From the NCBI GenBank assembly GCA_973895155.1, contig OZ316895.1:680435-744434 (forward strand): a stretch of DNA of 64,000 nucleotides. Reading direction: 5' to 3'. Positions 1-64,000 of the stretch are shown one piece after another. How positions within the stretch are numbered: the first letter of the stretch is position 1; every line of letters starts with the position of its first letter. Made by a program: the position numbers and the translations under genes. The DNA comes from Marsupella aquatica (Eukaryota > Plantae > Marchantiophyta). A model generated the notes under the pieces. It was not told the DNA's origin and did not search any database. It saw only the letters and a list, made by a program, of their open reading frames with translations.

Positions 1-2026
1 GAGGGCAATATTTGCTCGAATATTTGACAATGGTTCACAAACAACTCAAAGGCACAGTGGTCTGAGAAAACTTCAGAAATTCAGAACTTTTCTACTACTC
101 AACAAGAAATTGCTGTTTTGGGTTGCCACAAAAGACAGGTCACTTAAAAAATTTGTATGTGCGAGGATGCTTGATGAGGACTTGTAACTATGTGTTTTTC
201 CTATTAACACTGTTTGTCACCAGACTGCTCTAGGATTTTCAACAATGGCAACAGAAAGCTAACTGGGCAAAAATTTCATGCAACGAACCCTTGAAACATG
301 AAAGTTGGATTCACCTAAGTAACCATAGACAAAATCCTTGGCATAACAAATACAATCAAACTGAGGCAGTATTGTAATTATTTACGTCTTACATGTACAT
401 CTTTAGTGGCATTGTAGTTCAAAGCTGATATTCTGATACCAATTCCCCTTATTCAATTGGACCAGATTTGAATACTTGGTATCCAATTGAGCTCCTGCAT
501 TTGGGTCGAGTCATGTGAAAGTCTTTCCTTGTTGCTTGACTCTGCTATTGATTGTCCCTTCCTTCTCCCTGTCCTCCCATGTATCTGAGCCTGGCACTCC
601 TTGTGATCACCCCGTTTTGTACTCCTGTTCTCCCTTGCAGGCCCAACACTCTTCGTGGCTGTTCCTTTCTTCTATGACACTTCTCCTGGTTGCCTCGTTC
701 TTGTCCCAATCCTCCCTTGCTGGCCTGACACACTTAGTTGGAGTCCGTTTCTCCTTGTTTGCACACTGATTGAGGACAACTTTCCTCTTAGAGCTTTTGC
801 TTAGTTGAAATATATGAAATGTGTTCCAATTGAAATCAGACAAAAAAAGAATTAATTAATCATAAGGGGGTTAGTGACCAATCTAACATGGATAGAAATA
901 TGAAGTAAAGACTTTCATAAGATAAATTAAAAATTAAATAATGACAATTGAAAAATGCTCATTCTAGTTGCTAGTCTCCTCTCAGGCAGTACTGTAACGA
1001 CACTGCATTCTTAATGCACATCCAAGTTTCGAATAGGTTCATTATGAAACTTTCTTAAAAAGAATACTATTTCTCCTTATGATTATGCATACTAATGTAT
1101 TGTCTTGTTAAGGGAATACTATGGACAATAATCTTACCAATAAAGTGTGATCAAAACCTATTTTTCAGGGCTACTATCTGGGTTACTATCTGGAGTGAAG
1201 ACTCTGGACAGTGACTCTAATAGCATAATTCAAATTACATCGAGAAAAACAACGAGGATCACTCAAAGTGCATATTAGAGAAACAAACATGAATGGGACA
1301 TAATAAGAATTTTCTGCAAATCTTGCAAAAGCTGCCCGTCTGAGTTTAATAATAACCCCTCAAAACTAAAACCAAGCTCTCCTTGGGCCTTTTAGCAATC
1401 AGGACCCTCACCCTATTCAACGGGAAGCTTTCGAGCACAAATTATTAAATTTATGTGCGCACCGTTGTGCCGCCATGCTACAAAAGTACAAATCGACATC
1501 TGAATTTCCAAGTAGTTATTATTATTACGGCAGTCGAATGATTGCTCCCGAGCGAAGGTATTTGAGTATTTCTGAGGTTTTGAGTATATTTCGGACGTTT
1601 CAGTGCTGAGTAATAATAATGAAGCACAAGAGTCTCTGTCTCTCTGTCTCTCTGAGTATTGTAGAGTCTCACGTCCGCGGCAACGACGTAATCGATGGGC
1701 CCGCCTCAGAGCTCGCCCTAGCACAAAAGCTATGGAAACTCCACAACTGGAGTGAGCGTTTCTTCGACGACAAAACTCTAATCCGAATCCATTGCTGTGG
1801 GTGAAAAGTTGGATGTCGTCCTACCACTCTATGGTGCGAGAGACGAGTGCATCTTCTCTCTGAACCTCACCTCAGATCTCCTGCTGCGTCACCTCAGCTT
1901 CACTACGGTCCTGTTGAACTCTCCTGTTGATGTTGATGCGGTGCGTTTCCTCCTCATCGGTGGGCTTTTGGAGCTCGATGTCGATGGACACATGAAGGGC
2001 GAGCGAGCAGCGGGGAGGAGAAGAGA

Positions 2027-5000
2027 ATGGCGTCGTCGTCGTCGCGTGAGGACCACGAGGATTGTCCTCAAACAACGACCAGCCATCCGTCGTTGCCGCT
2101 TTCCCTGCCGCTGACGCTGCCTCTCCAATTCGGCGCTTCTTTCCCCGGCCTGGTATCGGGCTTCGTCCACTTGTTCGCCCGCAACACCTTGTCCGCTTTG
2201 GCTCAGTGGTACGCAAAGAGTAAGCGCTTCTCCGCACTGCTCTGCACTTCACCGCGCTGCAAAATCCTTTCTCAATTTGGATTTCGCTTCGCTTTAATTG
2301 ATTGCGCTAAGTTTTCTTCTCATTGGTTCTGTTACGGCCTCGGAAAGGACTTTCTATTGTCAGAAGTGGAAATTGTGTGGCGAACTGCCTGCTCTCGATG
2401 TCTTTGTAAGAGGTTACATACGTAGTCAACGTACACAATCATGTTCCCCGCACGCAGTTATACCGTCCTGTATTTCCGCTATCTGGAGCGATTGGTTGTA
2501 TGGTCTCTTGATCATCTTCGTCGAATTGTTCGCTTTTCGGAAGTGTATTGACTCCTGTGATATTCGAACTGGAAGAAACGATACGTGGCCACGATATTGA
2601 GCGTTGGTTGATCCCTCTAATTCTTGCCTTGCGTGGGAGAGGTTTTCTCGATTTAAGTTAGCGGCGATACAGTGAATACTGATCTTCTGAAACTTCTCTT
2701 GCTGCGAAGCCCTTTGATTTTATCGGGGCCAGTGTTCTGTAAGTCATGAACACTTACCGTTGTTGTGTTGATTGGGTTCAGAGGACAGAGGAGCATTATC
2801 ACCGCACCCACAGAGCTACTACAACCGGCAATTTGTCATAACCTATTTGCCAGCGCAAAATCTTTCGTTCTCTTCCACATCGGCACGGCCCTGGTCGCTT
2901 CCCACTACCTCTCTTCTGGCATCTCCTGGGATAAGTACCACTGCCGAAACCGGTGAGAACGATGCATCCGCTCAGCCTGCAATTGACGAGGGAGCTGCTG
3001 CAGCAGCGGCGGCCTCGAGCACCGGACCGGCCTTTATCGGCCAAGTTTTCACCATGTGCGACGCATCTAGGAGGGGACTTATCGCTGTGCGTCCAGTCGA
3101 CTCTCCAAAGGCCAAGAAGCTTCCATATCTCCCGTCCTTTATCACCTCGTAAGATTAAATTCAATTGTCTGGAGCCGACTCTCTTTATCTTACTAGGGCC
3201 TTTCATAGTATCCACTGGATCACGGATTTGTCCCGACGATGTCTCTCAGCCTGTCTTCTTTCCTTAAGAGTCTCATCTGCTCATTTCTTTGTCCTCGCGT
3301 CTTCCTGATGCAATTCGCCTTTTCTGAGAAGAATGCCCCACTAAAGGGCACACCTATTCTGTACCCTTCCTACGTACCTGTAGAGAAGTTTCTGTATGAT
3401 GCGAGAGATACAAATGGTATGAGATTCAACATCAGAGCTGTCTTAGCTCGGTCTTCTCAATTTTGGAAAGCCGTTATACTGAGCACAAAATGACATTACC
3501 GATTGCTTCACGAGCTTTGGCATTATCCAGCATCCTTTCCGTGCGGTCGGTTGCGGAATTCATATGTGAACTTTCATTCATTCCGTTCTCCTGCTCAAGC
3601 AAATTCATTCATGTTATGATTCTTTCCTTTTTGAATGGCCCATCGAGCTGCGCAAAGATTGGAACCTAGAATTTTACGCATTCCTGCGTGAAATGCTTGC
3701 CCGCTATTCGTGTGATCTATTATTTTCGTGAGAGTTCTCCAAAGCCGGGCACAATTTGTGAAACATGAAGTCAACGCTGAATGGCTTGGAACGGTAGATA
3801 TCTCTGTTAAACGAGTTTAGATGGTGAGGCATTTTAGCTAAGAATCGAGTTCAGCAGTGGTTAACACCTGACATGTTGATTTCCAGGAAGCTTGCAGAAT
3901 GGGTGGATAGGGGTTTAAGGAACAAGAAGGACGAGACTGAAGGTCCAGTATTTCGTTTCTACTTCGACAAGAATGATGCTGGTACGGTACACCTTTCTCA
4001 CTGCTGGCTTGCTTCCAGCTTTGTGATGTGCCAGTCTTGTAGATCTAATTAGTTGTCGGGAAGCATTGGTATGATATTGTGAGACCTCCAAGAGAAGTTT
4101 TAAAGAATTGCTGATAGTTCAAGAAGCGTCATCACGTGAAAAAATCACAAGCTGTAGGTCCTAGTTACTTTTCGATGTAGCTCAGTTGAGATTACACATA
4201 CTACAAACTTTTACGAAGCGGGGCCTTTCGGTGGATTGGCTTGTAGATGCTTTGGATGAAGTCATTTTGATTGTCTGTGGGTTCCAGATGGCGTCGCACT
4301 GAATTTAGTCCATATTGTTAAATGATTCTCATCGGACGAATTAATGCTCCGGGAGCTTTTTCATCCAGCTTAGTGTGAATTTTTCATTCTAAGTGCTGCA
4401 CCATTCAAGCTGTATGTGGCCAGACTTAATGACCCTAGTTGGGATATGGTGGATTTGTGTATTTAGCTGCATATGTGAAGCATCTCGGGCTAGCTGGTAG
4501 CATGGTCGGATCCTGTCCCCTTGATGCGGCATACAAGTATTACAAGGTACCTCTGAATCCATATTCGCACTTAACTGAACAGAGAGGGGTCGATTCACAG
4601 TGATGCATGGAAGTCATTGATTACAGGTAGTGTCATTTTCTTGTCACCCACAGAATAGTGGTGTGCAAGGGTATAGAATTATTCTTCAATATTCCAGTTT
4701 GTCACGACTTGGTCATGGTCCTGAGGTCATCCTTTTCTAGGTAGAAAGTACGTAAGGCCATATTGTAGTACAGATATCTAGCAGTTTACATCTGCTCAAA
4801 CCATTAAACTAGCTTGACTGAGAACCCTGTTGGTCACTATGTCTCCTGGCAGGGAAAACCTCCGATGTTCAGATTTATTGCGGATAATCAACAGGTACTC
4901 TCTTGGAAGCACTACACTCCCATTGTGACCGTTGCCATCATTTTCCCCTTGCAAGACTCGATTGCATTGCTTGAAAGCATTGGGTATGTAGATCTGCCTC

Positions 5001-7387
5001 ATCAGTGTGGAAAAGGGAGTTCTGTTCACTGGTAAGCTTACCTTATTCTCGGTCAAATTCTGACTACATTAACGTGATGCCTTTCCTGGGTTGTATTAAA
5101 AAGTTCGTTTTGCTGGATCTCTAGGTCAAGGTTGCGAAAAAACTACTCCGTAAAGATCATGGTAGAACAGTTGCACGGAAGTTCAGAGGAGTCCCTGTAT
5201 TTACCGCTCGAAACCTCACCATCGCTATGTCAACACCAAATGGTGTACGGTGGTACGTGTCTACCCGTGAGAAAAGTCAGTATTACTGTGACTTCAGCAC
5301 ATCTTCTGAATCACGAGAAAATTATCAATACTGCTAGTCAAGCTTGGGCGGTCGGAGTTGTTTTCTGTATTATTGTAGCGATGCTACTGGCTTTAGTCCA
5401 TAGTTTGTAAGACTAAGCGGATTGCGTATTTTTGGATTTTGTCCGCCAGCTGTCATATCAAAGTAATTGGTGAGTTTGCTTCATTTGATTGTTTTCAAAG
5501 TTTGGTACTGCAGGTTTTCCTAGCACGGTGCTTGACTCCTTTTAGACTGGGGGAAATGGTGATGACTTTGTGAGATCCTTGTGCTTCAAACAGGTTCACA
5601 CCATACTTTTTTGACAAGTCACATCTTGATAAACTGATCGGACATTCCGTGGATCATTATTATCATATGCTTATAAATGCAAGACGCATGCAGCGGCACA
5701 GTCAAGGTGTTGATGAATTCCCAGGGGAGCCGCCAGAGGATGACGCAGACGGTCTCATGGATCCACCAGAGGTAGGCTTGCTCAATGATTGTCACCGTAG
5801 ATACATGACTAAGGGCTTACGGTCACACTGCATTCAGATGATGAACTGCTTACTCTGAACTGTAATATATAAAATCAATGTGCTTAAGGCAATTTGGTTA
5901 CCATGGGGTGAGAAGAGTTTTAAGGTCAGCTGTTTTCATACTTTGGTTTGACCACATTTCACCTTCGAGAATTGCGCCAACGATTGTCCACGTTGTGTTC
6001 ATAGAAGGAGATGATGAATTGAACAAACGAATTAATTTTTCAAAGAATGCTCCGGGCCTTATGTTGATTTAAACACGGTTTCAAGACTTGGTGAACTGGG
6101 GAATTTAGGGTTAATCGACTTGAGATCTTTTGCGAATAGGGATGGAGCTCTATGCGTGTTGTACTCACTTTCTTTATTAATTAATCACAGGTACAGGAAT
6201 TTATGGAAGAAATTGGGCAAGGTGGCAACCCCTTCTTTGAGTCAGCGTTATTCAAGACCGCAGAAATTCAGTTTCAAGACATGGTTGATAATGTGATCCT
6301 CGGCAACAAATTAAGTCGGCAAATAGCAGGCCTTCAACCTAGTTTCCCTGTTCTTGTTGATTCTTTTGAAAAGAGGTGAAGAGTCAAACTTCAATTCTTT
6401 CTGGATTATATGTCCCAGCTCTAGAGATCCATGAGTTGGCAAGTAATGCATTTTTTGTCTGCGGTTCTAGCACCTGGACTTAACTGACATTTGAAACATG
6501 ATTACAACTATGCAGGGCTGCAGCTGCAGAAATAGACTTGAGGGCCGGACCCAAGAGTAGTATGGCAACTTCACAATTGAGATCAGACCATGCGGATGGG
6601 GATCGCCCAGCTGATTCTGGACGATCTGAGGACAATGGTGGCACTTCCCAAAGAGATTCAACTGCAATAGTAGCTCAAAAGAATGACCGGGAAGGAAGAG
6701 CACCGTTCCAACTCTTCGGCCGAAATTGGGGTTTCCAGCTACATGGTGGTCGAAAGAGTGGAGCTGCAGCGATTGCTTCTAGTCAAGAACTACAGGATAA
6801 GGAATCAGCAAGTCAGCTAGGGTCGAGGTGAGTTTCAGAAATTCTTTGGAGTGAATTGACTGTAAAGAACGACTTTTACACGTGAGATTTTCACCATCCA
6901 AGATTTACGCTAGAATTTCTTCTTGCAGCGTTGCAAGAAGAAAGGCCCCAACAGAGCTCAACCATTTGGAAGGAATGTTTCGAGTTTAATTTACAGGAAG
7001 AAGCCATCATGTTTATCGTCTGCTTACTGTCCTGACTTTACCGTGCATGGTAAGCATGGATTTTGATAGTTTCACTATTCTTCATGCAGTTACACAGATG
7101 CAGGACAGAAAGAGGCGATGAGGAAGGAGGATCCTCTTCAAAGGATTCAACCGAAGCTGACTATGATGGGTATTGCAATGACTGAGCCGGAGACCAATAT
7201 GAGTGATGCTGTTCTGCAGAGAGCCATGGCTGCAGCAGCCAAAGATATTGAAAACAGAGTGCGAAAGGGAGAGGGTTCTGGCCAAGAGCATGGCCCCCTG
7301 TTCATTGCAGATTTAGGCGGGCCCCCAGAAATATGGGGAAGGGATAACTCGACATTTTCAGGCTGGGATAGTGATGACAACGAATGA
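2027..7387 (+). CDS. Tic22-like family protein (At5g62650-type), multi-exon
   Basis: Phase-compatible exons 2027-2219, 2782-3148 and ~3888-3981, with further exons to the stop at 7387. Peptides GPAFIGQVFTMCD, GPVFRFYFD..DA, VDHYYHMLINARRMQR, MDPPEV, AEIQF..MVDNVILGN, QPSFPVLVDSFEKR, PKLTMMGI and GPLFIADLG are collinear with the plant Tic22-like At5g62650 family as recalled. Not all internal exon boundaries were resolved. Confidence 0.8.
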
Positions 7388-9107
7388 CAAGCTGAAAATG
7401 TGTGAGGCGTTGAAGTTGGGCTTCTTACTTAAGTTCCATTGTAACATTATAATGAATCCTTGTGAGTTTTGATTGTCGTGAAGCCAATCTGTGAAGAAAT
7501 GCAGATGTTTAAGAGCACAGATTGAAATGCAGAGGTATTGTTTATATTCGCTTTTGACTAGTGCTTAATAATAGATATCACTGATTCTTTCGGTTCAAGG
7601 AGCCATCGTCAGCAGCCACAAGCGCATCAGACTATATTTGTTTTGGTTGGGATGTGACGATGATCTCATGGCAGTCAACCCATGTTAAAGAATTTGTCGA
7701 CTAAGAATACTGAGCCCCATTGGTGCAAATTGCTCTTTAATTACCGTACAGTCTGATTTTATTTCACAGGAAAACCTTTCTTGCCAGTGATGGGAGCATT
7801 ACTATTTGGTAGTGATGATGACTGAACCTATCTTCACTAGCTTCAGGAGGTGACAGGGTGGTAGGTGGGGGGAAATCATCTGTAAAGACGCTCTACCTTT
7901 ATTAGTGTGTCTCTGTAGATACTCTTCGTTGTTTCCCTTAGCGCCCCAAAGAAGTATTTTATTGGTTTCGAGGGTCCCGCCCAAAATGTACCAGTAGCTT
8001 ATTCCTTGAAGTTCATTATCTACTACAGTTAGGATTTTGATGCTCTAAGTATTGGCGAAAGCTACAGCTTGCAGCATTCAAACTAAGTGTAGAACGTCTC
8101 TTCAATTGAGTTAACTCCAGTGGAAATGGTCTCTGTCTTGGTTCATGAAATTGTATACGGGCTCATCTGTTTACTTTCCAGGTTTGTTTGATATCTACTG
8201 GTATTGGCATTAGTTGGCCTACTTGTTGTAACGGAGAAGAGGACTTGGTTTGCAGAAGATCAGAAGAACCAGCTCTATCAAATCGTGAACATAAGCTTCG
8301 TCTTCTGCTTTGTTTTAAGCAAGATTTTTCTTATGTTTTGCGGTGTTGGTCAGTCGAGATTGTACCACTTTTGAGAATTATCGAACAGGAGCTAGAATGT
8401 AGGAGCAAGTTACAGCGAGGAACGTGGCAAATATTGTGTTAAGTGTGCAGCTTTTTTCCTTCGCTTCTGGCCTCTTGCTTGTTGAATGGTGTGGGAGATC
8501 ATATGTGAGTGAACCGAAGGACAGAAGAGGGCTCTGAACACCAAGTCATTTTCAGCCTTGTTGCTAGTGCGGGGGCAGCCAGAATAGGACTTAAACTCAG
8601 GGATCAGGTGAAGGTGACAACGACTCGGTAGCCACTGTGTGCCACACGACACTGAAATAAGCGAATCGAAATGATGTGGAGAACAGGGCTTGCTTTTAAG
8701 AAAAGTCCAATTTCTGTCCGATGTACACACAGATGAACCGATGAGCTAACGTCCCAGACCCAGCGGTGGTGGTCCTCTGGTAGTTGATGCGGAACAGCTG
8801 CGTTAACTACCTCATGGCTAAGGACAACTCTTACTGCTGTGAAAAAAATCGCGCCTTTCCTGACGCCTGCACCAATATGTGCCTTTCCGGAACAGTAGCC
8901 ACTGACATATGTGGTAACTTGCGTGTCCCAGCGAACAAGCCGAAAACTACTAGGCTAATATCTTCGAGGACTGTGAATCTTGCCGGTAATTAAACTTAGG
9001 CTCGAACGGGTGCAAAGCCAGTCGAGGTACCTTATAGGGAGTTTGTTTGGATCGACAGGGTTGTAACTTTTATATGAAGTTTATCAACTTTGTGCACTTC
9101 TGTGATG

Positions 9108-12100
9108 TTACATGAATAGTTTGTGTGGAATTGCTTTTGGTTTGCCGGACATTTGGACTCTGCAAATCGGGCATAACTTGCTCTGGTTAAATACTTTGAC
9201 TGCACAAAGGAGACAAGTTTTGGCGTGGCCGCAAGGTTCAATGAGAGCTCGTGTCCTGTTTTCGTCAAATTCTTCGAAACAGATCGAACACTCAGCTCTT
9301 GCCAGCTGCATTTCCAGTGAACAACAGATCAGAACAGAATCATGCTGTGCAAGCTTACGTCAAGGAACATTCAGATCGTATCGGAACGATCAATCAGATG
9401 TTATCAACTGGGCCATGTGTTCTGTTCAAGTATTAACAAAATGGTTTTAAAGTGAGCGAAATTTTAGGATCTCGAAAGAGATCCATGTACGCTCAAATGC
9501 TTCTTTACTTTCTGCGAACTCTTTCTGCAGATGTTGTTTTGTTGAGCTTTCACAACCAATATGAATGTCACTGCTTATAGTTTAGAATTCCAAGAAATAC
9601 AAGTACCTGGCGATTGTCACTTGGACCGTCAGTGGCTACTTCCTTTGTGTTTTCGGCTGATTTAAACCTTGCCTTCTCTTGCTTTGCTTTTTCAGCTTTC
9701 TCTTTCAAAATAGCTTGTTTTGCCACCCACTCATCCAGAAACTCTTGTCTGATGGTGTTGTAGTCTTGAAGAAACTGCGCGACGAAAAGGGAAAGTGCCC
9801 TGTTCAGAATGTAAGATCCAATAAATTTGGTCTTGTAGCAACCAGGGCCTCTCTTGAAAATTGCTTAAAAGTAAGAATAAACAAATTACTATTCTCGACT
9901 CCCAAGGTGGGCGATTTGCATGAGCTTTCAATCAAATCACGTATAATCTCTGATTGTCAGGATGAGATGTTGTCCCCTCAGCAATAACTCTCCGTTGATT
10001 TCATGTTGAACGTTGGAAGATATCATGACATCGAATTTGTAATTCCTAAGAATAAGTGTGGTTGTCTGTTATTTTTGGTACTTATTTACTCCTGCCTTCC
10101 AATATTTATGTTACAGTAAAAAGCTTTCTTTAAATTCACGTAACCAGAGACGACCAAGTCAGTTGACACGCTCGTTGACACAATCCTTAATCTCCAGTGG
10201 AACACGAAAGTACATCTATACGTCTTCAGTTCTCATTTGGGTCATTGAATCAAACAGAAACCAGAGAGTGAAGCACTTGAAAATCAAATGACCGTCATTT
10301 TCTCGGACTCTTGTTTCTCGAGAAGATTGCGCTCCAGAATGCGGCCTTCCTCATTGAATTTCTCTTCCCTCCGTTTTACCTCGTTCCATACTTCCTCTCT
10401 CTTCCGTGAGATATCACGTTCGGTCTCCAGTGCCTTTTGAGCACTGCACAAAGCAGACATAAGATTTTAATCCGAACTTAATGAAACCGATATTGTAGTA
10501 ACAGACTGGTTTAAACACAAACGAATGGAATAAGAGACAGTTTTTCATACAAAAGAATAGAAACAATAGCAGCTTAACACATTCACGGCAGGTTCAGATG
10601 ATGGGCTTGCAACTAACGTGTGGTTCCGAAGCTCTTGATTGACGTGTTCGAGATGTTTCAACAGGAAGTTCACTTCTTTGTTCCTTTCTACCCTTTCGTT
10701 CTCCAATTGCCTCTCATTTCCTTCCAGAAGTTGTCGAATCCTCGCCTCTCTGTTTATCCGCTCGAACTCCAGCCTTCTAACTTCTTCCTTAAATTCCTTG
10801 TCCATCAATTGCAGCTGGAAGATAGCGAGAACCGTTAGAAAGCTCAACGTACCAATGGGATGCGCAAATGGTGAACTGATCGAGTAAGCGTTTGAGCGGG
10901 CGTTTGAGATGCCATTATGACCGCTATAAGGAGAGCACACCAAACCCAACCGAGCCAAATCAAGAATGATCATCAAATTAACGTCCAAAGTTCCCGAACC
11001 TGTTGATGCCATGGTCCTTTAATTTGCCCTGCAGTGTATCAGAGGATTGACAGCGGTCGCACTACATAATAATTTGCCATACATCATGGAGCGAGACGTT
11101 CGCTGGCTCGCACGCACTCTACATAGCTCAGAGTAGGAGTTCGATTGACGTACCCATAGCCAGCTAGACGAGGTGAACACCGGCAGGAATCCAACCAGGA
11201 ACGAGTTCGAATTACTGATTTAATGTCATTCCGATACTAATTGTGAGCAAAAGAAATTGAACGAGGAGTGACAATATTCGGTCCTACTCTAACATTCTGC
11301 CCCGATCGTTACCTACTCACCTCTTTATCACCACTCCTAGTGGCAGTGATTTCTTGTCTCGGCTATTAGAGAACTCTTTCGGCCAGGAGCATGCGCAGCA
11401 AGTGACGACTTTCGACTGACTGGCCTTCCCAGCTGTCGTCCCAAGTGTCTCTTTCATTAAGCTCAGACACTCCTCTTTCACGCACCATATCTAAGATGGT
11501 ATGTACGTACATACCTGTTGAGCATGGTGCTTTGCAATCTGGCCTTCTCGGTCTTTCTGCAACTTTACCGCCATCTCAGCATCTTTGAGCTGCTGAGAGA
11601 GAATTGCCTTCCTAAACTTGAATTGCTGGTGGCTCTCTTCAATATGATCAACCTCTACTATTTTGGCTTTCACCTTAGCCTTTTCCAATTCAAGCTCCTA
11701 CATTCAAGATCATTGGTCCATCTTCACAAGTTATGCCATACTAGACTCATAATTGAGAACGAAACCCATACTGCACTCCAGAGAAACCAAAGCATCGTTT
11801 TCTTAATAGCAGTAAAAGTCACTATTCGTGGGTACTAAGAAGTCAACTATAATTTCTTTTGTTGTAGCTAATGTCAAGAGATCCCCCCATTCTTGCTCTC
11901 AAATTCGAATTCTGTCACGGGTTATGCTTTCATATAATTCACGAGGAGCGTCTAATGGTCCCAATTGCTTAGTAGCTGTACATGCTGAACTACAGAAAGT
12001 CTACAGTGGAGACAGACTCACTGTTTTCTTGCGACACAAGAATCTATGATTCACCTCTTTTCTAGACAATTTGAGCAAAGCCACTGTATATGAAGGACAA

Positions 12101-13786
12101 GTCATGTCAATTTGTTCTGCCTTTTTGTTGTGCGGAGAAATTGACTTACAAGCTAGCTTGCTAGGTTAAATCAAAGTTAAACGAGTCCGGAGAACCGCGA
12201 GGGAAGTTCTATCTTACCTGTTTGGATTTCCGGAGGACACATTTGAGGGTCTCTCGCTTATTTTCTATGGACCATTTGACAAGCTTTCTTTGCGGATCCA
12301 TGAGCTGCATGTCAGCAGCTTGAGCCAAAAATACTCTTAGACAGTGTTGTTGCTGCTTGAACTGCTGTGCCATAGTCAGCTGCTGGTCTTGTTGGTGGTC
12401 AGTGACATGGGTAGCATTCACGTGGCCGTGAGGAGGAGGAGAAGAAAGCGGAAATAACCGACCATGAGGAAATTCAGAGAGACGAACATAGTTAGAAGCT
12501 GGAGCCGCGGGCTCAGCGAAGTTGTCGACCAGCGCTTTTGAATTTAGTAGTCCTACTTCAGTGGCAGGAAACACTATCATGATGCGTCCCACCCCAGGGC
12601 AACCCTTCTTACTGAATTGGAAGCTCCTCTGTATGTCTGAAGGCTTGAGTTTGAGTAAACTAATGTCCAGGTATCCCTCCTCTTTTATGTTGTCGATCAT
12701 TACAACTGGAGGCCACACAATGACCTCTTCGGTTGCCTGGCTGTTCTCAATGAGCACAGCTTTACCTTCTTCTGCAGGTCCAACTTCCTTCTGCTTCAGT
12801 ATCTTTGAGAGAACTCTGAAGTATGCTCTGTGTTGTACCACCTTTCTCTTCTGGAAACTCTCTGCGTGCTGAAGAAGTCCCTTCCAGCCCTTTAGGCGCG
12901 TGGGGACGTTGCAAACCATGCAAGCCTTCTCTTCCCTATCGTGTGGCCACTTCTCGTTTATACCGATGTCTGATACAAGTTGCTTCACCTTAGGAAGCAA
13001 CTCTGTGTACGCTCTTTCTGCTCTCTTGGCCTTGCCCTCTGCAAGTTCTTCGCCCCAGTCCGAGTCGGACTGTTCGTCGTCAGATTCAGCGTCATCAAGC
13101 GGAGAGTCTGAGAAATCGCCATCTGGGTCGCCATCTTCTCGTTTACGACGAGGATTTGAAGGCTGCTGATGGCGTAGAGATCTGGAATGCTTGAAAGGAT
13201 CTTCATTCGCATCAGGCTTGAAGACGTAGTTCTGTGCCTCCCAAAATGACCATGTTGGAGCAGGATTCTCGCAAGTACTGTTACTGTTGGCATGAACTGG
13301 CCGAATATCCGTCTCTCCCTCGGTCTCTCCCAGTTCTGCTCGTTTTTGTCGCTTGGATGCTGGACCACAATGCTGCGCTGGAGAAACATGTAAACTGTAA
13401 TCGCTTTGAACCTTGGGAGACGCCGAGTGCTGAATTCTATGAACTATGCTTGTGAAGTGATGATCTGGAGGGTGGAAAGTGCGACTTGGAAGTGGATGAT
13501 GACGATTTCTATGAACTTCTGGAGGCAAATAGTGTGTAAAATGTACAGCCTGTTGCCCATGCCAAGCCTGTGGGATAGCAAACCGTCGAGGCGGAGTCCA
13601 CTTACGATCCTGCTGCGAACCCGGGAAATATCGATAATTTCTTTGCTGATTCAGGAAAGCCGGAGGGCCCGTGACAAACTGCTGAGGAGGACATCTCGGA
13701 AAGAAAGGAGCTGGTGCATATTGCGACGGTGGAAAGCAATTATACTCTGATGATGGAATTCCAGGCCAAAGATTTCTACGATCCAT
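9108..13786 (-). CDS. SGS3-like protein (zf-XS + XS + coiled coil) with C-terminal C3HC4 RING finger, 6 exons, ~821 aa
   Basis: Exons 13786-12218, 11697-11515, 10814-10618, 10443-10293, 9774-9607 and 9305-9108; all introns are GT-AG with matching phases (0,0,2,0,0). zf-XS: ACMVC...KGWKGLLQHA...HRAYFRVL. XS start: EVIVWPPVVMIDN. E/K/R-rich coiled-coil exons follow. RING: CSIC..PCGH..CLLC..CPIC. Confidence 0.8.
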
Positions 13787-13880
13787 TCAAACCCCTAATC
13801 ATTCTGCAAGATGAAACAATCGATAGTTAAGTTCTTCAAATCCCTCATCATTCTGCAAGATGATACAATCGATCGTTAAG
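13786..13880. repeat. 49-bp-period tandem duplication of a 3' splice site in the 5' leader of the SGS3-like gene
   Basis: ttcaaacccctaatcattctgcaagatgaaacaatcgatagttaag and ttcaaatccctcatcattctgcaagatgatacaatcgatcgttaag. On the - strand each copy reads CTTAAC...catcttgCAG. Confidence 0.75.
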
Positions 13881-14871
13881 GTTTATGCTCGCCAAATGTG
13901 CATCATTTCATATCAAAGCTTAGAAAGACACAGCTAGCGAACATTAAAGTCCAACAAAGTCTCGACACCAAAGCTTTTCGAATCTAAGGTCGGCCACAAG
14001 AACTGCATGGCGTCTCTGGGAGAGATATTAATAATACTCAGCCCATAATCCAAGTCGCTCTTATCACGTAATGTTTAGTTAGCAGGCAGGGAGAAAATCT
14101 GCACTCATTGAGATCATGGTCAGAGGTGGCAAGCTCATTTAGTGAAGATTCACAAGCGGAAAGAACCGCGCTCCTCTGCACGATTGGAAAGAAAGCTTGG
14201 TGTGGACAAAAATACTATGTTCAAGAAACCAAGAAATGGTGAGGGTCGATCTTTTAATGCAGCGAGAGTTGACGATGAACTCGGCAAACATCAATGACCC
14301 ATTCTTTTCACAGACAAGTGCCATTTCTCGATTGCGATACGTAGCTTCAGCCAGCTCGGCATGCCAGCGATCAGGGACTCATTCATTTCACAGACGAGTG
14401 CCGCGTTTCGATTGCAACACCTTAAGTCAGCTGAGCAACAACATTAGAGCACCCAACCCAGCGCTACCCAGCGTTGGGCTCTGAACAATCTACAAGTGCA
14501 GCATAGTTCTCAACACTCATATTCCGCGAGAGAGAGTCTTACCAGTCTGGGACTCAATGTACGTTACTTTGCACGCAAATTAAATGATCCGCGCATACGT
14601 AGATAGACGTCGATAGCGAGACAGTGAGAGTCTCACATTGAATGCTTGGAAGCCCCAAATGTCATCGATGGAAGAATTTACGCTTCGTAAGCGCTGTCAT
14701 GAACAATCTCGAAGCTCAGCCACTGCCACTATTATCTTTGCCACGATGATTTACGTCGTTGCATGCCAGTTTCGTAGCCGCCAGGTGAATGTTCCGATTT
14801 TGCGCCTCGAGCCACTTCCTGTGGGATCTGATTCTACTTCGTAAGCCGAACACAACGTGCCCAGTCACGCG

Positions 14872-14910
14872 TGCCAACTGTGGTGCCAACTGTGGTGCCA
14901 ACTGTGGTGG
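14872..14910. repeat. 12-bp tandem repeat (TGCCAACTGTGG)x3
   Basis: Directly visible; lies in the presumed promoter region of the SGS3-like gene. Confidence 0.85.
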
Positions 14911-16289
14911 TCGCACCACGGTTACTTCAGTGCATTACGACGTCTTATATATTAAGAAAAATTGCAAAATAATGGCACCTCACAGGAGGCCCCTGAGAGC
15001 AGCACAGCAAGGCAACCGGGTACAACTGGGGGATTATTATTTTTGGGCAATGAAAAATTAGTGGGGTCATGGCACACTGTATGCTATTGTGTTTCCTGCA
15101 AAATTGGGGCCTCTTACGGTTCTGGGCGTGACTGGTCGCGAGGGCCTTACAATTGGTGCTTGACAAGTCATGACTGTTGTCTTGAACCACAACAATCCCA
15201 GGCACAGTCAACAGTCAGATATGTTTCATTTTTGTCTTGTAGTGACGATGTAACTGATCTTTTTTCAACTATTGCACACTATTTGTAAGATTGAATGGCA
15301 TAAAGTACAAGGGTACAAAAACATCACATGGCTGCAAAGAAAATAGGGTTCGTTAAGACAGTGAGATAAAATACAGAAGTAAAAGTTCAGCTCATGCAAA
15401 GAAAATATGTTTCACACAAATCTATGATACCAAAGAGTTGTGCACATCCTCACTTGCCTTTAGGGAATGACACCTATATCAATTAGAACCATAAACTTAG
15501 AAAACAAAACCATGGGGAGATGTTAAAACAGGAGGTGTCCATATTGTTAAGAATCATTTCTGCTTCACATGAGCCTCATGAGTAGAGATATAATAGCTCT
15601 AGAATAGAAATTCCTGGAAAATTGCCTAAATGCGTTGAATGCACCCTATTGAAAGCTAAAGTTAGTGGATAAGCCTCTAGTTTGTGACTCTAGGGCACCA
15701 CCAAAATATGTGTGCCTGGAATAAAAGATGTGACTGGAGTGCACCACCAAGATGTATGTGCATGGAAAGAAAGAGGTGCATCGAGATAATGACATATGTT
15801 AAAACTATGACATGCATGGCGGTTTTTATGATCATTTCATTAACATTCAAAGAATGGGCATTGAGACTTGTGAAGCAAAAACAACAAAGAGAAAAGTTGG
15901 ATAGGACAATAAAAATATGGTAATATCCTGTTTACAATTATAGAGTGTGGACCATAATGCCCCCCAAAACAATATCTTTCGCTCAAGCTATAAGAGCCTT
16001 TAATTTACTTGCCATAGAGACCTGGTAACATGAAGCTGTAAGTTCATTATGTGTTTGAAGTGAACTTCATTGAAAAACATACTAGCAGCCACTAGATGCA
16101 TGTAAAGCACTCCTTCTTGGTAGGTAATTCCCACAAATAAAATACCCTTGAAGCTCTTGGACATTCTTTGTGGAAGTCACACTCCTTGGAGGGCATTCCA
16201 TTACACACTGCCTGACATTATTACAGGTGAACCCAATTAAACCCTCCAAAATGCATTTTAAATTCCATATTATAGCCTCATTTTTAGAA

Positions 16290-17600
16290 ACCAAAACTTG
16301 GATGGACTCAAAGGTTGTCTCTCATCATTTGCATGGACTGTGACACATAAACTGATCAGTGTACACCTAATGATGAGATAATCTAGATAATGAATCTTCT
16401 CATTGACTGTTTGTCTGCATTTTAATTAGGTTAAAAGACCGTGTGTACCTGAAAGGGAATTGAAAACATGCATGGAATGGAGTAAAAATCTCACTACGTC
16501 CCCAACAGCAAAGTAATTGAAGCGCTCATTGTAACAAGAACAATAATCTTTGAAAAACATAATTTCTTGGAGCTCCGCAGTGGAAAATTACTTGAACCGC
16601 TCTTTGGGCAAGAGCAACGCTCTCTGGAAAACATGATTCTCAACAATACTCCTTTAGAATAAAATCTGAGGTAGCTTTGCAACAGCAAAATAAAAATAAG
16701 TCAAAACCCTCCTTAACAAGAGTGACATTCTATGAAAAATAGAATTCTGTAATTAAAATGTTTTGCATATTAAAATGTCCTTTGGCTTTGCAATGGCAAA
16801 ATTACTACAGTCCGATAACCGAACCCTTGGGACCCTCTTCAACCCCAGGATGTGATGAGTCGACATTGAGGTGCCAAATGACTCCATTGATAAGAGCTCT
16901 TCCCCCGTGGTTGGGAGGGGGGTGCTGTGGTTTGACCCGTTGTGTACGAATATAAAATATTTATTTTGCCATGCGGCAAAACAACGGACAAGAAGAAGAA
17001 TCTATGAAAATCAAGATTTCCCCCCTAGTTTCCTCAGTTGGTGTGAATTGTTCCACTCGTTCATGGGTTGGTATGTTGTTTGCTTCCCTTTTTTTCAGGG
17101 TTTCTGCAGTCCATTATAAATAATATTCTTGAAAAAAATTGAGTTCATTTTATTTTTTGTCGTAATTGAAGAAACTATTTGAGGTGCTATGAGTGAAATG
17201 TGAAGTGCTTAGTCTGCACATACTTTCATTGACCATAAAGGCCAGATAAGGTGCTCAGACACCTGAATGTACCTTACTTTTTGTCTTTCTTATTGAACTC
17301 TAAAAACATGGTTAGGGTACTATCTGGAGGGAAAAGGATAATAAGAGAATAAACCCCCAAATAAAGCAATGCTTGCGATCAAGACTCCCATGGTAAGTGA
17401 CATGAAATGTTTTGGACACAAGACAAGATTCTTTTTGGACAGAAATGATGATGGAGAGAAGTGTTAAGAACAACATTCAGGCATATCTCTATGTATTAGT
17501 TCAGTCCATCCAAGTTTGGCTTGTCCATGGGGGTTTGACAAAGTATCAGTCCATCCGGGCTTTAAGTTCCCATTTTGAACACACTAACTCAATCAAACCC
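16290..17600. mobile_element. Degenerate non-autonomous TIR-type repeat, copy 1 (inverted homolog of 42869-44090)
   Basis: Ends carry inverted motifs aaaacttggatggact (16293) and cagtccatccgggcttt (17547). Spurious ORFs 17412+ and 42855- share AYLYVLxQSIQV...QSIRALSS. Confidence 0.55.
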
Positions 17601-18374
17601 TAATTAAAGAATACATATTCCTTCTGGCATATCAAAGTTTCATAATTGTGGAACACAAGCTCAATGCCTGTGCATTGCACAATATGAGTGGAAATACAAT
17701 TTAATGTAATTGTCAAATAGTCGGACACTATGGGGAGTCAATGATTCGGCCTGACAATTGAATTTTAAGATTAAATGTGCAAGGTGTGAGGAGAGTGTTT
17801 GGGTTGGGCATAGGAAAGGTCCGCATTAGCACCTTGAGGTCCATGTCATCATTGGGAATAAATGTCACCATAATTGAAAGCCAGCCTGAAAAACCGTTGA
17901 TTGTGTTACCATGAAAGCAGATCAAGAGAAAGAACATGAAAAATAACAAACCATTGATGTTAACATAAAAGCAAACCATGAGAAAAAAAGACCAAAAAGA
18001 ACAAACCAAGCACAACCAGATATTATCCAAGTGAGTAGATTAGATGAGACTAGACTAGGTAAATGAAGACAATCAGACACTACAGAATGAGTAAAATGTA
18101 TAACTATTCCAACCCATATCCTGAAGTTTCATTATTTTTTCACAGTGTATCTGACGGGGCACAGCAAACTTTTTGGGAAACATCGCCAGGTCGACACATC
18201 CGGTACGTGGCAGTCCCAGGACTGCACCACGCCAGCACGCCACGCTTCGTCCCGGGCTCTCCATGCTCTAGGCCGCGACCTCTCTGCGACACGACTACGT
18301 ACTACGACTGCAGTTCCCTTAGGTCTGCCCTTCCACCATACAAGTATTTCCCGTTTCCGACCATGACCCAAACA

Positions 18375-18485
18375 CCCTCGTCCGGTTTGGTCGTGCCGCA
18401 GTTCAGTCCCTCCGGTTTGATCGTTACGCAGTTCGGGCCGTCCGGTTTGGCAGGGTCGGAGTTCGGCCCTTCCGGTTTGTGGTCG
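18375..18485. repeat. Imperfect 30-bp-period repeat with a TCCGGTTTG core, 4 copies
   Basis: tccggtttg recurs every 30 nt in a GC-rich block upstream of the SLH-domain gene. Confidence 0.7.
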
Positions 18486-19598
18486 ATGGTTCTTTTGTCT
18501 TTAGGGCTGCCCGCGTGTCTTTGTGCCCTGTAGAGTGACGACTGCAGTGTTCGTCGTTCTGCGGTCGTTCGCTGTGGCGACCATGCTGGCGATGACGACG
18601 AGCTTCTCGAGCACAAACAGCAGCATCAGGACGGGCGTCGGGAGGTCTGGTGCCATCTCCGAGCCCCTCTCCTCGTGCCCAAATTGTCCGTTCGATCACT
18701 CAGCACTGTGGTGGTGGTGATTTCTGTGTGCCGACTCCCACGACTCGCTGCAGCAGAAGCTCTTTGCGGCGCTTTTACGCGGTTTGGTTTGCATTTTACT
18801 TGGTGGCCATCTGTGCCCTTCTGCCTGATCGCGGCGGCTTCTCGTTTCGCGGTGAGATCACCGAGAATGCCTGTTCCGGATCGGTCCCGATGTCGGCGAT
18901 CTTGCGACGCTGTTCCCTAGGGGATGTGCGTTCCTACCGCCCACTGCGTCTCACGAGATTGGCGGCAATTCTCAATTCATCGTAGGAGGAAAGTGTTGTT
19001 GGGGTCTTGGGTTTGCGCACTGAAGGAGAGACGAGCTTTCCAGCAGCCGAGCAGATGTGGGATAAGCAATTGTCGTCAATTGGTTGTCTCAGGCATTTGG
19101 TTGTACTGAGCACTCTTCGGTGAGGAAAGCCTGGTTCCGGTTCTTTGGTGCATGCCTTGCGAGCAAGCGCCATCTGAAACATGCACCGGGCATTGTTGGC
19201 TGCAAACCACTTGTAGGATGTAGTAAGTTCGCAGTTAGGGAATCATATCATGTTTATTTCCAATCCAGACTGCCCACCGGTCATTCTTTGATGGAGCCTG
19301 GCCTTTCTTTATCGTGCTCTCTTAGGGCGTCAGGGGCCTGATCGATCGGAGTCTGGACAGGGGGCAGGACAGGGCAGAGAAGCCTATGACAAGTGCACAA
19401 TTGAGGCATGTCCTCTAGTTTCATGCAACCCGTCACGATTTTTTAAGTTGAGCTGGATCTCGGGACAAGTTCGGATAAATGCTGTACAATAGATACATCG
19501 AAGAAGCACATTACTATTAGCGCATTGGTCACCGAATTTCCGAGTTTTATTGTATCTTGCTCGATCATTTAACTGCTGTTGCATGAGGTGTCGTGCAA

Positions 19599-22500
19599 AT
19601 GGCGTTGGCGCTTTGCATATCCGCGCCTTTCTTTACATCGCGCCGGCACCAAGCAAACCCGGGATCGATCCTCCCTCTTTGGTCCTGTCGCGTACATTTT
19701 CGGTGCCCTCGTAGGTGTGGCATCAGTTGCGATGCCGGGGAGACATCCGGCCCAGTAGGTTCGCCGAAGACTGTCCCAGAATCGACTAATTCTCCTTCAT
19801 GGATACATGTGGAGCCTGCCAAGGATGCTTATGCGGGTTGGGCACCTCTCGACAGCGACGATGACGGTAACAGGCGGGCAGGTTGGATGACCTGAGTGGT
19901 CTGAATTCTCTGATTTCATGACTCTGACTAGAAATCGTTTTGTGTATTGTCGAAACCCCTCCTCCCCTCCTAGCAAAATCCGGTTTTCTTTGTGATGTTA
20001 AGCTTTGAAAGATTTTATTTGACGATATTTTTCGTATAATTGTGATGCCTTGCTCCTTCGTTTTATTTACGAATATATGTGAATTTAATGTGGGTGTCAA
20101 GCGGAGTCTAACATGCAACGAACACGTTAAATTCTGAAGTTTTAAGCTGGAATAATACTTGATCTGCAGGATTACTAAAGATTGCGGCAGGAGTTGCACT
20201 AGCTTTTACATTTTCTCTGGTTACATATGCTGCATATTCGAGATCAGGTACTCATATGATATGAAACGTTCCTCATTGTGATGCTCTTGGCTTAGTGATT
20301 TGTTTCCGGATGTCACCTGGAATCTAATAAAGCTGCATGAATTCTCCAGGAACGAAGCATGCCGTTGTCTATTCGGTTACAACCCTACAACAAGAAGAGA
20401 AACCCTCTCGATCAGACAAATCACAGGATGCACACAACCCTTCGACCTCTGATATCTCTAGCACGGCTTCATCAAACGATAACAAGCAGGAATTGCATGG
20501 AGAGAATCCACAACCTGAAGCAGCCAGTGCTTCTGGCCTGCACCAGAAGGAGACTGCTCCAGGTCAGGATTCCTTTCCAAGTAAGGATGTGGAAAAATAC
20601 AGTGATGAAGAGAATGCTTTGCCTACGGCCTCCTTTAGTGACTCGGACCTAGAATCGAGTGATGAGTTTGATCACAGGGATGTAGCGAAAGTGGACAACG
20701 AATCCACTTTATCTTCCGTGGATCAGGAGCAGCCCTTTAATGACGGTCTTAACGCTACATCTGATGTGAAGGAAAACGATGAAGTGTCAACAGAGGATAA
20801 ACTTAATTTGGAATCGAGTGGTTCTCCTAGTCCAGCCTCGGATATAGCTGAACCATCTTCTGATAAGTCTGATGTGTCTGATTCTCCTAGTAAATCCACG
20901 TCAGAAAACATGCTTGAAGTTGAAATAGTGGACTTTGGTGAGATTCCAGTAGAACATTCTGCCAGGGATGAGTCGATCAGAGGCCCTGAGGAGTCTAATG
21001 AGGTGAAGCGTGAAGCTGAGCCATCGCCAGAATCTAAAGAAGAGACGTTCCTAGTCTCTGCCTCACTAGTTGTTCCTAAGGGAGTTGCTGATGATGTCCT
21101 TGAATTGCTGGGGTTGGATACTGAACCCGAAGTGGGTGATCTGGACTTGAGTTCGCCTGAGCCTGGTCAAATGAAAGAAAGCCCCTCTGTTCTTGAAACC
21201 CTATCATCATCTCTGGGCTCTGAATCTTGGCAATCGGAATCTGTGGAATATTTTGGCATACCTGCTCCCTCTGCTCCATCGGCAGCTGCGCAAGCAAGAC
21301 CAGGGAGCGTAGTTGTTCCTGCTACAATTGACCATGAGCAAGAGCAGGCGATGGCAGTTCTTCAGGCTCTGAAGGTTCGTTAATTTGATTCAGGTCCCAT
21401 CTATTTTATTCTATGTGGACTATGAGAAATGAATGATGAGTAGTGTAAGATTTGTTCCAGTGACAGAAATCTGTGAAAGTTTAGAAATTTTCAAATTTTC
21501 AGTTGGATCTCGCACCTTTTTAGGTGGAACGAAGCAGCCTGCATTGTCATTTGTCGTCGTCGTCCTAACTTGAGCATGAAAGCTTAAACGTACTCCCCAG
21601 GATTATGTGGGCTGTGGCACGTCAAAGCTTTCATGTGAGGTATGAGGTCACTAAATGTTCACTATGAAATGCAGGTCATTGAGCCAGAAGTTGAGGCCGG
21701 AGGTATATGTACCAGAAGGGAGTATGCTCGGTGGCTAATAGCAATTTCTGGTGCACTAGCCAGGTTAGTGCTCGCAACATTCAGAATGAGATGGAAGGAA
21801 ACAATTGTTGGACAAGTCAAACTCTTGTTTTTCTAAATGAAAGGTGGCGTACGTACATCTAATACATCTTCAGTTGCCTATTTAGTTATTGCGGGCAGCA
21901 AGGCTAGACCTGTTAGTTTCTGTCTCTAAGAGAACCATTGTGCACTTTTTTGTGAAAGTCCGATTGAAATTATTTCGAGTTTTGAATTTTTTCCCTTTCA
22001 TTTTGTGACGGTTTTGTGCTCTATTTGCAGGAGTCCGGCTAAAAAAGTGGTCCCTGCCATGTATATTGAAACCGTGTCAGAACTGGCATTTAATGATGTG
22101 GTCCCTGAAGATCCGGACTTCCCCTACATACAGGGTAAGGCGTTCGAGCGATTGTGCTTAAACTTGATTTGCATGCGAATGATTACCTTTCAGGTCTTTA
22201 GCACCTGGTCTTCATTGACGGGCAAACTACAATATCATAATTTAATTCTCTCTAAATTTTAGGAATCTCAGTCTTGCCTCACAAAGGAGAGTATGAAAAT
22301 TCCTCGTGACATGACAGATGCATGATGTCTTCATTAGCACAGCCAATGTCTTGTTACTGGAGACTAATTTAAATGCGGGTACTGCATATGTAGGACTAGC
22401 TGAAGCAGGGTTAATTTCGAGCAATCTGTCCCGCCATGACTCAAATGAAGATAGTCGATCCACAAACGGGGCTGTGTTCCTTCCTGATAGGTATATACTT

Positions 22501-24701
22501 CTGACTGTTTTCTGCTTTAGGGCGCGCAAGTTCCGAATAAGTAAGACTTAGAAGTTTTGATGAGATCTTCTCGACAGTAATTCCACGGTTTGTGGTTGAT
22601 ATTTGCTTATGCAGCCCACTTTCTCGTCAGGATCTTGTTAGCTGGAAAGTAGCTCTTGATGGACACATGGTTCAAGCTATCGATAAACAGGCAAGTTATT
22701 GCCGAGCTTTGCTTTAATGTCCTGCCTTGGTTTGGGATTCCTACCTTTTGAGCATGTGTCGTTTTGGTTCGAGTTTTTTGTTGGAACATTTTAGCCTGGC
22801 AAATCCTAGCAGTGAAGCATCTTCATCGTACATCGTACATCTTCTTACTGTGGCCCACCGGAATTCCTATCACTTGACAAGCTCGGTTAATTACCTGTGA
22901 AAACTACAGAAATTGAAGGCGCAAACTGGATATATTGATTTTGATAAAATCAGTGAGGATGCATTGCCTTTTCTGGCAAAAGATTTGGCTGCTGGGGAAA
23001 GGAGTATCATTTCTACAGCATTTGGTAAGTACATCTCAGATGGTTACTTTTTGCATTCCGATGAAGCTTGTTCAAATAATCGAAAAAGGAATGCAATGAT
23101 GAGCAAATTGCACGAAACCTTCTCCAAGATCTTGTGTCGAAGTACAGAGAAACACTATAAACGCAGATTAGGGTCTTTTTCCAAATACTAGCTGCCAAAA
23201 TGTCAGCAACTTTTGTGTAGCTGTGGTAACAATCTATTTGATGAGGAAAACTTCCCCGCACTTCGTTACATGGTTGGAAATTGTCTAAAATTTTCTAGTT
23301 TCCAGGTTTTACAAGAAGGTTTCAAGCGGGCAAGCCAGTCACAAAGGCACAGGCAGCAATTGCTCTTGTTTCTGGTGAGGCAGCAGATGTTGTTGCAGAG
23401 GAGTTGACCAGGGTTGAAGCAGAGGATATAGCGGATGCAGCTGTAGTTGCAGAGCTTGCACTTGAGGCTCGTGCCCAGAAGCATTTGGATGAGTATTTCA
23501 ACACGGAACTGAAGCTGGAAAAGGACTCCAGACTTTCGCTCGAGAAGCAGTTGGAAGAGGTGAAGACTGAATTGGACAGGGTGGTGAAGGGAAGGGAGGA
23601 GCAGAGGGTATCGTTTGAAAATATCCAATCTGCAGTGCAAGCTGAAAGAGACCTGCTTCACAGATATAGGCGAGATCTGGACGAGCAACTTCAAGCGATG
23701 ACCGCACACCAGGTTGAAGTAAGGATCGAAAAGGACAGGCTGGAAACCCTCCGAATCGAAGCAGAGAAAGGAAATCATGTACTGACAGATAAAAAAACTG
23801 AAGTGGAGGTTGAGAAGAGAGCTCTAATATTAGCCAGGTGAGGAATATTGGGTACATGTGTGTAGTATTGGTGGCTCTGAACAAGATGGTTGTTTTCTGG
23901 GTTGCTTAATTGCTACACCTTCTCTGGCTATAGTTGCGTTGGAATTTTAAGTGTGCTAAGTTGGTCAGAGCTCTTAAAAATTGCTTGCAAACGCGGCTTT
24001 ACCCAAGAGGCTCCGCTGGAATTGATTTCTAGTACAGCTCTGGTGACAGCATCTAAGGTGGCTTGAAAATTTTGGCCCATAATTAATGTATTATATTTTC
24101 ACCTCCCTTTGCATGCATAGTAGCATCTGTAATATATACTTTGTTCCGGAGTGACAGGATGTGGGCAGAGGATGAGGCAAAGAAGGCTCGCGCCCATGCC
24201 AAATTGCTAGAAGAAGCAAGAAGACGGTGGGAAGGCAAGGGGATCCAGGTGAAGGTCGACAAGGACTTGGATGAAGACAATATCCCTGCACTGGGTTGGA
24301 AATACGGTGGTCGAAATTCAACACTGAACAAATTTTTGCAAAGACCTCCCGTGCAAGATATTTTGGAAAAGGCTGGAAAACTTAAATCCAGGGTAGTTGA
24401 AAGATTCTTCCAGTTGCTGGAGGCTGTTAGACAAGCTCTAGCTAATCTTCGACAAAAGACAAGTGACTCCTATCAAGCCGTGAAAGAAAAGGGGGCAAAA
24501 TCATTACAAGAAGTAGGCTATAAAGCCCGTGTAGTCCAGCAAGACACAAGTGCAGTTGTCTCCAGAAAGGCACAAGAAGTACAGGATGCTACAAGGTCCA
24601 CTCTTGGTGGTGTTTCCTCCAATGTCACGAAAGGTACAAAAAAAATTGCAGATGGTTTCCGGGGAGAAGCTCAAAAACTAGCAGGGAAGTTCAAGAGCTA
24701 A
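19599..24701 (+). CDS. SLH (S-layer homology)-domain plastid envelope protein, At5g23890/At5g52410-like, multi-exon
   Basis: Transit-peptide-like N-terminus MALALCISAPFF..., then DAYAGW, a TM exon (~20170-20247) and a long acidic exon ending GIPAPS...VVVPATID..Q..A..VLQALK. Conserved blocks follow: VIEPEV..GICTRREYARWL, PAMYIETVSELAFNDVVPEDPDFPYIQGLAEAGLISSNLS, coiled coil, WAEDEAKKARAHAKLLEEARRRWE. Stop at 24701. Confidence 0.85.
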
Positions 24702-27700
24702 ACAACAATGCCAACAGAAGATTGTGTCGTCGTTTATGGAGTGGCCGGACTTGGAAAGACACCGGAGGTTGCGGGAAGATCAATTGTGCAGAGGAGAGGC
24801 AAGGAATAGGCTATGTATAGCAAAGTGAAACAGCTTTTACGTGGCAGTCCCATCCGATCTCAAAGATCAGGCTATCAGGACTGACATGAGACTAGAAGAG
24901 GACGATCATTTCCTGGCTAGTGTACTGTTGGTTTTGCAGGTTACACATGTAACATTAATGTCTAACTTGTAAGAGGTTTCTAGAAGCATAATTAAATATG
25001 CCGAACATCAATCACTCAGCCTTGTCGGTTCATCGTTTACGCCCACTCCTGACTGGTCTGCAAATGCCGGGCAGGGTTTCATGGGATATGGAAAAGCCAT
25101 TTTTCCATCTTTTGAGGAGCGGATACAATTAACACAAGGATTCAGAAAATTAGGAGTTGTGGGGTCATAATAAGCACTGAGGTTCATTGTAACCTCCACA
25201 TACTTATTTTGAACAACTCACAGGGTGGATCCTTCTTTTAAGTAGCAGTATAGACACTAAATGGATTCCATACAATCAATCTGGAAATCCTGGTGCAGTG
25301 CTTTATTTTAACATACTAGCCTGCGATTTACATAGCAGTGGATATCGAGTTGGTCCCGAAATCACTCTGCTCAAGAAAGATGGAAGGCGGGCCACATTTC
25401 TCATTTCTGTTGGTGTTCAACACATCAAGTAGGTAAGGTTAGGCTGGGTGCTATATACTATCTACGAATTGTGGATAAAGTCTTCCAGATGGATAAGTTT
25501 CTGAAAACGCTCCTTATCAAATAGCAAGAGCAGACGCAAAGCTATGCTCTGCAGATTCAAAACCTGTCATGGAAATAGTCATGCCAGGATCAGGATGTTA
25601 CTCATAGCAAGGCCAAACTGCCCATTAAACACAGAAAGGACAAGTGCCAAATGAAGCAAGGTGCAGGGACCGCTTCATTACACAACGCACCCAGGAAACC
25701 TTCTGCATACTGACAGCCCGTGTCCTTTCTAGCCATGAGCCTTGTATTTCTTTGCAGTTTTGTACAGCAAACGGAGGGACACGTTGTGACAGTCTTGTTG
25801 GAAAAGAGACCTACAAAGGCCTTTTAGTAACACGAGCCCTTAGTTGCCACACAAGGCAAAATGGTTCTGCCCTATTTCTTCTCACATGTAATTGGCAAAC
25901 CTGATACTTGGAAACTATTTACATGTACCCTTACTTACCACAAACGCAAAGAGAGTCCATCCTATTTTCTTCACATGTATTTGGCAAACCTGAGGATTGG
26001 AGACTGCAAGGCGTGAATTGACTATGTATTTGGGCAGTTATCCACCAGATTAGTGAAAGCAATTGAGAACCAAACTTCCCCCTTAGTGCAATTATATTGC
26101 ATTGTATATCATGTTGACACATTGACACTACTATATGGCTAATCCACCTTTCAGTGTTTTGTCTTACTAAGAATTTTACTTTGATGTGCCATAACAAAAT
26201 GCATCACTTGTATAATTTACATTTTAGATCTCTTTGACACTCTTCTAAGTGTTTTATCTTCCTAACTAGCCCAATGCACAAATGATGTTAAGGAGGGAAA
26301 GAGATGTCAAGGGAATAAATGATGTTGACGGGAGAAAAAGATGTCGTGATGAGATAAAGATGTCAATGTGAGAAAAAATTGGCAAGATGAGAAACAGATT
26401 TCAAGACAAGATAAAGTTGTTGTGGTGTTGTTAAATATGAGGTTCAATAACCTGTGGGTTGTACATGGAAATTGGAGATGTGATATAAATGACCACCACA
26501 TCATAGAATCCAAGCACAACCAAGTGATAGGGAAAATATAGTTTTGTTTTAAATTCTTAGATAATATATATGTTATTAAAGAGAAAGATATGTCATCATT
26601 TTGGGAAAATTTTATTGCGGAAGTCTTGTTGAAAGGATTGTCATCTACCAGGATGTTGTTATGGAGATGATAATAAATGGGGTATAGAAACCTGTAGAGA
26701 AATAAAATAAAAGGAAAAAATAATGTTCCCTTTCACCCTTTTGCCACATCTAAAGTTTCAGAAATTTTGTGATTTAAATCCTATAGCCACAATCACTTCC
26801 CCCTTTTTTAATTTTCAGAAACTGACCATGAGAGTAAAAAGATGGGATAGCATATTATAGTTGTAGATATGCTAGAGCTACCTTCCCCACTACATTAAGT
26901 TTTAAATATAGTGCATTCACCCCCTTTAGCAGATTTTATGGAATTTCTGCTCCTTCTAGTGGATGAGAGAGAATTGATACTTTGGATGTGGACTCCTCCT
27001 GGTTTAAGTCCTCCTCAAACTTTTATTTGCTAAACATATGGTTTTTATTGCCATTATCAGAAGCAAAGGAGGATATTCTGTATCTTATGTGCACAATTTT
27101 TTATTGATTTGAGTGTCATTAAGCAAGCGAGAATTTGTACTTTAAGTGCACTTTTAAGGACTTGTACTTTTCCTTGTCATATGTAACATCTATTTTTAGT
27201 TTGGCATGCTGTATTTTTCCCACTCAAACCTATCAAATACTATGCAACAGTCTTTTACATCTACAAGACAAAAAAACATGGAGCCGGTAAACATGCTATT
27301 AATATCATTTTGTAATTCTATATTGGTGTACAAGTAAAGTGATTTTCTTTTTGTTCATAGAAGTAAGCTGTAAAGTGTAGTTTACTAGTTTCAGTTTGTT
27401 ATCTTGCACACCTGGATACAACTGAAAAAACTACTTTACCTGTTGAATAGGAAATAAGTCCACATAACTATGAACTCACTCTATCCAATTGTTGATACAC
27501 CAAACTCTACTGTTGTAGTGTTTACCTGACAAGCTATTAGGATGATTATTTAGTCTTTGCAACTTCTGTTTCAGTCATGACATAGCTCAGGAGATAGAGC
27601 CCGCGATACATGCCAATCATAAAGATTTCAAATTGATATTGAGCCGCAAATTGTATTGCAAAATGGTAGTGGTGACAATTGCAATTGTAAACCTCAAGTT

Positions 27701-28071
27701 CTAATTCCAAGAATTATTCACAGTCAGAAGAGTTCTGACAGTGTTCCCCTTTATTGAAAACAGCAATTAATATAGTGTGCAAACCAATACAGATATTCCT
27801 AAATCTCTATGACTACAGGACTTTTAATCACCAGTGTCTTGCAAAGTACAAACTGTTGAGTTTTAAAACCAGGAATTGGTTTTTCTTGAGTCTCAAATAA
27901 CCCAAAGAGTTGTTTTGTGATGCATTGCAGGTTTCATCAAAAGTAACTCATAAATTGAGATGTTGATCATTCATGCTGACCTTGTAGTTGAGCATGAAAC
28001 TTCATTTTGTAAGACCTACATAAACATATATACATATATATAAAATCATTTGTCTACTTTCCATCAAAATT

Positions 28072-30728
28072 CTAAGTCTTTGGAAAAGCATTAGAAAGAT
28101 GCTTCACCCATGTAGGGCGCTTGGAAATGTCACTCCACCATGCTTGTACAGCTGGTCGCTTGGCAAAGATCTCACCTTTCCCAGCATGATTAATTAGATA
28201 GTGAGTAAATGGGAGGTGGGATAGGTCTGCTAAACTAAAGAAATCACCCGCCAAGTACTTTTGTCCAGGTTTTGAAAGATGTAGCTGATACACATCCAAG
28301 ACTTTTTCTAGCTTCTCTAGATGTACATTGGCTACTTCAGGGTCACCCACTTTGCCAAACCAGGCTGCAAATACCAAGTTGTACACAATTGGACCAATTG
28401 CAGGGTTGTAGTTGTGGGCCTCAACTTCCAACCATTGCTCCACCATGCATTTATCTTTCTCAGTTGATCCATACAATGGAGTCCCTTTTCCCTCATACTT
28501 TCGAGCAATATATCTTATAATTGCTCTTGACTCTGCAGTGGGTGAGATATCACATATGAACATGTTTGAAGGAATGGATGTGCCTTAAGGGAGAACTAAT
28601 AAATTGTCTCGTATGGCCACAATTTTCATTGTTATTCAGTCCTTGAGGATGAAACATTATATTGCTTGCAATGCTATGTTTTGTTATATTTTCCAAATCT
28701 ATGTGTTCTAATCACTAGTTGCCAAAAGTAAAGCACCCTTACAATATTGTATTTGACACTGCTATATAGAGTGAATCCAACTTTCATGTTTTGTCTTATT
28801 GAAATTTTGTGCCTTAACAAGATGGGTCCTTTTTGTTAATTATATTTTGAGTTAGCTTTTGGACCCCTTTTAAATTTAGTTTTACTTTTGGCAAATGTTT
28901 AATTTTTCCTTTTCAATCACTCTTTAGTGATTTCTATCTTTTCTCATGAGAGTGAGAAAAATAATTTTGAATAATGTGCACATTTGATGTACTAAGTTCC
29001 CCTCATGGATTCCTTTACAAAATGTATGGATTTAATTGACTATCATTACCTAGTAGCAAATGAAAATGCACAATTTTTCAGTATCCTTGTACTTTCCTCA
29101 TCATTATGTGCTTTTCTTTGCAGGTGTACTTATGGTTGTGTGTATTGTCTCACTCACAATCATAAATAAATGAGATGAATTACATATCACTACAAGAAAA
29201 AAAAGGAGGCATGTTCCAGGATGAACATGGTTTAATTAAAAACTACACTTCATGATATTCCAAACGGTCAGTGATTCAACCCATTTGTAACATGATACCG
29301 ATTTACTTTTGGGCTTTATCGACCCATCTAGAGGGTAGGAAGTTTCTGCACTGTATGCTATATTATCATGATGATTGACAAATTACATCATACCACATTT
29401 GGCCATTAATTAAATTACCAGCATCGACCACAAGTTCAAATCATTCACAAACTTTCTTGCACATATTGAGCCAATCATGATTCAAAGTTTGAACAGTAAA
29501 ATCATGGTGACAAAACCTAAGAATCCTCATTCTTGACAAAGTGCTCTGACCAGACTCTAGCTTGCAGCCTACCAAGTAGATCACAACGGGAAATTGCTTA
29601 CCGTAGAGAATCACATCTTTGTCTTGCAACACTGGGATCAAACCAAAGGGCTGGATATGGCAACATGCACATATAGCAGCAAATCCATCAGATGCTCAAT
29701 AAAGGCAAATGTAATTTTTCATATGAACACAAGGAAAAGCAACTAAGCCTTTACTACCTGAAGTTTAAACCGCCACTGTCCATCGGACAAACCTGGATCC
29801 ACCAGATTTCCTAATTTAGGCGAAACTCCATCTCCCCTACATTCTCGACATTTGGGGCAGGTCACTTTTTGGCCCGGTCAGCCTTACACCTGTCCGGCTG
29901 CCCTTACTTGTTTTACGGAGGAACCGATTGTTTTAGAAGCCTAGTTTAGCAAGTGTACTCCACCAGTGTGCACAGCTGTGTCCCCGCCAGTGTCCACAGC
30001 AACGCGAGTGTCTCACAAGCCAAGTTGAGAAATGTCCTCCTTGGTGCTGCTTAGCAATAGCGAGAGCGATAGCAATACAGCTCAACAGAGCCAGGTTTTA
30101 TCAACGTAGCGTGCCTGAGCGATTCCACGGCAACGACGCAGCATTCGTGATCAGCATTTGTTCCCTTGGCAAGGCTTCCTCTTGGCAAGGCTCCCAATTC
30201 TAAAAAGGACCTCCTAATTCTAAAACGGACCATCTAATGAACGAATGAAAGATGTCCCCGACTACAGATTTCTTGTAGGCAATGAAATCCATAGGTATAG
30301 GACAGGGAAAAGGCAGCAGATTCTCGAGCCCAGCTGACCGAGGAACCGCCATGGCTATGGCAGCATAGCAGCTTTCCTGCACATGAACGCACTCACACAC
30401 CTACCTGACGAAATGAATGAGCGAAAAACTTTTTGGCTTACTCACTAACCCAACACGTATTGCGGAGCCCTCCTTGGGCACCTGAGGAGAAAATGAACTG
30501 CCCGGGTCTTGGCGCATGCGGTATTTATATGGACAGTGGCGGTTTAAGGAACTCAGGTTTTTTGTGATCTTGGGTTTTAACAATGTCAACTGTGGTTAGA
30601 TCGTAGTCCACATTCTTTTCTTTGAGCGCCATTATAACTCGGCTTGTGCATATTGAGGGACTAATACCCCACACTCTAACTTTCAAGGAATTGACTTCCT
30701 TGTCCTTGTCTTTCCCACTGGTTGCCAT
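28072..30728 (-). pseudogene. GSTF: Phi-class glutathione S-transferase, exon 1 interrupted by a TIR element (probable null allele)
   Basis: Canonical 3-exon GSTF layout. Exon 1 MATS...SICTSRVIMALKEK...HKKPEFLK[insertion]LQ; exon 2 PFGLIPVLQDKDVILY (~29650-29602); exon 3 ESRAIIRYIA...VEQWLEVEAHNY...YLAGDFFSLADLSHLP. Read-through into the insert stops at 30525. Confidence 0.85.
29769..30543. mobile_element. 775-bp non-autonomous DNA transposon with perfect 15-bp TIRs at a duplicated TTAA (or TA) site
   Basis: TTAA|ACCGCCACTGTCCAT (29769-29783) ... ATGGACAGTGGCGGT|TTAA (30529-30543). Removing the element plus one TTAA restores GAG TTC CTT AAA CTT CAG|gt (EFLKLQ). Confidence 0.9.
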
Positions 30729-32851
30729 GTTTTGGTTAATCTTGCATATCAACAGTCCCAGTCCAATAGTTTTATTATAAAAGGTGTTGACAATCATAAA
30801 CTAAAGTAACCTGATAGAGTCTCTGTCCAAACAGTTGAAACAAAGTGTCCAGATGATAATTATGTGTAAATCAAGGTTTAGACGCATCAATGTATCTACT
30901 GATTTGGATGAATATGCCGATCTTGAAGATTTGAAGTTTTTTGGACAAGATGCCTAGGAAGAGCTGGATGTCCAAAATTTACAAACAACATTGGGAAAGT
31001 GCAATTGCTCATAAGATTTCAACAATAAATATGCAAATTAAAGAGACTGGAGAGTGTTTTCTAGATTCAACACAATGCTCCAAAACAAAACATTCTTAAT
31101 CAAATGTCCCAGGGAAACCTATAGAAACTCCATACATTAATGCAATTTGAGGGAGTAAAGGATAAAATTCTTGAAGATACTAAATATTAAGATACTTCCA
31201 ACTTTCTTCAACATAGATGTTGACCATGGTATTGGAGGTAGAAATTAGCGCTGCAAAAATTCATAACAATGTTATTTTTTTGTCTATTCATACTCCAAAA
31301 CAAGATTGCCATACAGACTTGAGTCACAGTTCAGGGTGATATGTTTGAACAGACAAACTCACCACGGACTTAGGTCAAAATTCTACACTCTAAACAGGAT
31401 CTCATAGCTTAACAGATTCAAGTTCTCTCTTCTCCCAATCCATTGCGTCTTTCTTCTATATAACCATTTTCCAGTACTAAGAGGCTGCACAAATAGTTGT
31501 CAACCTAGTCAATCTTAAACTTTCATTTCCAATTCACAGTGATTGTCTTTAAATGGTAACTTCATTGTCACGATGCTTATGAATGGAACAAGAGCTTCAC
31601 AAAATAATAAACTTAGGTCAAACTTCCAAGGTCCTTACTCCTCAAAATATTAATTTACTCCCCAGATTTAGTCAACATCAATTGAGATCTCATCATTTGG
31701 TATGAAATGATAAATAGACATTTATATTAGGCTAGGATCGCACGTGGTATCCCAAAATATACACTTAGTTAACCCCCCGAGGATAAATTGTAGGCTGTGT
31801 GTACTAATACAGATGGAAGCTAGCATCATTTTGTACAAGAATATCATTCTCCAAAGGTTACTGGGTTTGGTTACTGTAGTAAAGGAGTAAATACCTCATC
31901 AGACAACACCCATTATTTGTTTAGTTCATTGGAAGTAGCAGTCATGATCAAAACAAACCCAGCTCTAACCTTTAATTACTAGTCATAAGTGATTGCTAGT
32001 AGTAGCACCATGAGCTCCTGGTTGACCTGATTGTGATGCAATGAGTAGCATTGCCATCAGAGTCACAGGCTGGGATTATAAAATGGTCCCTACTACACAC
32101 AGATTAGGGCTCAGGAACAACAAACCAAAGCTGCTCCTGTGTTGGAAAGTTCCCATAAGCATATATGAGGGGAATTTGTGTTCTAAAACTCTCACCAAAC
32201 CATTAGTCAGCTGTGATAAGTTGATCAGTTGAAACTCGTTGCTGGCTCCTTCTATGCTAGAGCGTCAGAGCAGCGCAAAGATACTAATGTATTCGAGGAA
32301 AACATTATGGGAGTTTGGTTGGCTTCCAAATTGAGGTGCACCCCAGCATGGGTGGTCCTGGTGTACCATCAATTGTCAACACCATTTCCATGGCACATTG
32401 GTGGTGCCTTTGTTAAGGATGACTGACCATAGCTTGAGATCCACAGATGATCTCAAGGAGCTAGTGGGTGCATTGCAAAATGGTTGACTAGGGTAACTAC
32501 CAGGTTGAGATCAGGGCACTAGTAACCAAAACACTCAATGCCTGAAAATCTGACAACTTTACATTGATTAGCTGAACTGACTTTGTGAAATTAAATTAGT
32601 GGGTTCAGTCAACACCTACAGTAGTTACAGTAAGGGTTTCTGGTGGTAAGGGTCTAAAATGCTCTTACTCACTCTATGACCTTGTTTAGAAGATAGTTAC
32701 CGCTTCTCGTATAAATTGTTTCTTTCCTTAAACCACCACTGGCCATATAAAACGGGAAATGTCCAAGACTTCTCCCTTTTTTTGCTTATGTAAGGGGCAC
32801 CACAATCTACAGGAAGCTACCCTAGATCCTTGACAGAGTACATCACCACAG

Positions 32852-33282
32852 CCAGGTTTGGACTTGCCCGGCAAATAGAGACTTTAGAGTCCGTCAACCG
32901 GAAACCCAGACCGTCCCGGCCCAGGCGATCTTTTCCCAGGCCCGGCCATGACCTCCTGGCCCACCTCCCGGCCCCGGCTGGCTCACACCCCACCCTGACC
33001 CTGTCCCGGCCTGTCCCGGCCTGTCCCGGCCCAACCCCCGGCCTGTCCTGGTCCATCCCCTGGCCTGTCCTGGCCCTGACCCCAGCCTGTCCCGGCCTGT
33101 CCCTCTGGGGGTCCCGACCTATCCTGGGTGGTCCCGGCCTACCCCGGCCCCACCCCACACCCGGCGCGGCCTGGGTCTGGGGAATAACAAGGAATATCTG
33201 GCATTTGGGCCGATTTTTGCCCGGCAAATGCTGAGTTTACGTGCCCGGCAACTCGACAAGTTGCCTGTCACTTCAAACCTGG
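32852..33282. mobile_element. hAT-like MITE, copy 1 (431 bp)
   Basis: Ends CCAGGTTTG...CAAACCTGG, flanked by 8-bp near-identical direct repeats caccacag/caccacat. Subterminal TGCCCGGCAA motifs; C-rich low-complexity interior. Confidence 0.75.
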
Positions 33283-34796
33283 CACCACATGATAACTGGA
33301 GGGTGAGGAGTTAGTGTAGCTGGCTGCCCCTCCCCACCCATTTTGAAATGAATATTCCATCCGACTTCTTTCATGAGTATTGATTGATGCTTGTGAAATG
33401 GAATCTTTCTGTTTGCCTGAACGTGTGTTAGGCTAGGGTAAGGGAAATTCTGACAGTCGGACCATTTTGGGATGGCGATCTGATTATTAAACTAAGATAT
33501 TGAAACTGCTATATGGTGAATCTATCTTCCAGTATTTTGTCTTATTCAAACTTATTTTCTTGTGTATTTTAATTCAATGTGTCTTACCAAGGTGCATCCC
33601 TTGTATACTTTAGATTTTGAGTTTAATCTGGCACCCCTCTAAATTTTTCAATCTTTGATATACTTTTGATCATCCACCCTTTAACAAAACTCACGGAAGT
33701 TCTAACCCTTAGTGAAGAAGAAATGATTTAATTAAAGTGCACTCCTCATGTCTTTAAGTTCTACTCATGGTTTTGTGTCCTAAATTTATGGTTTTAATTC
33801 ATTTGAGTGTCATTACCTAAGATAAGTACATAAGTATCTTTACTGGTGTATAGTATGTGCAGAACCCAATACCATAGACTTAAATTTTTACTGTTGATTA
33901 TTATTTTTCTTTACATGTGTACTTTTACTCTTGTATCTTATGTGCACAACTTTTCAATATCAGGCTTCCTAATCAATGTCCTATTTATATTTGCCACAAA
34001 AAAATTAGATCACTTGTATTTCACTAAAAAAACTTAAACTTTTTGTTAGAGTACAAAATAACTTTTCATGTTCCAGGATGAGTATGCTATAGTGACAAGG
34101 TAGTAATTAAGAGAAAAAAAAATGATGGCAATGTGATAATTCCCTAAGTTCTAAGTATAACGTGGACCACTTATGATCCAGGGTACACGTAGAGCATCTC
34201 TAACACTCCTGGGCATCTGGCAAGTGTAAGGTAAATACCCAATCTGACAGCATTTGTTTTCAGTCTACCATAGGAAGCTATAATGATAATCTGACACTTA
34301 GCCCCAACCAGCCAGTTTTTCTTCTCTTTTTAAATTCACCAAGGTGGCCACTAGCTCTGGAAGGACTGAAGGAGGGCAGATACTTTACAGTACATAAAGA
34401 CATTTATCTAGTTATTCGATCAGTTGAATCGTACTTTGTGGTGAACGTTCCCCCACCATGGATTCAATGGCAGGGAGGGCACTAACTTTACATAAGGACA
34501 AACTTTTGTGATTTTTCTCTTTGTAGTTCAAGGGACATTAATTTTCCACAGTGCTTCCCGTCTTTGGAGAGGGGAGTATGGGAAATACCATAAATCTAGG
34601 AAGTGTAAAAGAGGAAAAAAAACTTTACCATATGAAACTCATTAAAATATTGTCTTGGAGAACGCAGATTGTATCCAGAATGTACTGTATTGCATGGCTG
34701 AATAGTTCCCATTTTTAACTTCATCTAGGTTCTCAACCAATTGTATGCCAACAAATTGTTCCATGGCCCTTTAATTTTTTCTATCCATTTCATAAG

Positions 34797-36778
34797 TTTT
34801 TTTTTTTTTTTTTGGTGTCCAAAAAAATCACTCAAGTGTTTATAGGTGTTTTTTAAAAAATCACTTTAAGAGAAATATACACACTTTTTATATACAAAGG
34901 GACCAAACAGAGTACAAATGAACAAACAAAAGAGGGCCCAAGTGGACAAAACCAATCGAAAAAGAAGTGAGCAAAAGGGAACCACTAAACACCAAGAAAG
35001 AGGAACTAAAAGTAAGAAATGAACAATAGGGAACCCCTAAAAACCAAGAAAGAGAGAGAGACTAAAACTAACCCAAGCGGACCGAGGTCCTCATCATTCC
35101 TACTGATTGTGGCAAAAAGCTAATGGTCCACATCAAGAGTCAAAACTAGATCGGCAAGTGGGATTGGAACATCCTCAAGGGGAGCTAGCCGCTGCGGAGG
35201 CACACTAGCACCCACTGTAAGAGATCGACGATAGATGGCCCGAGCTTGAGCACGCTGTGAGGTGACTGAAATGCGTTGGTGAAAGTGCGTGGTCAAAATA
35301 GAAAGTGGGGGTCCGGTGGGACCCATTCGGCCATGAACATCCCGGGCAGCTTGCCGAAGAAGCCCATCAAACTGAGGATGAAGACGCCCAAATAGTTCCA
35401 CAGCAAGGGGGAGGAAGCTGTCGGATGAAGCTCGTGCAGCATATTTGGCCTCCTTCGTTGTTGCCGCACGTGACGCTGCTGCCCCTGCCGTAGTTGCCGC
35501 TGTCCCAATGATGTCTTGGTGCAATGGGTTTGCCACCACAACATCTGCCAAAGTACGTTGACCCTCACGGACCATGGTAAGATCCACCCGTAACCGCTGT
35601 GATGGAGGACCAGGTAACTCGAGTACCACCTCCCGCCGCACGCATACCAAAGAGCCAGAGAGAACCTGAGCAGTCGCATCTCGCACAGCGTCGTGAACAA
35701 TAATGGTTTCACCTCCCAAACTGCACCGAAGAAGATGGACACCTGTGGCATCACAAGGCTTCCCACAAGTGCAAGAAGGAGGTAACCCTGCAAGAAGTGG
35801 GTGGGGCAGCCCCAGACGAAGACGCATGGCTGTGGAGAACTCCGTTGAAGACATCCGCAAATGAGGAATGACTGGATTGGCCTGAAGCCATCCACCTACG
35901 CCCTTCCCTCCGGAAGAAAGAATCCGAGCTCGGTCCGTGTCAGGTGCCTCGGAGAGGATGCTGGAAAGGGTGAAAGTGTGCATACGCCCAGCGAGGTCTG
36001 CCTGAAGACGAACGGGATCCAAGGATAAAAACTCCTGGAAAGAAGGTAACGCGGCGCGAACGGGATCTGGTAATGAGGACCGCGCTGCGCGCAAATGAAC
36101 CTGAAACGGGAGGGAACCCTCCTCTACCTCCATGAGAGATGAAAGTAAAAAAGGGCGATCCTCAATAAGAAAACGATCGGCCAACAACGAGAAGGCGGCC
36201 GCCCATGCACCCAAAAAGGCCAAAGGTGCAAGGCTCTCAATGGAAGTAAGCCCAAAACCACCCTGCGAAATAGGAAGACTGAGTTGTCGATGAAGCCACG
36301 GAGATGAGAGCAACGTACCCGGACCTAAAAGAGAGGCCAGGGTCTGACGAATGGAGACATCAAATGCTCGAAGGTGGAGACAAAGATCCTCGGTAGGGGG
36401 ATGCGTCCTAGCCAGATAAGACGCACGAGGGTGGATGCACCTCAACAACATCCCAAATGCTGCCTAAGAATCTGCTAACTTAGGGAGCATAGGAGTATGG
36501 GCTAAGGCAGCCTGTATAGAGTCAGCGATGAAAGATGAGCAAAAGGAGGCGGTACCGACTGGGGAACCAAGGACCCGAAGACCATCGGCTGGACGTAAGA
36601 ACCCTGGGGGAAGCACAAGATCAGAGGGTAACCCAGCTGGACTCCATGCACGACTCTTCACAGGCTGAACTCGTAAACCGAGGCCCATCAAATGGGTGGA
36701 AAGAGTGGCGAGGGCAGAAGTAACCGCGGCAGGAGGACCAATGATGTGGGTGTCATCTGAAAGGGAGGGGAAGTCCAT
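34797..36778 (-). mobile_element. 5'-truncated non-LTR retrotransposon with restriction-like endonuclease (CRE/R2-group-like)
   Basis: RT C-terminal part (SLSDDTHIIG, GLRVQPVKS, LRVLGSPVG, LPISQGGFGL), then CTCG..HLLRC zinc motif, HDAVRD, RVDL...DVVV and KEAKY...FLPLAVELFG (PD-(D/E)xK RLE). One in-frame TAG at 36464. 3'UTR and poly(A) seen as a T-run at 34797-34813. No TSD found. Confidence 0.85.
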
Positions 36779-39054
36779 GAAATCTCACCAAGAGGGAATA
36801 GTCAGTCACAACATTTGATATTTAGACCTATGAGTCTCAACTCCAGTGAGCTACCAGACAACCATACCTCTCTAGGTTTTTACATGTGTTAATGTCCTAG
36901 TTATGTGAATTGTGAGATAAAGCACTCAAAACTTGGGCTCATGTCCTTGGCTTTTGGGGGCATTGTATCTCACAATGTACTCTACCTGGACATTATCCTA
37001 TTCATAAGCACATTTGTCTAGTTATTAGTACCCATAGTAAGTGGCAGATACGGTACTGTGACTCTAATCGCATAATTGACAGTGAGAGCCCAGACCAAAA
37101 GCAGGGATGAGGGCAAAGATAAATGGGAAATAGTAAAGAATGTTTTCCCTATGCCTTCTTTTTACCTATGTTCGGGGACTGTGACTCTAAAAGCATACTT
37201 GAAAGTGAGGGCGCATACCCAAAACACATATGAGGGCAAACATGAGTGGAATATAATAAAGAATTTTTTTCGCTATGCCTTTGTTTATGGTCACATCTAT
37301 TTATAGTAGGATCCATCGGAATGGGTAATATATTTTACAAGTACTGCCAGAAAGACAGGTAGAGTGCCAAACTGGGAGACATGATCCGAAAGGCAAAAGA
37401 AAACAATAAAGGAGGGAGGGGAAAGACCCCAAGAATACCAAAGAAGTAATCAGGCTAGTTATACAAATCCCATAACGCAAAAAGGTAACCCGAAAATCCA
37501 ATCCTTGAAAATCCGACACCATTACAATGAATGGGGTTGGATTCGACCTGATTTTTTGCCTTTTGTTTATTTGGCTTGGTCAACACCCCTTTTGGGTACC
37601 CACACCCTACAGTAGTATAGTAGTACTTAAGTTTGGAGAGAGTTGGAGATGCTTTTAGACACGGTGTACTGTAGAACGCGCGAAAGCGAGTGACACAATA
37701 ATGCCATAAAGGGATCTCCAGGACGTCCCTGTATTAATTAACTAATTAATTATTGATACTTTACAGGGTTTGCACTGTGGACCTGGTGCGTTGACGAAAG
37801 AGAGCAGAAGTCCAACCTCAAGGAAATCACGCGAACTTCATCTGCACCTTCCTGTCACCACTTGGAGAACCGAATGACTGTTGGGCTTCATTCCACCGAA
37901 TTGTAGATTGGTTTCTCCAAGCAGCGAACGATGTTCTCCGCCCGAGCGTAGTCAACACGCGTAAGATGTCCCAGCCGTGAAATTTACCAGTGAATAATTA
38001 TAAAGGGTCTCCCGCTGTGACTTCAAAATCGTATGTCAACAGAAATCGCCAAAAAATTTCAACTTTCTAGACGCTCAGTAGGAAGGTGGAGGGGAGTGAA
38101 GACGGCGCCTGGAATTCGATCCAAGCAGCCATTGCTACTAGATCGAGGGGAGGAGTAGTGCTGCTAGTCGACCACAGCTAAGCATTACGAGGTGTTGTCT
38201 AAGAGGAGGAAGCAGGAAGCGCCCCTCTTTGTAGGAATCGTGCCGTAGCGTTCCTGTTTCTTCGTGACCAGTCTGGTAAGTGGCGAGCACCTCATTTGTA
38301 TCTCGCTTCGCCCAACATGTCTGATACACTTTTGCTTTCAAGGTTTCCATCGAGGTACACATTAAGAGGAACAGCTCGCAAAGGGAGGCGAGCCTGTGAT
38401 AGAATTGAAAAATTGATATTCCCAGCGAAGTGATGGCCCAATTTACAAAATGTTGACAGATCGACGAGATAGAAATTCGTACACCATAGTCGTTGGTGAG
38501 CCGCTTCAGCCTAGCCCTCCGCCAATTCCTCAGCCTTTTAGGTGCTCAACAGGCACCAATGCGGATGCACTTGACGTCCAATGGGAAGGTGTCTGCAAGC
38601 CTTTGCAGCTGTGTTTTGAAGAACCAACTTGGTTGACAAGCCATTGTTTCCTAAGGGTACACTAGGCACTGATGAGCCGGCAGAAGTGTGCACCCATGGA
38701 GGATGGACCATTTCACACATCGTTACCTCACGTTTGATAGACAGCAGTGATCTGGTCCTTGATGTCAGAGCTCGGAGTTCAAGGAGACTAAGCTTGATGT
38801 GAGGAACATTTTCTTAAGGATTTTTGTGTTCTTAACTTTGTTGCTTGGAAAGGAAAAGTGAGTGTTTTAATTCGCTTCCTTTCACAACAATGCTACTTTC
38901 TTCTATTAGGCGTGACGATGGTAGTCGAGGTATTTCAGGATGTTAACCTTCATACAAGATTTGCGACTCAACCCACTGCTCCTGTTGCAGAGCGTTATCG
39001 CGAGGTCATCTATTGCAGGCGTCTAGGCCAGCGGTGAGCTAGCGGGGAGGGGCG

Positions 39055-39647
39055 ATGGCTCTTTCAGTTCATTCATACAATCCATCTGGGTGTCACGATT
39101 ACTATGTGTTTTCCACAGGGAAGCTGATAGTTACATTACTAAAGGCTCGAGGCATCCGAGGCGATGAGATTCATGGTTTTGGTAATATCTCTATCTCTAG
39201 TTTCAGCGAGGTTTACTTTGCATTTGTATCCACAGGTGTTGCACTAGTCTAAGTTTGACCTCGTTTACCAGATAACTTCTTTGATCTCATGAAGATGTGC
39301 TTGGAGATAGCCATCTGTGAATCATCATAAGCAGTTCTCTTCTTCAAAAAAAATTCGAGTAGTAATTGAGGTACAAGTAATGATCTGAGCGTCAGCTTTC
39401 GTCATTCAGATCCTTCGAATGTTGAAAACCCCTTTTGAGAAATGAATCTCAACGATCCATAATCAACTATTAACGGCCGGGTTTCTGTGTTTGAATGCCT
39501 CCGCGTGATGGTCGTGTGATCCATGCATATACCGGACAGTTTTCCAGGCTAGTACTGGAGATGCTCTTATGAAAGAGATGCCACATATCAGCGTTCAGCT
39601 GACCCTCAGCACTGGTTACTTCCAGGGTGATCTCCTGAAGGAAAAAT
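39055..39647 (+). pseudogene. Deleted duplicate of the C2-gene locus: first C2 exon fused to a copy of 47721-48183
   Basis: 39066-39190 is near-identical to 44731-44855 (VHSYNPSG...GKLIVTLLKARGIRGDEIHGFG|gt). ~39197-39647 is near-identical to ~47721-48183. Downstream C2 exons are absent. Confidence 0.8.
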
Positions 39648-40952
39648 CATAGCTTTATAAGTGCAAACTAAGAAAGGTTGCACACTTAATCAATAATCCA
39701 ATGAGATTGCATTTACTGATAAGTGCACTTATCTAATTGGACACCAAATTTAGGGCAATGACTAGTGTGCTCACCGGTGGAGATGTCATTTAATAATAAG
39801 TGCAAATTTTAGGGGGTTGCACTTATCAAGGAATGGAAAAACTATTTAGTGCCCATGGGATCCGTCGTACTGAGAGTGTTGTTTATAGAGAGAGTTAACT
39901 GGATTAGCATGTGCCATACAATGAAAATACAACGAACTCAATCTGTACTTGCCCCTCCACTTGGTACTCTCTCCAAGAAAACAAATACACTCAGAAAAAA
40001 ATGAATATGTTTTTGAATGAAATGGCAATGCGTTGAGTACAACAAACTGAAAAGTCATCATGTGCATACTGAAAAGTCATCATGTGCATTGTTGTGACAT
40101 TTAAATGTTGATTGTGTTTTCCTTCACTCTGTACATTGTAACCTATTTTGCATTTATTTATTATTTACATCATAACATATTTTCTGCAATTACACCTTTC
40201 ATGCAATGCCATCTTTTGCGCAAGATTTTTTTTAGTTTGCAAATGAGATTTCATGTGCAATGACATCTTGAAACGCACAGGTATTGAACTCCTTGATGCA
40301 TTGACATTGTTTGCACAAAGTCATCTTTTTTGTAAAGAACATCTTTTATGTAATGACAACTTTGTGCAATCATGTCTTTTAGTTAATGGTGTCTTTTACT
40401 AAATGAAGTTTTGTGCAACATGAACTTTTACTTAACAATGTATTTCATGCAAGGACATCTTTCACATAATGATATCTTCTGTGCAATGCACAGTGATTGA
40501 ACTCATCATGTGTATTCTCTTCAAAAACTTCTATCTTGACTTTGTTTTTCTTACACTTTACTTTCTATAAATATTGTATCTTCCTTGGCACAAACATGTC
40601 ATATTTTGTTGGCAACATGTTTTGCGTAAACAACATCACCATTTACACAACAACTTACATAGTTTACTTAACAAGTTCTTTACTTAGCCTAACATTGTTT
40701 CTAACAACATTTTGTACGTAACAACCCATCGCTTAGTTCACAAAGGAGTTCACAACATCTTCCACTAATGACATCAAATACTTATCAACCCATTTTGTAC
40801 TTAACAAGAACTTTTTAGTTAACAACATCTTTTTACTTGCCAACATCTTTGACATAGCAACATCTTTGGCGTCATGACATTTTTTTACTTGACGACATCT
40901 TTCACATAACATCTTTAGTGATGCCATGTTTTTCCCTTAACAACATATTTTG

Positions 40953-41372
40953 CCCGGTTTGACCTTGCCCGTCAAATTGGCGGATTTTAGCCGTCAACCC
41001 GGTAATTGGCTGGGTGTTTAGGGGGTTTGGGATGGGTTCGGGAGGCTGGGGAGGAGTTCAGGGAGGACTTCGGAGAGGAGGACTTTGGGGAGGAGGAGTT
41101 TGGAGAGGAGGAGTTTGGGGAGGACTTCGGGGAGGCAAGGAGTTCAGGGAGGAGGTCGGGGAGGAGTTCAGGAGGCTCTGGGCCGGGTTTGGGTGGGCTG
41201 GGGCGGGATCCGGGCGGGATCCGGGCGGGTCGGGAGCCGGGTCAGGTCGAGAGTCCAGGAGAGTCCGGGGAAATACCGGGGAATATACATCAAACTGACC
41301 ATTTTGGGGCTGTCATTTGATGGTTTTTATGTGCCCGGCAAGCCATCAACTTGCCCGTCAGGTTAGACCTGG
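40953..41372. mobile_element. hAT-like MITE, copy 2 (420 bp)
   Basis: Ends CCCGGTTTGA...TAGACCTGG with 8-bp flanks atattttg/atcttttg. Same subterminal TTGCCCG motifs as 32852-33282; G-rich (GGAGGA) interior. Confidence 0.7.
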
Positions 41373-42382
41373 ATCTTTTGTGAACACAGAATTATTGAGC
41401 TATACTCCATACCTAAATATAAATACTTTTATGAGCTATACTATATACATAATACTTTTATTAAGATACACTTGCTCCAAGACAAATTAAGTATCCAAGT
41501 TCAATATGGCTATGCAGTAAAACCTCTAAATTTGAAGCCCCTATTTTCTTGCGATAGATAGACCGTGTGTGGTCACGCAGAACAACACAGGAATATTCCC
41601 CTTGGAATCTACAACTATAATACTTGATCCCGCCAAAAGTTGTCTATCGTCCGTTTCCAAAATGAGATTTGGTGGGAACACTTGCTTACCATTGGATTTA
41701 TGTTATAGTTTATTCCCACCTTTGATGAGTTACAAATGAGTGTAACCAAGCAAACAAGACAATAAAGTACCTAGTGTAGGTGCTACCTAGGTGATAATAA
41801 TTGGAAGTGAACACCTAGCCAGTACAAGTTAAGAACAGCACAATGTTTTTGTCACATATGAATATTCAATAGTGTACTCAATCATTACATGCTATAAAAT
41901 TTATATTATTGGAAGGAAGTAGAGTAATACTCTCCAAATAGGTGTCTATACTTTTGAACAATATATTTATTAGTGGGAAGGGAATTTGTACAGTTTTGTT
42001 TTTTATTCTTTCTCAAAAAGCTAAAATTTGATTTTCCTTTTTAATGTATCTTTGAGGTAATGAAAGGGGAAGGAGAGTCTCCCATGTAATACCCTATCCC
42101 ACCAAAAAGATGGGATAGTTCTTTTCCAAACTCATAAAAAATGGGAATAGATCTTAGAACTTTATCAAAACATTGTTTTTCTACACTATCAGATCTATCC
42201 ATACACACCGTTTAAAATAAATACCTACCCAAGCTACAATCTTTTTCTCTCAAGGACATCTTTTTCATCTCAACATCTTTTTCCTCACCTCAACTTCTTT
42301 TTCTCACCTGCCATCTTTTTCCTCACCTCGATATCTTTTGTGCAACGCACAGGCATTGGGCTAGTGCTCTATATAGCCTTTA

Positions 42383-42852
42383 TTTTTATTTTTTTGCCTT
42401 GAAAAAACCAAATGAATTCCATTCAAATAGCCAGCATACAAAACAGGGGGCCCAAAATAGGGTCCACCCCAAAGGACCAAAGGTCGGAGAGCTAACAACC
42501 GGGGTGCCTCAGGAGGAGGCAACTAAACAAGACATTTAGAGACTACAGTCGGAGCAGCAAACTCCTAAAGACCAGCCAGTGATTAGATTCCGGCGGGGTT
42601 CCTTCCAGTGGGTCCGTGAGAGAAGGATGACTCAATCAGTCAGTCTGCAGTGCAGCTTCGGAGCCTGACAAGGGGAGGGGATGTCACACGTGGAGGTACC
42701 GGCGGGATCTGAAGGATATTCTCATGAATCATCCAAAGACCATTCCAGGTGCCATAGTGCATGTCGTTAAGCTACCAGATTGTATCTTGATTTTCTGCCA
42801 CTACTAGATTGTATCTTGATTTTCTGCCGGTTCCAGTCCCGCCGTATATACA
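42383..42852 (-). mobile_element. Short 5'-truncated LINE-type retroposon with 16-bp TSD
   Basis: Direct repeat ctctatatagccttta at 42367-42382 and 42853-42868. A T-rich tract at the left end corresponds to a poly(A) tail on the - strand. A ~29-bp tandem duplication lies near the 5' junction. Confidence 0.75.
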
Positions 42853-42868
42853 CTCTATATAGCCTTTA

Positions 42869-44090
42869 GTGCTAATGTCGAGTGAAGCGTGAAAGTGGAA
42901 CTTAAAGCTCGGATGGACTGGCAGGTTGTCCATGAAGCCCCATGTATAAATGAAACTTGGATGGACTGGGCTAAAACATATAAATATGCATGGATATTAG
43001 TGTTTACTTTTCTGTCCATACAAAAAAGTGTCAATGACCAGAGCATCACTTCTGTCCAAAGATTTTCCCTATCACTAACTCTGTCCTCACTCATGTCTTA
43101 AAGATATTTTGTCAGAGGCCAGAGCACTGTAATTGAAGGCTTCCCTCCTCCATTCCCCGAATAGAGTTCAATAAAAATATAAAGTATATTTAGGTCCTTA
43201 TATAAATACTTGATTTGCCCTCTATGGTTTATCAAACTTTGAGTATGAGTGCTTCACATTTTACTCATAGTGCCTCAAGTAATTTGCTCAATGGTAAAAT
43301 ACCAAATGAACTTAATTTACTCAAAAATATTTTTTAATGTTTATAAGCCCCGTTAAAAGAGAAGCAAGTAACACAGTGACTCATTAACCAAAGGAACAAT
43401 TCTCACCAAGGAGGCTATGGGGCAAATCTAATGCCCAAATAATCTCAATTTTTACAATGGATTCATATTTTTCTACACATTCGTTAAAGATTCTAGGGCA
43501 TTGACACTTTGCGGAATGACTATAGTTACTACTTTCAGACATGCTTTTACATAATCTTGTAGTTTATATAACATTGCTCTTGTTACAGGGATTGAAGGAA
43601 GTTTTTCATTGTGGAGGTAAAGGAAATTTTAATTTGCATAAGCAGTTGTTGAATACTATTTTTGACAGACCATTGTTCTTGTTGTAAATAATGTTTTGAC
43701 TAATTTATTGCTATAGTGCTACTTGAGATTTTTTGGGGTTAATGAATCCTATTTTTTAGAGAGCGCTGCTCTTGTTACAAGGAGCACTTCGAGTACTTTA
43801 CCGTGGTGGAGATGAGGAAGATTTAAAATGTGTGTTTTCATTCCATTTCATTGACTTTGAAATGAGCACACAATGTTCTTAGGGGACAAAAATGTAGGTA
43901 AACAATTAATGAGAGAGTTTACCATCAATTTATAGTTGGAAGGTCTCATAATTAGGTGTAAAATGGTCTGTCCCATGTCAGAGCCATGTCCATGGCGATA
44001 GATATGTCAGAGCCATGTCCATGGCGATAGATGGGGAGAACGTAGCAGTCCATCCGGGCTTTTGTTTCGTGAAAGTGCGTCACAACAGCA
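42869..44090. mobile_element. Degenerate non-autonomous TIR-type repeat, copy 2
   Basis: Inverted motifs aaagctcggatggactg (42904-42920) and cagtccatccgggcttt (44046-44062). Reverse-complement similarity to 16290-17600. Confidence 0.55.
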
Positions 44091-44343
44091 TTTCATCCTT
44101 TGTTTCTTTCGATCCTGTCATTCGTTGTTGCACTCTCTCGGTCGGCCCTCGATTGATCAGCTCTTGTTAGACTCTTCGGCACCTCTGCCATCCTCTCGAT
44201 CGCATTCCTGCTCTCCTTGTTGACACATCTGCCACAGTGCTCACGTCTTGAGTGCTGTTTTTATTACGTCACTGATGCCACTGCAGATTCATCAATCAAC
44301 TGTGTGCGAAGCAAAACTGACTCTTTCTTACACTACCAAAGCA

Positions 44344-44494
44344 CCGGGGGATGGGGCCGGGGGACGGGGGTGAAGTGTCAAACTCGGGTCGGGGCTGGGA
44401 CCGGGGGATGGGGCCGGGGCCGGGATGGTCCGGGTGCCGACTTGCCGGTTGACGGCCTCTAAAGGCTCTATTTGCCGGGCAAGTCCAAACCGGG
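44344..44494. mobile_element. One-ended fragment of the hAT-like MITE family (reverse orientation)
   Basis: ccggttgacggcctctaaaggctctatttgccgggcaagtccaaaccggg is the reverse complement, with few mismatches, of the left end of 32852-33282. Confidence 0.75.
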
Positions 44495-44507
44495 GATCGG
44501 AATGTAG

Positions 44508-46579
44508 GTATAGACCGATGGGCAGCCTACGGAGGTTATTGCGCACAGAACGGAGGTTATTGCGCACTGAACGGAGCCTACGGAGGTTGTTGCGCACGGA
44601 ACGGAGCCTACGGAGGGGTTTGCGCACGGAACGGAGCCTACGGAGGTTATTGCGCACTGAACGGAGCCTACGGAGGTTGTTGCGCACGGAACGGAGCCGA
44701 CGGAGGTTATTGCGCACTAAACAATCCTTTAGTTCATTCATACAATCCATCAGGGAGTCACCATTCCTCTGTGTTTCCCACAGGGAAGCTGATAGTTACA
44801 TTACTAAAGGCTCGAGGCATCCGAGGCGATGAGATTCATGGTTTTGGTAATATCTGTATTGCACCCTTGTCTTTCTATCTTTCTAGGAGCAAATGACAGT
44901 CTTAGCCGTAACCCTACTTCCGCCGGTCCATGATTCGGTGTGACAATATCTTCCTGATTTTAGAATTGTAAACAGCATTCCGTCAGAGTTTGATCATTGA
45001 CGACTACATTTCCCAACCTGCAACCTGAATTGCTGTTCTGATTTAGAATCTGAAAATGCTCGTACAATCTGCAGGAAAGGCGGACCCGTATGCCTTGATC
45101 AAGGTCGGTGGAAAGGACCATGCTCAAACTGCGAAAAGCGTCGTTCGCAAGGGTATGTTTGGTTTATTTCGTACTTTTCAAGTCCACCGGGGAAATTTGG
45201 AGTTCGCGTTTAATTGTTCCTCAAGGCGTAAACCTTCATAGCTTGTGTCTTGACCCGAAAAATTTCCTCCCCAGCTGCTCTTAACTTGTCGTTAGCTGTA
45301 CTAGGCCTCTTGGCTACTCCTTGGCGATCACAAGTACCCTGATAGATATACTCTTAATAATGCAAAGCTATCCTGCCTGTGTTTCAATGCGTGCACCGTT
45401 GTTGTGGAACAGATCGACAGTGCTCACAGCTTTGGAATTAGTGTCATCTAGTGGCGAAGATATATTTCCATACACGCACTTATAGCGATCAAAGATAGAA
45501 TGCTTGGCACAAATCCTCACTCACTGGCACAACACAGATTTTTATTTTTATATGACGAGTTTCCAAGCTGGAACCTTGTTCACAGTGACTGACACGTCGT
45601 TTTCTCATATGTTAGTGGTGCTTACAAGCCATTGTCCTATTTAGCTTATAAGCTTCGTTATTAATGTCTGCGGCCTGGTAGCGGATGCGATCAATTCACC
45701 AGTATGATGTTGTGCTCGCAATGCTTTCTAAATGAAATGTTCAGAACTTTAGCTTTCTCGAACTTTAGCTTCAGTATTGACATTGCACGGCTAAAAGGGA
45801 AACGGGCAGGTCATAATTTTTCCTCCGATCTCGTATCCCACGTTTCATATTTGTCTTAGTAATGTTGTATTTGTCACTGTATCTCTTGAGGCGTCCACTT
45901 TCTGAACTACTTCTGGGTCCTCTTGAAAGGATATAGGCCTCTTAATGGCGGCTGCTAATTAAACAGTGGGTCCTCCCTTCGAAATTCGAGATTTTCTTAA
46001 CTAGGGAGTTCTAATGCAGATGCTGGAGAAACGCCAGTGTGGAATCAAGTCTTTACCTTTCCGATCAGGAATCAGCATGAGGAGCACAACCAATTGCGGA
46101 TCTTTCTTTACAACGAGAATCATTGGCCACGGAAAGACAACATGATAGGATATATCTCGTAAGTTCAGATACTGCATGACATCATTGGGGACCATCAAAG
46201 GGGAGTTGTAGTTTGCTCTTATGGCTTTGTTAGGATGTCCTAAATGGTGGTTTTTGACAGTTCTCGGGCTTTTGCACCGTCTGTGTTATCCAAGGAAAGC
46301 ATACTAACAAATGCGAATTTCTGTGGCAGGATGAAAAACATGTGTTATTATCTCAGTTTGAACGGAAATACGGTCCAGGAGAGATGGTATCCAGTTTATC
46401 CAGGAGAGGGCTCCATCAGAGGTGAAATATATCTCGGTTTCCATTTCATCCAATGGCACCTTCAAAGCTTCTTTGTGAGACAATTCTCGTTATGGGTGAT
46501 ACTAACCCTGGTGAGAACTCCCATAGGGAGATCGATTGGAAAAATATGGCACAATTGCTCCAATTGGGTATTGGAGTAG
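44508..46579 (+). CDS. Single C2-domain protein (start codon not identified; possibly pseudogenised)
   Basis: Phase-compatible exons ..-44846, 45075-45152, 46020-46158 and 46330-46579 give GKLIVTLLKARGI..GKADPYALIKVG..AKSVVRKDAGETPVWNQVFTFPI..QLRIFLYNEN..DNMIG..RWYPV..RGEIYLGFHF, a complete C2 pattern. Confidence 0.7.
44526..44718. repeat. 30-bp minisatellite (GAACGGAGCCTACGGAGGTTRTTGCGCACK), ~6.5 units
   Basis: Directly visible tandem array, including one shortened 21-bp unit. Confidence 0.9.
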
Positions 46580-47218
46580 CTCAGGTAGGCCTTGCAGTGG
46601 CTGCTCTTTAGTACGACGATTTCGTTGGGATGGCGGAGACTTTCAGGGGATGGACAATTTTCAAGTCTTGGTCCATGTTCCACGTAGAGGAGAGAAGCTG
46701 ATGGAGATAATACACGGTAGAGTTTTGTTCAGACCGGACACAAGCCAGCCATCTTATTCCCGATCATGTATATAATGTAATATAATATATATATTGAGTT
46801 GTAAAGATTTTGAAGATCAAGTGCTTTGAGTCAAGTGAGATGCCGTCGTTAAGTGTGAGCTCCTCCGATGCCTCCATTCATGAAATTGCCTCGATGCCAA
46901 TAGTAGTCATTGTCAATGCAACATTTTCTCTCTTGAAAGGAATTGACGAGAGAAGCTATCCGTGAAATCCCCCAACTTGAAACTGCTATATGTCTTATTG
47001 AGAGTTGATGTCATATATTTTTATTTCAATGTGCCTTGTCAAGGGATGCCTTGTGTATCATATACATTTATAATTAATTTATGAACTCCTTAGTATTCTA
47101 AAGTATTTTGAATCTATTTTGGCAGCCCCTTATAAATTTTAATGTTTATGATTTATTATAAATTTTAATATTTGTGATTTATTAGAGATAAAATGAATGG
47201 TTCCTATCATTTGAACAT

Positions 47219-47662
47219 TCTCATGAATGAGAAAAATGATTCTGATTGTGTTCCCTCATGTCTTTCTTTGTTAAATTTATGGTTCTTTGTTAAATTTATG
47301 GTTCTCATGAATGAGAGAAATGATTCTGATTGTGTTCCCTCATGTCTTTCTTTGTTAAATTTATGGTTCTCATGAATAAGAGAAATGATTCTGATTGTGT
47401 TCCCTCATGTCTTTCTTTGTTAAATTTATGGTTTTTATTGAAATGAGTGTTATTCATGAGTACATTAAATTAAATGCACATATCATAGCATCCTTGATTG
47501 TACTTTTCATTGATCATTGTACATAAATTCTTCTAGTTATGTTTTCATATTTTATGTAGTTTCAAATCACTAAAGACAAAAACTCAATGGTCATTGTACA
47601 CAAATCCTTTTAGTTATGTTTTCATATTTTATGTAGTTTCAAATCACTAGAAGACAAAAACT
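47219..47662. repeat. Tandem duplications (~65-bp x3, then ~76-bp x2) within an AT-rich dispersed repeat
   Basis: tctcatgaat..aatgattctgattgtgttccctcatgtctttctttgttaaatttatggt occurs three times. tcattgtaca..tagttatgttttcatattttatgtagtttcaaatcacta occurs twice. Related motifs (catgttccaggatga, taaatttatggtttt) occur near 29210, 33780 and 34068. Confidence 0.75.
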
Positions 47663-48704
47663 CGAACATGGATGAGTATGCTATATGCTATATCCGGAAT
47701 GCCTTTGAAAATGTTTTCTTCCAGTTTGGGCGAGGTTTATTTTGCATTTGTATCCACAGGAGGCGCAGGTGTTGCACTAGTCTAAGTTTGACCTAGTTTA
47801 ACAGATAACTTCTTTGTTCTCATGAAGATGTGCTTGGAGATAATTAGCCATCTGTAAAATCATCATAAGCAGAACTCTTCTTCAAAAAAATTTCGAGTAG
47901 TAATTGAGGTACAAGTGATGATCTGAGCGTCAGCTTTCATCATTCAGATCCTTCGAATGGTGAAAACCCCTTTTGAGAAATGAATCTCAGCGATCCATAA
48001 TCACCTATTAACGGGTTTTGGTGTTTGAATGCCTCTTCCGCGTGATGGTCGTGTGATCCATCCATATACCGGGCAGTTTTCCAGGCTAGTACTGGAGATG
48101 CTCTTATGAAAGAGATGCCACATATCAACGTTCAGCTGACCCTCAGCACTGGTTTCTTCCAGGGTGATCTCCTGAAGGAAAAATTCAAGTACGACTACAC
48201 TTTTATCTCTGAGGAACCAGATCTAAATGCAGCTGTGAAGACGTGGGTTGGGCCAAATGTCATGGATGCTCGGCATAGTTTTCATGAGGATGCCATCAAC
48301 ATTGTAGTACGCATCATCGAGACATGTAGAACCTTGATCTTCAAAAGACCAAAAGTGACAACATGCGGTTGACTCCATCTTTTGTTGGCGGACACTTCTC
48401 GTGAGACCATGGGCAATCTATCAATCTTTCTGCCTGGACTGTAGAGAGGAGGTAGTTTTCACAATTTACTACTGTATTCACTGTCAAGGTGAGTTCCATG
48501 TGCCACCTCCTTTCGCCTGCTTATTGTGAAAAAGAATATCTGAGCAGTTCAAGATTCTAACAGCGTGGGGCAAATTTTTACCCCTACATCTATGCATGTA
48601 TTTTTACACTCTGGAAAAGGTCTACGTATTAAGCTAACCTAAAGGTCCAATCAAAATTCTTACGGTACAATAATCCATCTGTCAAGCAAAACTTCTGATC
48701 TCCC

Positions 48705-51026
48705 CTAGCACTCAATACGAACTGCACCACTTTGGGAAGACACAAACTTTGGCATTCTTCTGACATCTTCCATACACTGGATCACATCCCCGACTTGAAA
48801 ATCCACCCAGTCCTTAAGAATCATCCCACATTCAGTACCCTTGACGACTGTCTCAACGTCATCCTTCTCTCGTCTCAGAGAAACGCACGGCCCTTCAAAT
48901 AAAACGTCCCCACTGCGTAACACCCGGATCGTGGAGCTCCGAGTAAGCTTACCATCCAGCACTCGACAACCGGCAATTTTAGTGGCACCCCGACACTCTC
49001 GACCCTTTCCTTTGATCTCAAATACACTTAGAATCTCCGCTTGACCGGCTACCTGGGTCTCCTTTTTACCAGCAGCCATAGAAACAATCATGTTGCCAAT
49101 GTCCTCCAAAAGATGATAGATGATGCGATGCTGGCATACCTTTATTTTGGCTCGCCGAGCTGCAGCATCAACAGCACCGGCCATTGCTCGCACATTGAAT
49201 CCCACTACACAAGCTCCACATGCTTCTGCTAGGGCAACATCAGATTGAGACACTGGCCCAACTCCAGTATGTACTATGTTCACAGCAACCTGCAACAGAC
49301 ACACCCACGTCCATCACTAATTTCATCAAACAAGAAAACTCCCAGAAGGTATAGCACTTGGATCTCAACAAACAAGGACTCCTGCACAATCAAAGCGATG
49401 CCCAAACACAAGGCTACAAGAGCCACCCTAACGAAAGACCCTAGCTTCTATATTACATCAAAGTCTAGAACGAAAGTTTCTCTGGTGTCATTAGGACAAT
49501 TGTTGTACCATTTTGGTGCCACCACGATGAGTTAACAACGACTGAATTGTGGACACAACGAAAAGAATACTTGCAAAGAGAACTCCCAAAGACTCAGCCC
49601 ATCATGACATTAGACTTCGATCATTTTTAACTATCCCTTAGAGCTTCAGGAATAATTTCCTACGGCAGAGTCTCTAAATAGATGTCAATCTGAGGCTTTA
49701 GCCTCTTAAAGGATAGGATTGTGTAAACAACTCATCCACAACTTTTTCACTACACGTTACCTGAGCGCTACTGAGGCTCTCCAGAGCTTGACTGACAGCT
49801 TGAGCTGTCCCCTTCACATCCGCTTTGACAACGACAACCATCTCTCTTTTCTCAGATTTATCTTCGTCTGATACTTCAGAATTTGCGGCAGAAGCAATTG
49901 CATGCTGTTTAATCAGCCTCTGAAGACGACCCTCCTCCCCTTGGATAGTTCTTTCATTACTAATCGTCCTTGCCTGTTCTTCAGTAGCAACCACTAAAAC
50001 CTCATCACCTGCTTCTGGAAGACCTTTCAATCCATCAATTTCCACTGGCGTAGACGGCCCTGCTGCAGGAATTTGCTTGCCTAACATGTCTCGTAGGACC
50101 CTTACTCGGCCCCATTGGTTACCAACTACCACGTACTGACTGGGACGCAGTGTCCCCACCTTCACTATCGCAGTTGCAAGAGGTCCTTGCCCTCGATCAA
50201 TTCGTGCCTCCACAACCACAGCATGCACCTCATCCTCAGAATTGGCCACGAGATCCATCATTTCAGCTTGTAGTAACAACGCCTCCTCCAGCTTGTCTAA
50301 ACCTGTGTGCTTAGTGGCTGAGACCTCAACTACCTGGACCTCTCCACCTATGTCCTCCAACTCCAGTCCCTCAACAGCCAATTGCTGGCGAACTCTTTCA
50401 GGGTTTGCTTCAGGCTTGTCACACTTGTTGATGGCAACGACGATTGGCACTTTGGCTGCTAGAGCATGTGACATAGCCTCCCGTGTCTGTGGCATAACAC
50501 CATCATCTGCTGCAACGACCAAAACTACTATGTCTGTCACTGCTGCCCCTCTTGCACGCATCGAGCTAAATGCTGCGTGACCAGGTGTGTCCAAAAATGT
50601 CAGAGACGCCCCAGAGGGCATGCTCACTACAAAGGCACCCAAATGTTGGGTAATTCCACCTGCTTCCTTGGCAGCCAACGAGGTCTGCCTAAGCGCGTCC
50701 AGAAGGGATGTCTTTCCATGGTCAACATGGCCCATTACTGTGACAACTGGAGGACGAATTTTCAGCACTCCTTTTGGCACTTTTAGGGTGTCGAAAGGAG
50801 GCGGCTGAGTAGAGAGGATCAAAGGGGATTTCGTCGACTTCACATCTTTGACAAACGTCTGCGATTGCAATCCATTCTCGAGCGAAGAGAGGGCTCTCCA
50901 TAACAAAATTGCTGTCCGTCCGTCCGTCCGTCCGCACAGCTCTTGTCCGCAGGGAGAAATCGCACGGGACAGCGGAAAAAACCGGACGAGATTCTTAATT
51001 GTTTTCAGTTGCTTGGTAGACCACAT
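48705..51026 (-). CDS. IF2: Translation initiation factor IF-2, probably mitochondrial, 2 coding exons, ~616 aa
   Basis: Exons 51026-49761 and 49289-48705 (phase 0). G-domain motifs RPPVVTVMGHVDHGKTSLLD, GGITQH, FLDTPGHAAF and NKCD; C-terminal IAGCRV..G..ECG. Basic, acid-poor N-terminus resembling a mitochondrial presequence. Confidence 0.92.
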
Positions 51027-54000
51027 GATAACCGGGAGACGCGATTGCCGGAGCGACGTTGAAGTGACCTGCAGGAGCCATCATCGCAAATGAATTAGTG
51101 AGTCGAATTATCGAAAAAGCCCGACAGAGAGACAGATTTCTGTGAGCTTTTGACAAAATGCTCGTACAGTAGTAGCGAACGAAAACAAGACAAGAGCGTG
51201 AGCAGAGGGCAACCTACAGTATTGCATACTCCGTCGATAATCGTCCAGAGTAGAAGGATCTCTTCTCGGTCCCACGGCAAAAAAGAGAGTGAGTAGAGCT
51301 AAGATTTATTTCCTCGCAGGAGCTCGAACGAGAAAATGCTTCGAACCTAGTTTATGACCGACTTGAACGAGACAGAGTGTCGATCAAAAGACCTAAGTGG
51401 ATTCCTATGCGGACGGATGGAGATTGGGCAGAATGCTTCAACCTAATACTGTGATTGCCAACAAATTGACAAAAATCAAACTAGAGCTCCACAAGACATT
51501 GAGAGGAGGGGAGACTGCCGTAGAGCACAGCGAGAACGAATTGACGCATCAATCGACCGCTCAAGACTGAATGTGAGAGAAGGAGAGACTGGAGCACAAC
51601 GAGAACGACTCGTTGAATCAAACGAGCGCTCCCGAAGCCTCAGAGAAACAAATGGAGACGAGAGCAAAACGAGCGCTCCAGAGCTCTCTTCGAGACAAAT
51701 AGACTAGAGACTAGAGCACAAGAAGAGGACTGCTATTTAACAAACGCTTTTGCAAACACTAGAACCAGAAATAACGCTATTTAGTACACTGCCTCGCTTT
51801 TCTTTTCTTTTTCCCTTGAAAATTGAAAGCAGGCCCATCCAACAAAGGATACACTTCGAGAGCATGCATTTTATGTAAGGTAGTCACAAGGGGCTCTCCA
51901 GCATGCATTTCTATGTAAGGGGACCACAAGGGGACCAGACCAGGAGAGAGAGAGGATTAACCAGAACCCCAAAGCTGGCAACCAAGGGCTGAAAAGATAA
52001 TCAATACTCCCACCACTACACCCCACCCACACATACTCTCCTGTTCTAGACTCATCCTCTGGCCAACTGACCAAAGCCAGTTGGTTACTGCCTTGTTTTT
52101 TTGCTTTTTTACAGGGCTAGCCTGAATACCCTTTCTTTGAATATGAATACCAGCTTATTTTTTGAGATGCAAATTTCAGCCAAATTCCACCTCCCCAAAA
52201 ACTGTTAGTCCACTTTTGGCTAACATTCCGGTACATTTTTTGTATGCCATTTGTCACTTTCCCACCTAATCATGGGCCCCATTTGCCAGAATCTAATGGT
52301 TATCTGTAAATCTAGGGATATCTGACAGCCCATCTGACAGTCAAGACGTAATCCAGGATAAATTGTCAACGAATATTCCTAGCGTCTCCTCCCTTAGAGC
52401 TGCAAACATTTGCCACACTGGCTAAAAATAAAAAACCGTAAAAACATGCTGATGAATAGGACAAAAAATTGCATTTCCCAGGTTGCAAGCTCCCTAGCAG
52501 CAGCTCCTTCACAATGTAGGGTTAGGATGTCAATACCTACTAGATGCCCATTCAGCTCCTTGCATTCAATCTATTTAGTTCACAGATCTGCATTAAATCT
52601 TTAGTAGTTGTGCATACTCACCCCACTGCACCCTTGTCATTTTCCAATTCCACCCCAGTTTTTGGTTATGGCCCCATAGTCACGGTCTAGAAGCTTCACT
52701 CTACAGTACGTGTAACCCAAAAGAGTAAGGTTTGACCGCAATTTACTAGTAAGATTACTTAAAATTATCACTCTAGCCTGAAATCAAATGCCCTTTAGTA
52801 CATTGCCTCACTTTTTATGCCACTCCTTGTTTACAGAATTACATGAGTTCTAGTCTGAACATCCAAGACCTGCTTGAAATAGAGAACTAGTTAGTTGGGA
52901 CATATACAATGGTCCGGATGGACCCATGATCTACTAATTGTAGCAGACTGAGGAGGACCCATACTCATCTAAGTAATTCTGTGGGTGAATCTATCCTTGG
53001 CTTAGTTTTAGTAATGGACCAATATATGCTCAGCTCCTGGCTCAACTACAAATGCAGGGTAATTTGATGAGTAAATCAACAATGTTGTACACAAGAAACA
53101 AACAAGCACACATTACACCGATGCCATGGATAAGTGTTTCATCTTTGTCAAGACTACATCTTGAGAATACACAAGGTCTACTAACCACTGGTCACCATGA
53201 CCACACCAAGCCTCCAAATACAAGCTCCAAGATTGCTAGCCTAGCTCCTAGCTTTCACAAATGAGCATGAGTCCCACCATGGAGCTCTCCCTTGCTCCTC
53301 TATATGCTAGGCATGTCTAATTATCTTCAAGACCCTAATGCTGATTAGAATAAGTGAGATCAACCCAAGTCTAAGAGTTAACCATACATTATCAAACACT
53401 ATAATACACGATGCCGCGCTTTTTGTGTTCATCGTCCGTTTATGAAATGCAGGGTGGGCGGGAACCAACCATGGCCCTTAGATTTTTTTGCAATTTTTTA
53501 GATCCCTTGGATATGCCCCAAACCCCCACCCAAGCCCTTTACAAGCCTTGCTCAGGGCATCGGGCCAAGTGATTAAAGCTCATTGCTTCAGTCCTGAGGC
53601 ATGCCCCTGCCCTGCCCTGTCCCCTGACTCTTAGGCTTCCCTAGCCTAGGTCATGCCCTGCCTTGCATGCAATATTCTGCCCACAACCTTGGCTCCCACT
53701 TTGTACATAATGGGTACCTTTTATTGTTGTTATAATACATGTTTGATACAGGTTATAGTACATGTGTTAGGGTACATAGTATACACATAAAGTATTTTTT
53801 TGGCATGGAGCATTAAAGGAGAATAGGTTAAGGCATAGAATTAATTGACCAGAGTTTGAGATTTTTGGCATGGAGCCAAAAAAGGGGAAGTGATAACATT
53901 GAAAAAAAAATTGGCTCTTTTTTCTTGAGAATGGACGGATGGTTATCTTTTCTTCCCAAAAATTTCTTTTTTAATGGTCTTGGAGGGAAAGGAAAACGTG

Positions 54001-55055
54001 GAGAGATGGAGGAAGGGAGAGCAGGGAGAGCAGGGAGAAAAAAATGGGAGAGCATGACAAGAATAGGGAGACAAAAAAAGGTAAGATATATGTTCTCCCT
54101 CCATATAGCATGAAGCATCCCAACTTGAATCTCACAATGCCTTGGATGTTCTTACCAGACTTGCACTCCACCCAGTCCTCGCCTTCCCCAACGACATCAC
54201 TTTCATAACAACAACATCGACCGAAATGAGAACATTGTCGCACCAACAACTATGCACCTAAACAACATGTTGCAACCATAATATGATTACATGCATGACA
54301 TGGTTGGAACGACACCACCTCCGCAATAATGACACCACCGCAATGACAATCCAATTGAAACAAAAACTGACTTTCAAAACCACAACATAAGTGCAATGAT
54401 AACTCGACGACAAACACAGTCATAATATTATAGGGCTCTAAAGTTAACTTTGCCTCCACAAGACTTATGTTCCTCAATGATTTCCTTTGCACAATGAGTT
54501 GTTTTATAATTGACATCTTTTCTGCATTGATATTAATTGCACAATGACATATTTTACGCATCAAGATGTGTTAGACAAGGACATTTTCTGCCCAACACAT
54601 GGGTATTGAGTTATCAAACACTATAAAAAGCTATCTTACCTAAAAGCTTTTGTGCAGTCTATTTTAGAAAAAGTGAAATATGAGGGAACAACTTATACCT
54701 TCAAATATATTCCATTTATTTTAATGCCCTCTGTTAGCTTAAGTGAAAGGGGATACCCGATGGAAGGGATTAATACCCATGGACATAATTGTTCTGAGGA
54801 AGGCAGATTGGTTTAAGAGTTTTTTTTTGGCATTTTGCTAGGAATAAGAGAAATTTTCATTTTTCTTTCAGATCATTTTGTGTTTTCCTCCCAGTTTTTT
54901 TCTTACCTTTTAATTGTGTTGGAGGGGGGAGGGAGGGAGTTGAATAGCCAGGGAGGGAGGCTGGAAGGAGAGAGAGGGAGGGTGCAAGAGAGGAGGAGAA
55001 AACAAAAAAGGAGGAGAAAAAAGGAAATAATATTCCCTCCGTCCATATGGCACTG

Positions 55056-55089
55056 GGTTTAGGGTTTAGGGTACTCCAAACCCTAAACC
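55056..55089. repeat. Short inverted telomere-like (TTTAGGG) motif, followed by a degenerate CT-rich tandem tract to ~55550
   Basis: gggtttagggtttagggta-ctcc-aaaccctaaacc. Similar 'acatcttttt' tracts occur at ~40200-40950 and 42250-42340, and inverted at 26300-26410. Confidence 0.55.
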
Positions 55090-55553
55090 ACTGCCTCTGG
55101 CTGTCTTGCAGTGCCCCACCCTCCCACACCCTTGCCCTCCCGACAACTCCTTGAGACATGCTTTGCCTTGACATTTTTGCCTTCAGTTGCCTTCATTTTT
55201 GTCTTGCCTTCACAGTTTTCTCGCTTTAACTTATTTTTCTCACATCGACATCTTTTTCCTCCTTGACATTGCTTTCTCACATTGACATATTTTCTCTTCT
55301 CGACATTCTTCTGTCCTTGAATGTTTTTTTCTCTCCCCGACATTATTTTCACACCTCAATTGAAACCTCAACATTGTTTTCTCACCTCGACCTCTTTTCT
55401 CACGGTCTCCACATCTTTTCTCACCTTGACATTTATTCTGACTTCAACATATTTTTCCTCGATATCTTTTCTCTCCTTCACATCTTCTCTTCTCATCAAC
55501 ATTCTTTTCTCACTCAATTTCATTTTCTCACCTCAATAGTTTTCTCTCCTTCG

Positions 55554-58500
55554 TGTTAGACTCTACCTGGTGACCGGACGACCGGACCAACCAGTCACCG
55601 GACCGGCACCACTACATGTACCAAACGCCACAGACTATACATGATTCATTCTATTCTCACACGTTATCAGCACGAGGACTCAGCCAGCGGAGCCAAGAAG
55701 AAAGAAGAAAATACCATGGAAGATTGAGATTTTTTTTATGAATGTTGCATAGGGGGATCGACAGGATGACTTCAGAAAAGAAGTAATTCAAAGGAGGAGA
55801 CCATCATCGAATCAGAACAGGTTGCAGAAAACGAAAAGGGGCATACGGACATCGATAAGGAATTAGAGAGTAGAAACACAACGAGGCAAGAAACTGAAAG
55901 TCGATCGCGGCTGCAATGGGCAATTGAATAGAGACCGAATGAAGTGCAATCGTAATGTTGAAAGAATGAGGATATATACTTTCGCACCATCCCGCATATA
56001 AAAAAAAACTAGAGGAGCGAGCGACTCCGATGGTGGCTGATGCTGATGCGAGCCACAAAGATCCTACCGTGGGATAGGATTGCACTGGGCAGGATCCGAA
56101 GAGAATCAATAAGGACCCTGCAGGCGAAAGGGAAATTACCGCAGGGAAGTCAAGCAACAGACTCGCAAGTGAACGCCGAATGCAGGAATAGAAGATTGCT
56201 GAGAGAAGCAGGATAAAAGAGAAATAAATAAGGAGGTGCACATCGATTGCAAGCGCAACAGTCAGGGGAATCTAGGATCGAATTGAGAAAGAAGAAGGCA
56301 CTGCGCAAACCAGCCAAAGAAAAGAACCAAGAAATATTTTTTCATAAGGACACAACATAGAGACAGCCAATCCAGGACGCAACGATCGAGAGAAAAGCTC
56401 GAGGCAATTCAGGAACGAGTCCGAGAAAAAGAGGGAGAAACCCATAAACTCATAAGGACAAAGATCGAAGGCGAGAACAGCATTGGAGTCGAGCCCACGG
56501 AAAGAGCTCGACAAGGCGTGAACGAGATACAAACCGGCGCAACTGCCAACAGGATTACGCAACATTAGCACGCAAGAAATCGACAAAAACACGAGCAAAC
56601 TGTCACTAATTGCAAACCTCTTTAATTGCAAAATCCATCAAAGAGATTTCAGTTACAAAGGAAAAGTTGCACTTAACCATAACTGCAAAACCTAAGCGCA
56701 CATCCACATAACTGCACACCGTAACCAAGAAAAATTTACTTTACAAAGCCACATGTGCACTTAACCAAGGCACGAGTATATTACCACCCATAACTGCACA
56801 AATTGCACAATTCCATTACTGCATAGTTTAACAAAGAAAAAAGCAAATACAAAAGAAACTTTGTAGTTAACCAAATAGCAAGGAAAACCTAAATCCTAAG
56901 TGCAAACCCTAAAATTGAATTCCGGATTTGCATGCTCTCTCCACCCAGCCCCACTTTGCATGCCGCAGAAATGTGCTTCGTCGTTTCTTACTATACCTGC
57001 TAGTATATAAGCCTCCACTACCATTAAAAGGAATCAAGCCACCAACCCGATGACCAACCTAGAGAAATTAACATTTCCAGCCCTAGACATCGATGGTAGC
57101 AACTACCTGGAATGGTCAATGAACCTCAGAGAGAACCTTACCTCGATAACCCTACTCCCAGCTATAGGGATGGCTCAACCTATACTAGCTGGCGAACCCC
57201 AACCAGACCCGTTAACTAAAGCCAACGAATCTAAGGCCCTTGTATTCCTTAGACGTCATATCCATAGATTCCTACAAAGACAATACATGCACCTCTCAAC
57301 CCCTCGTGAACTATGGACAGCGCTCCAAACCCGATTTGACCACCAAAAACTGGTTGAACTACCTAAAGCCAGGCAAGACTGGCTAAACCTGCGGGTCCAG
57401 GACTTTACCTCTATTTCAGCCTACAATAGCAAACTCTTTAGAATCCCTTCAACCCTCGCCCTCTGCGGCGAGCCGATCACAGACAAGGATCTGCTAGAGA
57501 AGACCTTGTCGACATTTCATTCATCGAATGTGTGGCTATCAACACAGTATCGAAACATGAAGTTCGGGCAATACTCCGAGCTCATAGCCCACCTCCCAGT
57601 CACCGAAAGAAACCAAGCACTTCTCTTAGTAAACTCTAGAAAACAACCTGTGGGCACACTGCCCTCAGGACAACAGAATGAAACCCATAACATAGAAAAT
57701 GTTGAACCCTCCACATCGAGGCAAGGCATTAAGCGCACTAAGAATGACAACCAAAGAAACACCCACAATAAGGGGAGTTTCTATAACCAACGTCCACAAT
57801 ATAACTCCCAACGGACCTTTAGAGGACGTGGAGGACGTGGTGGACGAGAAGGACGAGGAGGACGCGGAGGACGCGGAGGACGCGGAGGACGCGGAGGACG
57901 CGGAGGACGAGGAGGACGCGGAGGACGAGGAGGACGCGGAGGACGAGGAGGACGTGGTGGATGAGAAGGACGTGGAGGACGCGGCGGTGGAAGAACATAT
58001 AACAACAACCGTAGAAACGATTGGTCACAATCCCGAAAACAACGGGAATGACCGAAATGCCATGAATGTGGCATGACAACCCACCTAGCGAGAAACTGTA
58101 GAATCCCGCAACACCTTAGAGAACTATACCAACGGTCCATCAAGGATGGACAAACCTCTAGGCCACCACCCCGTGAAACCCACGGGGCGTTCATGGAGTC
58201 TAGTGACCCATTCCAAGACTTTTCAGCCCTACCTGTCCAACCCGAGGCACACTTAGTGGCAAGTAGCTCCACTACACCAGATTTAAATAGTCCAAGCACA
58301 TGTATTATTGACAGTGCGACCACGCATACTATCCTCAGGGATAGGCACCTTTTCCACAAGATTACACCCTTACGTAGGTCCCTCACCACTATCAATGGTC
58401 CTAGCCAAATAGAAGAGGGCTTCGGCCCAGCTTCTATTAGACTCCCGCAGGGGACCAAAATACACATAGAATCTGCCATTTTCGCCCCAAACGCAACCCG

Positions 58501-59388
58501 TAATCTCCTCAGTTTTAGAGATATACGAGCAAATGGACTACATGTCCAGACGGGCGATACAAGAGACCAGGAAGTGATACACTTGGTTGAAAATACCCCT
58601 ATGGGGAAATTATTAAAGAAACCCTTTTCTCGTACCCCTGCGGGTTTTATGTAACTCATATTGAATGCCTGCATAACAATGCCAACACAAGCAAATTGCA
58701 TGCGCTTTGGCATGCACGCCTCGGCCACCCCGGCCAATCAATGCTAACGAAAATCATTAAGAATTCAAGAGGCATTCCAATCAATACACGCCACATTCCA
58801 GCGAGCACACCATGCACTGCATGCTCACGCGACAAACTAATAACAAGGCCCACGATATCAAAATTGCCAACTAAAATACCCCAATTCTTGGAAATCATCC
58901 ATGCAGATGTTTGCGGGCCAATTAACCCTCCATGCGGACCTTTCCGCTACTTTATGGTATTAATCGACGCATCCACTAAATGGTCAAATGTGACCTTGCT
59001 TTCAACGAGGAACATGGTTATGCCTCGCATTTTGGCGCAAATCTTGTGCGTGAAAGCACAATTCCCAGATCACCCCATTAAGACACTAAGGGTGGACAAT
59101 GCAGGGGAATTCACATCCGAAACATTTGACGACTTTTGCACATCACTTGGCATTGACGTACAATATCCTGTACCTCACGTGCATTTTCAGAATGGATTAG
59201 CTAAAGCGGTCATTAAACGCCTTCGGTTAATTGCACGCCCATTACTAATGCAGTCAAAACTCCTCGTCTCAGCATGGGGACATGCCATATTACAGGCTAA
59301 TGCATTAATCCAATACCGCCCATCGGCTTTTAATACCTATAGCCCATACCAAATCGCTAATGGTATCAAACCTGACCTATCACATCTT
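55554..59388 (+). mobile_element. Ty1/Copia LTR retrotransposon (Bianca-like), decayed and 3'-interrupted
   Basis: Putative 108-bp 5' LTR TGTTAG...CACA (55554-55661) followed by CGTTATCAGCACGA. Gag from 57050 (LEKLTFPALDIDGSNYLEW), CCHC knuckle CHECGMTTHLARNC, protease IIDSATTHTIL, LWHARLGH, integrase IHADVCGP/RVDNAGEF/QNGLAK. Two TGA stops and a frameshift at ~58600. Homology stops after DLSHL; RT, RNase H and 3' LTR are not in the window. Confidence 0.88.
57821..57990 (+). repeat. 9-bp (GGAGGACGM) expansion encoding a poly-RGG tract in Gag
   Basis: About 18 in-frame GGR/EGR units upstream of the zinc knuckle. Confidence 0.9.
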
Positions 59389-59663
59389 TGTTCATTTAAC
59401 CCCAATTTAAGGAAACTGAACTTTGGAAATTCCAAAAATCACTAAATATTATTATTTTAATAAAAAGGGGGCGACATGACGCGTGGCTGCGCGTGAAACC
59501 TTGAAAATGACTGCAACGTCACATTTTAACCAATCCAACTTGACGGGACCAAGAGACATGCTCACGCGAATAATAATAATAGAGAAATAAATCTTTGAGA
59601 TCCTTTATATATGATAACCAATATATAAGGAGTTTACAAATAGTTTCTAGAACGACATACAAA

Positions 59664-60392
59664 TTAATCTGATCTCATGCCGACTATTATTTTAGAAGCG
59701 TCCAAAATTGGGCGTCTGTTAAATTGCTCTACTAGATATCTATCTCCATGCCTCTGAATCATAGGGTCTTCCCATAGAGTATGATTATAATCATAATCTC
59801 TAAAAATAGATTTAACTGACCAATCTGGATAATCTCTTCCATTGGCAATGACAAGCGGCTCACAAGAGTTTGCTAGCTTGCTAAGATACGGAATCAGCAA
59901 GTTAATCAGGAAACTGTCATCGACCGACCCAAAATATTTGGGCGGAAATAATGATCCAACAACAGGATCTAAACAAGCATGAAATGCATCGTATTCGATA
60001 AGCATTATATTTTGCTGCAGATACGCCTTCGTATAAATTCCAACCTTCTCAAAACACTTCAAAAATATCCGCTTATTTGATGTCACCCCATCGCATAAGT
60101 AACAATGAGACTAATCCCAAATATACTTAAATGAGGCCATTTCCATCGCAGTAAAAATAGATACTAAAATCTGATCTAAAAGGTTCTTCCCAAGAGAGGA
60201 CCAGATCCCTACATCGAAATTCTCAAAACAGAATCTCAAGAATTCGTGAAGATGAGGCCTTGGAAAAACGTATATATTCCCAATCCGAATTCCAGTTGAG
60301 ACCGCCATCAGTCGGGAATGCGGTGCAGTGTAACAGAGTAGATGCTCCACGTCTAAAACTATGAGCCCATTTTCTCTGTTGCAATGAATCTC
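59664..60392 (-). pseudogene. FCP1/NIF (HAD) phosphatase-like module 3
   Basis: Acceptor ctctacag|GAG (phase 0). LIVLDVEHLL..VFPRPHLHEFLRFCFENFDVGIWSS..YIWD*SHC..IFLK..NIMLIE..DDSFL..LIPYLSKL. One in-frame TAG at 60111. Confidence 0.75.
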
Positions 60393-60453
60393 CTGTAGAG
60401 AAACACAAGAAGATGCATGAGCCTATATGGATGTTGTCACGCGAATGGTCGCG

Positions 60454-61185
60454 TCACATATTACAGAGAAAACATCCTCTACACTCTGGCCATTGATAAG
60501 TGACGTCTGTTGAAGTGCTTGATAAGAACTTGATCCACATGTCTCTGCACCACAGATGCTCCCATATATCCTCGTTCAGATCCCAATCTCGATGTAGATT
60601 TCTAATCGACCAGATGGGATAATCGAACTTGTTAGCGAACGCAAGACAAAGCCCTGAATTTGATAGCTTTCGTAAATATGGAATGAGGTCATCCCTCAAA
60701 AAGACATCATCCAACGATCCTTGAAACGACTTAGCGAACAATAATCCGCATACAGCTGTCTGGCATGTATGGGAAGGACAGGCATCAATCTGGATTATAT
60801 TCTCTGGTCGATAATCTTGAAACATATCACGTAGTCTCTCGATAGATTTGAAGACAACAGTCTTATAATTTTTCTTCACATAACCAAGATTCCAGCAATG
60901 ATCCCGCGTGAACACATATATCAGTTGTGACAGGTCGATGCTCGACAACACTTCTGAAAGTATCTGATAAATTAGTTTATCATCGAGAATAGACCAGACC
61001 ATCACATCAAAATGATCATAACAGAATTTTATAAGATCATGAAGATGCGGCCTCGGAACGACACATAGAGATCCGATACGAATTCCGGGTGTCGACTTGA
61101 GCTGAGGAGTATATTTTGAAACAGAGCACAGGAAGTTTTCCAGTCCTAAAACTAGAAGTTGATGCGACCTGCTCCACTTAGACAC
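60454..61185 (-). CDS. FCP1/NIF (HAD) phosphatase-like module 2 (open frame, catalytic motif degenerate)
   Basis: Acceptor tttacag|GTG (phase 0). LLVLGLENFL..VVPRPHLHDLIKFCYDHFDVMVWS..VFTRDHC..VVFKSI..ENIIQIDACP..DDVFL..LIPYLRKL. Confidence 0.75.
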   Translation of the reverse strand: MSKWSRSHQLLVLGLENFLCSVSKYTPQLKSTPGIRIGSLCVVPRPHLHDLIKFCYDHFDVMVWSILDDKLIYQILSEVLSSIDLSQLIYVFTRDHCWNLGYVKKNYKTVVFKSIERLRDMFQDYRPENIIQIDACPSHTCQTAVCGLLFAKSFQGSLDDVFLRDDLIPYLRKLSNSGLCLAFANKFDYPIWSIRNLHRDWDLNEDIWEHLWCRDMWIKFLSSTSTDVTYQWPECRGCFLCNM

Positions 61186-61310
61186 CTGTAAATGAACAAT
61201 TCGATTCTCATATTATGCAATTGCAAACAACCACGCGATCGGGCGCGTCACTCCCAAAAGTTCAATTTCAATCAATTTATAAATAATAATTGATAATAAA
61301 CAATAAACGT

Positions 61311-62216
61311 TTACTTATTGGACTTATCCCGGGCTTCTATAGCACGGTCTTTTTCGGCAGATAAGTATTTCATAAATTCGTCAAACTTTTCTAAATGGTC
61401 TTTATTCCCCTGATTACGAATGATCATGTTTCTCCTCCAAAGATTCGTCTTATCAATATAATCTTTCTCAAGATTTTCTTGAGAGAACGTTAGAATCCCA
61501 TATCCACTAAGGAGCTCGCGGAATGTCAACTTGTCAATTGACATGTCGCATAGATATGGATATAGTTTCTTTCTAAAAAATAGGTCATCATCGAGCCCAA
61601 AATATGCATCGGGATACAGCGATGAATAGAAGTCATTAAGGCTCGTCTTATATGTAGCGTCATCGATAAGAATGACATTCTCGATGTTGTAATCTTTAAT
61701 ATCGGCGGCAATGTCCGAGAGATATTTGACAAATAAAGGGATGTCATTATTATTCTTCCCAATAAGTCGAGTTGATTCTTGTCCCCATATAAATTTAATA
61801 CGTTTCAAAACTTCGGGTCGAAGTATCAGCCTTACACAAGATAGAATATTCCGTTTGAACATGCACGACCAGATCACAATGTCGTATAGATCTGCCACCT
61901 TCTCAAGAAATTCCATTAAATCAGGCCTTGGATAGATAACCTTGTGCATCTGTCTCACACCCCTTGACCGAATGGGCATCCCAAGGCTGATCTTCTCTGA
62001 CTAGATAAGTACCCGATTCAGATCGAAAATTACAAGTCTCTTCTGAACCGGTGACTTCTTTGCCGATGGATTAGGCACCATCTGTACCTGTGATTTTTGT
62101 GCCGCAGGGTTTGGAGAACGTACTAGAACGGTCTATTTGTTTCCTGCCTCCGGATGATCACCGGACTTCCGGACTGGTGCCTTCGATACTCGATTAGGGG
62201 GTTTCGGGATAGGCTT
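61311..62216 (-). pseudogene. FCP1/NIF (HAD) phosphatase-like module 1 with P/K-rich linker
   Basis: Acceptor ttttacag|AAG (phase 0). KRLVIFDLNRVLI*..IYPRPDLMEFL..YDIVIWS..FIWGQES..LFVKYL..ENVILIDDATYKTSLN..DDLFF..LYPYL. Two in-frame TAGs lie upstream of 61979. Confidence 0.78.
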
Positions 62217-62302
62217 CTGTAAAACATTAAGAAATGAAAATAAGTTTATAACGCGAATGGTCGCGTGACTACAAAGAGAGACACTAAAATGAAGTGTATT
62301 AC

Positions 62303-63090
62303 CTGTACAAGACGGTCGTTCAGTGCTGGAATTCCGCCGGAAATGTCAATCATAGCAGCACGGATCCCGGTAACTAGGTTACTTGCGGACGTCAGCTTGC
62401 GGAAGTCCATGTCAAATAACGACAAGACTATCTCCCTACGGAATTTCTCAATTTGATCCGCGGCAAAATTAATTCTGTTTCCTTGACACAAGCACTTGGC
62501 GTATCTCAAGATAAACACACCACAACTGTGGCCGTCACTCTGGTGAGGAATATCATTCCGATATATCCGTTCCCAACCTGAGAGATCCAAGTTGACACCA
62601 GTTCTCTAGCCAATTTCGTCGGCGTAGTACTTCCCAACAATATCTAGCACCCCAGGATTTTGTCGATTATGAACTAGAGAATCTAGGTACTCCAGCCATT
62701 TCTCCTTCGGATACAAGACTACCAATGACCAATGTTCTTTCACAGCATTGTGTACTGGAAAGACCAGTTTGTCGTATTCACTGATTTTTAGCGGAAACTC
62801 CTTTGTCCAAGCTGCTCTCTCCTCGTCGAAAATGGTAGGATCCATGGAGAGAAGCTCAAAATGGTGTGTTGGAAGAATTTGACAAGGTCTGAATTTCCAA
62901 CTCTATCGAGAATCAGTTCGAGAAAACTCAAATAAGCGTTAATTATATCATCGGTGAGCAACTCGCGCGGTCTCAAACACATCATATGTTTCCTCTTGAT
63001 CGAGTGTTGTAAGAACTTGGTCAATAGCTCTTCCATATCCTTAGAAGGATCAAGGCATTGATCTATTCGACTAGCCAAATTTTCAAAAAA
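62303..63090 (-). pseudogene. Ulp1/SENP (peptidase C48) SUMO-protease exon
   Basis: CLRPRELLTDDIINAYL..WTK..VFPVH..HWSLVVL..YLDSL..IPHQSDGHSCGVFILRYA, with the His-Asp-Gln-Cys residues intact. One frameshift at ~62870 and one TAG at 62606. Bounded by acceptor ttttgcag (63091) and donor CAG|gtaata (62302), both phase 0. Confidence 0.85.
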
Positions 63091-63254
63091 CTGCAAAAAA
63101 CAGAGATTTCAGTACGCCTTCAAATAACGTACTGAGGTTTGTGATGCCTAGACAGGAATCACTCGGCCGGTTAAGTGGGTAAAGCAGGAAGGCACCCTAG
63201 GAACACCTTAGTATAGTGACAAAACAAGGAAAATATAAACAATTAGGGGCAACC

Positions 63255-64000
63255 ATGGAACCCGGGCAGAGGCCGGAGGTAAGGCTAAGGGTGAAAACCC
63301 GATTAGGGTTAGGGCGCGTTAAGCGTCGGCGGCTAGGAAGGATCAACGGGAAGAAGGACCGGCAGAGGAGAGGGGTAAGGAGCGCTTGCAGGAGATGGTG
63401 GCTCATTTGCGAGCACGAACTAGGCAGACGACTACGGGAGGCCAACTACTGTCAGCTGCTTAGGCAAGCACTCGGGGAGAGAGTAGATACCGACGATCGA
63501 CCTAAGGAGGGTATGAGCAACGTCAATCAAGCGGCACATTTCTGGGGATGCCTGTTCGAACGGGCAACTGAGTACATCAAGACTTACGAGGACGAGGAGT
63601 CAGAAAGGGCAGCTCGAGAACGGCAGGAGCTCGCTCGATTGTGGGAGCTGCAGAAGACGGCTTTCTTAGGAGGCGAACTCATCAAGGACGAGTTCCTGTG
63701 GATGCCTACTTCCAATCAACTCGACGATCTTCTGTTTTGCAAAGACAGCGTCGTCGGCATCCGAGAGGCCATCAAGAACTGCAACGACATACACTGGGAA
63801 TTAAAGGGTAGCACGGAAAGGTGGACCCAGGCAACGGTGCTAGGAGAAACCTCCACGGCAGCAGAGATGAAGAGGAAGGGAGCCATCAACGATGAAGCCA
63901 CCCCGGCAAAAAGAACGAGGTCGGCGGCACCAAAGAAGCCAGCCGAGCAGCAGAGCAGGAGGCAGGGAGAAGCCGAAGAGGAGGAGGTCGATCCCATCAA
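63255..64000 (+). CDS. Unknown ORF of at least 248 codons running off the window (probably transposon-encoded)
   Basis: Manual translation from ATG 63255 is stop-free to 64000 (MEPGQRPEVR...AAHFWGCLFERATEYIKTYE...KRKGAINDEATPAKRTR...). It is absent from the ORF track, presumably because it has no stop in the window. Confidence 0.5.
   Translation, partial: MEPGQRPEVRLRVKTRLGLGRVKRRRLGRINGKKDRQRRGVRSACRRWWLICEHELGRRLREANYCQLLRQALGERVDTDDRPKEGMSNVNQAAHFWGCLFERATEYIKTYEDEESERAARERQELARLWELQKTAFLGGELIKDEFLWMPTSNQLDDLLFCKDSVVGIREAIKNCNDIHWELKGSTERWTQATVLGETSTAAEMKRKGAINDEATPAKRTRSAAPKKPAEQQSRRQGEAEEEEVDPI

What the first reader, a model, noticed from the sequence alone, without database searches (positions are those of the whole stretch)
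59389..63100. Ulp1 SUMO-protease + triple FCP1/NIF pseudo-phosphatase cassette that interrupts a Copia element: candidate transposon-borne anti-silencing system
Seen: a C48 protease exon with an intact catalytic set is followed by three diverged tandem FCP1/NIF-like domains. The block begins exactly where Copia integrase homology stops (~59389), so it behaves like a later insertion or rearrangement. None of the three domains has the DxDx(T/V) motif (DLNRV, GLENF, DVEHL), so they are probably phospho-binding or decoy domains. Known: Ulp1-like proteases are carried by plant Mutator (KAONASHI) and other DNA transposons; FCP1/SCP domains act on the Pol II CTD; SUMO contributes to heterochromatin. 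Inference: a mobile element that couples deSUMOylation to phospho-CTD-type recognition. I do not recall this architecture being described, but I cannot search to confirm.
Basis: partly seen in the sequence, partly recalled or inferred. Interest (0 to 1): 0.85.

Follow-up and report, generated by a model that had tools for sequence, protein, structure and literature searches.

The report
Plant transposon with protease and pseudo-phosphatases
This is a broken copy of a multicopy plant mobile element, sitting inside an older retrotransposon, that carries a SUMO-protease-type exon and three phosphatase-fold exons lacking the standard catalytic motif; it is likely a DNA transposon whose cargo may help it escape host silencing, a pairing not found in the papers searched.

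Summary
A C48 exon (SENP2 match E 1e-14; His, Asp, Gln, Cys present) and three NIF exons pass Pfam and fold tests. The block is multicopy, with a sharp end at 59398 (not 59389): contigs from three runs start there with unlike flanks while Copia contigs continue. At 63140 a third, very high-copy element cuts it, so the transposase and other end are out of reach and the superfamily is undetermined (Mutator-like most likely). This copy is dead (4 stops, 2 frameshifts). The NIFs belong to an unnamed clade (30 database relatives plus these three); no relative with C48 on the same chain was found. Missing DxDxT and tandem NIFs are also normal in host plant NIF proteins, and the nearest solved sequence is UBLCP1, not a Pol II CTD phosphatase, so phospho-CTD recognition is unsupported. 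Splice phases favour Ulp1 joined to one NIF at a time rather than a triple-NIF protein (inferred; no RNA). New hints for anti-silencing: a palindrome in the spacer before each NIF exon and near the end (8 hits versus 0.07 expected), and no CpG depletion (1.03 versus 0.61). New variant of Ulp1-carrying transposons; function untested.

The parts
57011..59397 (+). Target: Copia retrotransposon (gag, protease, GAG-pre-integrase, integrase core), broken, cut off at 59397; its RT/RNase H half is not in the window
   Evidence: Pfam Retrotran_gag_2, Pol_BBD, gag_pre-integrs, rve; Copia contigs of 3 of 3 runs continue past 59397 with one common other sequence, agreement 0.98-1.0
59398..59412 (.). Terminus of the element (reads AACCCCAATTTAAGG inward); downstream end relative to its genes
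   Evidence: Contigs begin at 59398 with unlike flanks: X1 record 4, X3 records 11 and 12, X4 record 19; X4 loose ends in 5 contigs, median 135 letters, agreement 0.53. No second copy in the window beyond chance
59422..59436 (.). Small subterminal palindrome, 24 bases from the end
   Evidence: Self-comparison
59479..59494 (.). Palindromic motif ACGCG-N6-(T/G)CGCGT, subterminal copy
   Evidence: 1 mismatch
59664..60392 (-). NIF3 exon (UBLCP1-like HAD fold; DVEHL, motif IV degenerate); internal TAG at 60113; ends in TAA
   Evidence: Pfam NIF E 2.8e-9; phase-0 acceptor at 60392
60439..60454 (.). Palindromic motif, copy before the NIF3 acceptor
   Evidence: spacer folds with z -2.9
60479..61185 (-). 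NIF2 exon (GLENF, no nucleophile Asp); frame break near 60550 in this copy
   Evidence: Pfam NIF E 5.3e-11; model pLDDT 88, SCP1 Z 19.1, rmsd 2.0, 163 aligned; extra base at 60550/60551 in nearly all X1 depth
61233..61248 (.). Palindromic motif, copy before the NIF2 acceptor
   Evidence: this spacer does not fold better than shuffles, z +0.76
61311..62216 (-). Pro/Lys/Ser-rich linker plus NIF1 exon (DLNRV; keeps first Asp, Ser, Lys, DD); internal TAGs at 62135 and 62003; ends in TAA
   Evidence: Pfam NIF E 1.8e-9; phase-0 acceptor at 62216
62251..62266 (.). Palindromic motif in the 86-base intron between Ulp1 and NIF1
   Evidence: intron folds with z -3.1
62303..63090 (-). Ulp1/SENP-type C48 protease exon; His-Asp-Gln-Cys present; frame break near 62868 and TAG at 62608 in this copy; phase-0 acceptor and strong phase-0 donor
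   Evidence: extra base at 62868 in 1035 of 2659 depth in X1, 58 of 2758 in X2
63109..63135 (.). 8-bp-stem hairpin (different sequence) in the intron before the Ulp1 acceptor
   Evidence: z -3.4
63140..64000 (+). Third, very high-copy element starting TGTGA (likely an LTR) that interrupts the cassette; open ORF 63201-64000 without Pfam match
   Evidence: Summed depth 57,775-116,300 in X1 against 1,066-3,339 on the cassette; X6 record 30 stops matching at 63139; one X2 contig runs on with other letters after 63139

Best explanation
The block is a dead copy of one end of a multicopy plant mobile element, likely a cut-and-paste DNA transposon, that landed in a Copia retrotransposon and carries an accessory gene in which a Ulp1-type SUMO protease exon is likely spliced to one of three UBLCP1-like NIF exons that would act mainly as targeting modules. 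Shown: the domains, the multicopy state, the sharp end at 59398, the decay of this copy, the cut at 63140, the intronic palindromes and the lack of CpG depletion. Inferred: (a) DNA transposon, because the cargo has spliceosomal introns and the end has no poly(A) or LTR; Mutator-like is the best single guess (about 0.45; CACTA, KDZ and Helentron-like types share the rest); (b) alternative last exons (about 0.5); (c) the protease removes SUMO from chromatin, repair or transposase proteins, and the NIF domains, two of them without a usable active site, bind phosphoprotein or peptide partners as Tim50 does; (d) the palindromes are sites for an element-encoded dimeric DNA-binding protein that keeps the element unmethylated, as VANC does for VANDAL (about 0.3).
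For: Multicopy: single contigs on the cassette have depth 749 and 852 in X1 against 46.6 for a flank-bearing contig, 473 and 505 against 10-15 in X3, 1668 against 88 in X4, i.e. roughly 16-48 near-identical copies (rough, depth is not a clean copy number); summed depth 1,066-3,339 against 45-63 in the unique stretch 55903-56504 in X1. Held by 7 runs under 5 organism labels, 4 runs with half of the words or more. Sharp end with varied flanks, and Copia continuing elsewhere. C48 is a common cargo of plant DNA transposons: 120 counts in 1846 active MULE clusters and 77 in 775 CACTA clusters (PMC12973397 Table S6 rows). The best acceptor of each of the 4 exons is phase 0 and the one strong donor (Ulp1, 62302) is phase 0, whereas the only donor at the NIF1 end is phase 2 and coincides with its stop. 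NIF fold is solid (pLDDT 88). Clade of 33 rows, SH-aLRT 99, with 0 of 14 scorable motifs reading DxDx(T/V). Palindrome: 8 strand matches at 4 sites against 0.07 expected, all in non-coding parts of the cassette, the placement described for VANC motifs (PMC5735166, passages). CpG o/e 1.03; 0 of 103 same-size windows in 1-55000 reach it, highest 0.89.
Against: No transposase, second end or target-site duplication was seen; no genome is held. The end sequence does not fit the starts I recall for MULE (G), CACTA (CACTA/G) or Helitron. Splicing is inferred from a crude score on a decayed copy; a single polyprotein through sites lost in this copy is possible. The motif could be an RNA hairpin for splicing (3 of 4 intron or spacer stretches fold at z about -3). 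High CpG could reflect recent or foreign origin instead of protection; one 2-kb bin of the window (2001-4000) also reaches 1.01, all 4 internal stops are TAG (as C-to-T decay would give), and a minority of copies have a CpG change inside the subterminal motif (59491). The function of transposon Ulp1 domains is unknown even in Arabidopsis (PMC13317346, PMC4948706 section 15). Whether the family's young copies are free of the 4 stops was not visible (tables cut).
Confidence: 0.6

Rival explanations
1. One reading: one protein joins deSUMOylation to reading of the phosphorylated RNA polymerase II tail through three dead FCP1/SCP domains.
For: The fold matches SCP1 best of all solved chains (Z 19.1; Foldseek E 7e-10); the catalytic DxDxT is absent in all three.
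Against: Tim50 (Z 17.1), CTDNEP1 (17.7) and UBLCP1 (16.6) score nearly as well, so the fold names no substrate; by sequence UBLCP1 is far ahead of SCP1; stops and splice phases argue against one chain; host DxN proteins lack the motif too.
Confidence: 0.08
2. Same mobile element, but the cargo serves transposition or repair (SUMO removal from the transposase or repair proteins) or is near-neutral captured sequence; the palindromes are transposase sites or splicing signals, with no anti-silencing role.
For: Ulp1 occurs in many unrelated transposon groups and has been tied to transposition (PMC2836005, passages); the motif core CACGCG resembles the FHY3/FAR1 site of Mutator-derived proteins (recalled, not confirmed by a call); most spacers fold as hairpins.
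Against: Neutral cargo does not fit 30 relatives at under 50% identity with long open frames and a conserved C-terminal extension; it does not explain the CpG retention across exons (0.84-1.08).
Confidence: 0.35
3. A rolling-circle element (Helentron/Helitron2-like or Replitron) that gathered the exons, with the palindromes as leftovers of earlier ends.
For: A small palindrome lies 24 bases from the end; Replitrons reach high copy numbers in lycophytes and ferns (PMC10288648, passages).
Against: No CTRR after any palindrome or at the end (sequence); flanks differ and are not T-rich in 2 of 3 seen; 'protease' and 'peptidase' occur 0 times in the Replitron paper.
Confidence: 0.13
4. A fragment of an endogenous giant DNA virus, since such viruses encode NIF phosphatases and Ulp1-like proteases.
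For: Viral NIF structures match (best E 2e-10, 14-17% identity); CpG is not depleted.
Against: The DxDxT-bearing group (20 of 21 scorable) is a separate clade; canonical GT-AG introns; one sharp end reused at many sites; no close match in IMG/VR (chance DNA hits only in 62, 89, checked in 66, 93).
Confidence: 0.05
5. The unit is complete at 59398-63139, a 3.7-kb non-autonomous element with very short inverted ends (both ends read AACC(C/T)CA inward).
For: 6 of 7 bases match between the two junctions, 7 of 7 with a variant end seen in X1.
Against: No target-site duplication and no Copia remainder after 63139; the Ulp1 exon starts at an acceptor with no first exon or promoter; the run-on seen after 63139 is one short contig ranked among the best supported in X2 (its depth is not shown).
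Confidence: 0.1

Closest known systems
KAONASHI / C48-MULEs and VANDAL non-TIR Mutator-like elements (PMC13317346 passages; PMC4948706 section 15; PMC5735166 passages)
   Same: Plant DNA transposon with an intron-bearing accessory gene holding a Ulp1/C48 domain; a short motif repeated in introns and subterminal non-coding DNA.
   Different: No NIF domain is reported there; VANC motifs are non-palindromic 8-9-mers in dense tandem arrays, here one spaced palindrome per spacer; no VANC-type domain, transposase or 8-11-bp duplication could be seen here.
CACTA, Ginger1, Zisupton/KDZ and other transposons with Ulp1 (PMC12973397 Table S6 rows; PMC2836005 passages; Zisupton's Ulp1 recalled)
   Same: C48 protease as transposon cargo.
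   Different: The end here is not CACTA/G or TGT; Table S6 lists no NIF or PF03031, only a 'HAD' row with 3 counts in MULE.
UBLCP1 and the host plant DxN NIF family (PDB 3shq; Sphagnum P0014 cluster, Erigeron P0023, Riccia P0091)
   Same: Same NIF/HAD fold; closest solved sequence; host proteins also lack DxDxT and 7 of the 43 long hits have two NIFs.
   Different: The element's NIFs form their own fast-evolving clade with a C-terminal extension (YPxWS...DW...W), more often lose motif I Asp (9 of 14 keep it, against 84 of 93) and motif IV DD (13 of 30 against 80 of 94), and sit next to Ulp1.
Tim50 (PDB 4qqf, 3qle)
   Same: NIF fold used as a binding module (role recalled); second-best sequence match.
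   Different: Mitochondrial import receptor, single copy, unrelated context.

Membership tests
Peptidase C48 (Ulp1/SENP) | Pfam PF02902 above cut-off and His-Asp-Cys triad with oxyanion Gln | tested here: met
Peptidase C48 (Ulp1/SENP) | SUMO-specific cleavage activity | not testable with these tools
   needs an assay; this copy is broken
FCP/SCP (NIF) HAD fold | Pfam PF03031 above cut-off and matching fold | tested here: met
Active FCP/SCP CTD phosphatase | DxDx(T/V) motif I | tested here: not met
   0 of 3 in the window, 0 of 14 scorable in the clade
Active FCP/SCP CTD phosphatase | Closer to SCP/FCP1 than to other NIF subfamilies | tested here: not met
   UBLCP1 E 2.5e-12, Tim50 1.4e-3, SCP-type 1.8e-3 or worse
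Transposable element (any) | Many dispersed copies with a sharp end and varied flanks | tested here: met
   (one end only)
Mutator-like element (MULE) | MuDR-type DDE transposase | not testable with these tools
   beyond the 63140 insertion; no genome; no relative with usable flanks
Mutator-like element (MULE) | 8-11-bp target-site duplication (PMC6446971, passages) | not testable with these tools
   second end not in the window
Mutator-like element (MULE) | Long TIRs, or none in non-TIR families | tested here: inconclusive
   no partner of the end in the window
VANDAL/VANC anti-silencing system | Short motif enriched in non-coding parts of the element | tested here: met
   4 sites, all non-coding; arrangement differs from VANC arrays
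VANDAL/VANC anti-silencing system | VANC-family gene and induced hypomethylation | not testable with these tools
   no such gene in the visible part; no methylation data
CACTA/EnSpm | End begins CACTA/CACTG (recalled) | tested here: not met
   end reads AACCCC
Canonical Helitron | 5' TC and 3' CTRR with hairpin just upstream (recalled) | tested here: not met
   neither orientation of the 59398 end fits
Replitron | Rep HUH transposase and short direct terminal repeats (PMC10288648, passages) | not testable with these tools
   second end and core gene not available
KDZ/Zisupton | KDZ transposase with CxC domains | not testable with these tools
   core gene not available

The most novel reading that the evidence does not exclude
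A second, VANC-independent anti-silencing system of plant DNA transposons: one SUMO-protease exon is spliced to a choice of rapidly diversifying pseudo-phosphatase exons, giving a set of differently targeted deSUMOylases, while an element-encoded dimer bound at intronic ACGCG palindromes keeps the element free of CG methylation; an unnamed clade of at least 30 such domains suggests a whole undescribed element group.
Probability: 0.2. Interest if true: 0.8.

Novelty: new variant of a known kind. Interest (0 to 1): 0.52.

Why it matters
Ulp1 proteases recur as cargo in many transposon groups, yet what they act on is unknown. Here the protease is coupled to exchangeable domains of a recognisable fold, which offers a handle for finding its targets. 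The element also shows a repeated intronic palindrome and no CpG loss, so it is a concrete candidate for anti-silencing outside the VANDAL family. If none of that holds, it is still an uncatalogued transposon cargo and an unnamed NIF clade that genome annotation would mislabel as CTD phosphatase or TIM50.

Tried and rejected
No genome is held, so copies could not be read whole. Word-based homologue searches: NIF2 longer, none; NIF1 near, none; clade profile longer, 1 hit, a moth UBLCP1 fusion; all weak as evidence of absence. No RNA holder listed. Locus scans with the wide alignment could not run. The narrower alignment gave 41 metagenome loci: 39 I compared are mostly AT-rich decayed repeats, several with tandem NIF pieces (L003, L008, L009, L021, L040), only distantly related to the window, with no Ulp1 match and no transposase family among 80 of their ORFs scanned (I chose ORFs from 14 loci). 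Viral contigs: 4 distant single-NIF loci, nothing for Ulp1 or NIF2, chance hits for the end and the motif. Prokaryote genomes: 1 distant NIF. Of the 30 clade relatives, 19 were looked up: none carries an organism or function name, longest contig 5753 bases. A first fold from a 3-row alignment was poor (pLDDT 53) and not used. Earlier scan notes: nothing by sequence, place or the full word sets. Papers not held: PMC9016345, PMC2151751, PMC3226222, so the FHY3/FAR1 site and the 2022 VANDAL-Ulp1 study rest on recall or on a review. PMC5753468, PMC10398659 and PMC12062965 (passages) gave nothing usable on termini, CpG retention or NIF. Rejected: single-copy host gene; cassette as a stable part of a Copia subfamily (junction flanks vary); LINE or processed gene (introns, no poly(A)). 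Repbase itself could not be searched.
Full report
What is there. On the minus strand of 59398-63139 lie four coding blocks. The first is a Ulp1/SENP-type protease: two pieces pass Pfam Peptidase_C48, and read through with X the C-terminal part matches human SENP2 at E 1.2e-14 with His, Asp, Gln and Cys in register. Three NIF blocks follow, each above the Pfam cut-off; NIF2 and NIF3 are 23% and 25% identical to NIF1. A model of NIF2 from a 30-row alignment has pLDDT 88 and matches SCP1 (Z 19.1, rmsd 2.0, 163 aligned), CTDNEP1 (17.7), Tim50 (17.1) and UBLCP1 (16.6). The copy is dead: TAG stops at 62608, 62135, 62003 and 60113 and frame breaks near 62868 and 60550. To the left is a Copia gag-protease-integrase on the plus strand. 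The host is a plant by its neighbours (inferred; organism names are coded).

It is a mobile element. No genome is held, so I laid public contigs. Seven runs under five organism labels hold the stretch or part of it, four with half of the words or more; the best holder may be the source itself. Summed depth on the cassette is 1,066-3,339 in X1 and 3,216-15,370 in X2, against 45-63 and 84-100 in the unique stretch 55903-56504. Single contigs give a cleaner ratio: 749 and 852 against 46.6 in X1, 473 and 505 against 10-15 in X3, 1668 against 88 in X4, so roughly 16-48 near-identical copies (rough). At the junction, Copia contigs of all three runs go on after 59397 with one common other sequence, while cassette contigs begin at 59398 with unlike flanks (X1 record 4 and X4 record 19, probably one locus; X3 records 11 and 12). 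So the end is 59398 and the cassette is an insertion, not part of a Copia subfamily. The 60550 frame break is nearly private to this copy in X1 (extra base in 960 of 1223 depth at 60550 and 239 of 1198 at 60551); the 62868 break is absent from about 40% of X1 depth but the extra base shows in only 58 of 2758 in X2. At 63140 depth jumps to 57,775-116,300 in X1, a contig of X6 stops matching at 63139 and one X2 contig runs on with other letters: a third element, starting TGTGA and likely an LTR, cuts the cassette. The transposase and far end are therefore unseen.

Which kind. Introns and the lack of poly(A) or LTR point to a DNA element. The end reads AACCCC, which fits neither CACTA nor canonical Helitron ends (recalled). 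C48 cargo is common in plant MULEs and CACTAs: 120 counts in 1846 and 77 in 775 active clusters (PMC12973397, Table S6 rows), and also in Ginger1 (PMC2836005, passages); earlier scan notes show it in P-like and pogo elements (unchecked). Mutator-like is my best single guess (about 0.45), but membership is untested.

The NIF domains. A full HMMER search gave 228 relatives at E up to 0.001, 150 listed. In a tree of 160 domains (157 from hits, with 1 under 130 residues left out, plus the window's 3; quick method, no bootstrap) the three fall in a 33-row clade with SH-aLRT 99. Nineteen of the 30 relatives were looked up; none has an organism or function name and all lie on contigs of at most 5753 bases. 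Two of them (P0016, P0038) share the contig length 5753, which hints at tandem NIFs in a relative. None of the 43 longest hits carries C48, but these are host-type proteins and the clade members are single-exon gene calls, so this is weak. Seven of the 43 long proteins have two NIFs. The clade is more decayed than the host family (first Asp 9 of 14 against 84 of 93; motif IV DD 13 of 30 against 80 of 94). NIF2 has no nucleophile, NIF3 has lost motif IV, and NIF1 looks like the host DxN type. By sequence the nearest solved protein is UBLCP1 (E 2.5e-12), then Tim50 (1.4e-3); SCP-type enzymes score 1.8e-3 or worse. UBLCP1 dephosphorylates proteasome subunits (PMC10739866, passages). Nothing points to the polymerase tail in particular.

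One protein or several. With a simple splice score, the best acceptor of each exon is phase 0 (63090, 62216, 61185, 60392) and the one strong donor is at the end of Ulp1 (62302, phase 0); the only donor at the end of NIF1 is phase 2 and overlaps its stop. Most relatives also stop shortly after the domain. The spacers (about 90-125 bases) leave little room for promoters. The simplest reading is a shared Ulp1 exon spliced to one of three last exons. This is inference on a decayed copy without RNA data (about 0.5).

Hints of anti-silencing. The palindrome ACGCG-N6-(T/G)CGCGT occurs at 59479, 60439, 61233 and 62251: 8 strand matches against 0.07 expected, all in non-coding parts of the cassette and nowhere else in 64 kb. 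VANC proteins bind motifs in introns, intergenic and terminal regions of VANDAL elements (PMC5735166, passages), and Ulp1-carrying VANDALs are among them (PMC13317346, passages). A fixed spacer of variable sequence suits a dimeric DNA-binding protein, but three of four intron or spacer stretches also fold as RNA hairpins at z about -3, one does not. The cassette has CpG o/e 1.03 against 0.61 for 1-55000 and 0.80 for the Copia; 0 of 103 same-size windows reach it. Against: one 2-kb bin reaches 1.01, recent or foreign origin would give the same, and the TAG stops and a CpG change in some copies of the motif show that methylation-type decay does occur. I put anti-silencing at about 0.3.

Novelty. 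Four full-text searches pairing NIF, FCP1 or HAD phosphatase with transposon terms found no description (listings only), and the domain table of active transposons from 1007 plant genomes has no NIF or PF03031 (two supplement files searched), only a HAD row with 3 counts. Repbase and subscription journals were not searched, and bioRxiv supplements were closed. Decayed repeats with tandem NIF pieces in metagenome loci L003-L041 suggest that NIF cargo occurs in other repeat families too, without Ulp1 in the stretches seen. Verdict: real, mobile, an uncatalogued variant of the Ulp1-carrying DNA transposons; mechanism plausible but untested; the phospho-CTD idea is unsupported.

Noticed in passing
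window 12209-13786 (-): Intronless 525-aa ORF that by eye resembles a zinc finger plus XS domain (SGS3-like, recalled); no Pfam match and not in the protein collection as an exact sequence.
   Followed up: partly
window 35120-36463 (-): 447-aa ORF that by eye looks like the C-terminal part of a LINE (RTE-like, recalled); no Pfam match.
   Followed up: partly
window 63140-64000 (+): Very high-copy element (depth over 1000 times the unique level in X1) with an open 266-aa ORF only 60 bases from its start and no Pfam match; unusual if this is an LTR.
   Followed up: partly
window 57795-58014: 9-base tandem repeat encoding a long (RGG) run in the Copia gag.
   Followed up: no
L003-L041 (e.g. L007:4588-8468, L040:4033-10861, L033:3583-12009): Families of AT-rich decayed repeats with tandem NIF pieces and a shared upstream coding region of unknown kind; no Pfam match.
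   Followed up: partly
proteins P0117, P0129, P0127, P0090, P0126, P0063: Sister clade (9 rows, SH-aLRT 98) of unnamed 300-400-aa proteins with NIF plus a C-terminal Cys-rich tail; probably another mobile cargo family.
   Followed up: partly
window 48705-51080 (-), 28072-28584 (-), 20331-24701 (+): Ordinary host genes by eye: translation factor IF2-like, glutathione transferase-like, and an S-layer-domain chloroplast protein-like gene (labels recalled, not tested).
   Followed up: no
window 32794-33236 and 44328-44896: Two GC-rich repeats with internal tandem units that share a 53-base inverted segment (I2); probably short mobile elements.
   Followed up: no
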